The notes under the pieces are model-generated. The model saw only the letters and a program-made list of their open reading frames with translations, made no database searches and was not told where the DNA came from. Of a DNA stretch of 64,000 bases, positions 1-64,000 are shown one piece after another (positions within the stretch are counted from its first letter, which is position 1; each line of letters begins with the position of its first letter). The position numbers and the translations under genes were made by a program. The DNA lies in the NCBI GenBank assembly GCA_963745075.1, contig CAVUWV010000012.1, positions 96,001-160,000 on the forward strand, written 5' to 3'. This DNA comes from Candidatus Hydrogenedentota bacterium. GTDB taxonomy: Bacteria > Hydrogenedentota > Hydrogenedentia > Hydrogenedentales > SLHB01.

Positions 1-184
1 TCGTTTTCGACGCGTGATCGGCGTAGAACTGTTTCCGGTTCATCTCCTCAACATAGACCGCGTACCAGAACCGCCGGACTTGTTCCCGTTCCGATTCGTT
101 TTCCACAAGCCGGAGATTGCGGTTGCGCGGGTATTCGAAGCGAATAGGTTCAACTGGTACGGCGACATTCATGCTCTCAGTCAT
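1..184 (-). CDS. 5' part of a putative GNAT-fold N-acyltransferase (FeeM/N-acyl amino acid synthase-like); runs off the window edge
   Basis: Manual translation from ATG at 184: MTESMNVAVPVEPIRFEYPRNRNLRLVENESEREQVRRFWYAVYVEEMNRKQFYADHASKT. GGAGG RBS at 191-195. The ExE..RFxYxVYVEEM...ADH pattern resembles GNAT acyltransferase N-termini. Confidence 0.55.
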   Translation of the reverse strand, partial: MTESMNVAVPVEPIRFEYPRNRNLRLVENESEREQVRRFWYAVYVEEMNRKQFYADHASKT

Positions 185-290
185 TCTTCCCCTCCTGATA
201 GGTTCACGGCATCGACGCACGAAGTGCGTTCTGCTTGCAGCCAACTCTTCATCGCGTGACGACCAGGACGCGACCGTCGGCATTGCATAG

Positions 291-306
291 GCAAGATTCG
301 GGCCAA
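291..306 (-). promoter_or_regulatory. Putative sigma54 -24/-12 promoter for the leftward acyltransferase-like gene
   Basis: Minus strand reads TTGGCCCGAATCTTGC: exact GG-N10-GC spacing, about 105 nt upstream of the ATG. Confidence 0.65.
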
Positions 307-669
307 GTGCAGTCCTTCCGAGGCCGTGCACTCGAAGGTGTTTTATCAAAAAGGTTTAGGCGGAGCATGCGAGGGACGGACGGGGCTACCCTGTCGCTCG
401 TTGGTGGTCCAGTACCTGAACCATGCGGTACAGCTACTGGGCCATTTGCATTGAGCGTCGATGCTGCGTTCGTCCGATTCACGGGGGATAGAAATTGGTG
501 TTTCGCATCCGATCGGTTGCGGGATGCGGAGCGCTCCGGATCGGAAACGGGCATACGGGAATCACGCGCGACGCCCATGGTTGGAACCGTGGCAATACTA
601 TCTACCGGAATCGGTGATACGCGCTCAGCGCGTGCAGAGCATTTGCCGTGACGGGAAGATATTCGTAGA

Positions 670-2862
670 ATGCGCAGTATGCCGTTCGATGCGGAAACCA
701 TGGGTTCATACCGTCTTGTCCACGAATTGGGGCGGGGCGGAATGGGGGTCGTGTACCTTGCCGAAGATACGCAGTTGAGCCGCACGGTCGCGCTCAAATT
801 CCTGTTTCCGACCCTCGCCAACGATCGGGCGTTCATCGACCGCTTCCAGCAGGAGGCGCGGGCCATATCGGGGCTGAACCATCCCCACATCGTGCACATC
901 AACAGTTTCCAACGGTTTGACGACCAACAGGTTGCCATCGACATGGAATACGTCGGCGGCGGGTCCTTGGGGCAGTTGATGGCCGGGCGGAAAGCGGACG
1001 CGCCCGCTGGTGCGGTTTCGATGGATGCCATCGTGACGATTGCCTATGAAACACTGTTGGGGTTGCAGGCCTGTCACCATCTCGGCGTGGTCCATCGCGA
1101 CATCAAGCCGAGCAACATCCTGCTTACCGGCGAGGGCCGTGTGAAGATCACGGATTTCGGTTTGGCCACGGCGTACGCCTCGCATCTGGAAGCGTCGGTG
1201 GCGCGGACGACGAGTTCGAGCTTCTTCATGGGCACGCCCCGGTTTGCACCGCCGGAAGCCTGGGAATGCCTGAAACCGGAGCCCATGTGGGATTTCTACT
1301 CCCTGGGCGTCGTCCTTTACGAGGCATTGACGGGAGTCATTCCTTACGACGGGGGCTCGCCGCTGGCGATCATCAAACAGATGACAGGGGAAAAACCCCC
1401 GACGGTGCGCGAGGTAAATCCGAGTATTTCGGAGCCGCTGGGCGCCCTGGTAGATTCCATGATGTCCCGTTCACCCGAGGAACGGCCGCAAAGCGCCGAG
1501 GAAGCGATCGAAGCCTTGCGTGCAACACCGGAGTTTCCCAAGGGCGACGATGGGGAAGGGCCGACGATCGTTCTGCCGCTCAAGGTGCGGGGCGATCGCA
1601 CGGCGAAAACCTGGTCGAGATCGTCCCGGGCGTTGGTCGCGTCGCTTGCGCTTGTTGCCGTGGTCTTCGTAGGGTCGCTCTTCGCGTGGTTTCAGTGGTC
1701 CCCGTCGCGTAACCCCTCGGGGCCGGCGGAATCACCGTCCGCGTCGCAAACACCATCGCCTGCGAAAGCGGAAGCGGCACTTGCATCATCCCGGTTTGCC
1801 GAAGGGCAATGCCGGGTGTATTCCGTCACGTCGATCGGGGGCGAGGCCTTGCCCGGTTGTTCGCTGTTGTATGTGCGCGGGAACGACGGCGGTGGCCAGT
1901 TCGTCGCGTATTGGGAATCCGGCATGCTTCGCGCGGACGCGGCGTCCGAGGCAGGTAACGTTCTGGAACTTCGCGGCGGATGGGCGCGTTTCCGCGATAG
2001 GTTCGGCCGGGCCGTGCAACGGGGCACCTTGACGGGCACCGGTCAATGGCTTGCCGAACGCAACGCGTTTACCGCGACACTGCGGATGGTCAACGATTCC
2101 GACAATACGGTCTTCGATGCGACATTGAGCGGCGTGACCCGAGACCCGCGCGAAAGCGACACCCAATTCTTCGCGACACTCGAGGAGCAACCGAGTGTAA
2201 TGTCGCTGATTTACAACGAGTTGCTGCCGCGGGGCATCGATTGGGCGATCCAATGCGAGGGGTATCTGCCGGCACTGCCCGGCGCGCGATACGCGGTGCC
2301 CGCGATCGATGCCGGTGCCGTTCGCGTTGACGGGATTCTTTCCGAGGAAACCTGGTTCAAAGCATATTATGACGAAACCGGACGGATCGGCGAATTGAAA
2401 TCACTTCCGGGATCCGAACCCGTCAGCCTGCACGTGCGCAGTACGCCACAAAACGCGTTTCTCGGCGTGAGCATCCCGGTCAAGGGAAGCAGTGCTTTGC
2501 GGCTGGCGATTGCCGTTCAAGATCGCGTCGGATTGCCTTTCAACCTGACGCCGCGCTACGTCATCCGTGTCAGCGATGACGCGCCGATCGAATTCACGCG
2601 ATATGTCGGGTCTCGCGAGGCGCCGTGGGAAACCCCGTGGCACGTGGAGACAGGGCAGTCGGAGAATGCGTGGACCGTGGAGCTGGCAATACCGAGGATC
2701 GATACCGGCGATGACGCCGCACGCATGCGATTGAACGCGGCACTCTTCCGCGTGGCCCCCGGTGGCGAAGCGACGCCCATCGCAACGTGGGGGTGGCCCG
2801 AACTCGACGCAACACGGCACGGCGCCCTATTGGTGTTCAAAACTGTGAATGGGGCTAGATAA
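670..2862 (+). CDS. Membrane Hanks-type Ser/Thr protein kinase with C-terminal extracytoplasmic domain (copy 1)
   Basis: GRGGMGVVY, VALK, HRDIKPSN, DFG and GTPRF motifs; TM segment ALVASLALVAVVFVGSLFAWF; C-terminal region with a VDGILSEETW CBM9/DOMON-like motif. Confidence 0.92.
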   Translation: MRSMPFDAETMGSYRLVHELGRGGMGVVYLAEDTQLSRTVALKFLFPTLANDRAFIDRFQQEARAISGLNHPHIVHINSFQRFDDQQVAIDMEYVGGGSLGQLMAGRKADAPAGAVSMDAIVTIAYETLLGLQACHHLGVVHRDIKPSNILLTGEGRVKITDFGLATAYASHLEASVARTTSSSFFMGTPRFAPPEAWECLKPEPMWDFYSLGVVLYEALTGVIPYDGGSPLAIIKQMTGEKPPTVREVNPSISEPLGALVDSMMSRSPEERPQSAEEAIEALRATPEFPKGDDGEGPTIVLPLKVRGDRTAKTWSRSSRALVASLALVAVVFVGSLFAWFQWSPSRNPSGPAESPSASQTPSPAKAEAALASSRFAEGQCRVYSVTSIGGEALPGCSLLYVRGNDGGGQFVAYWESGMLRADAASEAGNVLELRGGWARFRDRFGRAVQRGTLTGTGQWLAERNAFTATLRMVNDSDNTVFDATLSGVTRDPRESDTQFFATLEEQPSVMSLIYNELLPRGIDWAIQCEGYLPALPGARYAVPAIDAGAVRVDGILSEETWFKAYYDETGRIGELKSLPGSEPVSLHVRSTPQNAFLGVSIPVKGSSALRLAIAVQDRVGLPFNLTPRYVIRVSDDAPIEFTRYVGSREAPWETPWHVETGQSENAWTVELAIPRIDTGDDAARMRLNAALFRVAPGGEATPIATWGWPELDATRHGALLVFKTVNGAR

Positions 2863-2885
2863 CAATCCGTTTGGGAGTAGGCGAT

Positions 2886-5064
2886 GTGATTCGGACAATG
2901 ATCGCCCATTGAGTTCGGTGCGGCACTGCTGTTCCTGGTGAGCCTGCTCCCGTGCTTCAGCGGAGGAACGGTACACGCGCAGGAACCTGAAGAGGCATTC
3001 GTTCCGCCGTCGTCCAATCCGGCATCGCTTACCGTCGTGAATGACCTGCTGCTGTTCGTCGCCGACGACGGCCTGCACGGCCGGGAGCTGTGGCGGTACC
3101 ACGACCGGACCGACGAAGCCGCAATGGTCGCGGATTTGACGAAGGGCCCGGAGGAGACAATCTTTGGACCAATGGTCTCGTTTGCGCAGCATTGCCTGTT
3201 TGGCGTCCGCGATGCCGAGCATGGAAGTGAACTTTGGATCACGGACGGCACCGAGAAGGGCACGGCTCGTCTCGCACGCTGGGATTTTGGACCGGAGAAA
3301 GGGTTCGCCTATTTTCTGGGCGAGTTGGACGGTCAGTATATCTTCGCCGTTGATGAGGCGTTCGCGACACGGTTGTGGCGGACGGATGGGACCCCGGAAG
3401 GCACGCGATCGGTAATGGAGTCGGAGGGCGGCACCTCGCCGATGGTGGAGCGCGATTGCGCCTGCCGGGTCGGCGACGCACTCCTGTTTCCCGCCTATGT
3501 CGCCGGGTCGAAGGCCGGCGAATTCCGCTCCGGATTGTGGCGCACAGACGGAACCGCGGAGGGCACGTCGGAACTTCGAACCTTTCTCGAAGCGCCCGAA
3601 GAACTGATTTCTATCGACTCCGGCGCGATTTTCAGTGCCTATACCGAAAAAACCGGGCATGAAGCTTGGATTACAGACGGCACATCCGATGGCACTCGAC
3701 TTCTGCACGATATCGTGGAAGGCCCGGGGTCATCGGGGCCGAAGGGATTTTGCCCGTTTGGACCACGTTTTATCTTCTCCGCGTGGCGGGAGCGCACGGG
3801 CACCGAATTATGGTTGTCCGGCAACGCTCCCGGTGACTTGACGGAGGTGGACATCGAGCCCGGTGCGAATGGGTCGGACCCCTATGCGTTCAAGGCGGCA
3901 GGGCCGTATGTGTATTTCTGCGCGACACGCAGCGGCTTTGGCAAAGAGTTATGGCGTTCCGACGGCACACCCGAAGAAACTATTCGGTTGACGGATAGCC
4001 GTCCCGGGCCGCTGTCGGGAGAACCGTATGCGTTGTGCGTCTTGAACAACCAGGTGTTCTTCAGCGCCCACAACGACGAATACGGCGAGGAACTTTGGGT
4101 TAGCCGGGGTGACCCCGCGAATACGCAAATGGTGTTGGATATCGCGAAGGGCCCCATGAGTTCGGAACCGTATGGAACGGTCGTGTATCACGGTCTGGTG
4201 TATTTCGCAGCCACCCATCCGCTCCACGGCCGGGAACTCTGGCGCAGCAACGGCTCGCCCGAAGGGACCGCCTTGGTCAAGGATATCAACAACGATCTCC
4301 GCATCAACCCGTCGTCCGCGCCGCAGCAGTTGACCCCCGCCGGCAAGCGGCTTTTCTTCGTGGCGAACGATATCCAGCACGGCGCCGAATTGTGGCGCAC
4401 GGATGGGACGCGGGCCGGCAGCGCCATGGTGCGCGACATCTATCCCGGCCGGGCCAGTTCGGACCCACGGAATCTGACTGCGGTGGGGGAACGCGTTTAT
4501 TTCAGCGCGGATGATGGCGCACATGGCGTCGAACTCTGGCAGTCCGATGGCGAAGCGACCGGCACGTCGCTCGTAGTCGATATCGCCCAGGAAGGGTCGT
4601 CCGGGCCGCGGGAGCTGACGGCCTTTGGAGACGTGCTGATGTTTGTGGCACATCGCCCCAGCGACGGCGAGGAACTCTGGATTACCGAACCGGGCGGCGC
4701 GCGCCGCATGCGGGACATCGCGCCGGGGCCGGCTTCCTCGAGCCCGCGCGACCTGGCCGTCTGGCAGGGAGCGGTTTATTTCCGTGCCGACGACGGGGTG
4801 CATGGCGAGGAACTCTGGCGCAGCGACGGCACGGAGCGCGGCACGTTTATGGTGAAGGATATCGTTCCTGTGCCGTACGAGGGGGCTTCGTTGGAGGAAA
4901 TCGTTCCGAACGGCGATCGGCTGTATTTTGCGGCCGACGATCGGGTCCATGGATTGGAGTTGTGGACGTTTGGGCCGGAAGATGCTAGATTACCCTCAGT
5001 CCTTGACCTGGTGACCTTAGACGATATTCTAGTGACCTCACATTCACCGACGGGGAGCCCGTAG
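2886..5064 (+). CDS. Secreted ELWxxDGT-repeat beta-propeller protein (copy 1)
   Basis: About 14 ELWxxDGT-type repeats (ORF track 2938-5064). Removing one C from CCC at 2905-2907 joins GTG 2886 (GGAG RBS) to a signal peptide MIRTMIAIEFGAALLFLVSLLPCFSGGTVHA. Confidence 0.88.
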
Positions 5065-5068
5065 CCAA

Positions 5069-6895
5069 ATGCACGAGCTGGTCGAACGAACCGGCGCCTC
5101 CGAAGGACGGCGCTGGACCATCAAACGCGAGCCCATGCTGCTGGGGCGCAGCGCGCAGTGCGACATCCGCGTCATCGATACCATTGTGTCGCGCCGGCAC
5201 TGCGAGATCTGGGAGTCCGACGCGGGCGTCCACTTCCGGGACCTGGGCAGCAGCAACGCCTCGCTGATCAATGGCGAGCCCATCCACGAAACGGTGTTGC
5301 GCACCGGCGATGAGATCTCCATTGGCGGCCATGTGTTCGTCGTCGCTTCGGCCGAAGTGAAGAATGATTTTCTGGATGCGTCCGTGGACGATCCAACCCC
5401 CATTACGGTTGCGTTGTCCGAAAGTGTGTACGCGCTGGACGAGGTATGTGAAGTTGATAAGCCGGGGTTTACGGCAGAAGACGGATTCCGCTCGTTGCTG
5501 GCTTTCAGCCGCCAACTCAGCCGAATCGAGACGGTGACGGAATCGCTCGAATGCCTGGAGCGCCTTCTCGTGGATCGGTTCAAGCCGGAGGCGTTGTGGG
5601 TGGTGACGTTTCGCGGCGCGGAACGTGAACCCTTACAACAACGCATTGTTGGCGATGCCACGTCCGGCAACATCCCCGTCGACGCGATTCACCGCGCGGC
5701 GCAACAGACCGCCGGGTTTCTCGTGCCGTTGACCCACCGCGGCGGCAAACGGAGCGCGCTGCAGACCCTCATGGTGACGCCGCTCACCATCGGAAACGAG
5801 GCCATCGGCGCCATCGCCGCGCAGGCCGGCCTGCCCCATGGCGTGTTCGACGAGAGCGATCTCGAGTTCTTCATCGCCGTCGCCCACACCTTTGCCCCGT
5901 ATTTCCGTGCGCTCGGGCGTGCCGCGCAATTGAAACGGGACTATGAACGATCCGACGCCGCGTTGGATCGGAGCAGCGGGCTTATCGGAGAAACCCCCGT
6001 CATGCGGCGCGTGCGTAAAGAGCTTCGACGGGCCGCCGAGACGCCCTTAAACGTACTGCTCTGCGGAGAAACGGGGACGGGCAAGGAACTCGCCGCGCGC
6101 ATGCTTCACGATGAGTCCCCCCGCGCCGACGGACCTTATATCGTGGTGAACTGCGCTGCGATCCCGTCCAACTTGTTCGAAAGCGAGATCTTCGGTCACG
6201 AGCAAGGCGCGTTTACCGGCGCGACCCGCCGCAAGATCGGCCGTTTCGAAGAGGCCCATGGCGGCACCCTGTTTCTGGACGAGATCGGCGATCTCTCCGA
6301 AGAGAATCAGGCCTGCCTGTTACGGGCCATTGAAGTCGGCTCGTTCAACCGCGTGGGTGGTCCGGCCATCATCGTCGACGTACGCGTTGTCGCGGCGACC
6401 AACCGGTTGTCGGTCAATGCCTCCCATCCGCAATGCATGCGGTCCGACCTTTACCACCGCTTGAGCGGGTTCGAAATCCACTTGCCGCCGCTGCGGGAGC
6501 GCATAAAGGACGTCGGTCCGCTCGCGGAGCATTTTCTTCAGCAATTTAACCGGCACAACGGCACCTTCATCGCGGGTATCGCGCCGGAGGCGTACCAGGC
6601 CCTGTCGGAATGGTACTGGCCCGGCAACGTCCGCGAGTTGCGGGCCTGCATCGAACGCGCCGCGTCACTCACGCAAAGCGACACGATTCAACTCAGCGAC
6701 ATCCTGCTCCGCGACCCGGTCGCCCGAGCTGCCGAACAGTCCGGTGTGAAATTGACACTCGCCGAGGCCGAAAAGAAGCACATCCTCGCCGTGCTTCAGC
6801 ACAATCAGGGCAACATCCGCGCGACCGCGCGTGCCCTCGACATCTCCCGCACCACGCTCTACAAAAAATTCGAGGACTACGGCATCACGTCGTAG
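5069..6895 (+). CDS. FHA-GAF-like-AAA+-HTH sigma54-dependent enhancer-binding protein (copy 1)
   Basis: FHA motifs GR, SRRH and DLGSSN; Walker [28 protein letters not shown]; Fis-type [15 protein letters not shown]. Confidence 0.93.
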
Positions 6896-7655
6896 ACTCG
6901 ACTGGCTTCAGTCGCTCATGGGCTGTGTGCGCAATCACCGTAGTACGTGGCTTCTCATGTTAACTCCCAATCCAAGCGAATCGTTTTGGGGCGATGCCCA
7001 CGCGGAGTTCGCAGTCTTCGACGATCGCCAACACAAGTGTGTATGGTGGAATCCACACGAAAACATCATTCGCAGTCTTCGTAATTTTTCGCTTTGTAAC
7101 TAGCTGAAGTGTAATTGGTTATCAAGGTTCAGCGCTTTGCAGGCATGGGCGGCGCTTGTGACCTCAAGCGGCCGGTTCCGATGTCCCAAAGGTCCAAATG
7201 TTCTATCCCGGGATTCTCACACGCATCAAACGTCGAATCCGTAAATCCAAACCGCCCTGGAGCTTCGCGCGTTGGTCCGAGCTTTTGGGGTTCGCAGAGC
7301 GCGCTCGGGAATTCCTCAACTGTGAGCCTTCGGTCTTTCTCGAAAGCATTTCTCACCGCGTCCAAGGTACCGGTTCAGCAAGACGACGATTTTCGGGGCG
7401 GTGAGAAATGCGGGCTACACCTTTCATCCCGCTCATTCTATACGCCTGACGCCCGCCGGATCTCCTGGTTCCCCACGCTGGTTCCCGTTGCCGCCAAAAC
7501 CTTTAGCGCAGCCGTCGATTGGAAACGACTGTGCACTATCCAGTATCTTAGTTGGCGTGTGAAGTTGTGTTGCCGTCTCTGTGCTTGGTATGTGTGAGTC
7601 CCGTATTCATTGAGGATTACGGGCGGGAAGTTTGGTTCCTTAGTATGGGGTCAGT

Positions 7656-9878
7656 TTGAGTACCGCCGGAAAGATTCAACCGGGCCGTCTGTTAGGCAAA
7701 TACCGCATTATCTCGGAGATAGGCCGCGGAGGAATGGGGGTTGTCTATCTGGCCGAGGACACGTCGCTCGACCGCAACGTGGCGCTGAAACTCTTGCCGG
7801 CTGCACTCATGCTGGATGAATCCTTCGCGGCCCGGTTCCGGAAGGAAGCGAAGGCTATCGCAGCGCTCTCCCATCCCAATGTCGTTCACGTTCACGCGTT
7901 CGAAGTGATCGAAGGAATCCCGATCATCGAGATGGAGTATATCGAAGGGGGTTCACTCAGCGAGCGCCTGCGCAAGGAAGTCCTTACCGCCCATACGCTG
8001 GTCAAGTATGCCCACGACGTGGCCGCGGCACTCGGTTTCTGCCATGGGTTGCACGCGGTTCATCGCGACATCAAGCCATCGAACATCCTGATTGACCGGC
8101 TCGACCGCGCGCGGCTAGCCGATTTCGGAATCGCAAAAGCCGTTGCCGAATCGGAGCACCTTTCGCTTACCCATTCCTGGTCCGGTGTTTTTCAGGGCAC
8201 TCCGCACTACGTGCCGCCGGAGGCATGGGAAGGACGTCCGCCTACACCGGGGTGGGACATCTACGGGTTGGGCGTGGTTCTATTCGAATCGTTGACCGGA
8301 GCGCCGCCCTATTCCGCACCCACGCCGCTCGAACTCGTCCGGAAGATCGCGACTACCCCCGTTCCCCCGATCAGAGAATTAAATCCGAAGGTATCCGAAC
8401 CACTCGGCGCGCTGATCGATGAAATGGTGTGCCCAAATCCGGACGAACGGGTAGGTGATGCCGAGCAGGTTCTGCGCCGCTTGGAGGATGTACCGGAATA
8501 CGAGGCGGTCGGCGGCTCGGAGGCCGTGACGCAGACGTTGTCGACCCCTTCGACACCGCGTATTTGGCGAAGTACGACGAGCGCGATTCGCCGGAATCGT
8601 GTGTCATTCGGGGTTCTGGGCGCTGCGGTTCTTCTGGTCCTGCTCGCGATAGGGTATCTCATGCCGCGTCTTCCGCTGCACGCGGACGACACGCGTATGG
8701 GCCCATCGCAGTCCGACATTGGATCGTCAATTGCGGGTCCCACGCAAGACGTAGATCTCCTACTCCCGACGCTTTCGACGGAGGGTTTACTCGGGTTGTC
8801 GAAAGGCGTTACCGGCGGGAACACGCTCGTCTTCGCGGCACGACACCAACCCGATGTCACCGAAGTTTGGCTTGTCTCGTTCACCAGCAGCGGAGACCCC
8901 GTTCAAATTGTCGCCAGCGGTTCCGAAAATGTGGAGTGCCTCGATCTGGTAAAGGAGAGCGAAGACGGCGACTATACCGTACACGGTTCTTGGGCCGGTT
9001 ACTCGGACGAGGCGGGTACCGCATTTCAATATGGCACCGTACAGGGCTCACTCGAATGGCGGCCGGTCCCGGCCAACTTTTACGGTGTCTTGACCTATCA
9101 CTCGGATAAGACCGGGGCCGATTACGACGAGCCGGTAAGTGCGGGCAGGCATCCGGACATTGTCAATGACACACAGTTTGTATATCACTTGGAATCTTCG
9201 GAGTACATTCAGCCGGTTCTGTACAACCAACTGATGCCTCGCGGATTGGAATGGGCCGCATCTATCGACGGCTTATTGCCATGCTTTGTGGGTGGTGTTT
9301 CGCATGTCTCAACGATCACCGAGGCTGCGAATGGCGTATCAAACGATCACGCTGCCTGGGACGAGACGTTTGTAGACGTTGCACCCTTGGACGGGTGGCC
9401 GAAAACGCTCCGTCCAGAACTATATGCGGTATGCACGGCGAAGGCATTGCTTGTGCGTTTCCAGTGGAAAGACCTCGCGGTGGATTCTCCGTTGCTCGAT
9501 TTGCGCGTATTGCGGACGTATCGCGTTCCCTTGTCGGCGAGCCCGGCATTGCGGATCGTGTATGAAGCGAAAAACGACACAACGCGAGAATGCTTTGGCG
9601 GCGACGGCGAAACGCTCGTCGAAGGCGACTGCACATTTCAAACCGGCACGACCGGCGATACAACGTACATCGAAGGCGTGATTCCCCATACCGTGTTTGG
9701 TGACGGCATGGAAGCGCCCGGCGTTGATGACCGGTGGCGACTTAACGCGCTGGTGTACCGCAAGGGCGACACGTCCGGACGCGAAATCATCTGTCGCTGG
9801 GGATTCCCGGACGAGACCGCCGTGCAGCATGGTGCCGTCCTTCGCTTCGACGGGAAAACGGGGAACCCGGCACGATGA
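7656..9878 (+). CDS. Membrane Hanks-type Ser/Thr protein kinase (copy 2, paralog of 670-2862)
   Basis: GRGGMGVVY, VALK, HRDIKPSN, DFG and GTPHY motifs; TM segment VSFGVLGAAVLLVLLAIGYL; C-terminal motifs shared with copy 1. Confidence 0.92.
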   Translation: MSTAGKIQPGRLLGKYRIISEIGRGGMGVVYLAEDTSLDRNVALKLLPAALMLDESFAARFRKEAKAIAALSHPNVVHVHAFEVIEGIPIIEMEYIEGGSLSERLRKEVLTAHTLVKYAHDVAAALGFCHGLHAVHRDIKPSNILIDRLDRARLADFGIAKAVAESEHLSLTHSWSGVFQGTPHYVPPEAWEGRPPTPGWDIYGLGVVLFESLTGAPPYSAPTPLELVRKIATTPVPPIRELNPKVSEPLGALIDEMVCPNPDERVGDAEQVLRRLEDVPEYEAVGGSEAVTQTLSTPSTPRIWRSTTSAIRRNRVSFGVLGAAVLLVLLAIGYLMPRLPLHADDTRMGPSQSDIGSSIAGPTQDVDLLLPTLSTEGLLGLSKGVTGGNTLVFAARHQPDVTEVWLVSFTSSGDPVQIVASGSENVECLDLVKESEDGDYTVHGSWAGYSDEAGTAFQYGTVQGSLEWRPVPANFYGVLTYHSDKTGADYDEPVSAGRHPDIVNDTQFVYHLESSEYIQPVLYNQLMPRGLEWAASIDGLLPCFVGGVSHVSTITEAANGVSNDHAAWDETFVDVAPLDGWPKTLRPELYAVCTAKALLVRFQWKDLAVDSPLLDLRVLRTYRVPLSASPALRIVYEAKNDTTRECFGGDGETLVEGDCTFQTGTTGDTTYIEGVIPHTVFGDGMEAPGVDDRWRLNALVYRKGDTSGREIICRWGFPDETAVQHGAVLRFDGKTGNPAR

Positions 9879-11698
9879 ACTGGCAGTTGACGACCAAGAT
9901 CGGAAAACGTAAAGGGGCGAGTTGGCCGATCGGGGAAGGCGCGCTGCTAGTGGGCCGCTCGAAGCGGTGCGACGTGACGGTTCCGGACCCTCACGTATCG
10001 CGCGAGCAGTTTCGATTGATTCAGCGTGACGGTAAGGTCCTGCTCGCACACCTCAGCGCGAACCATCCCACATTGGTGAATGGACGAACCGTGTCCGAAG
10101 TCGTCGTCAATCCCGGGGACGAGATCAATGTGGGGAGTGTGACGTTTATCGTCACCGTCATGAGTGAAGACGAACAGGTTACTCCAGGACTCCTAGATGC
10201 TCACACGCCGGTAACGATGCCGGTGCGTCCGGGTTCCGTGGTGGAACTCTCGGTCGCCGGGGTCGCGCCTCAGGCGAAACCGCGGGATATTCGCGATCTC
10301 GCTACCTTGCACGATCTCGCCATGCAACTTGGCGCTCATTGCACCGAGGCCGAAACGATAGAAACGGTTGTCTCGTTCATCGTACGCAACGTCGCGGTAT
10401 CGGCGTGCTACTGGTTGCGTTCCGATCCGGCGGGTAGTTTGACGGTCGTCCATCCCCCAAATCACGAACTAAGTGAATCGTTGATAGGTGTTGTGCAGGA
10501 AGAACTAAAATCGGGATTGGCCTTGGCACGAACCGTACTTGCGACGGAAGGGGATGGGCCGGAGCGCGATGTCTTCTTTGTGCGGTTTTGCGTGCGGAAC
10601 AACTCGTTTGATCTGGTTTGTCTGGAGTGCGAGCGGCCGTCATCGTTCGACGGCGATTCGGATATCGGATTTGTGCTGGCGATTCTCCGAACGGCCGAGC
10701 CGTATCTGGCGAACGTTGCTAACCCGACCACGGAAGTGGACGCGCTCGCACGCGATACCGAATTGGAAGAAGAGAATTCGCCGCTGGTGGGTCGAACCCC
10801 GGGAATCAAACAGGTGCGCAGGGTTCTTGCCATGGCGGCACGTGCCGAGTTGCCCGTCCTTATCCAAGGTGAGACCGGCACCGGAAAGGAGCTTGCCGCG
10901 CGGCTCCTGTACCAGCTGTCGGCGCGAAGCGATAAGCCTTTGATTGCCGTCAACTGCGCCGCGCTACCGGATTCATTATTTGAGAGCGAGTTCTTCGGGC
11001 ATGAAAAAGGCGCCTTTACCGGCGCGAGCGCTGCGCGGGATGGACTCATGAAGCAAGCAGATGGGGGCGTTTTGTTTCTCGATGAACTTCCCAGCCTCAG
11101 CTTGCAAAACCAAGCCCGATTGCTCCGGGCCATTGAGACCGGCGCTTTCCGGCCGGTCGGCGGTCGGGCCGAAGACTACGCGGACGTATGGGTGATTGCG
11201 GCGTCAAATCGCGACATGTACGATGCCGTCGCGAAAGGCGAGTTCCGGGAAGACTTGTATTACCGGCTTCGGGCTATCGACATTGTGATTCCTCCGCTTC
11301 GCGAACGGAGGGAGGACATCCCGTTGCTCGCGGAGAAATTCATGGAAGAATTCGCCCGGCAAAAGAATACATCTGCGCCTACTTTGGGAAAGAAGGAGTT
11401 TGCGTATCTCAAGTCGCTGGCTTGGCCGGGCAACGTCCGGGAATTGCGCAATCGGATGCAGACCCTGGTTGCCCTGCATCCGGGCAAGCGAATCTTGGTG
11501 GACGATTTGCGTAGCCTGGTGCAACCTTCGTCTCCGTTGCCCGACAGTCTTGAAGAAAGCGTTCAGAACGCAGAGCGCGACTATATCAGCCGTGTGCTCG
11601 GAGAATGCGGCGGGCGCATCTCGACGGCGGCGGAACGGCTCGGAATGCATCGCAATACGTTACGCAAGAAAATGCAGCAATATGGCCTTGGAAAGTAA
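9875..11698 (+). CDS. FHA-domain sigma54-dependent enhancer-binding protein (copy 2)
   Basis: ATGA overlap with the kinase stop; FHA-like [45 protein letters not shown]. Confidence 0.92.
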   Translation: MNWQLTTKIGKRKGASWPIGEGALLVGRSKRCDVTVPDPHVSREQFRLIQRDGKVLLAHLSANHPTLVNGRTVSEVVVNPGDEINVGSVTFIVTVMSEDEQVTPGLLDAHTPVTMPVRPGSVVELSVAGVAPQAKPRDIRDLATLHDLAMQLGAHCTEAETIETVVSFIVRNVAVSACYWLRSDPAGSLTVVHPPNHELSESLIGVVQEELKSGLALARTVLATEGDGPERDVFFVRFCVRNNSFDLVCLECERPSSFDGDSDIGFVLAILRTAEPYLANVANPTTEVDALARDTELEEENSPLVGRTPGIKQVRRVLAMAARAELPVLIQGETGTGKELAARLLYQLSARSDKPLIAVNCAALPDSLFESEFFGHEKGAFTGASAARDGLMKQADGGVLFLDELPSLSLQNQARLLRAIETGAFRPVGGRAEDYADVWVIAASNRDMYDAVAKGEFREDLYYRLRAIDIVIPPLRERREDIPLLAEKFMEEFARQKNTSAPTLGKKEFAYLKSLAWPGNVRELRNRMQTLVALHPGKRILVDDLRSLVQPSSPLPDSLEESVQNAERDYISRVLGECGGRISTAAERLGMHRNTLRKKMQQYGLGK

Positions 11699-11729
11699 TA
11701 CCAAGTGCAACGGCAGGAATCCTGGTGCA

Positions 11730-14522
11730 ATGCAAGCGCGTCGCGTCGCGCTATGTGGATGGATGACGTTCGTGCTGACACTGTCTTGGGGATTCCATAC
11801 TTTCGGGACTGCGATCGCGCAAGACGCTCGCGTGAATCAGGCCCAGTATTCCGTCGCGCTTCAACCGAACCCGGGTTCCAAAATCCACCGGATCATCTCA
11901 TCCGATCGGTACGTATTCTTCTGGGCCGACAACGGGTATTGCGGGGTTGAACTCTGGAAATACGATCCCGTGAACGGTGAAGTCTCGCTGGTTTGCGACA
12001 TCAATCCCGGTTTGTCGGACGGCATATACGCGAACGATTGCGTGGTTTGGAAAGGCGTTCTCTATTTTTCCGCCGCGGACGGCGTCCACGGAATGGAGCT
12101 ATGGCGGAGCGACGGAACGGAGGAAGGAACCTGGCTCGTCAAAGACATCAACGAAATTCGTGACCAGGGGTCCAAGCCCGAGTTGTTCCAGATTCTTAGG
12201 AATTCGCTGATCTTTTTGGCCGACGACGGCGTGCACAACGTTGAGCTTTGGCGCTCGGATGGAACGGCGAAGGGGACTGCCCTTCTGGCAGATATCCAAC
12301 CCCCGAGTTTGGGTAAAGGCACGTTCAATGCGGTCGCGCCATTCGGCGATTTCGCGTTGTTCAGGGCGGCTTCCAAGGCAGACCTGGGAGAACTCTGGCG
12401 AACCGATGGCACGACCGAGGGGACCCACCAAATCGTCGTGGACGAATTGGACATGGGGGCTTTCCAAGGCCCTATCGTGCCCTTGGGGCAGTGCGCCGTG
12501 TTTGTCGGCAAATCACCGGGCGCAGGCGCGGAGTTGTGGCGAACGGACGGAACCCCGGAAGGCACATTTCTGGTGCGAGACATCCGGTCGGGTCCGGCGG
12601 ATTCCAATCCCGCAGACCTTACGGTATTCAAGGGGCGAGTCTTCTTCAAAGCGCAGGACGATAGTCATGGCGCCGAACTTTGGTCGTCCGACGGCACACT
12701 CGAAGGCACCGTGCTTGTCAAAGACATGGTGCCCGGTGGAGAAAGTGGAGAACCGGCCCCGTTTCGCGTTGCGGGTAATTGGATCTTCTTTGTGGCATCA
12801 GACCCGGAGCACGGCCGGGAACTGTGGGTGTCGGATGGAACCGGGGAAGGTACGCAACTTCTCCTGGATGTCATGTCAGGACCCGAAAGTAGCGATCCCT
12901 ATTCGCTTACACCCTTCGGCAATCGCTTGCTGTTCAGCGCGAAAAATCGGGGTATTGGCGAGGAACTCTGGATCAGTGATGGCACGCCGGACGGAACGGT
13001 GCCCGTCAAAGACATTCATGCGGGACCCGAAAGCTCTGAGCCCTATTGGCTGTGTGAACATCAGGGGCGGGTGTATTTTTCAGCCGACGACGGAATACAT
13101 GGTCAAGAACTTTGGCGGACGGACGGGACCCCGGAAGGGACCAGCCTGCTTGCCGATATTGCATGGCCGTACACGCCGCCACCCAGTGCCGATCCTGTAT
13201 TGATTACCGAAGGTCCCGACGGCGCGTACTTCATCGCCCGAGGGGAAGACCAACGCTGGCGTCCCTGTTTTAGTGATGGAACGTGGAATGGCACTTACAT
13301 GTTCCAAGACGCCCCGGCGTTGCAGAAGAAGGATGCCTACTATGCATTGCTTCCCGTAGATGATGGACTCTTTCTGGCGATGAAGGGACCCGATGGACGG
13401 GCGGCAGTGTGGTTCGTGTCCCGAAATCCATTCGGCTCACACGTAGTGGCGCAACTGGGTCTTCGTTCGGCTTCACCGCGACAGGGGCTGCTAATCGCCG
13501 CAGGCGACACGGTCTATTTCCCGGGATATGAGGAAGGCTCCGGCGAGGAATTGTGGAGTGCGGACGTGCGCGGAGACAACGCCGCGTTGGTGCAGGAGAT
13601 TAACCCGGGTGCGTCCGGCTCGTTTCCCGACAATCTGGTGCGGTGGAACGACCTGCTGTGCTTTACCGCCGCCTCCGAAAAATACGGAGAAGAACTATAC
13701 ACATGGGACGGCAACACGGTTCGCATGCTGGCCGATATCAATTCAGGTGAGGCCGGGTCCAATCCCGCGAATTTGCTCCCCAGGTCTAACGGCCTGTACT
13801 GGACAGCCAACGACGGCGTTCACGGTCCTGAAATCTGGATATGCGAAGACCCGGGCGAGCGTCCCCGCATGGTGGCCGACATAAATCCTGTACAGGACGC
13901 GCATGCAATCCCGCCGGCTCACCTCACGCCCGATGGAGAGGTACTCTACTTTGCTGCCGATGACGGCGTTCACGGGACTGAACTTTGGAAAACGAAGGGT
14001 ACGCCTGATTCCACCGAATTAGTCAGGGATCTTTTCTATGGACCGGCTTCGTCGAACCCGAACAACTTGTGCGCGTCGGAGAACCGCCTGTATTTTGCCG
14101 CGGAATCCTTGGAACGAGGCATCGAACTCTACGAGACCGACGGCACGCAGGAAGGCACTTTCCTCGTGCGCGATATGGTCGTAGGGCAGGGCAGCGGGTT
14201 TCCTCACGCGCTCGTGGCGTATGGTGGCCATGTCGTCTTCTGGTCGCAGTGGGAGAGTGACGGTCAGCCGCGCAACCCCCTGGCATTCTGTTGGATCGAC
14301 GGTCGTGACGTTCGCAGCGCCTCGATAGGACTGAATGATCTTGTTGCCGATCCTTCCGATTTCACGCGTGTCGGCGATACCCTCTTTTTCAGTGCCTATA
14401 GCCCGGGCCTGGGCCGTGAACTGTGGAAGTTGCAACGCTGGGGCCCCGACTCTTTCCATTGTGAGCCGGTGAAAGATCTCCGTCCCAACCGCCGCAACGT
14501 CATCCCCGCCCCGCCGCGGTAA
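11730..14522 (+). CDS. Secreted ELWxxDGT-repeat beta-propeller protein (copy 2)
   Basis: Signal-like N-terminus MQARRVALCGWMTFVLTLSWGFHTFGTAIA; about 18 ELWxxDGT-type repeats, some degenerate. Confidence 0.9.
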   Translation: MQARRVALCGWMTFVLTLSWGFHTFGTAIAQDARVNQAQYSVALQPNPGSKIHRIISSDRYVFFWADNGYCGVELWKYDPVNGEVSLVCDINPGLSDGIYANDCVVWKGVLYFSAADGVHGMELWRSDGTEEGTWLVKDINEIRDQGSKPELFQILRNSLIFLADDGVHNVELWRSDGTAKGTALLADIQPPSLGKGTFNAVAPFGDFALFRAASKADLGELWRTDGTTEGTHQIVVDELDMGAFQGPIVPLGQCAVFVGKSPGAGAELWRTDGTPEGTFLVRDIRSGPADSNPADLTVFKGRVFFKAQDDSHGAELWSSDGTLEGTVLVKDMVPGGESGEPAPFRVAGNWIFFVASDPEHGRELWVSDGTGEGTQLLLDVMSGPESSDPYSLTPFGNRLLFSAKNRGIGEELWISDGTPDGTVPVKDIHAGPESSEPYWLCEHQGRVYFSADDGIHGQELWRTDGTPEGTSLLADIAWPYTPPPSADPVLITEGPDGAYFIARGEDQRWRPCFSDGTWNGTYMFQDAPALQKKDAYYALLPVDDGLFLAMKGPDGRAAVWFVSRNPFGSHVVAQLGLRSASPRQGLLIAAGDTVYFPGYEEGSGEELWSADVRGDNAALVQEINPGASGSFPDNLVRWNDLLCFTAASEKYGEELYTWDGNTVRMLADINSGEAGSNPANLLPRSNGLYWTANDGVHGPEIWICEDPGERPRMVADINPVQDAHAIPPAHLTPDGEVLYFAADDGVHGTELWKTKGTPDSTELVRDLFYGPASSNPNNLCASENRLYFAAESLERGIELYETDGTQEGTFLVRDMVVGQGSGFPHALVAYGGHVVFWSQWESDGQPRNPLAFCWIDGRDVRSASIGLNDLVADPSDFTRVGDTLFFSAYSPGLGRELWKLQRWGPDSFHCEPVKDLRPNRRNVIPAPPR

Positions 14523-14595
14523 ACACGGTCTCCCCGATCGACGTTATCTTCCATCGCTCGCCACCCGTTCGTTTTCAAACCCGGTCTGTCGGGGG

Positions 14596-14665
14596 ATGCA
14601 CTCTTTAAAGTGCATTCGTGGCGCGCGGACTGTGCGCTTCCCAATGTGCGCACTTTCCCGATGCA
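14596..14665. promoter_or_regulatory. Candidate enhancer (UAS) sites for a sigma54 activator
   Basis: Perfect inverted repeat ATGCACT-N6-AGTGCAT (14596-14615) and related TGCGC-N8-GTGCG (14633-14650), 75-130 bp upstream of the -24 element. Confidence 0.5.
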
Positions 14666-14722
14666 TAGTGTAACTCTCATGCAGCGCTAATCTTAGATTG
14701 CGATTGGTTCTCATCTCGGGCA

Positions 14723-14739
14723 TTGGCACTTCACTTGCT
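14723..14739 (+). promoter_or_regulatory. sigma54 -24/-12 promoter for the PQQ-propeller gene
   Basis: TTGGCACTTCACTTGCT, a near-consensus TGGCAC-N5-TTGC. Confidence 0.8.
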
Positions 14740-15019
14740 CTCCTACCGTTGCAAGGCGTCCTTATCAATTTGCGCGTAACACGCGGAGGTGGCCCCTGTG
14801 GGCGGCAAAGAGCCCGGAGTCACCGTTAACGCGGAACACCCGCAGCCGGCGGTAATTTAGGCGAACGTCACCGCCACGGGAGGGAGGTGATTCTCACTGG
14901 GTGTGGGTAACGGCGAGGAGGACGTAAGAGACTTGTGTTTTGGAAACGATTGAAAAAGCGCGCACCACGTGGGGTGGTGTGTGTCCAACTACGAGAATCT
15001 CGGAAATGAGGAGGAGACT

Positions 15020-18000
15020 ATGCGATCGAGATTGTATGGCTATGTTGCTGTAGCCGCTGTCGCGTGTTTCGTCGGCTACGCGCTGTGCGACAGTGCGTAC
15101 GGCGACCCGTATCCAATGTTCGGGCACGACGCTCAACACACGAATTACGTTCCCGTCCCGGCCCCATTGGTGGAGCCGGATGTGCTATGGACGGCAACCA
15201 CCGGTGCTTCCGACCTCGTTGGCGGCATTGCGATGAGTCCCGTTGTGGACGATGCGGGGAACACGTTTGCGGCGTTCTTCCATACGGGCAACGACGTTGA
15301 GTATATGGTCGCTATCGACCGCTTCGGTGTAGAGACGTGGCGTGCGGGAATATCTGCCCCCGGGGCGAATCTCAGCAGCCCGTTGCTCGTAAGCGGTGAC
15401 TTGACGTGGTTCATTCAGCAGGGGTGGCTTGTTTCGCTAAACCAGGAAACGGGGGCCGTCAACTGGGCGGTGTATCTTGGCGGCCGCTCGATTTCCTCTC
15501 CCGTGGTGGACAGTGCCGGGAACATTTATGTCGGTGGAAGGCAGGACGGTGGCTTCTACAAAGTGGACTCCGCAACCGGTGCCGTGATTTGGGAATACGT
15601 GGTGACCGGCGGCGCCAGTTCCTCGCCGGCCTTGTCGCTCGATGAAGGAACCGTCTATATCGGCCGGAATCCGAATTCAACCTCGCCCGGCCTCCATGCC
15701 ATTGATGCCGCCACGGGCGCTCTCAAATGGATCTTCAATCCGCCGGGCACCGACTTGGGGTGGACTTCGCCGATGGTCGGAGCCGATGGCACCATCTATC
15801 AGCAGGAAGACTTTACCGGAATCTTGCATGCGCTCCAGGACGACGGCACTTCGTATACCGAGAAGTGGTCATTCGACCCGCTCAATTACAGCGAACCGCC
15901 GCGGATCGCCGCCACCGACGGAAACACGATCTACGTCATCTGCAATACGCCCGAACATACCGTCGTTGCGTTGAACCCGGACGGAACGGAGCAGTGGCGA
16001 ACGTTGCTCGGAGCCAACACCACGTGGGTCAGTGCCCCGCTCGTAACCGATGAGGCTGTGTACATCGTGCGGGAAGGCATGGGCGATATCGCGTGCTTGA
16101 ACAAGAGTGACGGATCGTTCGTGTGGCAGAAACAAGTTGCAACCACCAATTCATGGTTGCTCGCGGCGATTGGCATAGACGGCATGCTCCACGTGACGGC
16201 CTCGGAGCCCCTGGCGGACCCGACGCAGCCTGGTGTGATTGCACTGCGCCAGACGTATCCGGGATTGGCCGACAGTGCCTGGCCCATGCTGGGAAAAGAT
16301 GCGCAACATTCGGGGAACACGGACCGGTTGGGGCCGCTGAGCGAGCCCTGGGTGAAGTGGGAAGCGCACCCCGGAATTCCGTATGCCTATTGCTGGTCCC
16401 AACCTGTACTCGATGAAGACGGCAACCTCTACGTGACGGTTGGGCAAGCGAGCCCCGTCGCAGTGGCAGACCGGGGAGAGTTCCTCTTCTCGTATGATTC
16501 CGATGGTGTTGAGCGCTGGCAGAATGGGCCGCTGCCGACGCGAGGTCCGGGTCTCAGCATCCCGGCCGTCTCAGCCTATAGCAATATCATCGCGGGACTG
16601 CGTTATGGCGCGGTCGCCGCTTTCGAACGAACCGGCGGTCTTCTTCTGGGCTCCGTGTGGGTTGGCGAGAATATGATTTCGTCCCCCGCGATCGCACAGG
16701 ATGGCTACCTCTATGTTGGCGGTCGGAAAGCGGACAACGGCTTCTACAAGGTGAGCCCGGTAGACGGAAGTATTGTCTGGAAGCACGCCCTCGATACAGG
16801 GACCGCGGCATCGCCGGCGTTGTCTCTGGATCAGAGCACCGTGTACGCCGCCGGCAACGAGCCGGGGGATATCAACACGCTTCATGCGATTGACGCGTGG
16901 GACGGCACCGTCAAGTGGACATTCACCCTCACGGGGAGTGGTGGCTTCGGATGGGCATCCCCCGTGGTCGGGCCGGATGGCACTATCTATCAGGAAGACA
17001 GCGACGCGGGTGTCATGCATGCCTTGGTCGACAATGGAGCCTCGTATACCGAAAAGTGGTCCTTCGATACAGCCCGGCCAGGCGATTCACCTCGTGCGCA
17101 GGCCGTCGACGATGATACCGTCTATATCGCGACGGTTGGCCCCGATGCCTTGGTCTATGCCCTCGACTTCAACGGCGTGGTCAAGTGGAACACCATGTTC
17201 CCCGGTGTGGGCTTGATTGGCGTTCCGGTGGTTACCGACGAGGCGGTCTACGTAATCCTGGAGGACGGACTTGGTGGCCGGGTCGTTGGTCTCAATGCGG
17301 ACACCGGTGCCGTGCTGTGGGATAAGCAGGTCGGTTCGTCCGACGCCAGTGCGAGCGAACTCACGCTGGGCGACAACGGCGTGTTGTATTGCGCCATGTA
17401 CGGTACGGACACGCATCCCGATGAGACGACCGTCTTCGCATTGGCGCCCAACAACCCGCCCATCGCCGACGCAGGGAGCGATCAGACGCTCGAAGCGACG
17501 AGTGCCGACGGCGCGTCGGTGGACCTTGACGGCTCGGCCTCCAGCGATCCCGATTCGGCCCAGGGCGACAGCCTGACCTTCGAGTGGTTGGAAGGCGGCG
17601 ACGTGATTGCGACCGGAGAGACGGCGCAGGTTACCCTGCCGTTGGGCACGCACGCAGTCGTCCTGCGTGTCACAGACTCGCGCGGTGCGACTGACGAAGA
17701 TACTGTCGAGATCACGGTGCAGGACACGACCGCTCCGACGTTATCACTAAGCGCTTCGCCCCACTGTCTGTTCCCGCCGAACCACAAGATGGCGGATATC
17801 GCGATCGCTGCAACGATTGACGATGACGGGGATTCGGCGCCGGTACTGACCCTTCTGTCCGTAACCAACAACGAAGGCGACGATATGGTTGATGGCGGTG
17901 ACGGCAACACGACGCACGACATCCAGAATGTCGAGCTTGGTACGGCGGACGTTGCGGTTTCCCTGCGCTCCGAACGTCGAGGCAATGGGGATGGCCGTAT

Positions 18001-18133
18001 ATACGAGTTGACGTACCGCGTCACGGACGCATCGGGGAACTCGACCGTTCAAAGCGTGATTGTCGACGTACCACACGATGCGTCGGGCCACGTGTGCGAT
18101 AACCCGGACTGCGATCTGAATAACAGCAACTAA
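15020..18133 (+). CDS. Secreted protein with two tandem PQQ-like (BamB-type) beta-propellers, a PKD domain and a C-terminal Ig-like domain
   Basis: RBS GAGGAGGAG; signal peptide; two units starting YPMFGHDAQHT and WPMLGKDAQHSG with SSP/W repeats; PIADAGSDQT PKD motif; PPNHKM..RSERRGNGDGRIY tail. Confidence 0.85.
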   Translation: MRSRLYGYVAVAAVACFVGYALCDSAYGDPYPMFGHDAQHTNYVPVPAPLVEPDVLWTATTGASDLVGGIAMSPVVDDAGNTFAAFFHTGNDVEYMVAIDRFGVETWRAGISAPGANLSSPLLVSGDLTWFIQQGWLVSLNQETGAVNWAVYLGGRSISSPVVDSAGNIYVGGRQDGGFYKVDSATGAVIWEYVVTGGASSSPALSLDEGTVYIGRNPNSTSPGLHAIDAATGALKWIFNPPGTDLGWTSPMVGADGTIYQQEDFTGILHALQDDGTSYTEKWSFDPLNYSEPPRIAATDGNTIYVICNTPEHTVVALNPDGTEQWRTLLGANTTWVSAPLVTDEAVYIVREGMGDIACLNKSDGSFVWQKQVATTNSWLLAAIGIDGMLHVTASEPLADPTQPGVIALRQTYPGLADSAWPMLGKDAQHSGNTDRLGPLSEPWVKWEAHPGIPYAYCWSQPVLDEDGNLYVTVGQASPVAVADRGEFLFSYDSDGVERWQNGPLPTRGPGLSIPAVSAYSNIIAGLRYGAVAAFERTGGLLLGSVWVGENMISSPAIAQDGYLYVGGRKADNGFYKVSPVDGSIVWKHALDTGTAASPALSLDQSTVYAAGNEPGDINTLHAIDAWDGTVKWTFTLTGSGGFGWASPVVGPDGTIYQEDSDAGVMHALVDNGASYTEKWSFDTARPGDSPRAQAVDDDTVYIATVGPDALVYALDFNGVVKWNTMFPGVGLIGVPVVTDEAVYVILEDGLGGRVVGLNADTGAVLWDKQVGSSDASASELTLGDNGVLYCAMYGTDTHPDETTVFALAPNNPPIADAGSDQTLEATSADGASVDLDGSASSDPDSAQGDSLTFEWLEGGDVIATGETAQVTLPLGTHAVVLRVTDSRGATDEDTVEITVQDTTAPTLSLSASPHCLFPPNHKMADIAIAATIDDDGDSAPVLTLLSVTNNEGDDMVDGGDGNTTHDIQNVELGTADVAVSLRSERRGNGDGRIYELTYRVTDASGNSTVQSVIVDVPHDASGHVCDNPDCDLNNSN

Positions 18134-18628
18134 CGAGCAGTCGTAGTGGACCCCGCCCCTGGAACCATGGTTTCGGGGGCGGGCCCACTTCGATACCCAG
18201 TGGCACGTTCGCATGCCGACCGGGCTTCACGTGAACCGAAAGCGCCACTAGCGATGACCGGAAGGCTCGACAGAACGAAAAGGGATACGTTGTGAAGCAC
18301 TTGACAAGGAAACTGACACGCTGGTGGTTGCAGGTGCGAAGCCAGAATCTTTGGAACCAGCGTCGTGACACGCCGCAACTCGCAAGCGTCAACTGCGGTA
18401 CGACAACCGATAGGCGAAATCCCGAAGCGCCTCCGTCCGAGGCTTCGGTACATTCGAACCCGGTGATTCTCGCCGCGCTACGGGCCACGGTGTCGGCACG
18501 AGAAGCGGCGATTCGTCTCCATGCAGATTTGCCCACCGAGGAGTAAGCGTAATCTCCGATTGCACGTTGACCCGACGCCGTAGGCCGTCGTCGAACCCGC
18601 CCGTGCTTCGCGTCACCCCGATGTCGAG

Positions 18629-18853
18629 TTACCCGTATGCTCGCTGGACTACAAAAAAGAGGACCACGAGAGCCACGCCCAGCAACGTCGAGAGCCACGC
18701 GCTGTAAACGATGCACGGTACGATCGTCAGCGCGATACCGAACGCCAGGGGGACCGGTTCCCGCTGTTTCCATCCGTAGAGGGCCATCGCCGATCCCGCG
18801 CAGGTTTCGATCAATGCAACAAACATCCAGCTTCCGGTCATCTCGCCAAACAT
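18629..18853 (-). CDS. Small hypothetical membrane protein
   Basis: 74 aa with 2-3 hydrophobic segments and a YGWKQ motif; RBS-like GAGAGG upstream. Confidence 0.6.
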   Translation of the reverse strand: MFGEMTGSWMFVALIETCAGSAMALYGWKQREPVPLAFGIALTIVPCIVYSAWLSTLLGVALVVLFFVVQRAYG

Positions 18854-19193
18854 AAGGCCTCTCACTCGTCACCACTTGATGAAGGTGCTCAGATAGAGCA
18901 TCCTGGGGTGCCGTCACCAGAGACGTCAGCGTATCAAATCGAGGCGCAATGTAACGAATTCAATAGCAAAGCCACTCGTGGGGCTCTTGATGGACTGCTT
19001 TGCTTCACGGGCTCTTTGAGCGGAAGCCATTTGGGCCGGCGGGTCCTGCGATTCCTCCGCTCCGTACCGCGTTCACGTCTGTGAAATTCGTGAGTTGGGG
19101 ATCGATCGAAGCCGGATTGAAAACGCCGACCGAAACCGCACATCATTGCCGGCAGGTCCGGTGCGGAACGTAGATTAGGAGTGAGTATACGTC

Positions 19194-20972
19194 ATGTTGC
19201 GTTATCTCGGGGCTTGTTGCTTTTTCCTTTGCTTCGTCGCGAATGCGGCGCCGCGTACTTCAGAAGGTCAGAACGCCGTGAAACATACGGACCCGGAACT
19301 CCGGCTCTACACCTACGAATTGCCCAAACCGGGTATCCCGGAAGCCTACGACGAGGCCATGGCTGTGGCCTGCCTGCAAGGCATCATCAACCGGGAAAGT
19401 CCCCGACTGTATGTACTCTCTCCAGCCAACGACCGGCCTCGCTATTGGCTGGATGTGCTTTGCCAGGACCACCGGTGGCTCGCCGGACGAACGCGCGCAG
19501 AACTCTCCGGTTTGGACGCGCTTATCGAACTGGCCGGTGAGCGCGCAAAAGGCATTATCATTTGGGATCCGGACGTTCCCGCGACGATCAACGTTGCCAC
19601 GACGATTGCCGGTATACGCGACGGGATCGTTGTAAGTCCGGAACTGGCGGAGAAGACTTCTTCCAAATGGAATCTTCCCGTGCTGGAAGATTTGCGAGGA
19701 CGCTTCGACGGCACCGAGACGGGCAGCAAGAAGAACGATGCGTACCGCTGGGCTATTCGCGAGTATTTGCAGAAGGGTTTATGCTCCTCCCATTTTCTTT
19801 GCCTGTTCGAAGACGCATTTTCGACGAGACCGGCCGGTAACATCGGATATGTCGTTACCCGTGACTGGGCAATCATGAACCGCGCTTTCGTTTTTGATTT
19901 ATCCCCCTGGGGCGACGAGACGCCGAAAGACGATCCGGACCAACCGCTTGGCACAGACCTTGATACCTATCGCATGATCTTGTCCGAAATTCTGAACCAA
20001 TCAGCGGGCAAACACATGACGGAGATGACGGGCTTCTTTGCCTTCTGGAAATACAGCAATGTCGCCGGATACCCGAGCGCCCACGAGCCGGTTCCCACGG
20101 AATGGGAAACCGTCTACCTCATCTCCCCGTACAACTGCTATCAAAACACGATTTCCAGCGACTGTTACAACCAGTCCTTTCACAGTCAGGCGCCGTTCAA
20201 GCGCTTGAAGCAGGAGCGTCCCAAGCGCTTGGAATCGGTAGAAGACAAAGCATATTTGTGTTTTCTGATGGCGGATTACGATTCCGCGACGCCGCTGTAC
20301 GATTTTCTTCCCAAGCATTGGGACGATCCCAGTCGCGGCAAGATACCGCTGGCTTGGGGCATCAACCCGAATCTTATCGAGACCTACCCGGACCTCATCT
20401 CGTACTTCTACTCCACGGCGACCGGCAACGACTTCTTCACCAGCGACGCGAGTGCGGCGGGGTATTTCAATCCCAATCGCGTGAAGCCGGAGTATCTGCC
20501 GCTGATGGTGAAACACAACAAGAGGTTCTTCGACGCGACCGGGATGAGTATTGCACCCATGGTTCTCGATTGGGACGCGCCCACTCCGGCAGTGAAGGAT
20601 GCGTTCACCGAGTTCGCGCCGGATGGCTACGGCACGATCGTCATAGACTTTCACAATAGGGGCGGATCGCTGCCCAAGCCGCAGGTTTGGAAGGGAATGC
20701 CCGTCGTCGAACTCATCAACGACACGTGCAATTTCGTAAATCCAAAACAGACTTCCGATGCGATGTACTCCGCAATCAAGAAACGCGGCGATTCCATTCC
20801 GGGGTTTTACTTCTTCCGCATCGTGTGGGTTTCCCCGACGGCTGTCATTGATTCACTCGCGACCTTCCGTGACGAGCACCCCGAGGCGGATATCGAGGTC
20901 GTCGATCCCTACAGCTTCTTCGACTTGTTCACGCAATACCAGCGGCAGGCTGCACCGCAAGAGTCGCGCTGA
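19194..20972 (+). CDS. Secreted GxGYxYP-family putative glycoside hydrolase
   Basis: Signal peptide; LQGIINR and IIWDP..TINVATTIAG motifs; SAAGYFNP variant of GxGYxYP; AGGAG RBS. Confidence 0.75.
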   Translation: MLRYLGACCFFLCFVANAAPRTSEGQNAVKHTDPELRLYTYELPKPGIPEAYDEAMAVACLQGIINRESPRLYVLSPANDRPRYWLDVLCQDHRWLAGRTRAELSGLDALIELAGERAKGIIIWDPDVPATINVATTIAGIRDGIVVSPELAEKTSSKWNLPVLEDLRGRFDGTETGSKKNDAYRWAIREYLQKGLCSSHFLCLFEDAFSTRPAGNIGYVVTRDWAIMNRAFVFDLSPWGDETPKDDPDQPLGTDLDTYRMILSEILNQSAGKHMTEMTGFFAFWKYSNVAGYPSAHEPVPTEWETVYLISPYNCYQNTISSDCYNQSFHSQAPFKRLKQERPKRLESVEDKAYLCFLMADYDSATPLYDFLPKHWDDPSRGKIPLAWGINPNLIETYPDLISYFYSTATGNDFFTSDASAAGYFNPNRVKPEYLPLMVKHNKRFFDATGMSIAPMVLDWDAPTPAVKDAFTEFAPDGYGTIVIDFHNRGGSLPKPQVWKGMPVVELINDTCNFVNPKQTSDAMYSAIKKRGDSIPGFYFFRIVWVSPTAVIDSLATFRDEHPEADIEVVDPYSFFDLFTQYQRQAAPQESR

Positions 20973-20996
20973 GAAATGCTTCCGGTTTAATGCGAA

Positions 20997-22295
20997 TCAA
21001 GCCGATTCCTCTGCGATATGATCCGCTCGCCCTGCGACGTCCGCCAACGTTTGCAATACCACGTCCGTGGCTTCCGGGACGGGGTCACCCAATTGAGGAA
21101 GGAACAGCGTATTCTCTTCGGCTTCCTCCGCCTTTGGAAAGTCGCCGGGCTTATACCCGAGGTATCCCTCCGAGTCGCACAACGGCCCGCGGTTTCGGGT
21201 AAACACGTCAAAGCCCTTTGCAAACAGGGGCAAATTGTGCAGGTTGGGATAGGGCGCGATGCTCACTCTAAGCCCCATGGCGTTGAGGGCCTGGCAAAAG
21301 GCTTCACACGTGAGCCCGTGAAGTTCCGCTGGTTTGAATCGGACGGGAAAACCGTAGTAGCCCCCGCGTTCAGCTCCGTCGTAGACCTTCACCGGTCGCA
21401 GTCCGGGGATCTCCGCCAAACCTGCTTCCACGGCCGATACATACGCGGCCCGGCGGGCATTCAGCGCCGCAAGCTTTCCGAGCTGCACGTTGGCGATGCC
21501 GATACCCAGGGGATGAGCCCGGAATTTCATGCCGAGACCCAGCGGCTGATGCTCTTCATATTTCGCGCCCACCAGATCGATGCCCGCAATGCGATTGACC
21601 TGGCCTACCAGGCAGGCCCGTTCGAATACGTCCGTATCGTTCGTGGCGAGCACGCCGCCTTCGCCCGCGCTGACGGGTTTGGACCCCTGCAAACTCCAGC
21701 AAGCGACCGCGCCCAGCGAACCGCACATGGTCCCCTTGTATGTGGCGCCGTGCGCGTGGGAGCAGTCTTCCAACACGGGAATGTTGTGTTCCTTGCCAAT
21801 CGCGAGAATGGCATCCAGGTCGCACACGTTGCCCCAAAGATGGACTGCACAAATGCAGGCGGTCTTCTTTGTGATTTTCGCGCGCACGTCGACAGGGTCG
21901 AGTTGCAGCGTCTCGGGATCAATATCGCAGAAGACGGGTTTGGCGCCCAACAGGATGGCCGGCGCAATACTGCAAATCCACGTGTTCACGGGACAGATCA
22001 CTTCGTCGCCGGGGCCTACTCCCAAGCCGAAATAGGCGCTGTAGAGTGCCGACGTGCCGTTTACCGTCGTGATGGCGTACCGGGTGCCGACCCACTCCCG
22101 CCATTGTTGTTCGAATTCACGCACGACCGGTGTTCCGCCGGAGAGTTCGTTGCGCCGTGTCATTTCCGAAACGATGGAGACCTCCTCATCGCCGATTTGC
22201 TGCCATCGGTCCAGCTCGGGCAACACGGCCGCTCCCGTTTGAACGAAGGTTCGGGATGGCACGAATGGATCGAGGTTCTTACTTGTCATAATCAA
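20997..22295 (-). CDS. DegT/DnrJ/EryC1/StrS PLP-dependent aminotransferase
   Basis: NGTSAL, GPGDEVI, VHLWG, EDCSHAHG and SLQGSK..GEGG motifs. Confidence 0.9.
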   Translation of the reverse strand: MIMTSKNLDPFVPSRTFVQTGAAVLPELDRWQQIGDEEVSIVSEMTRRNELSGGTPVVREFEQQWREWVGTRYAITTVNGTSALYSAYFGLGVGPGDEVICPVNTWICSIAPAILLGAKPVFCDIDPETLQLDPVDVRAKITKKTACICAVHLWGNVCDLDAILAIGKEHNIPVLEDCSHAHGATYKGTMCGSLGAVACWSLQGSKPVSAGEGGVLATNDTDVFERACLVGQVNRIAGIDLVGAKYEEHQPLGLGMKFRAHPLGIGIANVQLGKLAALNARRAAYVSAVEAGLAEIPGLRPVKVYDGAERGGYYGFPVRFKPAELHGLTCEAFCQALNAMGLRVSIAPYPNLHNLPLFAKGFDVFTRNRGPLCDSEGYLGYKPGDFPKAEEAEENTLFLPQLGDPVPEATDVVLQTLADVAGRADHIAEESA

Positions 22296-22557
22296 ATCCC
22301 CTTACCCGTATCTTTGTCGCGGGACTTCCCGTTTCCATGCAAATGCCTCCAAAGAACCGTCCGATTCTCTTTGCGAGGCGAAGCCTATCAAGGACGCGCG
22401 TTCCTGATCCGCTGCCAGACTTGTACGAGGCTGTGGCAACGAGATATCGTCACGTAACCGTAATCTACCGCCAGGAAGGCAAGGAGCGCAACCGGTCCGA
22501 GTCGACCGGAATCTCGCGCTTCGGCCAAGTGCTTGGATTGCGATTGGGGAGCCGGCC

Positions 22558-23838
22558 ATGTCCGAACCGCAAAAGGGAAATCCTCTAAGGCGAATTCTTG
22601 GCGTCCTTGGGCCCGGTCTTTTTCTAATCGGATACAACATCGGCACCGGCAGCGTGACCACGATGGCCTCCGCCGGATCCCGTTGGGGCATGTCGCTCGC
22701 ATGGACGGTCCTTCTCTCGTGCATCTTCACGTACATCGGCCTGTTGGCCTTCAGCCACTACACCCTGGTGACCGGAGACACCATCCTGTACGCGATTCGG
22801 CGGCGGTTCCCTTGGGGTCAGGGTATAGCCTTGTTTTTTTTGGTGGCCGTCACCCTCGCGGAATTCGCCGGCATAACGGGACTGATGGCCATCATCGTGG
22901 ACCTTCTGCTCGAATGGATAAAGTTCGCAACCGGGTTCGATAACGGCGTCATTAAGCTGGTCGTGACCCTCGCGCTGTCCGGAATGCTGTTCGGGGTCCT
23001 CTGGCGCGGGTCCTACGCCTTTCTGGAAACGCTCTTGACCGTATTGGTCGCGTTGATGGGGCTTTCCTTCGTTGCGACTGCCGTTCTTCTTGTTCCCTCG
23101 TGGCGCGCAATCCTCGCCGGGATGGTCCCCCGGATCCCGCACGAACCCGACGCAGCGCTATTGGTGGCCGGGATGGCGGGTACGACGTTCAGTTCGGCGA
23201 TTCTCTATTGCCGCAGCATCACCTTAAAGCACAAAGGATGGAGTCTCGCTCAAGGGAAGCAGGCACACGTTGACACGATAGTCTCCGTATCGGCCATGTT
23301 CGTGTTAAGCATTGCCGTGATGATATGCGCGGCCGGCACGCTCTTTGTCGCCCATCGTCCCGTCGAAGCCGCGGTGGACATGGTGCAGACCCTCGAACCC
23401 TTGGCGGGAAGATTCGCCATCACGCTCTTTGTGGCGGGCATTATTGGTGCGGGGCTCTCGAGCCTCATACCGACGATTCTCATCGGACCTTGGCTGATTG
23501 CGGACTACACCAATCGTCCCATCGATCCCAAGGCTACGTCCAGCCGCATCCTGGTCATCGTCGCCATACTGATCGCGGTTGGCGCTCCCTACTTCCCCCC
23601 GTCCATTGCCAAGCCGGTATTTCTTATGATCCTAACCATGGCGCTGCTTGCCGTCATTCTGCCCTTCTCGACCATCGCCATTACCGTTCTTCTCAATCAA
23701 AAGGCGCACATGAAGGAACATACGAGTGGCCCCCTCATGAACGCCGCGTGCATTTCCGCGATTGTATTCTCGTTCATCATGTCGTACTTCGCGGTGGTCG
23801 GGCTTTGGGAGTACGTCCAGGACAAAGTGCTTGCGTAA
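22558..23838 (+). CDS. Nramp-like membrane transporter
   Basis: LGPG..IG..IGTGSVTT..AG..WG N-terminal pattern; about 11 TM segments; LEPLAG. Confidence 0.8.
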   Translation: MSEPQKGNPLRRILGVLGPGLFLIGYNIGTGSVTTMASAGSRWGMSLAWTVLLSCIFTYIGLLAFSHYTLVTGDTILYAIRRRFPWGQGIALFFLVAVTLAEFAGITGLMAIIVDLLLEWIKFATGFDNGVIKLVVTLALSGMLFGVLWRGSYAFLETLLTVLVALMGLSFVATAVLLVPSWRAILAGMVPRIPHEPDAALLVAGMAGTTFSSAILYCRSITLKHKGWSLAQGKQAHVDTIVSVSAMFVLSIAVMICAAGTLFVAHRPVEAAVDMVQTLEPLAGRFAITLFVAGIIGAGLSSLIPTILIGPWLIADYTNRPIDPKATSSRILVIVAILIAVGAPYFPPSIAKPVFLMILTMALLAVILPFSTIAITVLLNQKAHMKEHTSGPLMNAACISAIVFSFIMSYFAVVGLWEYVQDKVLA

Positions 23839-23858
23839 CCAGGCAAGGACCAGCGGGC

Positions 23859-25307
23859 TTATTGGGGCGCCTTTCGCGACTCGAGAAATGCAACCACATT
23901 GCTCAGTTCTTCGGGGGTGATGTTGTTGGCGTAGGCCGGCATGTTATAGCCGCCATTGAGAATCCGGATCGTCAATTGGTCGGCCGTGCGATCGTCCCCA
24001 ATGGTGCTGAGGTCGGGACCGCGCTTGCCCCCGTGGCCGGCAATCGTGTGGCAGTAGAGGCACCCCTTCGTATTGAACACTTGGGCCCCGTCGTATACCG
24101 GGCCTTCGGTGGCGCCGATCGCCCGATCGGGCAAGGCCACGGCGTCGAAATCGGGGGACCAGTGGGCCTGGACTCCCGCATGCCACAGCGCGGCGATGGT
24201 CGCGATGATAAAAACCACCGTGAGCATGGCCCAGGGACGGCGCCGGACACTGCGTTCGCCGCGGTTTGAAATGAACGGAGCCGACAGCAAGAGCAAGGCG
24301 CCCAACAGCGGCGCAAGAACGATTACGTAATTCTCGACAGCGTGAGGGAGCAATGCCAGGACGGCGAAGTACCAGAGAAGGTACCAGTCCGGCCGGGGTT
24401 GTGCGTGGACCAGGGCCTGGTCTGGCGGCTGCGAGAGTTTTGGCGCACCTACAAAATGGGCAAGGAGAATGACACCCGCGACAGCGGCGATGCCGAATAC
24501 CACGTCCCGCCACGCTGCGTCGGGCCAGAAAGGCACGCCTTTCCGTTTCAGAAGATCGTCGTACGCCTCACGATAGGTCGCGGGGTCGACCGGCACTCCC
24601 GCCTTGGGTCTCTCGGAGATGCCATTCTTGATGACCAGATAGAGGTGAAACGCCAGAAGCGCGATGAGCAGGCCGGGGAATACAAAGACGTGGATCGCAA
24701 AGAAATGACTCAACGTCGGTGTGCCGATCGTGTACCCGCCCATGACGACGCGGGCAAGCCACTGCCCGATAAGGGGCACCCGTGCGGCCTGTTCGGCACC
24801 TACGATAGCAGACCACACAGCGGTCTGATCCCAACGCAGGAGCTGACCGCTGAACCCCATGGCAACCGTTAGGCCCAGGAGCAGCACGCCGGTAAGCCAG
24901 TTGACCTCGCGCGGAAATTTATACGAACCCATCAGGAATACGCGAATCATGTGCATGCCCACGAACAAAATCATGGCGGAGGCGCCGAAGTAATGCATCC
25001 CACGAACCAGCGCGCCGAAGGTGGCCTCCTCACTGATGTATTTCAAGCTGTCGTACGCCTGGCCCGCAGACGGAACGTACACGGTCGCGAGGGCAATGCC
25101 CGTTACGATTTGAATGACAAAGGCGATTAAGGTTGCGCTTCCAAAAACGTACCACCACGACGTGTTTGGTGGTACTGGGTGCTTCAACAGGGGCCGAACG
25201 AGCGTGGCGATTCCCGTTCGGTCGTCAAACGTTTCCCAGACGCGACGTAGAAGCCCGGATTCCAACTTCGCCTTGTCCTTCGTTTTCACCGCTGGTTCCT
25301 TCCGCAT
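23859..25307 (-). CDS. qcrB: Cytochrome b (b6 + subunit IV) fused to a C-terminal cytochrome c
   Basis: RGMHYFGAS, HMIRVF..SYKFPRE.NW, AIHV/AFHL heme ligands; PDWY Qo motif; CLYCH plus distal Met (NMP). Confidence 0.9.
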   Translation of the reverse strand: MRKEPAVKTKDKAKLESGLLRRVWETFDDRTGIATLVRPLLKHPVPPNTSWWYVFGSATLIAFVIQIVTGIALATVYVPSAGQAYDSLKYISEEATFGALVRGMHYFGASAMILFVGMHMIRVFLMGSYKFPREVNWLTGVLLLGLTVAMGFSGQLLRWDQTAVWSAIVGAEQAARVPLIGQWLARVVMGGYTIGTPTLSHFFAIHVFVFPGLLIALLAFHLYLVIKNGISERPKAGVPVDPATYREAYDDLLKRKGVPFWPDAAWRDVVFGIAAVAGVILLAHFVGAPKLSQPPDQALVHAQPRPDWYLLWYFAVLALLPHAVENYVIVLAPLLGALLLLSAPFISNRGERSVRRRPWAMLTVVFIIATIAALWHAGVQAHWSPDFDAVALPDRAIGATEGPVYDGAQVFNTKGCLYCHTIAGHGGKRGPDLSTIGDDRTADQLTIRILNGGYNMPAYANNITPEELSNVVAFLESRKAPQ

Positions 25308-25822
25308 CAGGCAATCGGCACCGGCGCAGTTTGAATTTCGACTTGACCGTCACGCACGCGTACCGCATAACGCGGGAGCGGCTTGGGTGGAGGGCCGCCG
25401 GCCACGTCCCCGTTTTCGTAATACACGCCGCCGTGACACGGACACATGAACATGTTGGCGCGCGGCTCCCAACGCACCGGACATCCGAGATGGGTGCAAT
25501 TCAATGCGAAAGCGTGAAACGTCTCGCCCTCCACGCGTCGCAGCCACGCGGCGGTTTGGTCAGCCACGCCCGCCCACGGCCGGGCTCCGGCGTTCGTAAA
25601 CGATACGAGTACCGTTTTGCCCACTTCGAATCCATCTACCTTACCGACCGGCCGCCACAATTCCAGCGGCTTGCGCAGCAGCGGTGCAAATACGAAACCG
25701 AACACCGGGATGCTCATTGCAACTCCGGCTGCTGCGGTGATTCCTCCACTGAACCATTCCAGGAAGCGCCGTCGTGTAGCCGTGTATTCCCCACAGTTCC
25801 TAGGGTCACTTTCATTCGTCAT
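25307..25822 (-). CDS. qcrA: Rieske 2Fe-2S subunit of the cytochrome bc complex
   Basis: Tat motif TRRRFL; CTHLGC and CPCHGG boxes. Confidence 0.92.
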   Translation of the reverse strand: MTNESDPRNCGEYTATRRRFLEWFSGGITAAAGVAMSIPVFGFVFAPLLRKPLELWRPVGKVDGFEVGKTVLVSFTNAGARPWAGVADQTAAWLRRVEGETFHAFALNCTHLGCPVRWEPRANMFMCPCHGGVYYENGDVAGGPPPKPLPRYAVRVRDGQVEIQTAPVPIA

Positions 25823-26036
25823 GCCACATCTCCCAAATCCAGCCGCCGAGACCAGCCACGGTGATGGCGGCGCCGACACCCGTGTAGATCCACGAGGTCA
25901 CCACGCCCCAGACGGCAAACGTGATCCCAAAGGCCAGGATGACCGGCCATGGCGTCGGCCGGGGGATCACGGCCGGCTTCGGGCCGGCCGGATCGTGGCG
26001 GCTCTCATCGATATCTTGACGTTCTGCGTGTTGCAT
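25812..26036 (-). CDS. Small 2-TM membrane subunit (cytochrome c oxidase subunit IV-like)
   Basis: P.PTPWP start, two TM helices, GWIWE end; embedded in the cox/qcr operon. Confidence 0.65.
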   Translation of the reverse strand: MQHAERQDIDESRHDPAGPKPAVIPRPTPWPVILAFGITFAVWGVVTSWIYTGVGAAITVAGLGGWIWEMWHDE

Positions 26037-26056
26037 CGCGTTCTCTTTCCGTGGTG

Positions 26057-26872
26057 TCAGGTTGCTGGCGTCGCGTTCGCCCGTTCGGTTTCGCGATCGG
26101 AGGTTTCAAACCATACCCAAAACAGGTACATGATAAATACGAGGAAGATAAACCCACCAAAAAACCACATGATGGCGCCACCGACCGACTGGTCCGCGAG
26201 GGGATCGAGGCCCCACGTGTTCCGGATGAGGGAGAGGGCGCCCAGTTCGTCCTCGGGATGCAGATAGCCCGTGTACAACACGGACCCGGCAAAGGTGATC
26301 ATGACGCTCAATACCGTGTTCGCCAAACCACCGAGTCCGACGTACGCAATACCCGGCAACGGGCTGAGACGCCGCCGGGCGGGGGGCGCCAGAACGGGCC
26401 ACCAGAACATGGTGCCGGTCACCAGGAACATGAGGTGCTCGATGATGTGAATGGTTTCGCTTTCGAGCGTCAAATTGTAGAGGTTGGGCACGTGCCAGAC
26501 CCACAGCGTGCCAATGCCCGCGAACCACGCCACCACGGGGTTGCCGAGGATCCGCTCGCTGGCCGCGACGAACCGAATGCCCATCATGCGGTCCACCAGT
26601 GCGGGGGAGAGACCCAGTACAAACAGCGGCGGCGCGATCATCTCCAGGAGAATATGCTGGAGCATGTGCGCACTGAAGAGGTAGTCGTCTCCAAGTTCGT
26701 CGAGCGGTGATACCAGCGCAATGAACATGACGAGCACGCCTGCCACGAAGGTAGCGCCATATCGGTCGATACGTCGCACTACCGCTGCATAACCTCCGGC
26801 CAACGCCAGGCAACCCACGATTACCGAGGGCGGCCATTCCCAGGACGATATAAAGAGTTGCCAGCCGGTCAT
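26057..26872 (-). CDS. ctaG: caa3-type cytochrome c oxidase assembly factor CtaG
   Basis: SPLD..YLFSAHMLQH, WHVP.LY, EH..F..G..FWWP and DQ..GG.IMW motifs. Confidence 0.88.
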   Translation of the reverse strand: MTGWQLFISSWEWPPSVIVGCLALAGGYAAVVRRIDRYGATFVAGVLVMFIALVSPLDELGDDYLFSAHMLQHILLEMIAPPLFVLGLSPALVDRMMGIRFVAASERILGNPVVAWFAGIGTLWVWHVPNLYNLTLESETIHIIEHLMFLVTGTMFWWPVLAPPARRRLSPLPGIAYVGLGGLANTVLSVMITFAGSVLYTGYLHPEDELGALSLIRNTWGLDPLADQSVGGAIMWFFGGFIFLVFIMYLFWVWFETSDRETERANATPAT

Positions 26873-27420
26873 ACCAGGGTCCACAGATACACCACGGAAA
26901 AGATGGCGACCCAAACGCCGTCCACGAAGTGCCAGTACAGTCCGATGGTTTCAAACGTATCCGGCGACGGTTTCTTGGCGCGACCTTTGACGATAAAGCC
27001 CAGCAGAATCGTTAGCATGATCAGGCCCGTCAGCACGTGAATTCCGTGAAATCCCGTCAAAGTGAAGAACGTGGTGCCGAACAGGTCGCGACTTATCGTA
27101 ATGTGATGGGTGACAAGCGCCAGGTATTCACGGGCCTGTCCCGCCAGGAACACGGCGCCCAGCAGGATAGTGGTGGCGAGCCACGCGCCGGCCGCACCGT
27201 AACGGCCCCGCCGCAACTGCACACCCGCCCGCCAAAACGTGGCGCTGCTGGAAAACAGGAATACGGAAAAGATACCCGTCGTGACAACATCGAGATTCTC
27301 CGCCGCCTCGGCGCCCACGTTGCCGTGCTGATGATAGAAGACATAGGTCAGTGTCAGCAGCACGAAAAACACCGACTCCGAAAGGATGAAAAGAATCATT
27401 CCCATTCTGTTCTCACTCAT
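26869..27420 (-). CDS. ctaE: Cytochrome c oxidase subunit III
   Basis: FILSE..FF, FFTLTGFHG.HV and LYWHFVD.VW motifs. Confidence 0.92.
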   Translation of the reverse strand: MSENRMGMILFILSESVFFVLLTLTYVFYHQHGNVGAEAAENLDVVTTGIFSVFLFSSSATFWRAGVQLRRGRYGAAGAWLATTILLGAVFLAGQAREYLALVTHHITISRDLFGTTFFTLTGFHGIHVLTGLIMLTILLGFIVKGRAKKPSPDTFETIGLYWHFVDGVWVAIFSVVYLWTLV

Positions 27421-27479
27421 TGTGGAGGAATCCTTTCTTTGGCGCGCCGCTCATGATTGACGGTATCGCCACGGCGCGT

Positions 27480-29129
27480 TCACTCCTTATCGGGGTTGTC
27501 GGGATGGGCGAGATCCCACAGGGGACGGCGGCTGCGAATGGACGGAAGCGTTTCGAAATTTTCGACCGGCGGTGGGGACGTTGTCGCCCATTCCAACGTC
27601 CAGCCGCCCCAGGGATTGTCGCCCGCCACGACGCCGCGGCGGAGACTGACAATCGCGTTCGCGAAGAAAATCAGAACCGAACCGACCAGCACAAATCCGA
27701 ATATCGTCGATGTGAGATTCAACGGACCGAACCAAGGCCGATCGGGATACGTGAAGACGCGCCGGGGCATCCCCAGAAGTCCCAGGATATGCATGACAAA
27801 GAACGTCCCGTTGAAGCCGACTACCATGAGCCAGAAATGCGCCTTGCCCCAGCGCTCGGACAGGAACCGGCCGGTCATCTTTGGATACCAGTAATAAATT
27901 CCGGCGAACATGCCGAAAAGCATACCGCCCAGGAGAACGTAGTGAATGTGGGCCACGACGAAATAGCTGTCCGTGAGTTGCCAATCGATCGGGATGGCCG
28001 CGAACGCGACGCCGCTCAGTCCGCCGATGGTGAACTGAATGAGAAATGCCGTAGCGAACAGCATGGACACCGTAAAACGGATGGAACCGCCCCACATCGT
28101 GGCGATCCAATTGAAGATCTTGATGCCGGTCGGAATGGCGATAATCATGCTGCTCGCGGCGAAGACGTACAGCACGGCGAACCCGAGACCGGTCGCAAAC
28201 ATATGATGAATCCAGACTCCGAAACTGAGAAAGCCGATGGCCACAGTCGACGCGGCCATGAACCCGTACCCATAGATCACCTTGCGTGAGAAGACGGGGA
28301 TGACTTCTGAAATAACGCCGAACGCGGGAAGAATCAGGATGTAGACTTCCGGGTGGCCGAACAGCCAGAAGTAGTTCTGCCACAATAACGCCGAACCCCC
28401 GGCGCCAGGCTCGAAGAATACGGTGTTCAGCAACCGGTCGGTCAGGATCATCACGAGCGCGGCGTTCAGCGCGGGCATGGCAAACACCACAAGAAAGGCG
28501 TTGATAAACACCATCCACACAAAGAGTGGGAGGCGGCGCAGGCTGATCCCGGGCGCGCGATACAGAAGCACCGTTGCGATGATATTAATCCCGGTTGCCA
28601 CCGACCCGACACCGCTTATCAGAAGTCCAAATGCCCAATAATCTAGCCCGTGATCGATGTTGTATGCGGTTTCGGTCAGCGGTGCGTAACTGAACCAGCC
28701 GGCCGCCGGCGCGCCCCCGCCGATGAAGCTGAAATAAAGTAGCAGTCCGCCGAAGAGGTACATCCAATAGGCAAACGCGTTAAGGCGCGGGAACGCCATG
28801 TCCCGAGCGCCGATCATGAGGGGCACGAGATAGACCGAGAACCCGAACAGCAGCGGCATCCCCATAAGAAAGATCATGGTGGTGCCATGCATCGTAAAGA
28901 TCTGGTTGTACGTCTCCGGTGCGAGGAACCGATTCCCGGGAGAAGCGAGTTGTATCCGCATCAACATTGCCTCCGTCGCGCCGACGAGGAAGAACGCGAA
29001 TGCGGAAACGATATACATGATGCCGATTTGTTTGTGGTCGATCGTGGTCACCCAACTGAGCAGGCCGCGATACTCGCGAATGTCGAAGATGGAATCGACC
29101 GGCGCCGTTTCGTGCGTAATGTCCGTCAT
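27480..29129 (-). CDS. ctaD: Cytochrome c oxidase subunit I (A1 type)
   Basis: DHKQIG, TMHGTTM, FGHPEVY, WIHHMF, AHIHY and GMPRR motifs. Confidence 0.96.
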   Translation of the reverse strand: MTDITHETAPVDSIFDIREYRGLLSWVTTIDHKQIGIMYIVSAFAFFLVGATEAMLMRIQLASPGNRFLAPETYNQIFTMHGTTMIFLMGMPLLFGFSVYLVPLMIGARDMAFPRLNAFAYWMYLFGGLLLYFSFIGGGAPAAGWFSYAPLTETAYNIDHGLDYWAFGLLISGVGSVATGINIIATVLLYRAPGISLRRLPLFVWMVFINAFLVVFAMPALNAALVMILTDRLLNTVFFEPGAGGSALLWQNYFWLFGHPEVYILILPAFGVISEVIPVFSRKVIYGYGFMAASTVAIGFLSFGVWIHHMFATGLGFAVLYVFAASSMIIAIPTGIKIFNWIATMWGGSIRFTVSMLFATAFLIQFTIGGLSGVAFAAIPIDWQLTDSYFVVAHIHYVLLGGMLFGMFAGIYYWYPKMTGRFLSERWGKAHFWLMVVGFNGTFFVMHILGLLGMPRRVFTYPDRPWFGPLNLTSTIFGFVLVGSVLIFFANAIVSLRRGVVAGDNPWGGWTLEWATTSPPPVENFETLPSIRSRRPLWDLAHPDNPDKE

Positions 29130-30058
29130 CGCAAATCCTCGAGGTACGTTGCTATGGCTTCGGCGTCATCGTGGTTCAGGTGGAGATTGGGCATGTGGCA
29201 ACCGGGCTTGACCGCCTGCGGGTTCATCAGCCAGTCCACCAGATGGTCGTGCGAGTTCGTCAGCACGCCAGCCGCCAGTTGGCTACGCGTCGCGACATGC
29301 GTCAAATCGGGACCGACCCGGCGCTGGGCCTGTGTGCCGGCGATCGCATGGCAGCTTCCACAGGTTCGCTCCTGAAAGAGATTTTCGCCCCGGCGGGCCA
29401 CGTCGTTGGTCGGCGGTCCGGGAACTCGGGACTGTGAATCCAACCACTCCTGAAACGCCTCCGGACTGTCGACAACCACCCGGATTTGCATGAGGGCATG
29501 GTCCTCGCCGCAATACTCTGCGCAGGAACCGTCGTAGTCGCCTGTTTTCCCCGCATCGACCCAAATATGATTCGTGTTGTTCGGGATTGCATCGACCTTG
29601 GCGCCCAAACGAGGTACCCAAAAATCATGCACGACGTCGGCCAACGTCACATCGATCAGCCATTTCTGATTGACCGGCATGTGCATTTCATTGGCGGTCA
29701 CGATTCCGTGCTCGGGATAGCGGTATTCCCACCACCACTGGTGGGCGACCACGGTTACGTCGGGCTTCTTTCCTTTTAGCGGTGGATTAATGACGAACAT
29801 GGCCCGCGCGGTGAACATCAACATGACGAAGAGGATCAGCGCCGGTATCGCCGTCCAAAGAATCTCCAGCTTCGGGTTGCCGTGGTCCTGGTAAGGCTCG
29901 CTCGCGCCTGGCTTGGCACGAAACCGTATGGCGATGTAAACGACAAGTCCCGCCACGATGAGGAAGATTACTGCTGCGACGCCGAGCAGGATAAGGAACA
30001 GCGAGGCGATGCTTTGTGCCTGTGGCGAGACCGGATCGAGTATGGAAGTAGATTGCAT
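29126..30058 (-). CDS. ctaC: Cytochrome c oxidase subunit II with fused cytochrome c (caa3 type)
   Basis: LEILWT.IP, QWWWEY, DVVH; CuA CAEYCGEDHALM; heme c CGSCH..HMP. Confidence 0.94.
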   Translation of the reverse strand: MQSTSILDPVSPQAQSIASLFLILLGVAAVIFLIVAGLVVYIAIRFRAKPGASEPYQDHGNPKLEILWTAIPALILFVMLMFTARAMFVINPPLKGKKPDVTVVAHQWWWEYRYPEHGIVTANEMHMPVNQKWLIDVTLADVVHDFWVPRLGAKVDAIPNNTNHIWVDAGKTGDYDGSCAEYCGEDHALMQIRVVVDSPEAFQEWLDSQSRVPGPPTNDVARRGENLFQERTCGSCHAIAGTQAQRRVGPDLTHVATRSQLAAGVLTNSHDHLVDWLMNPQAVKPGCHMPNLHLNHDDAEAIATYLEDLR

Positions 30059-30400
30059 AACAACTCGCAGTGGGTATGGCGTCCATCCTGAGAGTTCTGT
30101 AACGAAGCGCCACCGAGTTCGATTCGCCGAACGGCACCTCCCGGCAGCATATTGCACTTGGCCTTTAATTCCCGAAGGAAAGCGGCACCAAGCGTATTCT
30201 AGTGCAGATATGGCATCAAATCACGACGGTTCCGCGCGCGTGGAGCCCCTTCGGAAATCAAGCATTCGAACATTGATCGAGCAACTTAACTTCAAGACAC
30301 GAGAAGGACCGAGCTTTATTCCACCTCTACATCATACAGAAAAAGGTGTTGCATTCAAGAAACGGTGAGCAACCGGCCCCGCTCAATTCAGGCAAACCAA

Positions 30401-33400
30401 CTATTTCTTTTGCTTCGTGAAGTCGTTGTCATGGTGTGCGTCGCCATGAAACTGTCCGGAGGCGACCGCGAATGGTTTGCATGGCGTATCGGTCGTTAAT
30501 GCATTCAGCCACGTCTCGTCATCCCCGCCCACGACATTCAGGTAACCGTCCCCGTCGGTGTCGGCCACGAGCAAGGTTCCGCCGCCTTTGATCTTTGCGC
30601 CGCTCAGCGTGAAGCTGTGGGGCGTGTAGATCCACAGGACGCTGCCGTCGTTCGCATAGGCGCGCAATTGCATGGCGATATCTACCGGTACGAGGAGGTC
30701 GAGCAGACCGTCTCCGTTCAGGTCGACCGGAGTAGGCGGCGCCAGCAGACGCCCTGGCGTGTCGATTGTCCGCACCAATTGGCCGCGTGCGTCGTGGATG
30801 CCCATCTTCTTGGGATCGATCTCCTGCGCGATAATTTGGGGCGTGTCGTCGCCGCTCATCGGGGCGACTACCGGGGCCCAGTCCGGTTCGCGACTGACCG
30901 CAACATTCCAGAGCACCGTACCGTCGCCGTCAAACGCGGTCATGGCGCCTTCCGTGTCCGTTCGAGCATAGTCCACCACTTCACACATGCCATCGCCGTC
31001 GAGATCCGCGAGGGCGGGCGCGTACATCGAGTCGCCTGGTAGCGTTGCCTTCCACAGCATTTTGCCATCCTTCCCGGAGAAGGCGAACAAATGCCCTTCG
31101 CCTCCTACCACGACATCGAGGTTGCCGTCGCCATTGACGTTGCCCAAGGCCGGATATTGAAGATCGTTGCAGACATCATCCTTGCGCCAGAGTGGCTTTC
31201 CATCCGCGGAGAACGCCGCTACCGTGCCTATGTATGTTGCCGCAACAATGTCTGGGGACCCGTCACCGTTCACATCGCCGACGGCAGGCACCGAGGTGCC
31301 GGGCAGATTGACCTCCCAACGTATCGTACCGTCCGAACTCAGCAACACGAGGTCCTTGCCGCCAACGGCGATCTCGTCCAAACCGTCGCCGTTCAGGTCG
31401 AACACTGCGGGGAAGGGTTGCCCATCTTCCACGTCATAAGTCCAGAGCGTTTCGCCCCCCGGCGTCAGGGCATACAACTTTCCGTCAGGATTGCCGGTGT
31501 TCAAGATAATGGCGACGTGACCGTCCGCATCTATGCGGGCCACCGCCGGCGAACTCAACAATGCGCCGTTAAAGGTTCGTCGCCAGGCCAGCCGTCCGTC
31601 CCCACCGGCCACGTACATACCTTTCTCTGAACACGGGAAAGTCAATGTGTGCCCCGTCGGGTCGAGCGTGGTATCGGGCACCGCTTCCCAACGTTCGCCT
31701 CCCCAGCGATACGCGGCGACCGTTGACGGCAAATAGTGGAACAGTTCCTCAGGATCGAATGTGAGCCGGAGTTCGAGTGAACCACCTGCGGCGGAGTCGC
31801 CCGGCGTGACGGAGAAGTAGTGGGTCAGTAGCGACTTCGGCAGCCCCTTCTGATTCGATTCGGGGTCGATGGGAATTCGCTCGACGCGAACGTGGGCGGC
31901 AGTTGCGTCGTGGGACGGTTCGAGGACGATCGACACCTCGGGATCGTGGCCTGCCACCGCTTGAGTGATTGCTTGTCCGCCCTGTCCCGTGAGTTGGATG
32001 TCAGAAACCGTGGATAGCGCCACCTGGTGCACAGCAGATTCGTTCGTGATAGGCCACCCGGGATTGCCGGTAGCCGTAATTTGGAATGACAACTCGTCGT
32101 GCACGGACTCGCCGACCGCTGGGATCGTGAACGTGTATTGCGAAGCGTTTGCGGTCTCCGGCGTGCACGGGGTCGTTCCTACCGATCCGTCGGGGAGCGT
32201 GTAGTGGCATGTAACTTCGGTAATACCCGTTGGGTCATCGACCGTAACCTCGCCCGTGAGTGGCGATTGCCGGTCGATCCAGTGCGGGCAATCGATTGAT
32301 TTAATGCTGGGACCATTCGGATTCGCTGCGACCAAAACCGTCCCGGTGTCCAACACCGCGTCATTGGAACGCTGGACAAAACGCAATGTTAGCGGTCCTT
32401 GGGCTGAGTCGGTTGCGATCGGAATATGAAAGGTGAAGCGACCATCTGGCGTTGACTGCTCTTGAGAGCCTTTAGTGCCATCGTGGAATTGCCAATTCAG
32501 TCGGAGATCCTTGCTGGACGGCGCCGCCGCAACGACGACCAGCTCTTTGTCCTGCAAAGAAGCGGACGCGGGAGCGAGCCAATGTATCGGCTCCTCCTTC
32601 TCCGTTTCGTATAGGTCAAGCCAGCCTTGCAGCAGCATGCCCGGCAACGCCGTATTGTTGTAGACATAGCCATTCGCCGATTCGATTATCAGGCCGCGGC
32701 GCACCAGACGAATCTCGGAATACGCAGCCAGGCTCCGCGCCAGTTCGAGATGCCGCTTATGCCCCGTGGCCTGATAAGCCTTCGTGGCGAGGCCTATCCA
32801 CGCTCCGATCACGCACGCGGGAACAGTATCGGGCACGGGCGTCTCGGCGTGCATGTCGAGCTGCTTTTCCACCACGTCGCAGTATTGTTGCTTCCCCGTG
32901 AGTTCGTAGGCTCGCCAGAACGCCAGAATGCAATTGAACGGCGAAATCTCCTTCTCGTCCCACGGCGCAAAGAACGGGTTGGTTGGCACCCCCGTCGACT
33001 TATCGTCAAACGTCAGCGTCAATTGTCCCGTATTCTGGTCATATCCGTACTTTAACTGCGCGTCGAGCATACCGAGACCACGTTCCATCACGTAGGGATC
33101 GGGATAGATGCAAGCGGCCTCCAGTAGGTAGTAGGCGAGAATCGGAATCCATTGCGAATCGCTGGCTGCGCCACCCGGCCACACGTAGCTCGGCAAGAGA
33201 TTCGTTTTGGGATCCCGCTGCCGCCAATAGAGATCCGACATTTTACGCGCCCAATCCAGGTACCTGGAGTCGCCGGTTTTGCTGTACAGAAACAGGAAGC
33301 TGTACGCGAACAGGCCGCCGTGCTTGATGTACGCTCCACGGACCGGAGCGTCGGCGAGTTCGCCCGTGAAATACTGGGCGTGCCGGTCGTACATGTATGT

Positions 33401-34039
33401 GTCTTTATCGTAAATCGCGTATTTGTGGATGCCTTCGATTTCACGCCGGACCGCGTCGGGATCGATACTCCACAACATTTCCCAGTCTGGCAGGTTTGCT
33501 TCGAGTTCGTGTTTCTTTGCGTAGATGCGGTCGCGCACGGTGTTGTACGAGAGGTGTTCGCCCCACGGCCACAACCCCGTTGTCTCACTCGGCATCTCGC
33601 GCAAGTAAAACCGGAGGTAGTCGTTCACCGAATCGCGGTACCGCGGATCCCCAGTAATCCGCGACAACTCGAGAAAAGCGCTCAAGGTGGGCAAATCCCG
33701 GTACAGGTTGTTGCCCTGGGCGTTCATGACGTAGTCTTCGGCCTCCCAATACGTCTGCCAGTTTGGGGGCTTCGACTCGATCATGCCGCCCGCCTCCGGG
33801 TCGATGATGGCGATCCATAACGGCGTGTTCCGCTGACCGTACCGATCCGGCGCCGTGGCCATGACCGTGTCGCCGAACATTTCGCTCTGATCGAGCGCGC
33901 GCTGGTAATCCCAGCCGCCTTGGGCTTCGATGGATGCCACCGCGAGGGAATACGTTTCTGCGAAGGCAATGCCGCACGTGAGAAACGAGATGAATAGCAA
34001 AATACTTGGCGGGCAGGTGCGGTGGGACTCAAATCGCAT
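30401..34039 (-). CDS. Large secreted protein: N-terminal helical-toroid (lyase/glycosidase-like) domain plus C-terminal FG-GAP/PQQ propeller
   Basis: Signal peptide; helical N-terminal region with GLWPWGEH; repeated DxNGDGxxD/E motifs in the C-terminal third. Confidence 0.7.
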   Translation of the reverse strand: MRFESHRTCPPSILLFISFLTCGIAFAETYSLAVASIEAQGGWDYQRALDQSEMFGDTVMATAPDRYGQRNTPLWIAIIDPEAGGMIESKPPNWQTYWEAEDYVMNAQGNNLYRDLPTLSAFLELSRITGDPRYRDSVNDYLRFYLREMPSETTGLWPWGEHLSYNTVRDRIYAKKHELEANLPDWEMLWSIDPDAVRREIEGIHKYAIYDKDTYMYDRHAQYFTGELADAPVRGAYIKHGGLFAYSFLFLYSKTGDSRYLDWARKMSDLYWRQRDPKTNLLPSYVWPGGAASDSQWIPILAYYLLEAACIYPDPYVMERGLGMLDAQLKYGYDQNTGQLTLTFDDKSTGVPTNPFFAPWDEKEISPFNCILAFWRAYELTGKQQYCDVVEKQLDMHAETPVPDTVPACVIGAWIGLATKAYQATGHKRHLELARSLAAYSEIRLVRRGLIIESANGYVYNNTALPGMLLQGWLDLYETEKEEPIHWLAPASASLQDKELVVVAAAPSSKDLRLNWQFHDGTKGSQEQSTPDGRFTFHIPIATDSAQGPLTLRFVQRSNDAVLDTGTVLVAANPNGPSIKSIDCPHWIDRQSPLTGEVTVDDPTGITEVTCHYTLPDGSVGTTPCTPETANASQYTFTIPAVGESVHDELSFQITATGNPGWPITNESAVHQVALSTVSDIQLTGQGGQAITQAVAGHDPEVSIVLEPSHDATAAHVRVERIPIDPESNQKGLPKSLLTHYFSVTPGDSAAGGSLELRLTFDPEELFHYLPSTVAAYRWGGERWEAVPDTTLDPTGHTLTFPCSEKGMYVAGGDGRLAWRRTFNGALLSSPAVARIDADGHVAIILNTGNPDGKLYALTPGGETLWTYDVEDGQPFPAVFDLNGDGLDEIAVGGKDLVLLSSDGTIRWEVNLPGTSVPAVGDVNGDGSPDIVAATYIGTVAAFSADGKPLWRKDDVCNDLQYPALGNVNGDGNLDVVVGGEGHLFAFSGKDGKMLWKATLPGDSMYAPALADLDGDGMCEVVDYARTDTEGAMTAFDGDGTVLWNVAVSREPDWAPVVAPMSGDDTPQIIAQEIDPKKMGIHDARGQLVRTIDTPGRLLAPPTPVDLNGDGLLDLLVPVDIAMQLRAYANDGSVLWIYTPHSFTLSGAKIKGGGTLLVADTDGDGYLNVVGGDDETWLNALTTDTPCKPFAVASGQFHGDAHHDNDFTKQKK

Positions 34040-34498
34040 GAAACTACTCCTGCGTGGGAAAGTTGTTGCGTCGGTGCTTGAGAACAGGCGCAATGGAAGC
34101 CCTACGCGAAAAACCACTCGGCCCCGGCCGGCCGCCGAAGCGCTACTTCATAAGACGGCTCCACAGTGCGCGCACTCCGGAGCCTTGACGAGGTCTCGAC
34201 CCACCGTTTGGCGGTGATTAGAGGCTAGGTCGAGAGGATACCAGGAAGCGGCGGCGAATTGCATCTCTAATTCCCGAAACCCCGAAGGGAAACTTGATCC
34301 GGGAACCCGTCCGCCCTATCGTGTATCCTGTATGTTGCCTTGAGTCAGGGGGAGATCGATTCACTTGTCCGCAACAGTGGACGATGGCGCGGGTGCACGG
34401 TGCAAGATTGTGTCAGCAGTGCGTGACTTCACGACCGAAGTGGAATTTCGGACACGCCCATCCCACATACCCTACCAAAGCTTGGGGAGGAAGAGTTC

Positions 34499-35797
34499 AT
34501 GAGCAATCCAATTTCTCGTCGTAAATTCTTGTCGAGGACCGCGGCCGCTATTGCCGCGCCGACCATTATCCCGGCATCCGCGTTGGGCAAGGATGGTACG
34601 GTAGCGCCGTCGGAGCGCATTGTCGTGGGCTGTATCGGCATTCATGGCCGCGGCTCACACGATTTGCGCTGGATCATCGGTAACAAAGACGTGCAGGTCG
34701 TGGCCATCTGCGACCTGTGGAAGCAACAGCGCGAGTGGGTCAAGGGGTTTGTCGACGATCACTACGGCACCAAGGATTGCGCCATGTACCGCGACTTGCG
34801 CGAGTTCCTCCCCGCCCGACCGGACATTGACGCGATACTGACCGCCACCGGCGACCACTGGCACGCCCAGGTGTCCGTCCGGGCTATGCGCGCGGGCAAA
34901 GACGTCTACACGGAGAAGCCTTCGTGCATGACCATCGCCGAGGGCCAGGCCGTGGTCGAAACCGCCAGGCGCTACGGGCGCGTGTACCAGACCGGTACCC
35001 AGCGCCTCAGCGAACCCAACCACGTGTTCGCCATCGAAATGTCCCGCACGGGCCGGCTGGGCAAGGTGAGCAAGGCCTACGCCCACATCGCGCCGTGGGA
35101 CTCCGCCACCATGCAGCACGAGTGGAAGCCCGAAGAGCCGCTGCCACCCAAGGAAGAAATCGACTGGGACATCTGGCTGGGTTCGTGCCCGTGGCGGCCT
35201 TTCAATAAGTCGTACGTGAGCGGCGGCTGGCGCAACGACTACGACTTCCATACCAGTTGCATCGGCGAATGGGGCGCGCACACTTTCGCCCAGGCGCAGG
35301 CCGGTCTCGACAAGGGGGATACCTCGCCGGTCCACTACAGATACGTCGACAATGATTCCGGTGACGGGATGGTCTGCACCTTCGCCGACGGGCAGGAGTT
35401 GATCCTTTCCCGTGGGGACAAGTACTGGCACGGCTCCTGTGGCGAGCGGTTTGATGGCGAGCGCGGCTGGGCAGGGTCCGCCGATGGGTACGCCATGCCC
35501 GACGTGTCGTCGCCGGAACTGCTGACCGAATACAAAAAGGTCATCGGCGAATACGTGGCGCGCACGGGCCGGTCGCTGGACCACATGCGCAATTTCCTGG
35601 ACTGCGTCAAGTCCCGGGATCTCACCGTCGCGAACCCGAGCGTCATGCATCACTCGATGACCACGGTGCACGCGGCCAATATCTGTATGTGGCTCAAGCG
35701 CGACATGGAGTACGACCCCGTCAAGGAAGAGTTTATCAACGACGATGAAGCCAACCGGCTGCGCTCCCGGGCCCAGCGGGCACCTTGGGTCATCTAA
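34499..35797 (+). CDS. Tat-exported Gfo/Idh/MocA oxidoreductase
   Basis: SRRKFL; GCIG..GRG; DHWH; GKDVYTEKP; QTGTQR; WG.H. Confidence 0.92.
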   Translation: MSNPISRRKFLSRTAAAIAAPTIIPASALGKDGTVAPSERIVVGCIGIHGRGSHDLRWIIGNKDVQVVAICDLWKQQREWVKGFVDDHYGTKDCAMYRDLREFLPARPDIDAILTATGDHWHAQVSVRAMRAGKDVYTEKPSCMTIAEGQAVVETARRYGRVYQTGTQRLSEPNHVFAIEMSRTGRLGKVSKAYAHIAPWDSATMQHEWKPEEPLPPKEEIDWDIWLGSCPWRPFNKSYVSGGWRNDYDFHTSCIGEWGAHTFAQAQAGLDKGDTSPVHYRYVDNDSGDGMVCTFADGQELILSRGDKYWHGSCGERFDGERGWAGSADGYAMPDVSSPELLTEYKKVIGEYVARTGRSLDHMRNFLDCVKSRDLTVANPSVMHHSMTTVHAANICMWLKRDMEYDPVKEEFINDDEANRLRSRAQRAPWVI

Positions 35798-35826
35798 GGC
35801 TCGATACGAAAGGAATGGATGCAATC

Positions 35827-38525
35827 ATGCGGAAACACATCGTGATTCTTCTTCTGGCCGGCGTCGTTGCAGCCCTGGCTGCCGTGCCAGCCGTTGCGCA
35901 AGTTACCGATCCCATCGCCACGCTGAAATCGGATGCCTCCATCCATGACAAGATGGAAGCCTGTCGCATTTTGCAGCGACAGGGCACAAAGGAGGCAATT
36001 CCCGCATTGGCGCCGCTGCTACTCGACGAGAAGCTCGCGCACATGGCGCGATACGCCTTGGAACCGATGCCCTATCCCGAAGTGGACGAAGTTCTACTCG
36101 ACGCATTGGGAAAGACTTCGGGACTACTCCAGGTCGGCGTAATCAGTTCGCTGGCGGCCCGCAAGAACGAGGCCGCGGTCCCAGCACTGATCGCGCTCTT
36201 GCCGGACGACGATACGCAGGTTGCCCAGGCTGCCGCCAAGGCCCTCGGCGATATCGCGACGCCCGAATCGGTCGACGCGCTGGAGAGCGCCCTCGCCAAG
36301 CCGGGTATGTCGGATGACATGTCGTTAATGGTCTGCAACGCACTGTTGGAGTGCGCCGAGAACTTTGCTGCAAACGATCAGCGTGACAAGGCCCTGGAGA
36401 TTTACACACGATTGCTGCAGCTTCCGAACGCCCCGCACCAGGTCCACACCGCCGCCCTGCGTGGGTCCGTGCTCACGGGTTCCGTTGCGGATGGCCTGCC
36501 TTTGCTGTTGGATGCGCTCCAGAGTGACGATGAATACAGTTTCAATGCCGGCCTTCGGATCGTCCGTGAGTTGAGTGGGAAGAAGAAGGTTACCGCTGCG
36601 TTGGCGGAACTACTGCCCACCCTCCCGGATGCGCGCAAGGTGAAGTTGCTCGACGCCTTTGGTAATCGCGCCGGCGCTGCGGCCGGACCCGCAGCGCTTG
36701 CGGAAGCGGAAAACGGATCTCCTGAAGTCCGTGTCGCCGCCTTGCACGCCTTGACGCGGATGGGATATGAACCGGCTCTCGAGACAATTGAACAACTCAC
36801 ATGGTCCGACGACAGTGACGTGGCGAGCGCCGCGCGTGATTCGCTCAGCTATTTTCCCGGCAACAAGGGAGATGCCGCTCTTGAGGCCATGTTGAACGAC
36901 AAACGTCCGGAAGCCCGCCGCGTTGCGGTGGAGATGATCGGGCAGGGAGCGCTGGAGAACCCAATCGGCCCGCTCATGAACGCCGCGCGCGAGGACTCCG
37001 ACGAAGCAGTCCGCCTCGCCGCGTTGACGGCCTTGCAGCCTAGCGCCGGTATCGCGGAGATGCCCCTACTGCTGGATAACCTGCTCCACGCGCGCTCCGA
37101 GGCGGAGATGAAGGCTACCGAAGGCGTGCTGTCCTCCCTGAGCGAGCGGCAAAAGCGGATGCCGGGCGGCCTCGTCATCACGAAAGCCGTATACGGCGAT
37201 TTGCCCGACGGTCCTTCCGCCGATGTGCTCGAAAAGGTCAAGAGCATAATAGACGAGGGTGCTACGTCCGTGGATGCGACCAACGCAAACTTCGGCGATC
37301 CCGCCCCGGGTAAGGTCAAGATGCTACAAATCGACTACACGGAGAATGGGGTTCCAATTAGCAAGACCGTTGGCGAAAACGGCAAACTGAAGTTGACCGC
37401 CGTCTCCTCGTCTCCGGAAGTGGTGGATGCCTACTGCGCGGCATTCGAAAAGGCCGGAGGCGACGCGAAACTCGCCATGGTTCGGCTTCTTGGCACTACT
37501 GCCAGCCCGAAAGCCTTCGAGACCGTGCAGGCGGCTGCGTCCTCGCCGGATGCGAACGTCAAGGACGCCGCGCTCCGTACGTTATGCGAGTGGCCGACCG
37601 CGGTCGCGCTGCCGACGGTAATGGAGTTGTTCAGAGACGTTCACCGATCCGTCGTTGAAAGTCGCGGCACTCCGTGGCACGGTGCGGCTCCTGGGACAGG
37701 CGGGGACCGAGACGCCCGAGTTGCTCACTACTTACGCTTCGTTGATGGACCAGGCCGCGACGGCTGACGAAAAGAAGGTCGTGTTGAGCGGACTGTCCCA
37801 CGTATCGGACGTTCGGGGCCTTGCGGATGGCCTTCGCGCAGTTCGGCGACGAGGCCGTCAAGGGCGAAGCAATTCAGGCCGCCGTCGAAATCGCCCGGAA
37901 CCTTGGCGGTTCCGCGACGGAAGACGGAAACTTCTTCAACGGGAAAGACCTCACGGGTTGGCAAAGCAGCGCGCCCTACTGGAGCGTCGAAGACAGCGCC
38001 ATCGTCGGGCACAGCGATCAAGACATACCAAAGAACGAGTTCATCTGGTCGGACATCCCGGTGGGAGACTTCTACCTTGTCATTGACGTTAGACTCGATC
38101 CGAACAACGCCAACGCAGGTATCCAATTCCGATCCGCCAAAGTGGACGACGAAGGCCAGGCGCAGGGGTACCAGGCGGACGTCGGCGAAGGGTACTGGGG
38201 ACGCCTGTACCACGAACACGGCCGCGGCATGCTGGACTCGACGGACGCTGCCGAAAAGGCCGTGAAACCGGGCGAATGGAACCGCTACGAAATTCTTGCG
38301 GTCGGGCCCGCCATCTGGACCGCCATCAACGGAACCTTGGGAGTCGCCTATCTGGACCTGAACAAGGACGCGGAACAAACGGGGCAGATAGCCCTCCAGA
38401 TTCACGCCGGTCCGCCCCAGACGTCCCGGTACAAAATCGTCAAGCTGGTTCACAATCCCAAAGTGGAGTTGGAGAATTCCAAGGCGGACGACCTGATCTT
38501 CAAGCTTCAGGTGTCGACGAAGTAG
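35827..38525 (+). CDS. HEAT-repeat protein with inserted lectin-like module and C-terminal DUF1080 (3-keto-disaccharide hydrolase-like) domain; two apparent frameshifts
   Basis: HEAT repeats continue across ORFs 35785-37767, 37655-38086 and 37821-38525; FNGKDLTGW, NAGIQFRS, GYQAD, WNRYEI and IALQIH motifs. Confidence 0.8.
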
Positions 38526-38579
38526 CGCCGCTCGTTAAGGTGCTATAAGGCCGGCGCCGCCGGAGTTCTGCTTCGTTTG

Positions 38580-39707
38580 TCACTCGACGCGGAGGGTTTT
38601 GCCGGATTCGGCGGCGTCGTAGAGGCGGTAGACGGTATTGACCGCCCGAAGCGATTCCGTGGCGGTGATGGGGGGTTCCTGCAATCCCGCGCTGGCGCGG
38701 ACGGCGGCGCGTACAAAGTTGGTATAGGCCTCGTTGTCCGTGGGCCCCGCGAATTCGGTCAGGCCGTCGGTTGCGGTGTATAGCTTCATGTGGCGCGGCG
38801 CTTCGGACGATATTTCGAGCCAACCCTTCGAACCCCAGATTTTGATCTGCGACTCGTACCCTTTATCAAGGTAGTACCCGGACGTCAGCGTGCCGAAGGT
38901 ACCGTTGTCAAAACGCATGGTCATGGCCACCGAGTCTTCGATCGAGATGGGCTGGTTGCCGACGTTACCCGCGAATCCGGCCACGGCCTCGATCTTGGAA
39001 CCGGTGATGTACATGGCCAAGTCGAGCCAATGGATCCCGAGCCAGGTGAGGTGACCGCCGCCGGCCCGTGCCTTGTCCGCAAACCAGGACTGGTGGTAGG
39101 ACGGACTCGTCAACCGCGTCTGGTCCTCGACGAGATGCATTTCGACGCCGTAGACTTTGCCAAGTATACCCTCTGCGATAACTCGTTTGGCTTCTCGTAC
39201 TTCTGGATTGAGCCGATTGGCGAGGGCCAGCATCAGGTAGAGTCCCTTGGCGTCGGCCTTTGCGGCCAATCGCGCGAAATCGTCCGCGTTGGTGCAGGCA
39301 GGCTTCTCCGCAAACACGTGGCAACCTGCATCGAGGGCTGCGTCGATGGCAGCGGGCGCGAGGGCCGCCTCCATGCTGATCAACACCATGACCGGCTTCT
39401 CGGCGGTTAGCAGTTCATGGCGGTCCTTGTACGCCGTCGTGAGTTTTTCGCCGAGCGCCTCACGCGCGCCGGACTCGGCGTTGCCGTCGGGATCGGCCAG
39501 CACCACGGGTCCCGCCTCATCGGTTTGCGCCAACGCACGGAAATACGAACTCAAGTGCGCGCCGCCGGCGTGCGTGATGAAGCCGACCTTAATCTGCGTT
39601 CCCGCGTTCCCTTCCGCGGCAGCGGCCGACCGCGCGATCGACGCCAATCCCGCGGCGCCAAGTGCGGTGTTGCTGAGGAATTCCCGCCTGTCGATAGTGT
39701 TTGTCAT
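38580..39707 (-). CDS. Tat-exported Gfo/Idh/MocA oxidoreductase
   Basis: DRREFL; GCHVFAEKP; GGG.L..LGIHWLD. Confidence 0.9.
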   Translation of the reverse strand: MTNTIDRREFLSNTALGAAGLASIARSAAAAEGNAGTQIKVGFITHAGGAHLSSYFRALAQTDEAGPVVLADPDGNAESGAREALGEKLTTAYKDRHELLTAEKPVMVLISMEAALAPAAIDAALDAGCHVFAEKPACTNADDFARLAAKADAKGLYLMLALANRLNPEVREAKRVIAEGILGKVYGVEMHLVEDQTRLTSPSYHQSWFADKARAGGGHLTWLGIHWLDLAMYITGSKIEAVAGFAGNVGNQPISIEDSVAMTMRFDNGTFGTLTSGYYLDKGYESQIKIWGSKGWLEISSEAPRHMKLYTATDGLTEFAGPTDNEAYTNFVRAAVRASAGLQEPPITATESLRAVNTVYRLYDAAESGKTLRVE

Positions 39708-39714
39708 GGTATGC

Positions 39715-40996
39715 CTAGACAACCGGTTCCCAACCGGGTTCGTACTGGCGTTCCCAATAGGCCATCGCGTCGGCATCGTCGATGATGTGGCCGTTGGTGG
39801 CGTCACAACGTAGCGCGCGACCTGTCCGTTGCGCAATATTGCCGAGATGACACAGCAACGTGCCCGGGTTGTGCAACTCGATTTCCGCGTTTAACAGCGT
39901 GGGATTGTCCTCCCGTATCGCGGTCAGGAAATTGACGATATGTTCGGTATCGCCGCGAGGTCCCTTGTCAGTGCGAATCACCTTATTATTCTTATCGTAG
40001 AAGGTGTATTCGCCTTCGCCCCCAATCGCCAAGGTGCCCTTCTCGCCGTAGAAGTTCACAAAGTCGCTGCCGTATTGGTTACAACTGTGGCCCTGCCACG
40101 CGATCATCTTCTCGCCTTCGAATTCGAAGGCGACCGCGTGCGTATCGGGCGTCTCCTGATCGTCGTCAAAGCAATAGCGACCGCCCGATGACGTGACGCG
40201 GATAGGGAAATCCACACCGAGTCCCCACCGGCAAATATCGAGATAGTGGACGCCATTGTTTCCAAGTTCGCCGTTGCCCCAATGCCAGAACCAGTGCCAA
40301 TTGTAGGGAATCCGATTGTCCATATACGGTTTGCGCGGCGCAGGACCCTGCCACAATTCGTAGTCCAGGTATTCCGGCACGGGAGCGGGTTTGCCGATAC
40401 CAATTGACCCGCGCAAGGCTGGCATAGGTCGCGCGCGACGAGTAGACGCGTCCAATTTCGCCCGCCAACATCATCTCGATGGCGTCCCGAATGGTTGGAC
40501 TGCTGCGCCGCTGGGTGCCGACTTGGACCGCGCGCTTGTTCTTGCGGGCCGCCTCGATCATCAGTTCGCCTTCCCGGGGATTGTGGCAACACGGTTTCTC
40601 CACGTACACGTGCTTACCCGCCGAACACGCGAGGATGGTGGCCGGTGCGTGCCAGTGATTCGGCGTGGCGCAGACCAGCGCGTCGACTTCCTTGTCGTCG
40701 AGAATCTCGTGGAAGTTACCGATGGGTTTCGGCGTCACGCTCCCCACCTTCTCGACTTCTTCCGCGCCTTTTGCCGCGCGTGTCGAGTCAACGTCGCACA
40801 CATAACGGACCTCCACGCCGGGCTGTTGGGCAAATTGCAGGGCCAATGCGCGGCCGCGCGAAAGTCCCATCACGCCCACCACGACGCGTTCGGGCGTGGC
40901 ATTCTCCGCCGCCCGCGCCGACAGCGACGCGGCGACCCCCGCTGCGCCCAGCGCCGTCAAGTCCAGAAACTGCCGTCGGTTTATCGTGTTTTGCAT
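39715..40996 (-). CDS. Tat-exported Gfo/Idh/MocA oxidoreductase with an apparent frameshift near 40416
   Basis: NRRQFL, TPNHWH and GKHVYVEKP in one frame; LDYELWQGPAP and GELGNNGVH.LD in the next frame. Confidence 0.85.
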
Positions 40997-41090
40997 TGGA
41001 GCACCTTCCGTAGTTCAAGGGAGCGTTAATCCCGGGTCGGCATTGAATCTGTCCAATGTAGCGCCTGGTGCCTTTAGCGTCAAACGGACA

Positions 41091-41175
41091 TCGTGGCTTG
41101 GGCAGGATGCCCAAGGAGTCTGGTGAGATGAACAACCACCGCGCAGAGATCTTGGGCAAAATGCCCAAGCCACGA
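41091..41175. repeat. Inverted REP-like doublet (REPIN-like)
   Basis: TCGTGGCTTGGGCAGGATGCCCAAG (41091-41115) and its inverted near-copy (41151-41175); each contains its own hairpin. Confidence 0.7.
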
Positions 41176-41760
41176 GGCGGGGCCGAGATGGACCTTTCCA
41201 ACGGTTCATCTTCCATTTCCGGGCACGGGTGCGCCCGGCCCATTTCGGTTTCGCTCGCGACCGTCCGCGCATTGCCCCCCCTCTGTTTGTGACGAAACAA
41301 GGGGGGTGAGTCCGGAGGCTGGAATCTGGAATGGGGGTGCACCCATTTCTTTGTGACGAAACAAGGGGGGGGTGGCGATTGTGGTCCCCGCGTTCCCCGC
41401 TTTCGCGAGGATGAGGATGACGTGCGGACATTCGGGTGTCCGGGGCGGGCGCGGTGACGTGTTCCATGGGCAGAGTGCTCCCTATAGATATTGCGCGGGG
41501 TGTTGCAGTGGAAGAAGGCTGGAGGTTGCGGTTTTGAAGAACACGGACCTTCACGGACAGACACGGACCTGCACGGATAGAAGAGACGTTGGAGGCTGGA
41601 TCGGAATCCCGCAGTGTGGCGGAGCCGCACCCAGAGCAGGAATGTGTCCGCAGATGGCGCAAATTGTCGCAGATGAAAGCAAGATGGTGAGGGTCCACAG
41701 ATTACACAGATTTTCACAGATTAAGAGGAACGAGAGGATTTGAAATTTGAGGAAGGAATC

Positions 41761-42031
41761 ACTGGGAGCGCCTGGCACCAGCCTGGCGAATGCGGGGACA
41801 GTCTGGCGAGGTTCGGAGGGGGAAATGAAGAAGGTCAGAACAATGGAACGCGGATTTCGCGGATGGTGCGGATTGGCGCGGATCGTTGATTGGGGAGGGG
41901 AGAAGAGGATCACCACGAAGTGCGCGAAGTACACGAAGATTGGGAGGGCTGGAGGCTGGAGGTACTGGGAGCGGCTGGCACCAGCCTGGCGAATGCGGGG
42001 ACAGCCTGGCGAGGTTCGGAGAGGGAAATGA
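41761..42031. repeat. 68-bp direct repeat, 2 copies
   Basis: 41761-41828 and 41964-42031 differ at 3 positions. Confidence 0.85.
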
Positions 42032-42206
42032 TGAATTGGGAATTACGAATTGTGAATGGCTGGGCGGGGTCGGGGTGTAGCAATTACGGTGGAACAGGCT
42101 ATGAATCGGTAGGGTCGCTTCCGTCAGGATTGGGTGGTCTGTCTCGCAATTTCCCTCAACCGATCACGATTTGCTTCTAATTGAGTAGCGCCATACTATC
42201 ATCGCC

Positions 42207-43763
42207 ATGAGCCCATCATTCCCCGAGCATTCGAAGCTGCGCGTGACTCCAACCCTCGTGGGACTCCCGCTGGAAACAGCAATCACTAGTGCCGCCCACC
42301 TCGTAGATGGAGCGTGCGATCATCGTTCCGTCACCGACCTTGAACATGCGTTGGAACTTATTGGCGAGCTTCAAGGTTCATCCATCGAGGCGAAGCACAT
42401 TGCGGAGCTTCACTACTACGCCGCAAATGCGTGGGCGGGACTACGTGCGATTCGATGCCGCGACCGAAAATCCCAATGGGAATGGCGACAATCAGAAATG
42501 GAGAATGAGCTTCTTTCACTTCGCAAGGCCAGCCATTCCGATGGATTTGCTTCGCTGCTTCCGGGACGGCGCGCTCAAATCCTCACGAATACGGGCAATC
42601 TGCTCAACACCATTGGCCGCTCCCTCGAAGCCTTAACAGCATACGACGGTGCATTGCAGCACTTGCCTGCATTCGGAATGGCAATGGCGAATCGGGGACT
42701 CGCACTGAAAACTTTAGCCATGTCACACTACGATGAGGGTCAGGCATGTCTGCTATTGCATCGTTCGTGGCACTGCCTCGTTGGAGCATCGTCAAAGCAC
42801 CTTGAGCCTGGGACGGGCGCGCTCTTCAAGCAGCATGCGGACGAAATTGCATCGTGGCTGTCATCGGCCTTTCTAAACCGCGAGAAACCGGCTCCTCGCG
42901 TTAGCTTGGGAAAGTCGAAGAATGAGCAACAATATCGGCAGTGGGCCCTCCGAGAACGTCTATTCCTCAACCCGCTAATAGGGCTCGGGGCGGAATCCTG
43001 TGCGGCGCGGGATACGCTGAATCTACCGAGCATCGTGAGCAATCTTGACGAAGGGCCGGGCCTATGGGGAATGTTCACTCAAATAAAGCAGGAGTTCGTG
43101 TCCGCTCGGTTCTTGGCATGGGAGGGCATGGCAGCCAAAGGCCGGCATTTTTCCGATCGTGAAACACATCTTGTCGACACACTCGACTATGCCGTCTACG
43201 GTCTCGCCATAGAGAAGATTAAAATGGCATTTCGCATGGCCTATTCGATTCTGGATAAATGCTCGTTCCTTCTGAACAAGTATTTTGGCCTTGGCATTTC
43301 CGATAGGCAGGTCAATCTCAATCGAGTGTGGTTCAGAGGCGGCGATCCAAACAAGGAGCTTAACTCGACGATAGTGGATACGGAGAATTGGCCGCTCAGA
43401 GGACTGTTCTGGTTAGCCCGAGATTTGTACGATCCTCAAGCGTTCGCCGAAGCTGTCGAGCCGGAGGCGAGAGACTTGAAGGAAGTTCGCGATCATCTGG
43501 AACACAAGTACCTCAAGGTGCATGATTTTGTGGTGCCGACACACGGACTGCCTGATGGTCAACGGGATCAATATGCAAGACCCATCGGACGCGGTTCCCT
43601 AGAGGCGAAAACGTTGACCCTTCTTCGGCTTGCCGGATCGGCGATCACCTACCTGTCACTTGGGATTCACGCGGAGGAGAAGATTCGCGAGGGAAAACGC
43701 GAGCCCGGTAGCATCACGCCGCCGATGTTTCTAACGATGGTGCCTGACGATTGGAAGAGATAG
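42207..43763 (+). CDS. LA2681-family HEPN domain protein with N-terminal TPR-like region
   Basis: LFLNPL, IKQEFVSAR, FRMAYSILDK and NWPLRGLFWL motifs; RxxxxH motif RDHLEH(KYLKVH). Confidence 0.8.
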   Translation: MSPSFPEHSKLRVTPTLVGLPLETAITSAAHLVDGACDHRSVTDLEHALELIGELQGSSIEAKHIAELHYYAANAWAGLRAIRCRDRKSQWEWRQSEMENELLSLRKASHSDGFASLLPGRRAQILTNTGNLLNTIGRSLEALTAYDGALQHLPAFGMAMANRGLALKTLAMSHYDEGQACLLLHRSWHCLVGASSKHLEPGTGALFKQHADEIASWLSSAFLNREKPAPRVSLGKSKNEQQYRQWALRERLFLNPLIGLGAESCAARDTLNLPSIVSNLDEGPGLWGMFTQIKQEFVSARFLAWEGMAAKGRHFSDRETHLVDTLDYAVYGLAIEKIKMAFRMAYSILDKCSFLLNKYFGLGISDRQVNLNRVWFRGGDPNKELNSTIVDTENWPLRGLFWLARDLYDPQAFAEAVEPEARDLKEVRDHLEHKYLKVHDFVVPTHGLPDGQRDQYARPIGRGSLEAKTLTLLRLAGSAITYLSLGIHAEEKIREGKREPGSITPPMFLTMVPDDWKR

Positions 43764-43833
43764 GTATAGCTCCTCCGCCCCTGCCCAGGGCGGTGAGTTT
43801 GCGGGGGCGTTTGGGGTAATTTGGCATGGCGGT

Positions 43834-44844
43834 TCACCTTGACTGATCATCATGTTGGTCGTCGACTGCTTCCGTGCCGCCCCAATACCTAGCGACCGTT
43901 TCAGTCACATTGTCATAAGTCGGAAACATATAGGCCTGATTCCTTTTCTCCTTGTAAAGCAGATCCGCCAGTTTCGGAACTTCTCGGTTCGGAAGAGTAA
44001 GTTTTACAAGAACAGGCGGATCGACGGCGACGGACGCGAATACTTGCTGGATCACGTCTTCTAAACACGGCCATTTCTTGTCACGCTCAAAATCCTGATA
44101 TACCTTGTCGTAGTAGGTGAAGACACCATCCTGTGCATGAATGAACTCAAATCCATGGTGGTGCACTGCAAATTCCTTGATGTGTCGGTAGCGCAATCTC
44201 TTGGCCGTAAGTAGATCAAACGCCCACACCGCAATTCGGTCCGGCGGTTGCTCACTACTATCTTTTCTGCAACGCCGCTCTCGGGTCGCAAAATAGGCAG
44301 CTATCAATGGGTCAAGAGTCCAGTCTAATAACATTGTTGGGATGCCGTGGTGTTGAGCGAAAGCCATAGCCTGTGTTGGAAACTTGAAGTGATACTTAAT
44401 CTCGGAAATTGTCTGAACCCGATCAACGTATCGGTCTGAATCGAAGAACCAATCGTCAGGTATGTATAGACCAACGGCATTACACAATGCTCCGAAGTCG
44501 CTCACAGCTTGTAACTGCGCCGCCAAATCGACGATCGCTCGGAAGTCGATTAGCGAGCGATCCCTTTTCGTGCGGTCCCACTCCGCACCGATTTCATTTT
44601 CAAATCTTTCGATTAATTGCTTGTATGGGGGGGTGCGAACATCTTCGCGCCATGCGGGGGGGCGTAACATCCAAGTACTATCTCTATGGCCCCTGAACAG
44701 CCAAGGGCATGTAAGGCCGGGTCCCCACCTTTCGACGTTCGTAATCCGTAGCTCATTGAGAAACTCGTCAGCTCTATCAAGCTGAACGATTTTAATCACA
44801 TTCGAATACGTCGCGTGGATGTCCTGAGCGCTATCAATGCCCAT
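43834..44844 (-). CDS. FRG domain protein
   Basis: WLFRGH, AQHHGIPTMLLDWT.DPLIAAYFA and AQDGVF motifs. Confidence 0.9.
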   Translation of the reverse strand: MGIDSAQDIHATYSNVIKIVQLDRADEFLNELRITNVERWGPGLTCPWLFRGHRDSTWMLRPPAWREDVRTPPYKQLIERFENEIGAEWDRTKRDRSLIDFRAIVDLAAQLQAVSDFGALCNAVGLYIPDDWFFDSDRYVDRVQTISEIKYHFKFPTQAMAFAQHHGIPTMLLDWTLDPLIAAYFATRERRCRKDSSEQPPDRIAVWAFDLLTAKRLRYRHIKEFAVHHHGFEFIHAQDGVFTYYDKVYQDFERDKKWPCLEDVIQQVFASVAVDPPVLVKLTLPNREVPKLADLLYKEKRNQAYMFPTYDNVTETVARYWGGTEAVDDQHDDQSR

Positions 44845-45083
44845 CGTTGTCTACCCCCTTAGCCCCTCTCGTGTCTTTCCTCCCAGATGAGAATATAGGT
44901 CCCCAAATGTGGCGTCAAAACAGCTTTCAGGCACACAACTAGCACACTTTCCCGAAACCTGCCGGATTGCGTGTTACCCCTGTTAGTCTGCAAGCATTGA
45001 AAAGAAAGGGCTTACGCTTAACCGTCCGTATGACTCGGGCCTACACGGACGGAGGACCTTGGGCGGAGGCTGGAGGAAGATGG

Positions 45084-45157
45084 GTCCCCGCGTTCGCGAG
45101 GATGACGGATTGGGCTTCGAGGCGGCCAGGCTGTCCCCGCGTTCGCGAGGATGACGG
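45084..45157. repeat. Two CGTC-type REP-like palindromic elements
   Basis: GTCCCCGCGTTCGCGAGGATGACGG at 45084-45108 and 45133-45157; a degenerate copy lies near 41395. Confidence 0.7.
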
Positions 45158-45321
45158 CCCGGCGGTCCCAGTGGTGCAACGGGGCGCGGCTTATCTATGG
45201 GGGAGGTTTGTGAAATGTGACTTTTGGAGATTGGAATGTTGGACGGTTGGTTGCGCGGGTTGGAGCGGTTGGGATTGATCCGCTGTTTTGCCCTTTCAGG
45301 GCGTTGCTTGGTTCCTCGACG

Positions 45322-45530
45322 CGGATGTAGCGCAGGCGTCCCCGCGTGCAATCCTGACAATTTCCGTGTCCGATCGCGGACTACTTCCCAAGATGAGTTG
45401 GTTGGTGTGAAGAATGCAGGCGAGACGCCTGCGCTACATGGACTGAATCCCAGAGAATGCAGGCGGGGACGCCGGCGCTACATGGACTGAACCCCAAAGA
45501 ATGCAGACGGGGACGCCGGCGCTACATCCG
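45322..45530. repeat. GTAG-type REP-like cluster (1 forward and 3 inverted copies)
   Basis: GTAGCGCAGGCGTCCCCGCGTGCA at 45327; inverted TGCAG(G/A)CG..GACGCC.GCGCTAC at about 45415, 45458 and 45502. Confidence 0.75.
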
Positions 45531-45657
45531 TGACGCATTGCCGATACCCCCTTTTCCAATCCGGGTCGGGTTCCAGGTAGTATGAGTTCCAGTCGCCGCG
45601 ACGAGCTTGCCAAGTGTGCGGGAGCAGGCCGATGCCGGCGATATGGGGGACTTTGGA

Positions 45658-46650
45658 ATGGCAGATACAACAACCGATGCGGGTCGCATACCCACCTTAC
45701 ACATCGAGGCGGATTCGATTCCGCAGGCGCATTTTCGCGCCATGAAGGCGGTCTGGGAACAGGGTATTGCAATCCGAACCGAATACGACCGGAAGGACGA
45801 GCGGGGCGAGTTCATCGATCCGCCCAGCCGCGATGCGCGGGTGCTCATTGAAATCAAGGACCCCTTTGCGCAACCGCGTTTCCCGCCGATGTCCTTTTGT
45901 GAAATCGGCACCTATATCGCCGAGATCATGGGGATTAAAGATCACATGGTGGTCCCCATCGAACAGTTGCGGGAAGGAATCTCCGGCGAGTTATCGGCCA
46001 AGGAGTGGCCGTATACGTACCATCAACGGCTTGCCAGCTATCCCAGTTTGGACGGCGCCGTTGTAGATCAACTCCGGTTGGCCGTGGAACGGGTCGCGAA
46101 GACGCCGCATACGCGCCGTGCCGTGGCCACGACGTCGGTGCCTAACCTGGACCCGTTTCTGAAAGAGGATGTTCCGTGCCTACGCGAAGTGCAATTGCGG
46201 TGTCCGGAAGACGCAGACGGAAACCTCGTGCTGAACATGAACACCATGTGGCGTTCGCGGGACTTGTACAAGGCGTGGCCCGACAATCTGATTGGGATCA
46301 CGTTCTTGCAGAGTGTCTTGGCCCGCGAGATAGCATCGGCGGCCGGGCGGCCCGTTCGGGTGGGCAGTTACGCAGACTACAGCGCGTCCCTGCACATCTA
46401 CGGGCAGGATTTCGGCGCGGTGGGCGGCGATACCCAGCGCGGGTTGCAGAGCTTCTTCGAGACTTTTGACGAGGAGACTTACGTTGCACGTTCGCTGACG
46501 AGCGAACAGGCGCGCGACATGCTCGTCCTGCCGCAATTGCATGACTTTATCGCAGCGCGCAGCGCGGAGCAATGGCGCTTGCCACCGGAAGCCATCGCCT
46601 TGGGCAAGAAGCTGATCGACGAAATGGAATCCGGGGCCGTGTTGCCGTAG
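45658..46650 (+). CDS. Thymidylate synthase-fold protein (archaeal-type ThyA-like)
   Basis: YTYHQRL, TRRAVA, catalytic PC (DVPCL), RSRDLYKAWPDN and SLHIY motifs. Confidence 0.8.
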   Translation: MADTTTDAGRIPTLHIEADSIPQAHFRAMKAVWEQGIAIRTEYDRKDERGEFIDPPSRDARVLIEIKDPFAQPRFPPMSFCEIGTYIAEIMGIKDHMVVPIEQLREGISGELSAKEWPYTYHQRLASYPSLDGAVVDQLRLAVERVAKTPHTRRAVATTSVPNLDPFLKEDVPCLREVQLRCPEDADGNLVLNMNTMWRSRDLYKAWPDNLIGITFLQSVLAREIASAAGRPVRVGSYADYSASLHIYGQDFGAVGGDTQRGLQSFFETFDEETYVARSLTSEQARDMLVLPQLHDFIAARSAEQWRLPPEAIALGKKLIDEMESGAVLP

Positions 46651-46661
46651 GAACGCTCGCC

Positions 46662-47996
46662 TTACAGGCCGCGAACGCCCCAACCCCGGCGGTAGCGTCT
46701 CCGGAGCAGGTCGTTCGCTTCGCTGTAATTCGTGAACCGCAACCACCGGGCGTTCCACTCGAGCGTCTGACCGGGAAAACGGTTCGCCACGTTCGCCAGC
46801 AGGACCGCCTCGGCCAAGGGACCGGCGTATTGGAAATTCGAACCGCACACCCCGTTACCCAGCGCAGCCTCCACGAATTCGTGATAGTGGCTCTTCGGCT
46901 CCAGGTCCGGCTTCGGGTAGTTCTCGAATTTGGCGACCGGGTACAGTTCGGGCGCCTCCACGTGCGGGATGATCAGCGTGCCTTCTTCGCCGATCATCAT
47001 GGAGCCACTGGGCGGCAACGCATAGTCCGCCGGCAGGTGGGACGAGAGGTCTTTCGAGGGCTGTTTCCCGCCGTCCCGCCAAGTGCCGTGGATGGTACGT
47101 CCGGCGGTATATTCAGTACCCGGGAACTCGTACGTCGCGAAGGTCCAGCCGGGATGGACTTCCGGGCTGACGGATTCCGCTTCACACTTGATGTTAAGCG
47201 GCGCACCGATGTTCAACGCGGTAAACACCGGATCGAAGATGTGGCACCCAAAATCGCCGACTGCGCCGCCTCCGAAGTCACGCCAGCGCCGCCACCAGAA
47301 GGGGTGATACACGTCCTGCTTGTAGGGCCGTTCCGGAGCCACGCCGAGCCACAGATCCCAATCGATCGTGGGCGGAATCGGATCGGACCCTTCCGGGCGC
47401 TTTTTGTCATCGGTCGTAAAAATGGCGGAGCACCATGAATGCCACTCTTTCACCTTGCCGATTGCGCCTTCCTGCACCCACTGCACGGCGGTACGGTAGA
47501 ACTCATGCGAGTGGATCTGGTTGCCCATCTGCGTCGCGACGCCTTTCCGGCGTGCGGCGATCGTGACTTTCCGCGCTTCGTATACTTCGTGCGTCAGCGG
47601 TTTTTCGCAATAGACGTGTTTTCCTTTGTGAATCGCCGTCATCGACGCAGGCGCATGGATGTGATCCGGAACGGACACGTTAACAGAATCGATGTTCTTC
47701 TCTTCCTTATCCAGCATCTCGCGCCAGTCGCGATACAAGCGGGCCTTGGGATACGTCTGTGCTGCCTTCTGCAAGCGCTCTTCGTCGATATCGCAGAGCG
47801 CAACGACATCCACCTTCTCACTGCTGAAGATATTTCCTAAGTCATATGCAGCTTGTCCCTGCGTGCCGATGGACGCGTGCTGCAACCGGCTCGAGGGCGG
47901 CGACGCGAGGCTGAGCCGCGGCAGAATGAGCGGACCGGCGACGGTTGCGGCGGAAACCCGTTTGATGAAAGACCTTCGTGTAACTTGCTTTGGCAT
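46662..47996 (-). CDS. Tat-exported Gfo/Idh/MocA oxidoreductase
   Basis: TRRSFI; PDHIH; GKHVYCEKP; TQMGNQ; WR.WRDFG.G..GDFGCH. Confidence 0.92.
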   Translation of the reverse strand: MPKQVTRRSFIKRVSAATVAGPLILPRLSLASPPSSRLQHASIGTQGQAAYDLGNIFSSEKVDVVALCDIDEERLQKAAQTYPKARLYRDWREMLDKEEKNIDSVNVSVPDHIHAPASMTAIHKGKHVYCEKPLTHEVYEARKVTIAARRKGVATQMGNQIHSHEFYRTAVQWVQEGAIGKVKEWHSWCSAIFTTDDKKRPEGSDPIPPTIDWDLWLGVAPERPYKQDVYHPFWWRRWRDFGGGAVGDFGCHIFDPVFTALNIGAPLNIKCEAESVSPEVHPGWTFATYEFPGTEYTAGRTIHGTWRDGGKQPSKDLSSHLPADYALPPSGSMMIGEEGTLIIPHVEAPELYPVAKFENYPKPDLEPKSHYHEFVEAALGNGVCGSNFQYAGPLAEAVLLANVANRFPGQTLEWNARWLRFTNYSEANDLLRRRYRRGWGVRGL

Positions 47997-48201
47997 AGTG
48001 CGTGGCTCCATAAATTCCCACTCAAAGGCATGATGGCGTCTGGGCAGGAGTGCTTCAGATTGCGGTCCGGCACCCAGAATGACCGCCTGACCACACGGCT
48101 GGAATCCAATCTAGCGCATTTGGGGGGCTGCGCTCAATTCGTGGGGTGACTTGCGAAAGGGCGACCAACCTTGCCGTGCCGCAAACAGGACCCGTGCGCG
48201 T

Positions 48202-49200
48202 TCAGTTCCCGACAACTATCGTCCCCATTTGAACGACTTCGAAATCATCACCGACGAGTGTCTTAAGCTCGTTCAGTTCATCGTCGTCCCAGCGCGCGTC
48301 GGGGGCGCCGGAGACGTACCAGTCGCTCCCATTGTCGGCGACGATCATGCCGTACTTCTTCATTGCGCGCAGGATGACTTTGTTGTGCTTGGAGAAACCC
48401 GAGATATCGAAGTCGGCCTTCAGGCGCACGCGCATCCCCATGGGCGGCAGTGACGCGCTTGTGTTGCTGCTGGCATAGTGCCGGGCGGGGTAGACGTAGG
48501 CTCGGCGTGACTGGCTGACCGTGAACCGCAACGCATGGTTGATCTCGCCCTGGCCGTAGACTTCGTCGTAGCGAACCAACCCGGAGAAGATGGGCAGACC
48601 TGCCGCGTCGGCGGAGGTCCAACCCGCGGGGCGAACGTCGTTGGACGTCAAGTCCCAGATGGCACCCGATCCAGCATCGTACGGTTGTCCGGAATGCGCA
48701 GGTGGGTACACGGCGTACAACTCATACAAAAACCAATTGTCCCGGTCAATGATAATCATGTGACGATCCCCACTCGAGTTCGGGCCGCCTTCGATGGGGG
48801 TGTCAGCCGTGATGGGATACGGGCCGGGGTCGCTCTCGTCCGCATAGTCGAAGGTAACCTGCTTGCCTGGGGTGTCACCGGCCACGACGATGTACGGAAT
48901 CCCAAAGGGCCCCCCGTTCCAATTCGCTCCGAAATCGGGGTGTAAATTGTCCCACCGGCCGATACTGTCGATCAGCGTGTTGGAATTGGGATCGACGGGC
49001 ACTGTATCAATCGGCGTGTTCCACGGGTTGTTCTCCGGAAAGACTTGCGCGCCATGAAGATCGGCGTTTATGCCCAGTTCGGGAAAGCCATCGCTGCTGG
49101 GAGGATCGCCATTGTTGGATGGCGGGGGGTTCTGGGCGGGACACCCCAATAAGAAAAACAACACTACGGATAAAAGGATAACGGTGAGAAACCGTGCCAT
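48202..49200 (-). CDS. Hypothetical lipoprotein
   Basis: Lipobox LLGC after a hydrophobic stretch; LHPDFG and WTSADAAGLP..GLVRYDEV motifs; GGAGG RBS. Confidence 0.75.
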   Translation of the reverse strand: MARFLTVILLSVVLFFLLGCPAQNPPPSNNGDPPSSDGFPELGINADLHGAQVFPENNPWNTPIDTVPVDPNSNTLIDSIGRWDNLHPDFGANWNGGPFGIPYIVVAGDTPGKQVTFDYADESDPGPYPITADTPIEGGPNSSGDRHMIIIDRDNWFLYELYAVYPPAHSGQPYDAGSGAIWDLTSNDVRPAGWTSADAAGLPIFSGLVRYDEVYGQGEINHALRFTVSQSRRAYVYPARHYASSNTSASLPPMGMRVRLKADFDISGFSKHNKVILRAMKKYGMIVADNGSDWYVSGAPDARWDDDELNELKTLVGDDFEVVQMGTIVVGN

Positions 49201-49470
49201 CAAAATCCCCTCCCTGACGTTTCCGGCACGGAAAAGCGAGGTCCAATTGGAGTCTACCACAGATTCAGCATCCGTGACGCCCGCGAACCGGCGAATTGTG
49301 GGTAAGTGGTTGAGTTGAGTGGCGCTTCCAGCCAAATGGGCAGGTCGATTTTTCACCGTCACGTTGGGTAAGATGGTTTCGTGACTCGGACGAGGACGGC
49401 GGTATTGGGACGTGGAGAGCAGATTCTTTACAGCAGTGTGTGCAGGTCATGAATTCAAGGGGGGACGGTC

Positions 49471-50868
49471 GTGTCCAAGTGGTCGGTAGTTATCGGGCTG
49501 GTGGTGGTATTGGCTCTGGTTGCCGTTCTGATGACCCTTGTGCACATCGAGTCGACGCGAACCAAGCAGACCTTAGAAGCTGAGCGCGAAAGCGCGCCAG
49601 TCCAGGGCGCGGAACAAGGGACGCACAATCTTCCCACGGCGCCGGGCATTGTCAAGCGCGGCCCCAAAATCGATTTTCTCAAACCTACACCGATTGGGTT
49701 TCCGGTAGGCGACACGAAGCCGTGGATTACCCACGCCAAGATCGTGGACCTCAACGAGGACGGTCTCAAGGACGTAGTCGTGTGCGACGCAACGTCCAAC
49801 CGAATCAGTTGGATCGAACATTCAACCGATGGTCAATATGCGGAGAAACTGGTTGGCGATACGATACTGGCGCCGGCCCACGTCGAAGCCATCGATTTCG
49901 ACAAGGACGGCGATCTCGACCTCCTCATCGCGAAGATGGGCGCCATCGCCCCTACCAACGACAAGATTGGCGGCGTCGTAGTCATGGAAAACGACGGTAC
50001 GCAGCAGTTCACCAATCACGTTCTGATCGATCAGGTCGCGCGCGTGGCGGACGTTCGAAGGCGGCGACTTTGACGGCGACGGCGACCTCGACCTCGTGGC
50101 CGGCCAGTTCGGCTACGACGACGGTGAAATCCGCTGGATGGAGAACCTCGGCGGCGACTGGAAGTTCAAAAGCCACATTCTGCAATCCCTGTCCGGCACC
50201 ATTCACACGCCGGTCGCGGACATCGACAAGGATGGCGACCTGGATATCATTGCGCTGGTGTCTCAGGAATGGGAAGAAATCTACGCGTTCATCAACGACG
50301 GACACGGCCAGTTTGAAACGCGGCGGTTATACGGCGCAACCAACGAAGACTTTGGCAGCAGCGGCATATCGCTGGTGGACTTTGACAAGGACGGTGATCT
50401 CGACATTCTCTATACCAACGGCGACGCATTCGACTACATGCCGCCGGGGCCCCGGCCTTGGCACGGGGTCCAGTGGCTGGAAAATCACGGCGACTTCAAT
50501 TTCGAGTACCACCGCGTGGGAGATTTTTCCGGAGCCTATTTCGCCAACGGCGTTGACGTGGACAACGACGGCGATCGGGATATCGTCGTGGTGAGTTATT
50601 CAACCGCTGGGAGGACCCCAACGCCCAGTCCATGATCTGGTTCGAAAACGACGGCTCGATGAACTTCACGCGTCACAATATCACGTCCAATCCGACCCAC
50701 CTGCTGTCCCTCGACGCAGGGGATATGGACGGCGACGGCTGGACCGACTTCGTATCGGGCGGGATGCACCTCTACCCGCCGGACGACCGCAGAAGCCGCA
50801 TCGTCCTGTGGAAGAACGATTGGCCCAACCGCACCGTAGAAGGTGACCCAGCCCCGTCTAATGGGTAA
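49471..50868 (+). CDS. Membrane-anchored FG-GAP/VCBS repeat protein; two apparent frameshifts (about 50059 and 50598)
   Basis: DxDxDGDLD repeats continue over three consecutive frames; N-terminal TM segment. Confidence 0.78.
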
Positions 50869-52351
50869 GTCAACCAAAACGAAAGAAGCGCCGCCGGAAC
50901 CCAAGAAACAGCGCAGCGCTTTCGTGTGGGCCGCACTCACCATAGTCGTGGTGGGTGCGATTGCCTGGACCGGCGTGATCCTGGTGAAGGGAGCCCATCG
51001 GAGAGAAATCTTGCTTCAGTTGCCGCCGCAACCGGACATGCGCCAATACAACGAAACCCTCCGCGATCGCATCTCGCAGGCCGAAGACGTTCTCAAGGAT
51101 GGTCCCCTCGGGCCCGGTCTGGGACATCTCGGCAACCTCTATATGGCGAACTATTTTTACGATCAGGCCGCAACCTGCTACGAACTCGCCATGCAGGAAG
51201 ACCCGAAGAACGCGCAGTGGCCCTATCTGTTGGCCTACGTGCGTTCGATGATGGGGAATACCCCCGGCGCGATGCCGCTGTTCGATGAGGCCATCGAGCG
51301 CAATCCCAACTATGTGCCCGCACGCCTGCGACGCGCGGACAACCGCTACAAAGACGGCGACCTGGAAGCCGCCGAGCGCGATTACGCGCGTTGTGCCGAA
51401 CTCGAACCCACCAACGTGTACGCCGCACTCGGCTTGGCGCGCATCGCGCTCGATCGCGAAGAATGGGAAAACGCGGAAGGGATACTCAAGAAAGCGCTGA
51501 AAGACGACCCTGCGTTTGGAAATACGCATCGATTGATGGCGAAAGTTCTCGACCATTATGGACGCACGGAAGAGCGGGATCGTGAACTGCAGATCGCCGA
51601 GGACTGTGGACGATTTGTCCCTGCGCCGGATCCCTGGGTTGACGAGGTGGACAAGGAGCTTTGTTTCCACACGCAAAAGCTTTTGACCAAGGGCTACGTG
51701 GCGGAAAAGAACAAGGACTATGATTTGGCCCGGTCCATCTATGAACGGATCGTTACGATCGAGCCCGACAATTTTGACGCCAATTTCCGGCTCGCCACCG
51801 TCTTGCAGGCCGTAAAGGAACGGGATAAGGCGGAAGCCCTCTATGAGCGCGCGCTGAAACTCAAGTGCACCGATACGTCCCGGTACACCGTCATTTACAG
51901 CAACCTGGGGGAACTTTACTACCAGAAGGGCGACACAAACCGTGCGGTGGAATGTCTGAATAAGGCCCTCGAACTCGACCCGGAGTTCTTCGCCGCGCAC
52001 CTGAGTCTCGGCGCCATACTGACAAAACTGGGGAAACCGGACGAAGCCATCAAACACTGTCAGAAAGCGCTCGAAATCGAACCCAAGGCCGATGGCGCGC
52101 ACTATAACTGGGGCGTTGCCCTGCTCAAGGAAGGGAAGATCGAAGAAGCCATGGCCCAGTTTCAGGCCGCAGTCCAACTCAATCCCGATTTGGCGCTGGC
52201 CCACTACCAGATCGGCGTGTACCACCTCCGTAACGGCGACACGGAAGCCGCCGCCCAGTCCCTTCATCAGGCCCTCGTCGCCGCTCAGAAGACCGGCAAC
52301 CGTGCGCTCGCGCAGCGTATTCAGCAGACCCTCGCCGGCGCGGCGGCCTGA
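50861..52351 (+). CDS. Membrane-anchored tetratricopeptide repeat protein
   Basis: N-terminal TM segment; multiple TPR units (A..CY..A...DP, NLG..Y...G...A...L.KALE.DP). Confidence 0.88.
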   Translation: MGKSTKTKEAPPEPKKQRSAFVWAALTIVVVGAIAWTGVILVKGAHRREILLQLPPQPDMRQYNETLRDRISQAEDVLKDGPLGPGLGHLGNLYMANYFYDQAATCYELAMQEDPKNAQWPYLLAYVRSMMGNTPGAMPLFDEAIERNPNYVPARLRRADNRYKDGDLEAAERDYARCAELEPTNVYAALGLARIALDREEWENAEGILKKALKDDPAFGNTHRLMAKVLDHYGRTEERDRELQIAEDCGRFVPAPDPWVDEVDKELCFHTQKLLTKGYVAEKNKDYDLARSIYERIVTIEPDNFDANFRLATVLQAVKERDKAEALYERALKLKCTDTSRYTVIYSNLGELYYQKGDTNRAVECLNKALELDPEFFAAHLSLGAILTKLGKPDEAIKHCQKALEIEPKADGAHYNWGVALLKEGKIEEAMAQFQAAVQLNPDLALAHYQIGVYHLRNGDTEAAAQSLHQALVAAQKTGNRALAQRIQQTLAGAAA

Positions 52352-52375
52352 GCCCACCACGATCCCGCAGCGTTA

Positions 52376-53542
52376 CTAGTACACGGGTTGGAAAACGACA
52401 CAGACTGGCGCGGCTATCCCCACGTCACGTCCCGTGGGGGCCACTGTGCCGTGCTCGGGGTCGATGCGAAAAACGACGACGTTGTCCGTATCCTGGTTCG
52501 CCGCGAAGAGATAGCGGCCCGAGGGATCAATGTTGAAACTGCGCGGCGTGTGCCCGCCCGTGGGCGTGTGGCCGATGTCCGCGAGTCTTCCCGTATCCTC
52601 GTCGATTGCGAACACGGCGATGCTGTCGTGTCCCCGGTTCGACGCGTATAGGAACTTACCCGAGGGGTGCACCTGAATTTCGGCTGTCGTGTTGTCGCCG
52701 TCGAATCCTTCCGGGAGCGTTCCGATGCTCTGCAATTCCTGCATCGCGCCGGACTCCGCATCATAGGCAAACGCCGTCACGGTGTTGCCCATTTCGTTTA
52801 CGCAATAGATGAATCGTCCCGAGGGGTGAATCGCGACGTGTCGCGGTCCCGAACCGGGCGCGACCCGTGCAAACGGAGGATTATTGGCCGTCAACTCGCC
52901 CCTCGCTGCGTCGTACCGGTAGAGCATCAGCTTGTCCAGGCCCAAGTCCGCCGCGATGAGCATGCGCCCGGCTTTGTCGAACGTGACGGAATGCGCGTGG
53001 GGGCCTTCCTGGCGCTGCGGATTGACGCTACTACCTTCGTGTTGAATGAAACTGCTGGCCGGGTTTAGGCTCCCGTCGTCCTCCACGGGAAATAGCGCAA
53101 TGCTCCCTCCGCCATAATTCGCCGCCGCCACGTGTCTGCCGGAAGGCGCCACGCACACATGGCAGGGTCCTGTCCCGATTGTGGACTCCTGGTTGATGAG
53201 TTTAAGAAGACCGGTAACCTTGTCGATGGCAAACGCGCTGATCGTCCCACCCGGGTGTTCCGAGGTCCCTGCCATTTCGCCCACCGCGTAGAGCACCGCT
53301 TTATCGGGATGAATGGCCAGGAAGGACGGGTTTTCCGTCGCGACCGCCAGCCCCTGCAACGTCAGATCGCCCGTCGACGCGTCAAAGTCGAGCAGATAGA
53401 TTCCCTCACTTACCCCCTGTGTGTACGTGCCGACGTATACCCGGTAGTGATCCGGCATGGGGTTCTCCTGGGCAAATGCGTTGACGGCTAAGACGCTGGC
53501 AAGTCCAGATACAAACAAGGCGAATCCGGATAGCATTCTCAT
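52376..53542 (-). CDS. pgl: Lactonase, 6-phosphogluconolactonase family (7-bladed propeller), with signal peptide
   Basis: VYVGTYT, NPSFLA, GPCH, ANY.GG, RQEGPHAH, DLGLD, GSGPRH and SNRGHDSI motifs. Confidence 0.9.
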   Translation of the reverse strand: MRMLSGFALFVSGLASVLAVNAFAQENPMPDHYRVYVGTYTQGVSEGIYLLDFDASTGDLTLQGLAVATENPSFLAIHPDKAVLYAVGEMAGTSEHPGGTISAFAIDKVTGLLKLINQESTIGTGPCHVCVAPSGRHVAAANYGGGSIALFPVEDDGSLNPASSFIQHEGSSVNPQRQEGPHAHSVTFDKAGRMLIAADLGLDKLMLYRYDAARGELTANNPPFARVAPGSGPRHVAIHPSGRFIYCVNEMGNTVTAFAYDAESGAMQELQSIGTLPEGFDGDNTTAEIQVHPSGKFLYASNRGHDSIAVFAIDEDTGRLADIGHTPTGGHTPRSFNIDPSGRYLFAANQDTDNVVVFRIDPEHGTVAPTGRDVGIAAPVCVVFQPVY

Positions 53543-53565
53543 GGCTATCGTTCCCTTCTTCGTTT

Positions 53566-54012
53566 CTACAGCTTCACCTTGACCACCACTTTCCGCACGG
53601 TGCACGGCGTTTCGTGCACGATGCACGGCGCGTGCGCATCGTCCGGCATGAACACGCAAAACTGCTCCGGCCGAAGGACGAGGTCCGTTGTCCCGGGTAT
53701 CAGCGCGTAGAACTCGAAATCCGGCTCATACGGCTTTGTTACTGTAAGCCCTTCCCGCGGCGCCCACAGGATCGACTCTTTACCGTCCAGCAGAATCTGA
53801 ATGTCCGCGTAGTCCCGATGCGCCTCGAACTCCTGCTCATCTCGTGGTTTCGACTCGTAGGTCTGCACCATGCAGAAGAGATTGTCGCCGTCCAGTTCGT
53901 ATTTCCCATCTGCAACGCCCGCATCCAACTGCTCCAGATATGCAAATCCATGCCCGAACCGCTCGTTGGGCCACGCGTACTGTCCCCAGTTCTTCAGCAA
54001 ATCCATAATCAT
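53566..54012 (-). CDS. YhcH/YjgK/YiaL family protein
   Basis: FEAHRDYADIQ..L.G.E, F..FMP.DAHAP and KVVVKV motifs. Confidence 0.9.
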   Translation of the reverse strand: MIMDLLKNWGQYAWPNERFGHGFAYLEQLDAGVADGKYELDGDNLFCMVQTYESKPRDEQEFEAHRDYADIQILLDGKESILWAPREGLTVTKPYEPDFEFYALIPGTTDLVLRPEQFCVFMPDDAHAPCIVHETPCTVRKVVVKVKL

Positions 54013-54222
54013 GTCCGTTTCCCCTTGGTCGTTTACGTGCGTTACCGTGACGTGGATTATGCCAGATGGTGCCCCGTCGTATCTCCCGCTACCAGCGCAT
54101 TTGCTTTTGACGCCTCTCGCGAAGAGGTCTACAATTAAACCCGAGCGGCTTAGGGGGAGTCGCGGAAGTTTCATCTGCAATTCCGGTTTAGGCCGGAGTT
54201 CAACCTTGGGGGATTTCCTGCC

Positions 54223-55560
54223 ATGTCGGAACACGCGATCCATTCCAGAAGCACGCGGAGGAGTTTTCTGAAGACCGCAGGCGTTGCGGGGGCAAGTTTG
54301 TATCTCAGCGGGGCCGCGACGTCCCGTGCCGCCGCACCTGCGAAACTGGAAACACTGGCCGTGAACGCCGGCCCGAAGGCCGTGTCGGCGGTCGTCGATA
54401 ACGCCACGAAGTGGCCCCTGTACGGTGAAGAAGAAATCGCCGCTGTGTCCGAGTTGCTCCGCGCGCCGGATTACGCCCCCGTCGCCCAATTCGAGGATGC
54501 CTGGAAAGCCTATCACGGGTGTGCGTACGCCAAAGCCCACTGCAACGGCACCAGCGCGTTGACCTCCATGTTGTTCGCCCTGCAACTGCCGCCGGGCAGC
54601 GAGGTGTTGGTCCCCGATTACAGCACCTGGTTTCCGGTTGTGCCCATGCGCTTCTTCGATCTTGTGCCGGTTTTTGTCGACTCAGACCCGAAGACTATGA
54701 ATATCGATCTCGAGGACTGCAAGCGGCGGCTGACGAGCAAGACACGCGCGATCATGCCCGTGCACTGGTACGGGCTCCCCTGCGAGATGCCGGAGATTTG
54801 TGCCTTCGCGGAAGAACACGGACTTAACGTCGTCGAAGACGCCAGCCACGCCCACGGTGCCTGGGTCGGGGGCGAACGGATCGGCAACTGGGGCCGCATG
54901 GCCGGGTTCAGCCTGCAAGGGACGAAGCCGTTGCCGTCCATCGAGGGCGGGATCGGCATGTACAAGGACCAAGGCGACTACGAGCGCGCGACGACCTACG
55001 GAAACTACGATCTGCCGAACACGTTCCCGGAAGGCAGCCCCTACCGGAAGTATCAGGGCACGGCTTTCGGATCGAAACTCCGCATTCACCCGGTCTCGGC
55101 CATCCTGGCCCGCATCCAACTCGGCAAACTCGACGACATGAATAGTGCCGGCGTCGCCCAAGTCCGCAGATTAAACGACCGGATCACCCAATTGCCCGGC
55201 CTCAGCGAACAGTACGCCCGTCCGGACATGAAGCGCGTGTACTATTCCAAGAACATCCTGTTCCTCGACGAGAAAGCCGCGGGCATGCCCCGTGGAAAAG
55301 TGGTGGAAGCGCTGAAAGCCGAAGGGGTCGACGTGATCGAGAACAACTGGACCATGCTCCACGAATACCCAATCTTCGCCGAATCCCAGTGGTGGCGGCA
55401 TATGCCCGTTCTGCCGGATCCGGACTCGGTTCCCGGTGCTCTCGAAGCCAATCGCACCGCCATCCAGGTCGCGTACTTCACGTCCGACCAGCCCGAGTTG
55501 GTTGAGCAATACGGCGACGCCTTCGAGAAAGTGTGGGCGCACCGCGGAGATTTGACATAA
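54223..55560 (+). CDS. DegT/DnrJ/EryC1/StrS aminotransferase with Tat signal
   Basis: TRRSFLK; NGTSAL, VHWYG, EDASHAHG and SLQGTK..EGG motifs. Confidence 0.9.
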   Translation: MSEHAIHSRSTRRSFLKTAGVAGASLYLSGAATSRAAAPAKLETLAVNAGPKAVSAVVDNATKWPLYGEEEIAAVSELLRAPDYAPVAQFEDAWKAYHGCAYAKAHCNGTSALTSMLFALQLPPGSEVLVPDYSTWFPVVPMRFFDLVPVFVDSDPKTMNIDLEDCKRRLTSKTRAIMPVHWYGLPCEMPEICAFAEEHGLNVVEDASHAHGAWVGGERIGNWGRMAGFSLQGTKPLPSIEGGIGMYKDQGDYERATTYGNYDLPNTFPEGSPYRKYQGTAFGSKLRIHPVSAILARIQLGKLDDMNSAGVAQVRRLNDRITQLPGLSEQYARPDMKRVYYSKNILFLDEKAAGMPRGKVVEALKAEGVDVIENNWTMLHEYPIFAESQWWRHMPVLPDPDSVPGALEANRTAIQVAYFTSDQPELVEQYGDAFEKVWAHRGDLT

Positions 55561-55609
55561 CGCGAGGCACAAGCCCTTGACAGAACGGACTACGTATCGT
55601 ATCCCGGTT

Positions 55610-55677
55610 CGTAATCGTAATCGTAATCGTAATCGTAATCGTAATCGTAATCGTAATCGTAATCGTAATCGTAATCG
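55610..55677. repeat. Hexanucleotide tandem repeat (CGTAAT)11
   Basis: 11 perfect units between convergent genes. Confidence 0.97.
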
Positions 55678-55679
55678 AT

Positions 55680-56492
55680 CTAGCCCAGCGCCACGTCGAG
55701 CGTCATCATGATGGCGAATCCGACCATGACGCCGATGGTGGGGAGGTCTGTGTCGCCTTTCCGTTGCGATTCGGGGATGAGTTCTTCGGCGACCACGAAG
55801 ATCATCGCCCCGGCCGCGAACGCGAGCGCGTAAGGAAGCAAGGGGCGCATCGCCAGGACCGCCGCGGCCCCGCAGATTCCAGCGATGGGTTCCACCAGGC
55901 CGGATGCCTGACCGTACATGAAGCTTTTCGTACGCGAGATTCCCTCACGGCGAAGGGGCACGGCCACAGCGGTACCCTCCGGAAAATTCTGTATGCCGAT
56001 GCCGAGGGCTAACGCGACAGCGCTCCCAAAAGTTGCCCCTTCGATTCCGGACGCCGCTGCGCCGAACGCAACGCCCACGGCGAGTCCCTCGGGAATGTTG
56101 TGCAAGGTGATCGCCAGGACCAACAACGTGCTGCGCCGCCACGAGGTGTGAATGCCTTCCGCCTCCTCCATCCGGAATCCCGGGTGCAGGTGGGGAAGCA
56201 GTTTGTCGATGGCCCAAAGGAATGCGCCGCCCGCAAGAAATCCGGTTAGTGGGGGGAACCACCGCGACAGGCCCATTTGTTCGCTGAGCGTGATGGCGGG
56301 CGCCAGCAGCGACCAGAAGCTTGCCGCAATCATGACCCCGGCCGCCATTCCGAGCATGGCGTCGAGAAGCGTCTGATCGATCGTACGGAATCCGAATACG
56401 AGAGCCGCCCCCAAGGCCGTGACGCCCCACGTGAACAAAGTCGCCAGTAAGGCCTGCCAGATTGGACTGACGTGCTCTAGTTGTTCCAGCAC
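55680..56492 (-). CDS. ZIP family metal transporter (GufA/ZupT-like)
   Basis: [20 protein letters not shown] and [14 protein letters not shown] motifs. Confidence 0.92.
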
Positions 56493-56739
56493 TGTTTGCC
56501 TTTCCGTCTCGAAGTTTCAACGTACAAGCTGGTGGTGAGGGATCCGCGCAAAGTCTCGCAGGCATTGGATCACACCGTTACGACTGCTTCGCTCGATGGA
56601 TCGCATGGGCCCGGGTACATCGGTCAGCCGTTTGGTATCTGCCGTCGCAGTCAAGACCGCGTACGCACCAGCGCAATTGCGCCCATCGCGTGACGATCGA
56701 AGACAGCAGCGCGCCGCGGTTGTTTGTCTCGAGACGCCG

Positions 56740-57576
56740 CTAGAAATCAATCTCGTCGGGATGGGGGCCGATCCGTTCTTCCCGATCAAGCCCGTCGATA
56801 GTGGCCATTTCAGAGGCGCTCAGCTCGAAACCGAAGACATCCGCATTACTGGCGATCCGTTCCTGATGGACCGACTTCGGGATTGTCACCACGCCTTTTT
56901 GCAGTTCCCATCGTATGGTGACCTGGACCGGCGTCTTACCGTGCGCTTTCGCAATGGCCTGAATTTCGGGGACGTTATTCACCCGGCCCTTCATGATCGG
57001 CGCCCAGGCCTCGTGGGCGATATCGTTCTTCTGGTCGAAGGCAAGCAGTTCGGGCTGCTGTAGCCGCGGGTGAAACTCGACCTGGTTGACCATGGGTTTC
57101 ACCTTGGCGGATCCCAGAAGATCGTTCAGGTGATGCACGAGAAAGTTGCTGACGCCAATCGCTTTGGCCCGGCCTTCCCCGTAGATCTGTTCGAGTGCGC
57201 GCCAGGTCTCCTTGAATTTGCCCTTGACCGGCCAATGAATGAGGAAGAGGTCGACGTACTCCATCCCCAGCTTATCGAGGCTCGTTTGGAACGCCTGTAA
57301 CGTGGTGTCATATCCCTGGTCCGTGTTCCAGACTTTGGTCGTCACAAATACCTGCTCGCGCGGCACTCCACTCGCCGCGACAGCCTTTCCGACGTCCGCC
57401 TCATTCTGATAGATCGCCGCGGTATCGATGTGCCGGTACCCGATATCCAACGCCCAGTGGACGGCCTGTTCCGTTTCCGCCCCAGGCTCCGACCGCCACA
57501 CTCCCATTCCAAGTTGGGGGATGTCCATCCCGTTATGCAACCGCAATGTGCAATTGTCCAGTTCGCTCATAATCAC
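56740..57576 (-). CDS. Aldo/keto reductase
   Basis: GYRHIDTA..Y.NE, TTKVW, DL.LIHWP, IGVSNF and IPKS motifs. Confidence 0.95.
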   Translation of the reverse strand: MIMSELDNCTLRLHNGMDIPQLGMGVWRSEPGAETEQAVHWALDIGYRHIDTAAIYQNEADVGKAVAASGVPREQVFVTTKVWNTDQGYDTTLQAFQTSLDKLGMEYVDLFLIHWPVKGKFKETWRALEQIYGEGRAKAIGVSNFLVHHLNDLLGSAKVKPMVNQVEFHPRLQQPELLAFDQKNDIAHEAWAPIMKGRVNNVPEIQAIAKAHGKTPVQVTIRWELQKGVVTIPKSVHQERIASNADVFGFELSASEMATIDGLDREERIGPHPDEIDF

Positions 57577-57781
57577 CTCATCGTGTTCACGTGGAATCCT
57601 TTGCAGATACGTTAGTTATGCATCCCGGTGGACGTGGAATTCAAGGCCAATGGCCGAACGATACCCTTTGTGCCATCTTCCGGGGATGACGGACTTTTGC
57701 CTATGCGCCGTTCTTTGCTACGCTTGTATCTCAAGTAACTCGCCGCGCTGACCCAAGGTGCGGACTCTCAGAGTAAGCATC

Positions 57782-58867
57782 ATGGCACTTCGATTGGGAG
57801 AGTACGTCGTTTACGGGGAGATTCGAAACACGGGGAACTACAGTACCGCCGGTCTTCTCGTGTTACGCAGCGTCCCGGACGCTGATGAGGCGATCATCCA
57901 CCTGGCGCTCACCGGGAATTGTGGGCAAGACTTGAAAGGCAAACACTTCCGGTTCCGGCCGCGAGAAGGCGAGCCACACCAGGCGACTTTCGATCCGGCG
58001 TGTTTTGACGGGGTCCAGTACCGGCAGATCGGTCCGACGGGAACGATGACCGCCACGGGATGGGTTCGCGTGTTTGACTGCCCCGTAGAGGAATATCTCA
58101 AGCGTTCGAAACTCGGCGAGCCGCCGCCGACCGTGTGGAGACGCCGACTCTATCTCGAATGGTACAGCCAGAACGGCCGCGTCCTCATCGAGATGGCCGA
58201 TCCGATTCTCGAGGAATGCATTCGTCCGCCGACTGGAGAGAAAGACGAAGGAGAATGGATTCCGATCCCTCATTTGACCTTGCCGCCGGACCTGCCGGGG
58301 ACGGAGCGGCAGCCGGATCTGGGGATCACGACGTTCGAAGTCGACGGAGACGAAACGCATATCGAACATTGGTCCATCCGGGATGCGTCCGATGACGATG
58401 AGGACGAGTTCAGCACGGCCCCGGACGAACTTCAACGCCAACTCGACAAAGAAGCCCGGGCCATCGATCGTGCGATACAGGACCGTGAGCATGCGGCCGA
58501 TGAAGACCTGGCAGAGTTGGAACTCATGGACCAATGCCTGGAGCACAGTTTACGCCGCCCCGTCATGTCTTTGCTCAAAGATATCGATAAACTTCCCCGG
58601 CCCGAGACCCTGGACGACGAGGCCGTCGAAGCCGAGCTGAAGAAGATCTTGACGCAACTTGCGATGCTGAACGTAGCCCTCGACGTGTGCGATCACTGCA
58701 CTCCCCGGGATTGTTACCGCATGCTGCTCGACGAAATGCTGACGGACAACGAGACGTTCGAGGAACTCATCGGCACCGGTTGGGCGCAGCACATGATGAT
58801 CTCCGAATACTGTCCAAAATGTCAGGCTGAAGCTGAGGAAGAATACCGCGAGTACATGGAGGAGTGA
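57782..58867 (+). CDS. Hypothetical protein with acidic C-terminus and Cys pairs
   Basis: Long ORF with coding-like composition; LYLEWYSQNGR; CDHC and CPKC near the C-terminus. Confidence 0.65.
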   Translation: MALRLGEYVVYGEIRNTGNYSTAGLLVLRSVPDADEAIIHLALTGNCGQDLKGKHFRFRPREGEPHQATFDPACFDGVQYRQIGPTGTMTATGWVRVFDCPVEEYLKRSKLGEPPPTVWRRRLYLEWYSQNGRVLIEMADPILEECIRPPTGEKDEGEWIPIPHLTLPPDLPGTERQPDLGITTFEVDGDETHIEHWSIRDASDDDEDEFSTAPDELQRQLDKEARAIDRAIQDREHAADEDLAELELMDQCLEHSLRRPVMSLLKDIDKLPRPETLDDEAVEAELKKILTQLAMLNVALDVCDHCTPRDCYRMLLDEMLTDNETFEELIGTGWAQHMMISEYCPKCQAEAEEEYREYMEE

Positions 58868-58954
58868 TCGTGCGCCCGCCAGGCATCTGTGCGTGAAGGA
58901 AAGTCCGTGACTCGGGGACCCGATCCCAACGTAATGTTTCAGGAGAGTATCACG

Positions 58955-59392
58955 ATGAGTGCATACGCGAAGCAAACAGCGTCCACGGTTCTACCCGCAA
59001 TGCGATACCGCGACGCACCCAGTGCCATCGTATGGCTTTGTAAGGCATTCGGGTCTGAGAGACACCTCGTAGTCCCCGGCGAGCATGGCACGATCGCACA
59101 CGCGCAACTATCGTTCGGAAACGGCATGATTATGCTCGGGTTCGCCACGGACAATAAATTCGGCCGGCTCGTCAAGACCCCGGCCGACTTCGACGGAGGC
59201 ACTACAGAAAGTTCGTACATTACCGTTTCCGACGCGGACCAACACTACGCCCGGGCCGTTGCCGCTGGGGCGGAGATCGTCATCGAAATCAAGGACGAGG
59301 ATTACGGGGGGCGCGGCAATTCGTGCCGGAATCTTGAAGGTCACGTATGGAATTTTGGGACCTACGATCCCTGGTACACGGCCGGGTCATGA
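58955..59392 (+). CDS. VOC/glyoxalase family protein
   Basis: RYRDA..AI.WL..AFG, HAQL.FG.G.IM, YGGR and EGHVW.FGTYDP motifs; AGGAG RBS. Confidence 0.88.
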   Translation: MSAYAKQTASTVLPAMRYRDAPSAIVWLCKAFGSERHLVVPGEHGTIAHAQLSFGNGMIMLGFATDNKFGRLVKTPADFDGGTTESSYITVSDADQHYARAVAAGAEIVIEIKDEDYGGRGNSCRNLEGHVWNFGTYDPWYTAGS

Positions 59393-60162
59393 TCGTCGAC
59401 CGGATGCGGCCCTGGTTTCTCGCGGCGGTGAGCCTCGCCTTCGTGGCGCCGTCCTTTTCGGATTTGCCAACTTCCGAGTCGCAGGTTCGGCGCCTCTACG
59501 TGATCGGCGACTCCACCGCCGCCGCGTATCCCGCCGATCGTGCGCCCTTGACGGGGTGGGCGCAAGTGTTTCAGTCCTGTTTTGATTCGAATTGCGTGGT
59601 GGTGGACGACCGGGCACGTAGCGGCAGAAGCTCCAAAAGCTTCTACGAAGAAGGCGCCTGGACGCCCATTCGGGATGCGTTGAAACCGGGCGATTACGTT
59701 TTCATTCAGTTCGGGCACAACGACCAGAAAAAAGAAGATCCCGCGCGCTTCACGGACCCCAAAACGACCTACCGCGAGTTTCTTATGAAGTACGTGAATG
59801 ACGCTCGCGCGGCCGGTGCAATACCCGTCTTGCTGACCTCCATTAACCGAAACCGGTGGGCCGAAGATCGGTCCTTTGTCGATACCTTGGGTGACTATCC
59901 AACCGCAGTTCGTGAATTGGCGAAAGAATTGAACACGCCGCTCATCGACCTCCACCGGCTTACCCGAAAACGCTTCGAAGAACTCGGTCCAGCCGGAACG
60001 CATGGGTTGTTTCTTTACCTCGACAAGGGCGTCTCCCCGAACTATCCGGATGGCAAACAAGATGGTACGCACCTGTGCCTCGAAGGCGCACAGGAAGTGA
60101 GCAAGCTCGTAGCCCGTGCGATTCGCAACCTGGACCTGCCGCTTGCGTCCTGCCTGCACTAG
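59389..60162 (+). CDS. SGNH rhamnogalacturonan acetylesterase-like (CE12)
   Basis: GDST, GW.Q, SGRSSKSF, QFGHND and DGTH motifs. Confidence 0.9.
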   Translation: MIVDRMRPWFLAAVSLAFVAPSFSDLPTSESQVRRLYVIGDSTAAAYPADRAPLTGWAQVFQSCFDSNCVVVDDRARSGRSSKSFYEEGAWTPIRDALKPGDYVFIQFGHNDQKKEDPARFTDPKTTYREFLMKYVNDARAAGAIPVLLTSINRNRWAEDRSFVDTLGDYPTAVRELAKELNTPLIDLHRLTRKRFEELGPAGTHGLFLYLDKGVSPNYPDGKQDGTHLCLEGAQEVSKLVARAIRNLDLPLASCLH

Positions 60163-60336
60163 GCGACCTCGGACGGTCATCGGTCTTCACAAACGCACGA
60201 CGTTCCCCATCGTTGGGGAGAACCCCGCGATTTCCACTTCGATATCGGCGTTCCCATGCTGACGTCTTTGAAGTTCCGGCTTTGCCGTCTCCACCGTGCC
60301 TTATTCTGTAGCGGTGGCGTACCGGTTCCACACCGG

Positions 60337-60353
60337 TTGGCACACAAAATGCT
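60337..60353 (+). promoter_or_regulatory. Putative sigma54 promoter
   Basis: TTGGCACACAAAATGCT, GG-N10-GC, about 100 nt before ATG 60455. Confidence 0.6.
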
Positions 60354-60454
60354 CCTAGATTGGTAGAACCGGTGGTGACGAACAGGATCGACGAGCTCGG
60401 TTGGAGCGCAGTATCGCTTCGAGTCGCTTGTGATACCGGTAACAAGGAGCAACG

Positions 60455-60949
60455 ATGAAAACCAACCAACTGAATACGCGCAAAGCGTTGGAGCCACGGC
60501 AAACGCTGCAAAGCAGCGTGCACGATTCAATCAGTCGCGTGATTCTTTTTCACGAGGCCGCGCGCGACTTCTGGCAACGCTGGAAACCGAAGGTTAAAGA
60601 CGAGAAATCCAAAGTGTATCTTGAGCACTTAGCCCAGTTGGAAGCGCGACGCGCGGGGAGCCTGCAAGAATATGCATCGCAGGCGCCGCACGAAGTACTT
60701 ACGACGTGGTTGAAGGTCGGTCCGGACATTGAAGTGCACGACTGGCTTTCCGCCATCGAAATGGATGAACGCGTTACGACGCGTGACGTCAGCGAGATAG
60801 CGGGAAAGCTCTACGACCTGTTGCTCAAAGTCCTCGGCGCGCAATCGAATCAGACCGAGTCGGAAGACGTTGGCGAATTCTTGAAACATATACGTGATGA
60901 CGAACAGCGCGCGAAATTGTATGCAATTCGAAGCACGGAACTCGACTGA
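60455..60949 (+). CDS. Ferritin/rubrerythrin-like four-helix-bundle protein (degenerate ligands)
   Basis: AAGGAG RBS; helical pattern FHE..., LEHLA.LE..R, VL.TW, FL..I..DE. Confidence 0.55.
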   Translation: MKTNQLNTRKALEPRQTLQSSVHDSISRVILFHEAARDFWQRWKPKVKDEKSKVYLEHLAQLEARRAGSLQEYASQAPHEVLTTWLKVGPDIEVHDWLSAIEMDERVTTRDVSEIAGKLYDLLLKVLGAQSNQTESEDVGEFLKHIRDDEQRAKLYAIRSTELD

Positions 60950-61091
60950 TTGAGGGGGGGTGCGGCCCCGACTGGACCCGGCGAATCGTTCTTATGTAGC
61001 GGTGTAAAGTAACTACACGTTTCGTGCGCATTTGTTACGCCGCGCGAGCGGAAGCCCCCACAATTTCCCATACCAGTTAGACCTTTCCTAA

Positions 61092-61108
61092 CGGGCATGG
61101 CATTTGCA
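61092..61108 (+). promoter_or_regulatory. Possible sigma54 promoter for the PCD-ferritin-encapsulin genes
   Basis: CGGGCATGGCATTTGCA: GG-N10-GC with a perfect TTGCA; the -24 element is imperfect. Confidence 0.45.
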
Positions 61109-61188
61109 CTTTATTCAATTGACTGGTCAACGCATTCGCGCGCGCTACGCGGGAGATTGGGCGCAACAATTTAGAAGGAGTATGGAAG

Positions 61189-61536
61189 ATGACTACCTTA
61201 ACAAGCGAGCGGTGCTCGACAGAAATTAACCAGGATGCCCGGCTGGATCCCCACGACATTCGCAAACTTGAGGCAGAACTTCCTGCCGGCTGGGATATCG
61301 TTGAGAATCATCACTTGTCTACCAGCTTTTCGTTCGACGATTTTCAATCGGCCCTCCGGTTTGTGGACAAGATCGGCGCCATCGCCGAGGAAGAAAAGCA
61401 CCATCCCGATATCGGTCTGTCCTACGGCAAGGTCAACGTCACTATCCTGACGCATAAGGTCGGCGGACTGACCCGAAACGATTTCATCCTCGCCGCGAAG
61501 ATAGCGTCCGCAGCGCCGAAGGGTTCGTCTGGTTAA
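61189..61536 (+). CDS. phhB: Pterin-4a-carbinolamine dehydratase family protein
   Basis: F.DF..AL.F...I..AE...HHPDI, THKVGGLT.NDFILAAKI motifs. Confidence 0.92.
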   Translation: MTTLTSERCSTEINQDARLDPHDIRKLEAELPAGWDIVENHHLSTSFSFDDFQSALRFVDKIGAIAEEEKHHPDIGLSYGKVNVTILTHKVGGLTRNDFILAAKIASAAPKGSSG

Positions 61537-61630
61537 TCCTGGAGAGATACGGAAACCCACACGCTGCAAGCCGAGAGGCGCAACACGCGCCCAGGTTGGA
61601 ACCATGCTTTCAGACAGGAGAAACGTCGTA

Positions 61631-62014
61631 ATGGCACTAGAATACCACGAACCGCCCGACCAACTTAGAGCCGAAACGCGGGAAATCCATCGAGGTCTCG
61701 CGTCGCTGATCGAAGAACTGGAGGCCATTGACTGGTATCAACACCGGATCGACGTGACCGGTGACGAGGAGATGCGATCGATTCTCACGCACAACCGGAA
61801 CGAAGAGATGGAGCATGCCGCAATGGCGTTGGAGTGGCTGCGCCGGAAGATGCCGGAATTGGATGGATGGCTCAGGTCTTATCTCTTTACAGAAGGCGCA
61901 ATCGTAGGAAGCGGAGAGGCCGACGGCGCCGAGGAGAAAAGCGAATCGTCCAAGAGCGCTAACCCCGTCTTGGGTTCCCTTGGTGTGGGGAATGCCCATC
62001 GATTTGGCGCATGA
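61631..62014 (+). CDS. Encapsulin-associated ferritin-like protein (EncFtn/Flp) with C-terminal targeting peptide
   Basis: SLIEELEAIDWY.HR, HNR.EE.EH..M.LEWLRR and YLFTEG motifs; tail GSLGVG. Confidence 0.93.
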   Translation: MALEYHEPPDQLRAETREIHRGLASLIEELEAIDWYQHRIDVTGDEEMRSILTHNRNEEMEHAAMALEWLRRKMPELDGWLRSYLFTEGAIVGSGEADGAEEKSESSKSANPVLGSLGVGNAHRFGA

Positions 62015-62085
62015 AACTCTAACAAAGACACACTCATGTTAAACGATGAAGCCGATTGGTTTATCGGAAAGGACTGAGTCACATC

Positions 62086-62902
62086 ATGACGGACCTGTTG
62101 AGAAGAGATTTTGCCCCCATCACGGACGAATCGTGGATCGAGATCGATGAAACCGCGCGCCGAGTCTTGAAGACCCACCTGTCCGCACGTAACTTCGTCG
62201 ATTTCCATGGCCCCAGCGGCTGGGAGACGGCCGCGGTCAACGTGGGGCGAATCGATTACGAGGATAAGAAGCCCGTCGAAGGCGTTCGATGGGGCCGCCG
62301 GCAAGTTCTTCCGCTTCTGGAAGTCCGTACGGCATTTACCTTGCGTCAACTTGAATTGGACAACATCAGCCGCGGTTGCCGCGACGCAGATCTCGAACCG
62401 TTGGAAACGGCAGCTATCGCGACGGCGAACTTCGAAGAACGCGCCATCTATGAGGGCTTTGCCAAAGGCGGGTGCCGAGGTATCAAGGAGAGTGCCACGT
62501 TGAAGCCGCTGCAATTGCCAAAGGAGTCTCGAGAAGTATCCCGCGGTGGTTGCCAGCGCCGTGGAACAACTGGGGCTTGTCGGGGTGGGTGGTCCCTACG
62601 TGTTGGTGCTGGACGCCGACCATTACCATGCGCTCGTGCAAAGCACCGAAACCGGCTACCCGATTCACCGCGTCATCCGCAATACCCTGGACGGTCCTAT
62701 CGTCTGGAGCGACGCCATCGCCGGCGGTTTGCTCGCGTCAGCGCGCGGCGGCGATTTTGAACTTACCGTGGGTCAGGATATCTCCATCGGATACGAGGCC
62801 CACACCAACACAGAAATCCAACTCTACTTCACAGAATCTTTCGCGTTCCGTACCTTGGAACCGAAGGCTGCCGTGCCGCTCGTAGCGGGGACACGGCAGT
62901 AA
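62086..62902 (+). CDS. Family 1 encapsulin shell protein (Linocin M18 type); apparent frameshift near 62528
   Basis: LLRR.FAPI...W.EID..A, GP.GW and ELD...RG in frame 1; GPY.L.L, RGGDFEL.VGQD.SIGY and LYFTESF in the next frame. Confidence 0.9.
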
Positions 62903-63003
62903 GGGACGGACGACTTCCAGGCAAACGAACCAGCCTTTGACGGAGACCTGCCGATCTGGTCGGGTTCATTGGAAGGTGCAAAACCACAGGAGGAACTGTC
63001 GAG

Positions 63004-63375
63004 ATGAAAGTAACCGACAACACCGTCTTATTCACGGACGCGATTAACGTGATGAACGAAGCTATTAAGCAAAACCAGGATCGGTTTCCGTACAAGCAAA
63101 TAATCGGCGCGACGGAAGGCGTTGCGGAAGGACGGAAGGTTGGAGTCGCCGTGTATGCGGACGATCCGGCCACCCCTTATGATTATTACACCGTCAGCTT
63201 CAAAAACGGTCAAATCGAGATTCTCAGTCACGGTAAGGAAGAACCGGAAATCGCGTGGAAGGTTCCGCGCGGCTACCTGGAGGAAGTGACGGAACATTCC
63301 GAACAGTATAAGCAACACCCTGCAAAACTGGACTGGGATTGGTTGCTCGCGCGCTTAGGTATCACGGGCCCGTGA
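63004..63375 (+). CDS. Hypothetical protein (possibly SCP2-like fold)
   Basis: AGGAGG RBS; 123 aa ending HPAKLDWDWLLARLG. Confidence 0.65.
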   Translation: MKVTDNTVLFTDAINVMNEAIKQNQDRFPYKQIIGATEGVAEGRKVGVAVYADDPATPYDYYTVSFKNGQIEILSHGKEEPEIAWKVPRGYLEEVTEHSEQYKQHPAKLDWDWLLARLGITGP

Positions 63376-63598
63376 CGCGTGTCGAGTCCTTTCTTCAATC
63401 CGCCTCACGAGGGGTGATTGACCCATAGATTCCGACCCTACACCGGTCGCGAGTGTGATATCGCGTGTGTAGCGCGAACATTCGCGGCCGTTCTTTTTTG
63501 TCCCTTTTCCTTCCATCTTGCGGCCTCATTTTGAGCCGGGACTCCGTCGTGGTATAAGAGGGGTTCTGTTCACAATTTGAAATGCAAAGGTGACTGAT

Positions 63599-64000
63599 AT
63601 GCGTAAAGTGTTCCCAGCCCGTCCCTGGCGCGCGTGCCTGATCACGCTAGTGTTGCTGCTTGCTTTTGCGCCGTTGGTGGCCGAAGCCGAGAAGCCAGCT
63701 TTTCTCCAGGACAAAATTCCCATGCGGGACGGGGCCTGGTCCAACGACGCCGATAAGTTCAGCTTTGCCATTCTGGGTGACAAAACGAGCGGGGGAGAGG
63801 GTAAGTGGCCGATCTACGATCGCGCCGTGGAATCTATCAACCTGCTCGACCCGGATTTCGTGATTACCGTCGGCGACATGATTCCCGGCCACATGGAAGA
63901 GCGCGCCAAGTGGGATGCGGAGTGGGCGGAATACAACGAACACGTGCAGCGTGTAGACGCTCCCGTGTTCTTTACGGTCGGCAATCATGACATTGCCAAC
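63599..64000 (+). CDS. Secreted calcineurin-like metallophosphoesterase, 5' part (runs off the window)
   Basis: Manual translation from ATG 63599: signal peptide, FAILGD, PDFVITVGD and GNHD motifs. Confidence 0.88.
   Translation, partial: MRKVFPARPWRACLITLVLLLAFAPLVAEAEKPAFLQDKIPMRDGAWSNDADKFSFAILGDKTSGGEGKWPIYDRAVESINLLDPDFVITVGDMIPGHMEERAKWDAEWAEYNEHVQRVDAPVFFTVGNHDIAN

Follow-up and report, generated by a model that had tools for sequence, protein, structure and literature searches.

Introduction

Activators of sigma54 promoters that carry an FHA domain and no receiver domain are reportedly present in Myxococcus xanthus, and Jelsbak, Givskov and Kaiser are said to have proposed in 2005 that Ser/Thr kinases control them. 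In LuxP-LuxQ, TorT-TorS, ChvE-VirA and CpxP-CpxA, a soluble exported protein supplies or gates the sensing of a membrane kinase encoded next to it. Eukaryotic co-receptors, such as LRP4-MuSK and the plant receptor-like protein/kinase pairs, keep a propeller or repeat co-receptor apart from the kinase, and non-RD pattern receptors are also known. For Mycobacterium tuberculosis, the passages of one article on these kinases describe PknH as acting on the transcription factor EmbR through its FHA domain, and PknD as having a beta-propeller ectodomain (PMC4601284).

The locus described here lies in a stretch of 64,000 nt (hereafter, the window) from Candidatus Hydrogenedentota bacterium (SLHB01; assembly GCA_963745075.1, contig CAVUWV010000012.1, positions 96,001-160,000, forward strand). 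It combines receptor kinases (K), ELWxxDGT proteins (E) and FHA-sigma54 activators (A). ELWxxDGT proteins occur across many phyla, with at least 654 confirmed matches. A literature search on ELWxxDGT / TIGR04534 returned no paper, most subscription papers lying outside its scope; a search on FHA, EBP, sigma54 and kinase returned none on a kinase-propeller-activator system, as judged by title and start of abstract; and two Hydrogenedentota papers, term-searched in their main text, held no passage on the cassette system.

Results

Two old paralogous cassettes stand side by side

Six open reading frames, every one on the + strand, occupy positions 670-14522, confirming the original prediction that the same three gene types occur twice in different orders (K-E-A in cassette 1, K-A-E in cassette 2):

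670..2862, + strand: K1, RD-type Hanks kinase with juxtamembrane Thr299, one transmembrane helix (aa 321-339) and an ectodomain (Pkinase match, hydropathy)
1795..2859, + strand: K1 ectodomain, modelled as an 8-stranded small beta-barrel, a helical linker and a CBM9/DOMON-like sandwich (model pLDDT 89)
2886..5064, + strand: E1, ELWxxDGT protein, 9-blade propeller plus 5 extra blades, without a C-terminal anchor (model pLDDT 92)
5069..6895, + strand: A1, FHA, GAF-like, Sigma54_activat and HTH_8 domains; AAA+ activator with an SRTTL helix
6896..7655, unstranded: inter-cassette spacer, 760 nt
7656..9878, + strand: K2, RD-type Hanks kinase, transmembrane helix at aa 318-336, same ectodomain family as K1 (Pkinase match, hydropathy)
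9875..11698, + strand: A2, FHA, GAF-like, Sigma54_activat and HTH_8 domains, RNTL helix; 4-nt overlap with K2
11730..14522, + strand: E2, ELWxxDGT protein, long form, signal-peptide-like N-terminus, without a C-terminal anchor

The genes are closely spaced, with gaps of 4 nt between E1 and A1, -4 nt between K2 and A2, 31 nt between A2 and E2, and 23 or 75 nt between K1 and E1 depending on the choice of E1 start. By their motifs (Gly loop, VAxK, alphaC Glu, HRD, DFG and an APE-like motif), K1 and K2 are Hanks-type receptor Ser/Thr kinases with predicted catalysis and autophosphorylation, and hydropathy places a single transmembrane helix between the kinase and the C-terminal ectodomain. E1 and E2 score 548 and 679 bits against TIGR04534 (cut-off 65); the long form of E2 would, by its length, hold two full propellers. 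The activators carry the sigma54 hallmarks (Walker A, GAFTGA, arginine finger and Fis-type HTH), and the RNTL helix of A2 is presumably NtrC-like. No histidine kinase or receiver domain is found among the six genes, in keeping with the 'histidine-kinase-free' system originally proposed; this description does not extend to a relative's cassette (L054), which has an FHA-GAF-histidine kinase upstream instead.

The propellers had also been called secreted, which is clear from the N-terminus of E2 but less so for E1 as assembled, where the signal peptide is frame-broken. The ribosome-binding site and start of E1 (2873-2888) are out of frame with the hydrophobic core, the offset lying near 2904-2908, and the first in-frame GTG is at 2938, giving an ORF of 2938-5064. 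A sequencing slip is plausible because the assembly has frame breaks elsewhere, namely seven breaks at four distinct places among 53 orthologous matches.

Paralogues of the two cassettes are 32%, 33% and 34% identical, and their nearest relatives lie at different loci (L113/L115 for K2 and E2, L117 for K2 and A2, L070/L104/L112 for K1 and A1). These observations rule out a recent tandem duplication, as the original prediction had argued, and by sequence comparison the cassettes are old paralogues placed side by side. The wording 'duplicated in tandem' is misleading, each having separate nearest relatives.

The conserved core is a kinase and an ELWxxDGT gene

In Hydrogenedentota, 77 of 81 kinases of this ectodomain family have an ELWxxDGT gene just downstream, within 3 kb and in the same orientation; the other four lie at contig ends, and where enough downstream DNA is available the ELWxxDGT gene is beside the kinase in 61/61. 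Loci chosen by the kinase alone gave a similar picture (56/60 linked, 40/40 at covered loci, next gene in 54/60). As a control, any kinase was found at just 6 of 78 ELWxxDGT loci sampled across phyla, none with the cassette-type ectodomain. The FHA-sigma54 activator forms part of 29 of 78 gene clusters and is missing from the other 49, which rules out an obligate three-gene unit. The conserved core is thus two genes, kinase and ELWxxDGT, not three. The co-localisation search proposed with the original prediction did reveal a neighbourhood conserved far beyond chance, and the idea that three genes are kept together stands for the near-absolute kinase-propeller link and falls for the activator.

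Divergence of the ELWxxDGT protein follows that of the ectodomain (rho 0.67; same best match in 41/62), and divergence of the kinase follows that of the activator (rho 0.61; 24/36), correlations which are also expected from simple operon co-inheritance and whose counts, coming from related genomes, are not independent. A C-terminal anchor is found in 0/65 cassette ELWxxDGT proteins compared to 12/19 other ELWxxDGT proteins. Across the cassette family, the gene beside the kinase encodes a predicted soluble, exported partner (for E1, with the signal frame-broken as assembled). The full ectodomain gave no match at E 1e-25 in samples of 151 genomes each from Planctomycetota, Acidobacteriota and Myxococcota, searched without a positive control.

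A sister kinase family has the propeller fused

Sister kinases carrying the propeller directly behind the membrane helix occur in 21 of 135 genomes, this genome among them, and kinase-TM-propeller fusions make up 12 of the best 120 database matches. Such fusions support the kinase-propeller partnership that had been predicted. Fused and split kinases form one clade relative to 21 other kinases of this genome (support 99/99), and the fused propeller is closer to the N-terminal propeller in 26 of 29 two-propeller ELWxxDGT proteins. At 10 of the 20 fusion loci retrieved, an FHA activator gene comes next. Fused kinases are of the non-RD type (HCD in 19/21) whereas split ones are RD (112/115); the juxtamembrane Thr is present in 69% of 114 kinases and invariant in 13 fusions. 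Within the split clade, one RD kinase likewise bears a fused propeller. A new, independent fusion event was considered for L226 and rejected: its propeller is nearest to other fusion propellers, which makes a domain swap likelier. L116 as direct fusion ancestor lacks support in the kinase tree.

Structure of the ectodomain and propeller

The C-terminal half of the modelled K1 ectodomain aligns with the CBM9 structure 1i82 (Z 16.4, rmsd 2.8, 167 aligned), with weak sequence homology (E 1.7e-5), and has a CBM9/DOMON-like fold. No Trp stands in the ectodomain profile at the place of Trp71, which we take to be the first Trp of the CBM9 sugar-binding sandwich, and the idea of a glycan ligand at the kinase itself is therefore weakened. 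The alignment stops at chain residue 172, short of Trp175, presumably the second Trp of that sandwich. The barrel half resembles many 8-stranded barrels at Z 8-11, none standing out. In sequence searches, the ectodomain had no match in Pfam (including CBM9, 21 members) or NCBIfam; atlas matches were all below 0.9, the first search pointing to CBM9_1 clusters; a word-index search returned only three proteins; and a collection scan using K1 gave no match.

The E1 propeller aligns with Cake9 (Z 21.6, rmsd 3.6, 331 aligned). Homology to LRP4/MuSK was considered and rejected, the Foldseek TM of about 0.2 to LRP proteins being that of generic propellers. A predicted complex of E1 (658 aa) and the K1 ectodomain (342 aa) scored 0.01 against a mark of 0.32, with the controls not folded, and so speaks neither for nor against contact between the two.

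Activators, sigma54 promoters and candidate targets

Among the phosphothreonine-binding residues of the FHA domains, G-R and S-R are invariant in 30/30 and Asn is kept in at least 90%; in the S-x-x-H motif, A2 has Gln in place of His. With these residues and GAFTGA intact, the activators match what was anticipated for a kinase-linked sigma54 EBP, and control by a Ser/Thr kinase would fit. The genome encodes rpoN, and a sigma54 site lies beside 15 of 18 cassettes with an activator compared to 3 of 33 without. The predicted link to sigma54 promoters is further upheld by sites with upstream palindromes flanking activator-containing cassettes, two of them here:

1..169, - strand: gene for a FeeM-like GNAT acyltransferase, divergently oriented, 5' part only (FeeM PF21926, E 3e-9)
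290..306, - strand: sigma54 -24/-12 promoter-like site TGGCCC-N5-TTGCC, facing the GNAT gene
405..444, unstranded: two palindromes in tandem, some 100-140 nt upstream of the 305 promoter (18-nt arms, 83% complementary)
7346-7359 / 7398-7411: perfect 14-nt inverted repeat in the inter-cassette spacer
14597..14658, unstranded: TGCAC-N8-GTGCA palindrome (14597-14614) and second inverted repeat (14627-14658)
14723..14739, + strand: consensus sigma54 promoter TTGGCAC-N5-TTGCT, 200 nt past E2
15020..18133, + strand: 1037-aa exported protein that combines BamB/PQQ-type propellers with a PKD domain

A heme-oxygenase-like redox enzyme gene (Haem_oxygenas_2, E 5e-9) follows the GNAT gene beyond the window, and this pair is the likely output of cassette 1; the PQQ-type protein is likely that of cassette 2. 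The 14723-14739 promoter is the only strict + strand sigma54 match in the 64 kb window, and no sigma54 consensus site was found in the 6896-7655 spacer. Probable candidate sites for A1 and A2 are, respectively, the palindromes at 405-444 and at 14597-14658. Out of 208 sigma54-like sites genome-wide, the one with the former pair ranks in the top 6, a partly circular ranking as the pattern was drawn by eye from the same promoters; for 10 of 26 promoters the score does not rise above background. Of the seven TGCAC-N8-GTGCA palindromes in the genome, only the 14597 copy is upstream of a sigma54-like site. Scans for sigma70 promoters and terminators gave chance-level results. Clustering the neighbours of 78 loci (families in at least three loci) found no conserved target family; since downstream targets are not conserved, the ligand cannot be read from them.

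Discussion

We favour, with some confidence, the reading that each cassette encodes a two-piece surface receptor, a soluble propeller plus a kinase, wired through an FHA activator to sigma54 transcription. The ELWxxDGT protein would be exported as a soluble, anchor-less periplasmic propeller, whose N-terminal 9-bladed part may recognise an external ligand that is most likely macromolecular (protein or glycan). As fusion, linkage and co-divergence suggest, it would act on the barrel and CBM9-like ectodomain of its own kinase and control dimerisation. Among the sister kinases, this propeller would itself serve as the ectodomain. Going by family knowledge, the kinase would autophosphorylate its Ser/Thr-rich activation loop and the conserved juxtamembrane Thr, and the FHA domain of the cognate activator would dock on the phosphorylated kinase, switching the activator on. 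The latter would then bind the paired palindromes observed upstream of the neighbouring sigma54 promoter, at a distance of 100-150 nt; A1 would presumably act on the divergently oriented GNAT/redox-enzyme pair, and A2 on the exported protein with PQQ-type propellers. Where a cassette lacks an activator, its signal probably goes to FHA proteins encoded at other loci.

The propeller could instead be a brake or chaperone that keeps the ectodomain in an inactive state, as CpxP acts on CpxA, until titrated off by misfolded envelope proteins, in an envelope-stress circuit that induces exported proteins. Near-obligate coupling to the kinase gene would suit a stoichiometric inhibitor, and many of the targets are large proteins destined for export (kelch-LRR, BNR, PASTA, PQQ-type, anchored ELW). 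We nevertheless regard a brake as unlikely: in 21 genomes the propeller is the sister kinase's only ectodomain, a sensor position, and aromatic residues are kept at equivalent propeller loop positions (100% at E1 model position 349). Slightly more doubtful still is that the CBM9-like or barrel domain of the kinase, both folds of ligand-binding type, itself detects a glycan or small molecule, the ELWxxDGT protein being a co-transcribed exported protein or scavenger without kinase contact; ELW domains do head large surface proteins elsewhere, but the fusions, the anchor loss confined to cassette copies, the 61/61 adjacency and the absent Trp71 all speak against it.

Two further readings strike us as highly improbable. 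In an autoinducer loop, the FeeM-like acyltransferase and heme-oxygenase-like enzyme would make a small signal sensed by the receptor, and a sigma54 promoter with a palindrome pair does face these genes next to K1; yet no such family recurs beside the 78 loci, and other targets are unrelated. The activator might also be an independent one-component regulator run by its GAF-like domain and merely travelling with the kinase. FHA-GAF modules are indeed commoner than the kinase family (107 of 135 genomes against 49), and the 18-20 kb retrieved for two of the six FHA activators of this genome contain no kinase. Independence is hard to reconcile with invariant phospho-binding residues, kinase-activator co-divergence, overlapping reading frames of kinase and activator, and an FHA-GAF module in all 49 genomes with the kinase family.

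Extending the two-piece receptor reading to the phylum, we tentatively suggest, as a picture that may or may not hold, that Hydrogenedentota possess a family of two-piece receptors in the style of eukaryotes. In these, a soluble and exchangeable ELWxxDGT propeller would read a macromolecular pattern and switch a dedicated RD kinase via a hitherto undescribed barrel/CBM9-like docking domain, with fused non-RD sisters; both would pass the signal to FHA-sigma54 activators, each specific for its own DNA sites and joined at some loci by an HTH-only feedback protein. The cassette family ties ELWxxDGT proteins to a signalling role and offers a testable chain from exported sensor to promoter. If true, it would provide a first function for ELWxxDGT propellers and a bacterial Hanks kinase with an obligate secreted co-receptor, and the long-standing idea that FHA activators link Ser/Thr kinases to sigma54 would gain a clean test system. 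Its two adjacent cognate pairs, together with their two different predicted DNA sites, form built-in cross-controls, and the split and fused forms are suited to chimeric receptors.

Compared to known systems, the activators resemble the Myxococcus xanthus FHA-EBPs in the fusion of FHA to a sigma54 AAA+ activator, and differ in belonging, in another phylum, to operons that also encode a member of one particular receptor kinase family and an exported propeller; the cassette kinase ectodomain was not found in the 151 Myxococcota genomes searched. EmbR is a SARP regulator whereas the cassette activators are of sigma54 type, and the PknD propeller, described in those passages as part of the kinase with no mention of a separate partner, contrasts with the separate cassette protein (PMC4601284). 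Other ELWxxDGT proteins (TIGR04534) are mostly long, with Ig, PKD or anchor tails, while cassette copies are propeller-only and anchor-less. The ectodomain's C-terminal half shares its fold with the CBM9 of Thermotoga maritima Xyn10A (1i82) and differs by the missing Trp71, the small barrel in front and the lack of a Pfam CBM9 match (21 members). LRP4-MuSK, the plant pairs and non-RD pattern receptors are an analogy only to the split RD and fused non-RD families. With LuxP-LuxQ, TorT-TorS, ChvE-VirA and CpxP-CpxA, the cassettes share the gene for a soluble exported partner; those systems pair histidine kinases with small partners, and the LuxPQ/TorT-TorS type adds a receiver domain, whereas here a Hanks kinase stands beside a propeller protein of 14-18 blades.

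Two cassettes and their relatives in the same genome

The original prediction of two tandem three-gene cassettes, in the orders kinase-ELW-activator and kinase-activator-ELW, was confirmed in the sequence for all six genes and their positions. K1 and K2 are kinase-TM-ectodomain proteins, A1 and A2 carry FHA, GAF-like, sigma54 AAA+ and HTH domains, and E1 and E2 are ELWxxDGT proteins; identity between cassette paralogues is 32-34%. The 5' end of E1 is frame-broken in the assembly as it stands, and further frame breaks are present elsewhere in the assembly.

Cassette genes of the window and related loci of the same genome
670..2862 (+): K1, Hanks Ser/Thr kinase
2886..5064 (+): E1, ELW propeller protein
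5069..6895 (+): A1, FHA-sigma54 activator
7656..9878 (+): K2, kinase
9875..11698 (+): A2, activator
11730..14522 (+): E2, ELW propeller protein
Contig C31: third cassette, order kinase-activator-ELW
Contig C8: kinase-TM-ELW fusion, then activator
Contig C18: solitary fifth ELW gene with C-terminal anchor

The 6.8 Mb genome, whose contig C12 holds the window, contains rpoN, five ELW genes (four beside a kinase and an FHA activator) and six FHA-GAF-sigma54 activators, of which four lie within kinase-ELW loci (the two window cassettes, C31 and C8). The spacer between the cassettes holds a perfect 14-nt inverted repeat (window 7346-7411, 38 nt separating the arms) and a 13-nt direct repeat (7008/7069), possibly a junction scar. 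Elsewhere in the window lie genes for cytochrome b/c and cytochrome c oxidase subunits I and II (23859-30157), and LA2681-like HEPN and FRG-domain genes of lower GC (54%) at 42207-44844, a possible defence island.

Kinase and ELW genes are linked across the phylum

Neighbourhoods were retrieved for all 81 full-length kinase matches. A same-strand ELW gene lies within 3 kb of the kinase in 77/81, the four exceptions all being at contig ends, and an ELW gene is present in all 61 loci having 3 kb of downstream DNA. Twenty-one of the 81 loci came via ELW or belong to the window itself; those selected by kinase only have ELW in 56/60 cases, in 40/40 where covered and as the directly next gene in 54/60, counts that are not independent trials, since ELW-adjacent kinases served as seeds of the profile and the genomes are themselves related. 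As a control, 6/78 ELW loci sampled across phyla (one of them Hydrogenedentota) contain any kinase, and none of the kinases in these 78 loci has the ectodomain; the seven kinases scanned are of WD40, PD40 or TPR types, or a kinase domain alone. Similarity among ELWs tracks similarity among ectodomains (rho 0.67; highest of 999 permutations 0.17; same best match in 41/62), which shows the two travelling as a unit, not binding. A C-terminal hydrophobic anchor is found in 0/65 cassette ELWs vs 12/19 other ELWs of the phylum.

Of the conserved three-gene neighbourhood originally proposed, the kinase-ELW pair stood, whereas the activator, present in only 29/78 clusters, is optional; the pair occurs alone in 40 clusters. 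Four neighbourhoods (L067, L101, L111, L114) hold kinase-ELW-kinase-ELW tandem arrays without activator, adjoined by genes that we take to be succinate-dehydrogenase-like. Large anchored ELW surface proteins adjoin cassettes at L046:9144-15062 and L048:2263-7068, the former downstream of that cassette's sigma54 promoter.

Predicted structures

Pfam and NCBIfam searches of the kinase ectodomain returned no match. In its model (pLDDT 89), an 8-stranded barrel is joined through a helical linker to a sandwich of CBM9/DOMON-like fold, which resembles 1i82 by structure comparison (Z 16.4, rmsd 2.8, 167 aligned) and CBM9 by sequence (E 1.7e-5); Trp71, a binding residue of CBM9, is not conserved in it. 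A full HMMER scan gave 170 ectodomain clusters at E 1e-30, and among the 150 listed, lengths are mostly 690-780 aa, others being shorter. Full-length ectodomain-kinase matches occur in 49/135 genomes of the phylum and were found in none of the sampled Planctomycetota, Acidobacteriota and Myxococcota (151 genomes each). E1 is modelled with 14 blades (pLDDT 92, pTM 0.76), of which blades 1-9 form a closed ring best matching the designed 9-bladed Cake9 (Z 21.6). Because cassette ELWs fall into two size classes (about 460+255 or 455+440 residues), E1 belongs to the shorter class and E2 to the longer.

Kinase-propeller fusions and the role of the propeller

Proteins of the kinase-TM-propeller type, about 800 aa long, are encoded in 21/135 genomes of the phylum and make up 12 of the best 120 database matches; in the further fusion loci fetched (20 of 30 matches), an FHA activator is the next gene in 10/20. 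Fused and split kinases (the latter with a separate ELW gene) group together to the exclusion of 21 other kinases from the window's genome (99/99), in a tree of a 50-row subset that was repeated with 36 rows. The best non-fusion match of the fused propeller is a cassette ELW in 23/23, every time L116, and the fused propeller is closer to the N-terminal propeller in 26/29 two-propeller ELWs. Fused kinases (L033:9259-11655 and L207-L225) are mostly non-RD, with HCD in 19/21, a state unusual among bacterial receptor kinases, whereas split kinases are RD in 112/115. One RD kinase, nested inside the split clade, has a fusion-type propeller, probably acquired by domain swap.

It is mainly because these fusions exist that we regard the propeller as a sensor part of the kinase, and on balance we favour an activating sensor partner. 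That the propeller acts instead as a brake seems unlikely. An arrangement in which propeller and kinase make no contact, against which the fusions speak, appears slightly less probable still.

The activator and its sigma54 promoter

Where the activator is present, the orders are kinase-ELW-activator (10), kinase-activator-ELW (6), activator-kinase-ELW (4), divergent (5) and four others. With intergenic sites called within 700 nt at our own score threshold of 20, a sigma54 site was found in 15/18 activator clusters vs 3/33 others with both flanks covered, and in 20/28 vs 3/47 with at least one flank covered. About 100-160 nt ahead of the sigma54 promoters come pairs of TGT-N11-ACA-like palindromes; a score of at least 18 is reached by 16/26 chosen promoters vs 6/208 sigma54-like sites of the window's genome (three of the six being cassette promoters), a test that is partly circular because the pattern was derived from these promoters. 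The near-duplicates L040 and L076, L120 and the second L033 site were left out of the 26.

Sigma54 sites of the window
305 (-): palindrome pair at 405-444, independently detected as an inverted repeat
14724: different palindrome, TGCAC-N8-GTGCA

TGCAC-N8-GTGCA occurs seven times in the genome, and only the copy belonging to the 14724 promoter lies ahead of a sigma54-like site. Among the activators compared, an RNTL helix is found in A2 only; both this helix and the site are NtrC-like. Further sigma54-like promoters with high tandem-palindrome scores (G000:C14:147977, C10:22644, C24:255722) are candidate distant targets of FHA activators.

Kinase and activator similarities also co-vary (rho 0.61; 24/36), and K1 and A1 have nearest relatives in common, as do K2 and A2. 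The FHA G-R and S-R are invariant, the activation loop of the kinases is still rich in Ser/Thr, and a juxtamembrane Thr is present in 69% of 114 kinases and invariant in 13 fusions. The FHA-GAF module is found in 49/49 genomes with the kinase family and 58/86 of the rest. Where the activator is present, we consider signal flow from kinase to activator to sigma54 likely.

Putative promoter outputs

The putative output genes are diverse: large exported proteins (kelch-LRR, BNR, PASTA, anchored ELW), a PQQ-type exported protein in the window, and a PAS-GAF protein and a WD40 kinase at other loci. Because outputs vary, they point to no particular ligand. The second window output is a GNAT/redox pair. 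At 7/24 promoters, the gene directly past the sigma54 promoter is a small Fis/HTH_8-like HTH-only ORF (57-95 aa); these ORFs align to the activator HTH with a degenerate recognition helix and are possible feedback decoys.

Output genes and HTH-only ORFs
L001:14857-16169 (window 1-169 and upstream): gene pair preceded by a sigma54 promoter, coding for FeeM-like acyltransferase and heme-oxygenase-like redox enzyme
L046:8966-9193: HTH-only ORF
L070:13484-13672: HTH-only ORF
L074:5256-5510: HTH-only ORF
L084:6072-6356: HTH-only ORF
L100:9744-9935: HTH-only ORF
L104:5125-5310: HTH-only ORF
L112:15009-15179: HTH-only ORF

The FeeM-like and heme-oxygenase-like enzymes could make a small acylated molecule. 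At L054:4085-5830 (-), the gene of an FHA-GAF-histidine kinase points away from a neighbouring kinase-ELW pair, and a Ser/Thr kinase might here pass its signal on to a histidine kinase.

Working model and comparison with known systems

On the genes, domains, predicted folds, linkage, fusions, and promoter and palindrome sequences established here, we build a model in which ELW, exported and soluble, would act on the kinase ectodomain; the kinase would then autophosphorylate, the activator FHA would dock on it, and the activator would switch on the sigma54 promoter.

The term 'ELWxxDGT' had no occurrence in the literature searched, and the receptor module is real, phylum-wide and apparently undescribed. 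Accessory periplasmic proteins are known for some histidine kinases. FHA-sigma54 activators were reportedly described in Myxococcus by Jelsbak in 2005. For M. tuberculosis, FHA-mediated kinase control and a kinase with a propeller ectodomain are described in PMC4601284. Set beside these systems, the new element within Ser/Thr-kinase-to-sigma54 signalling is the propeller partner.
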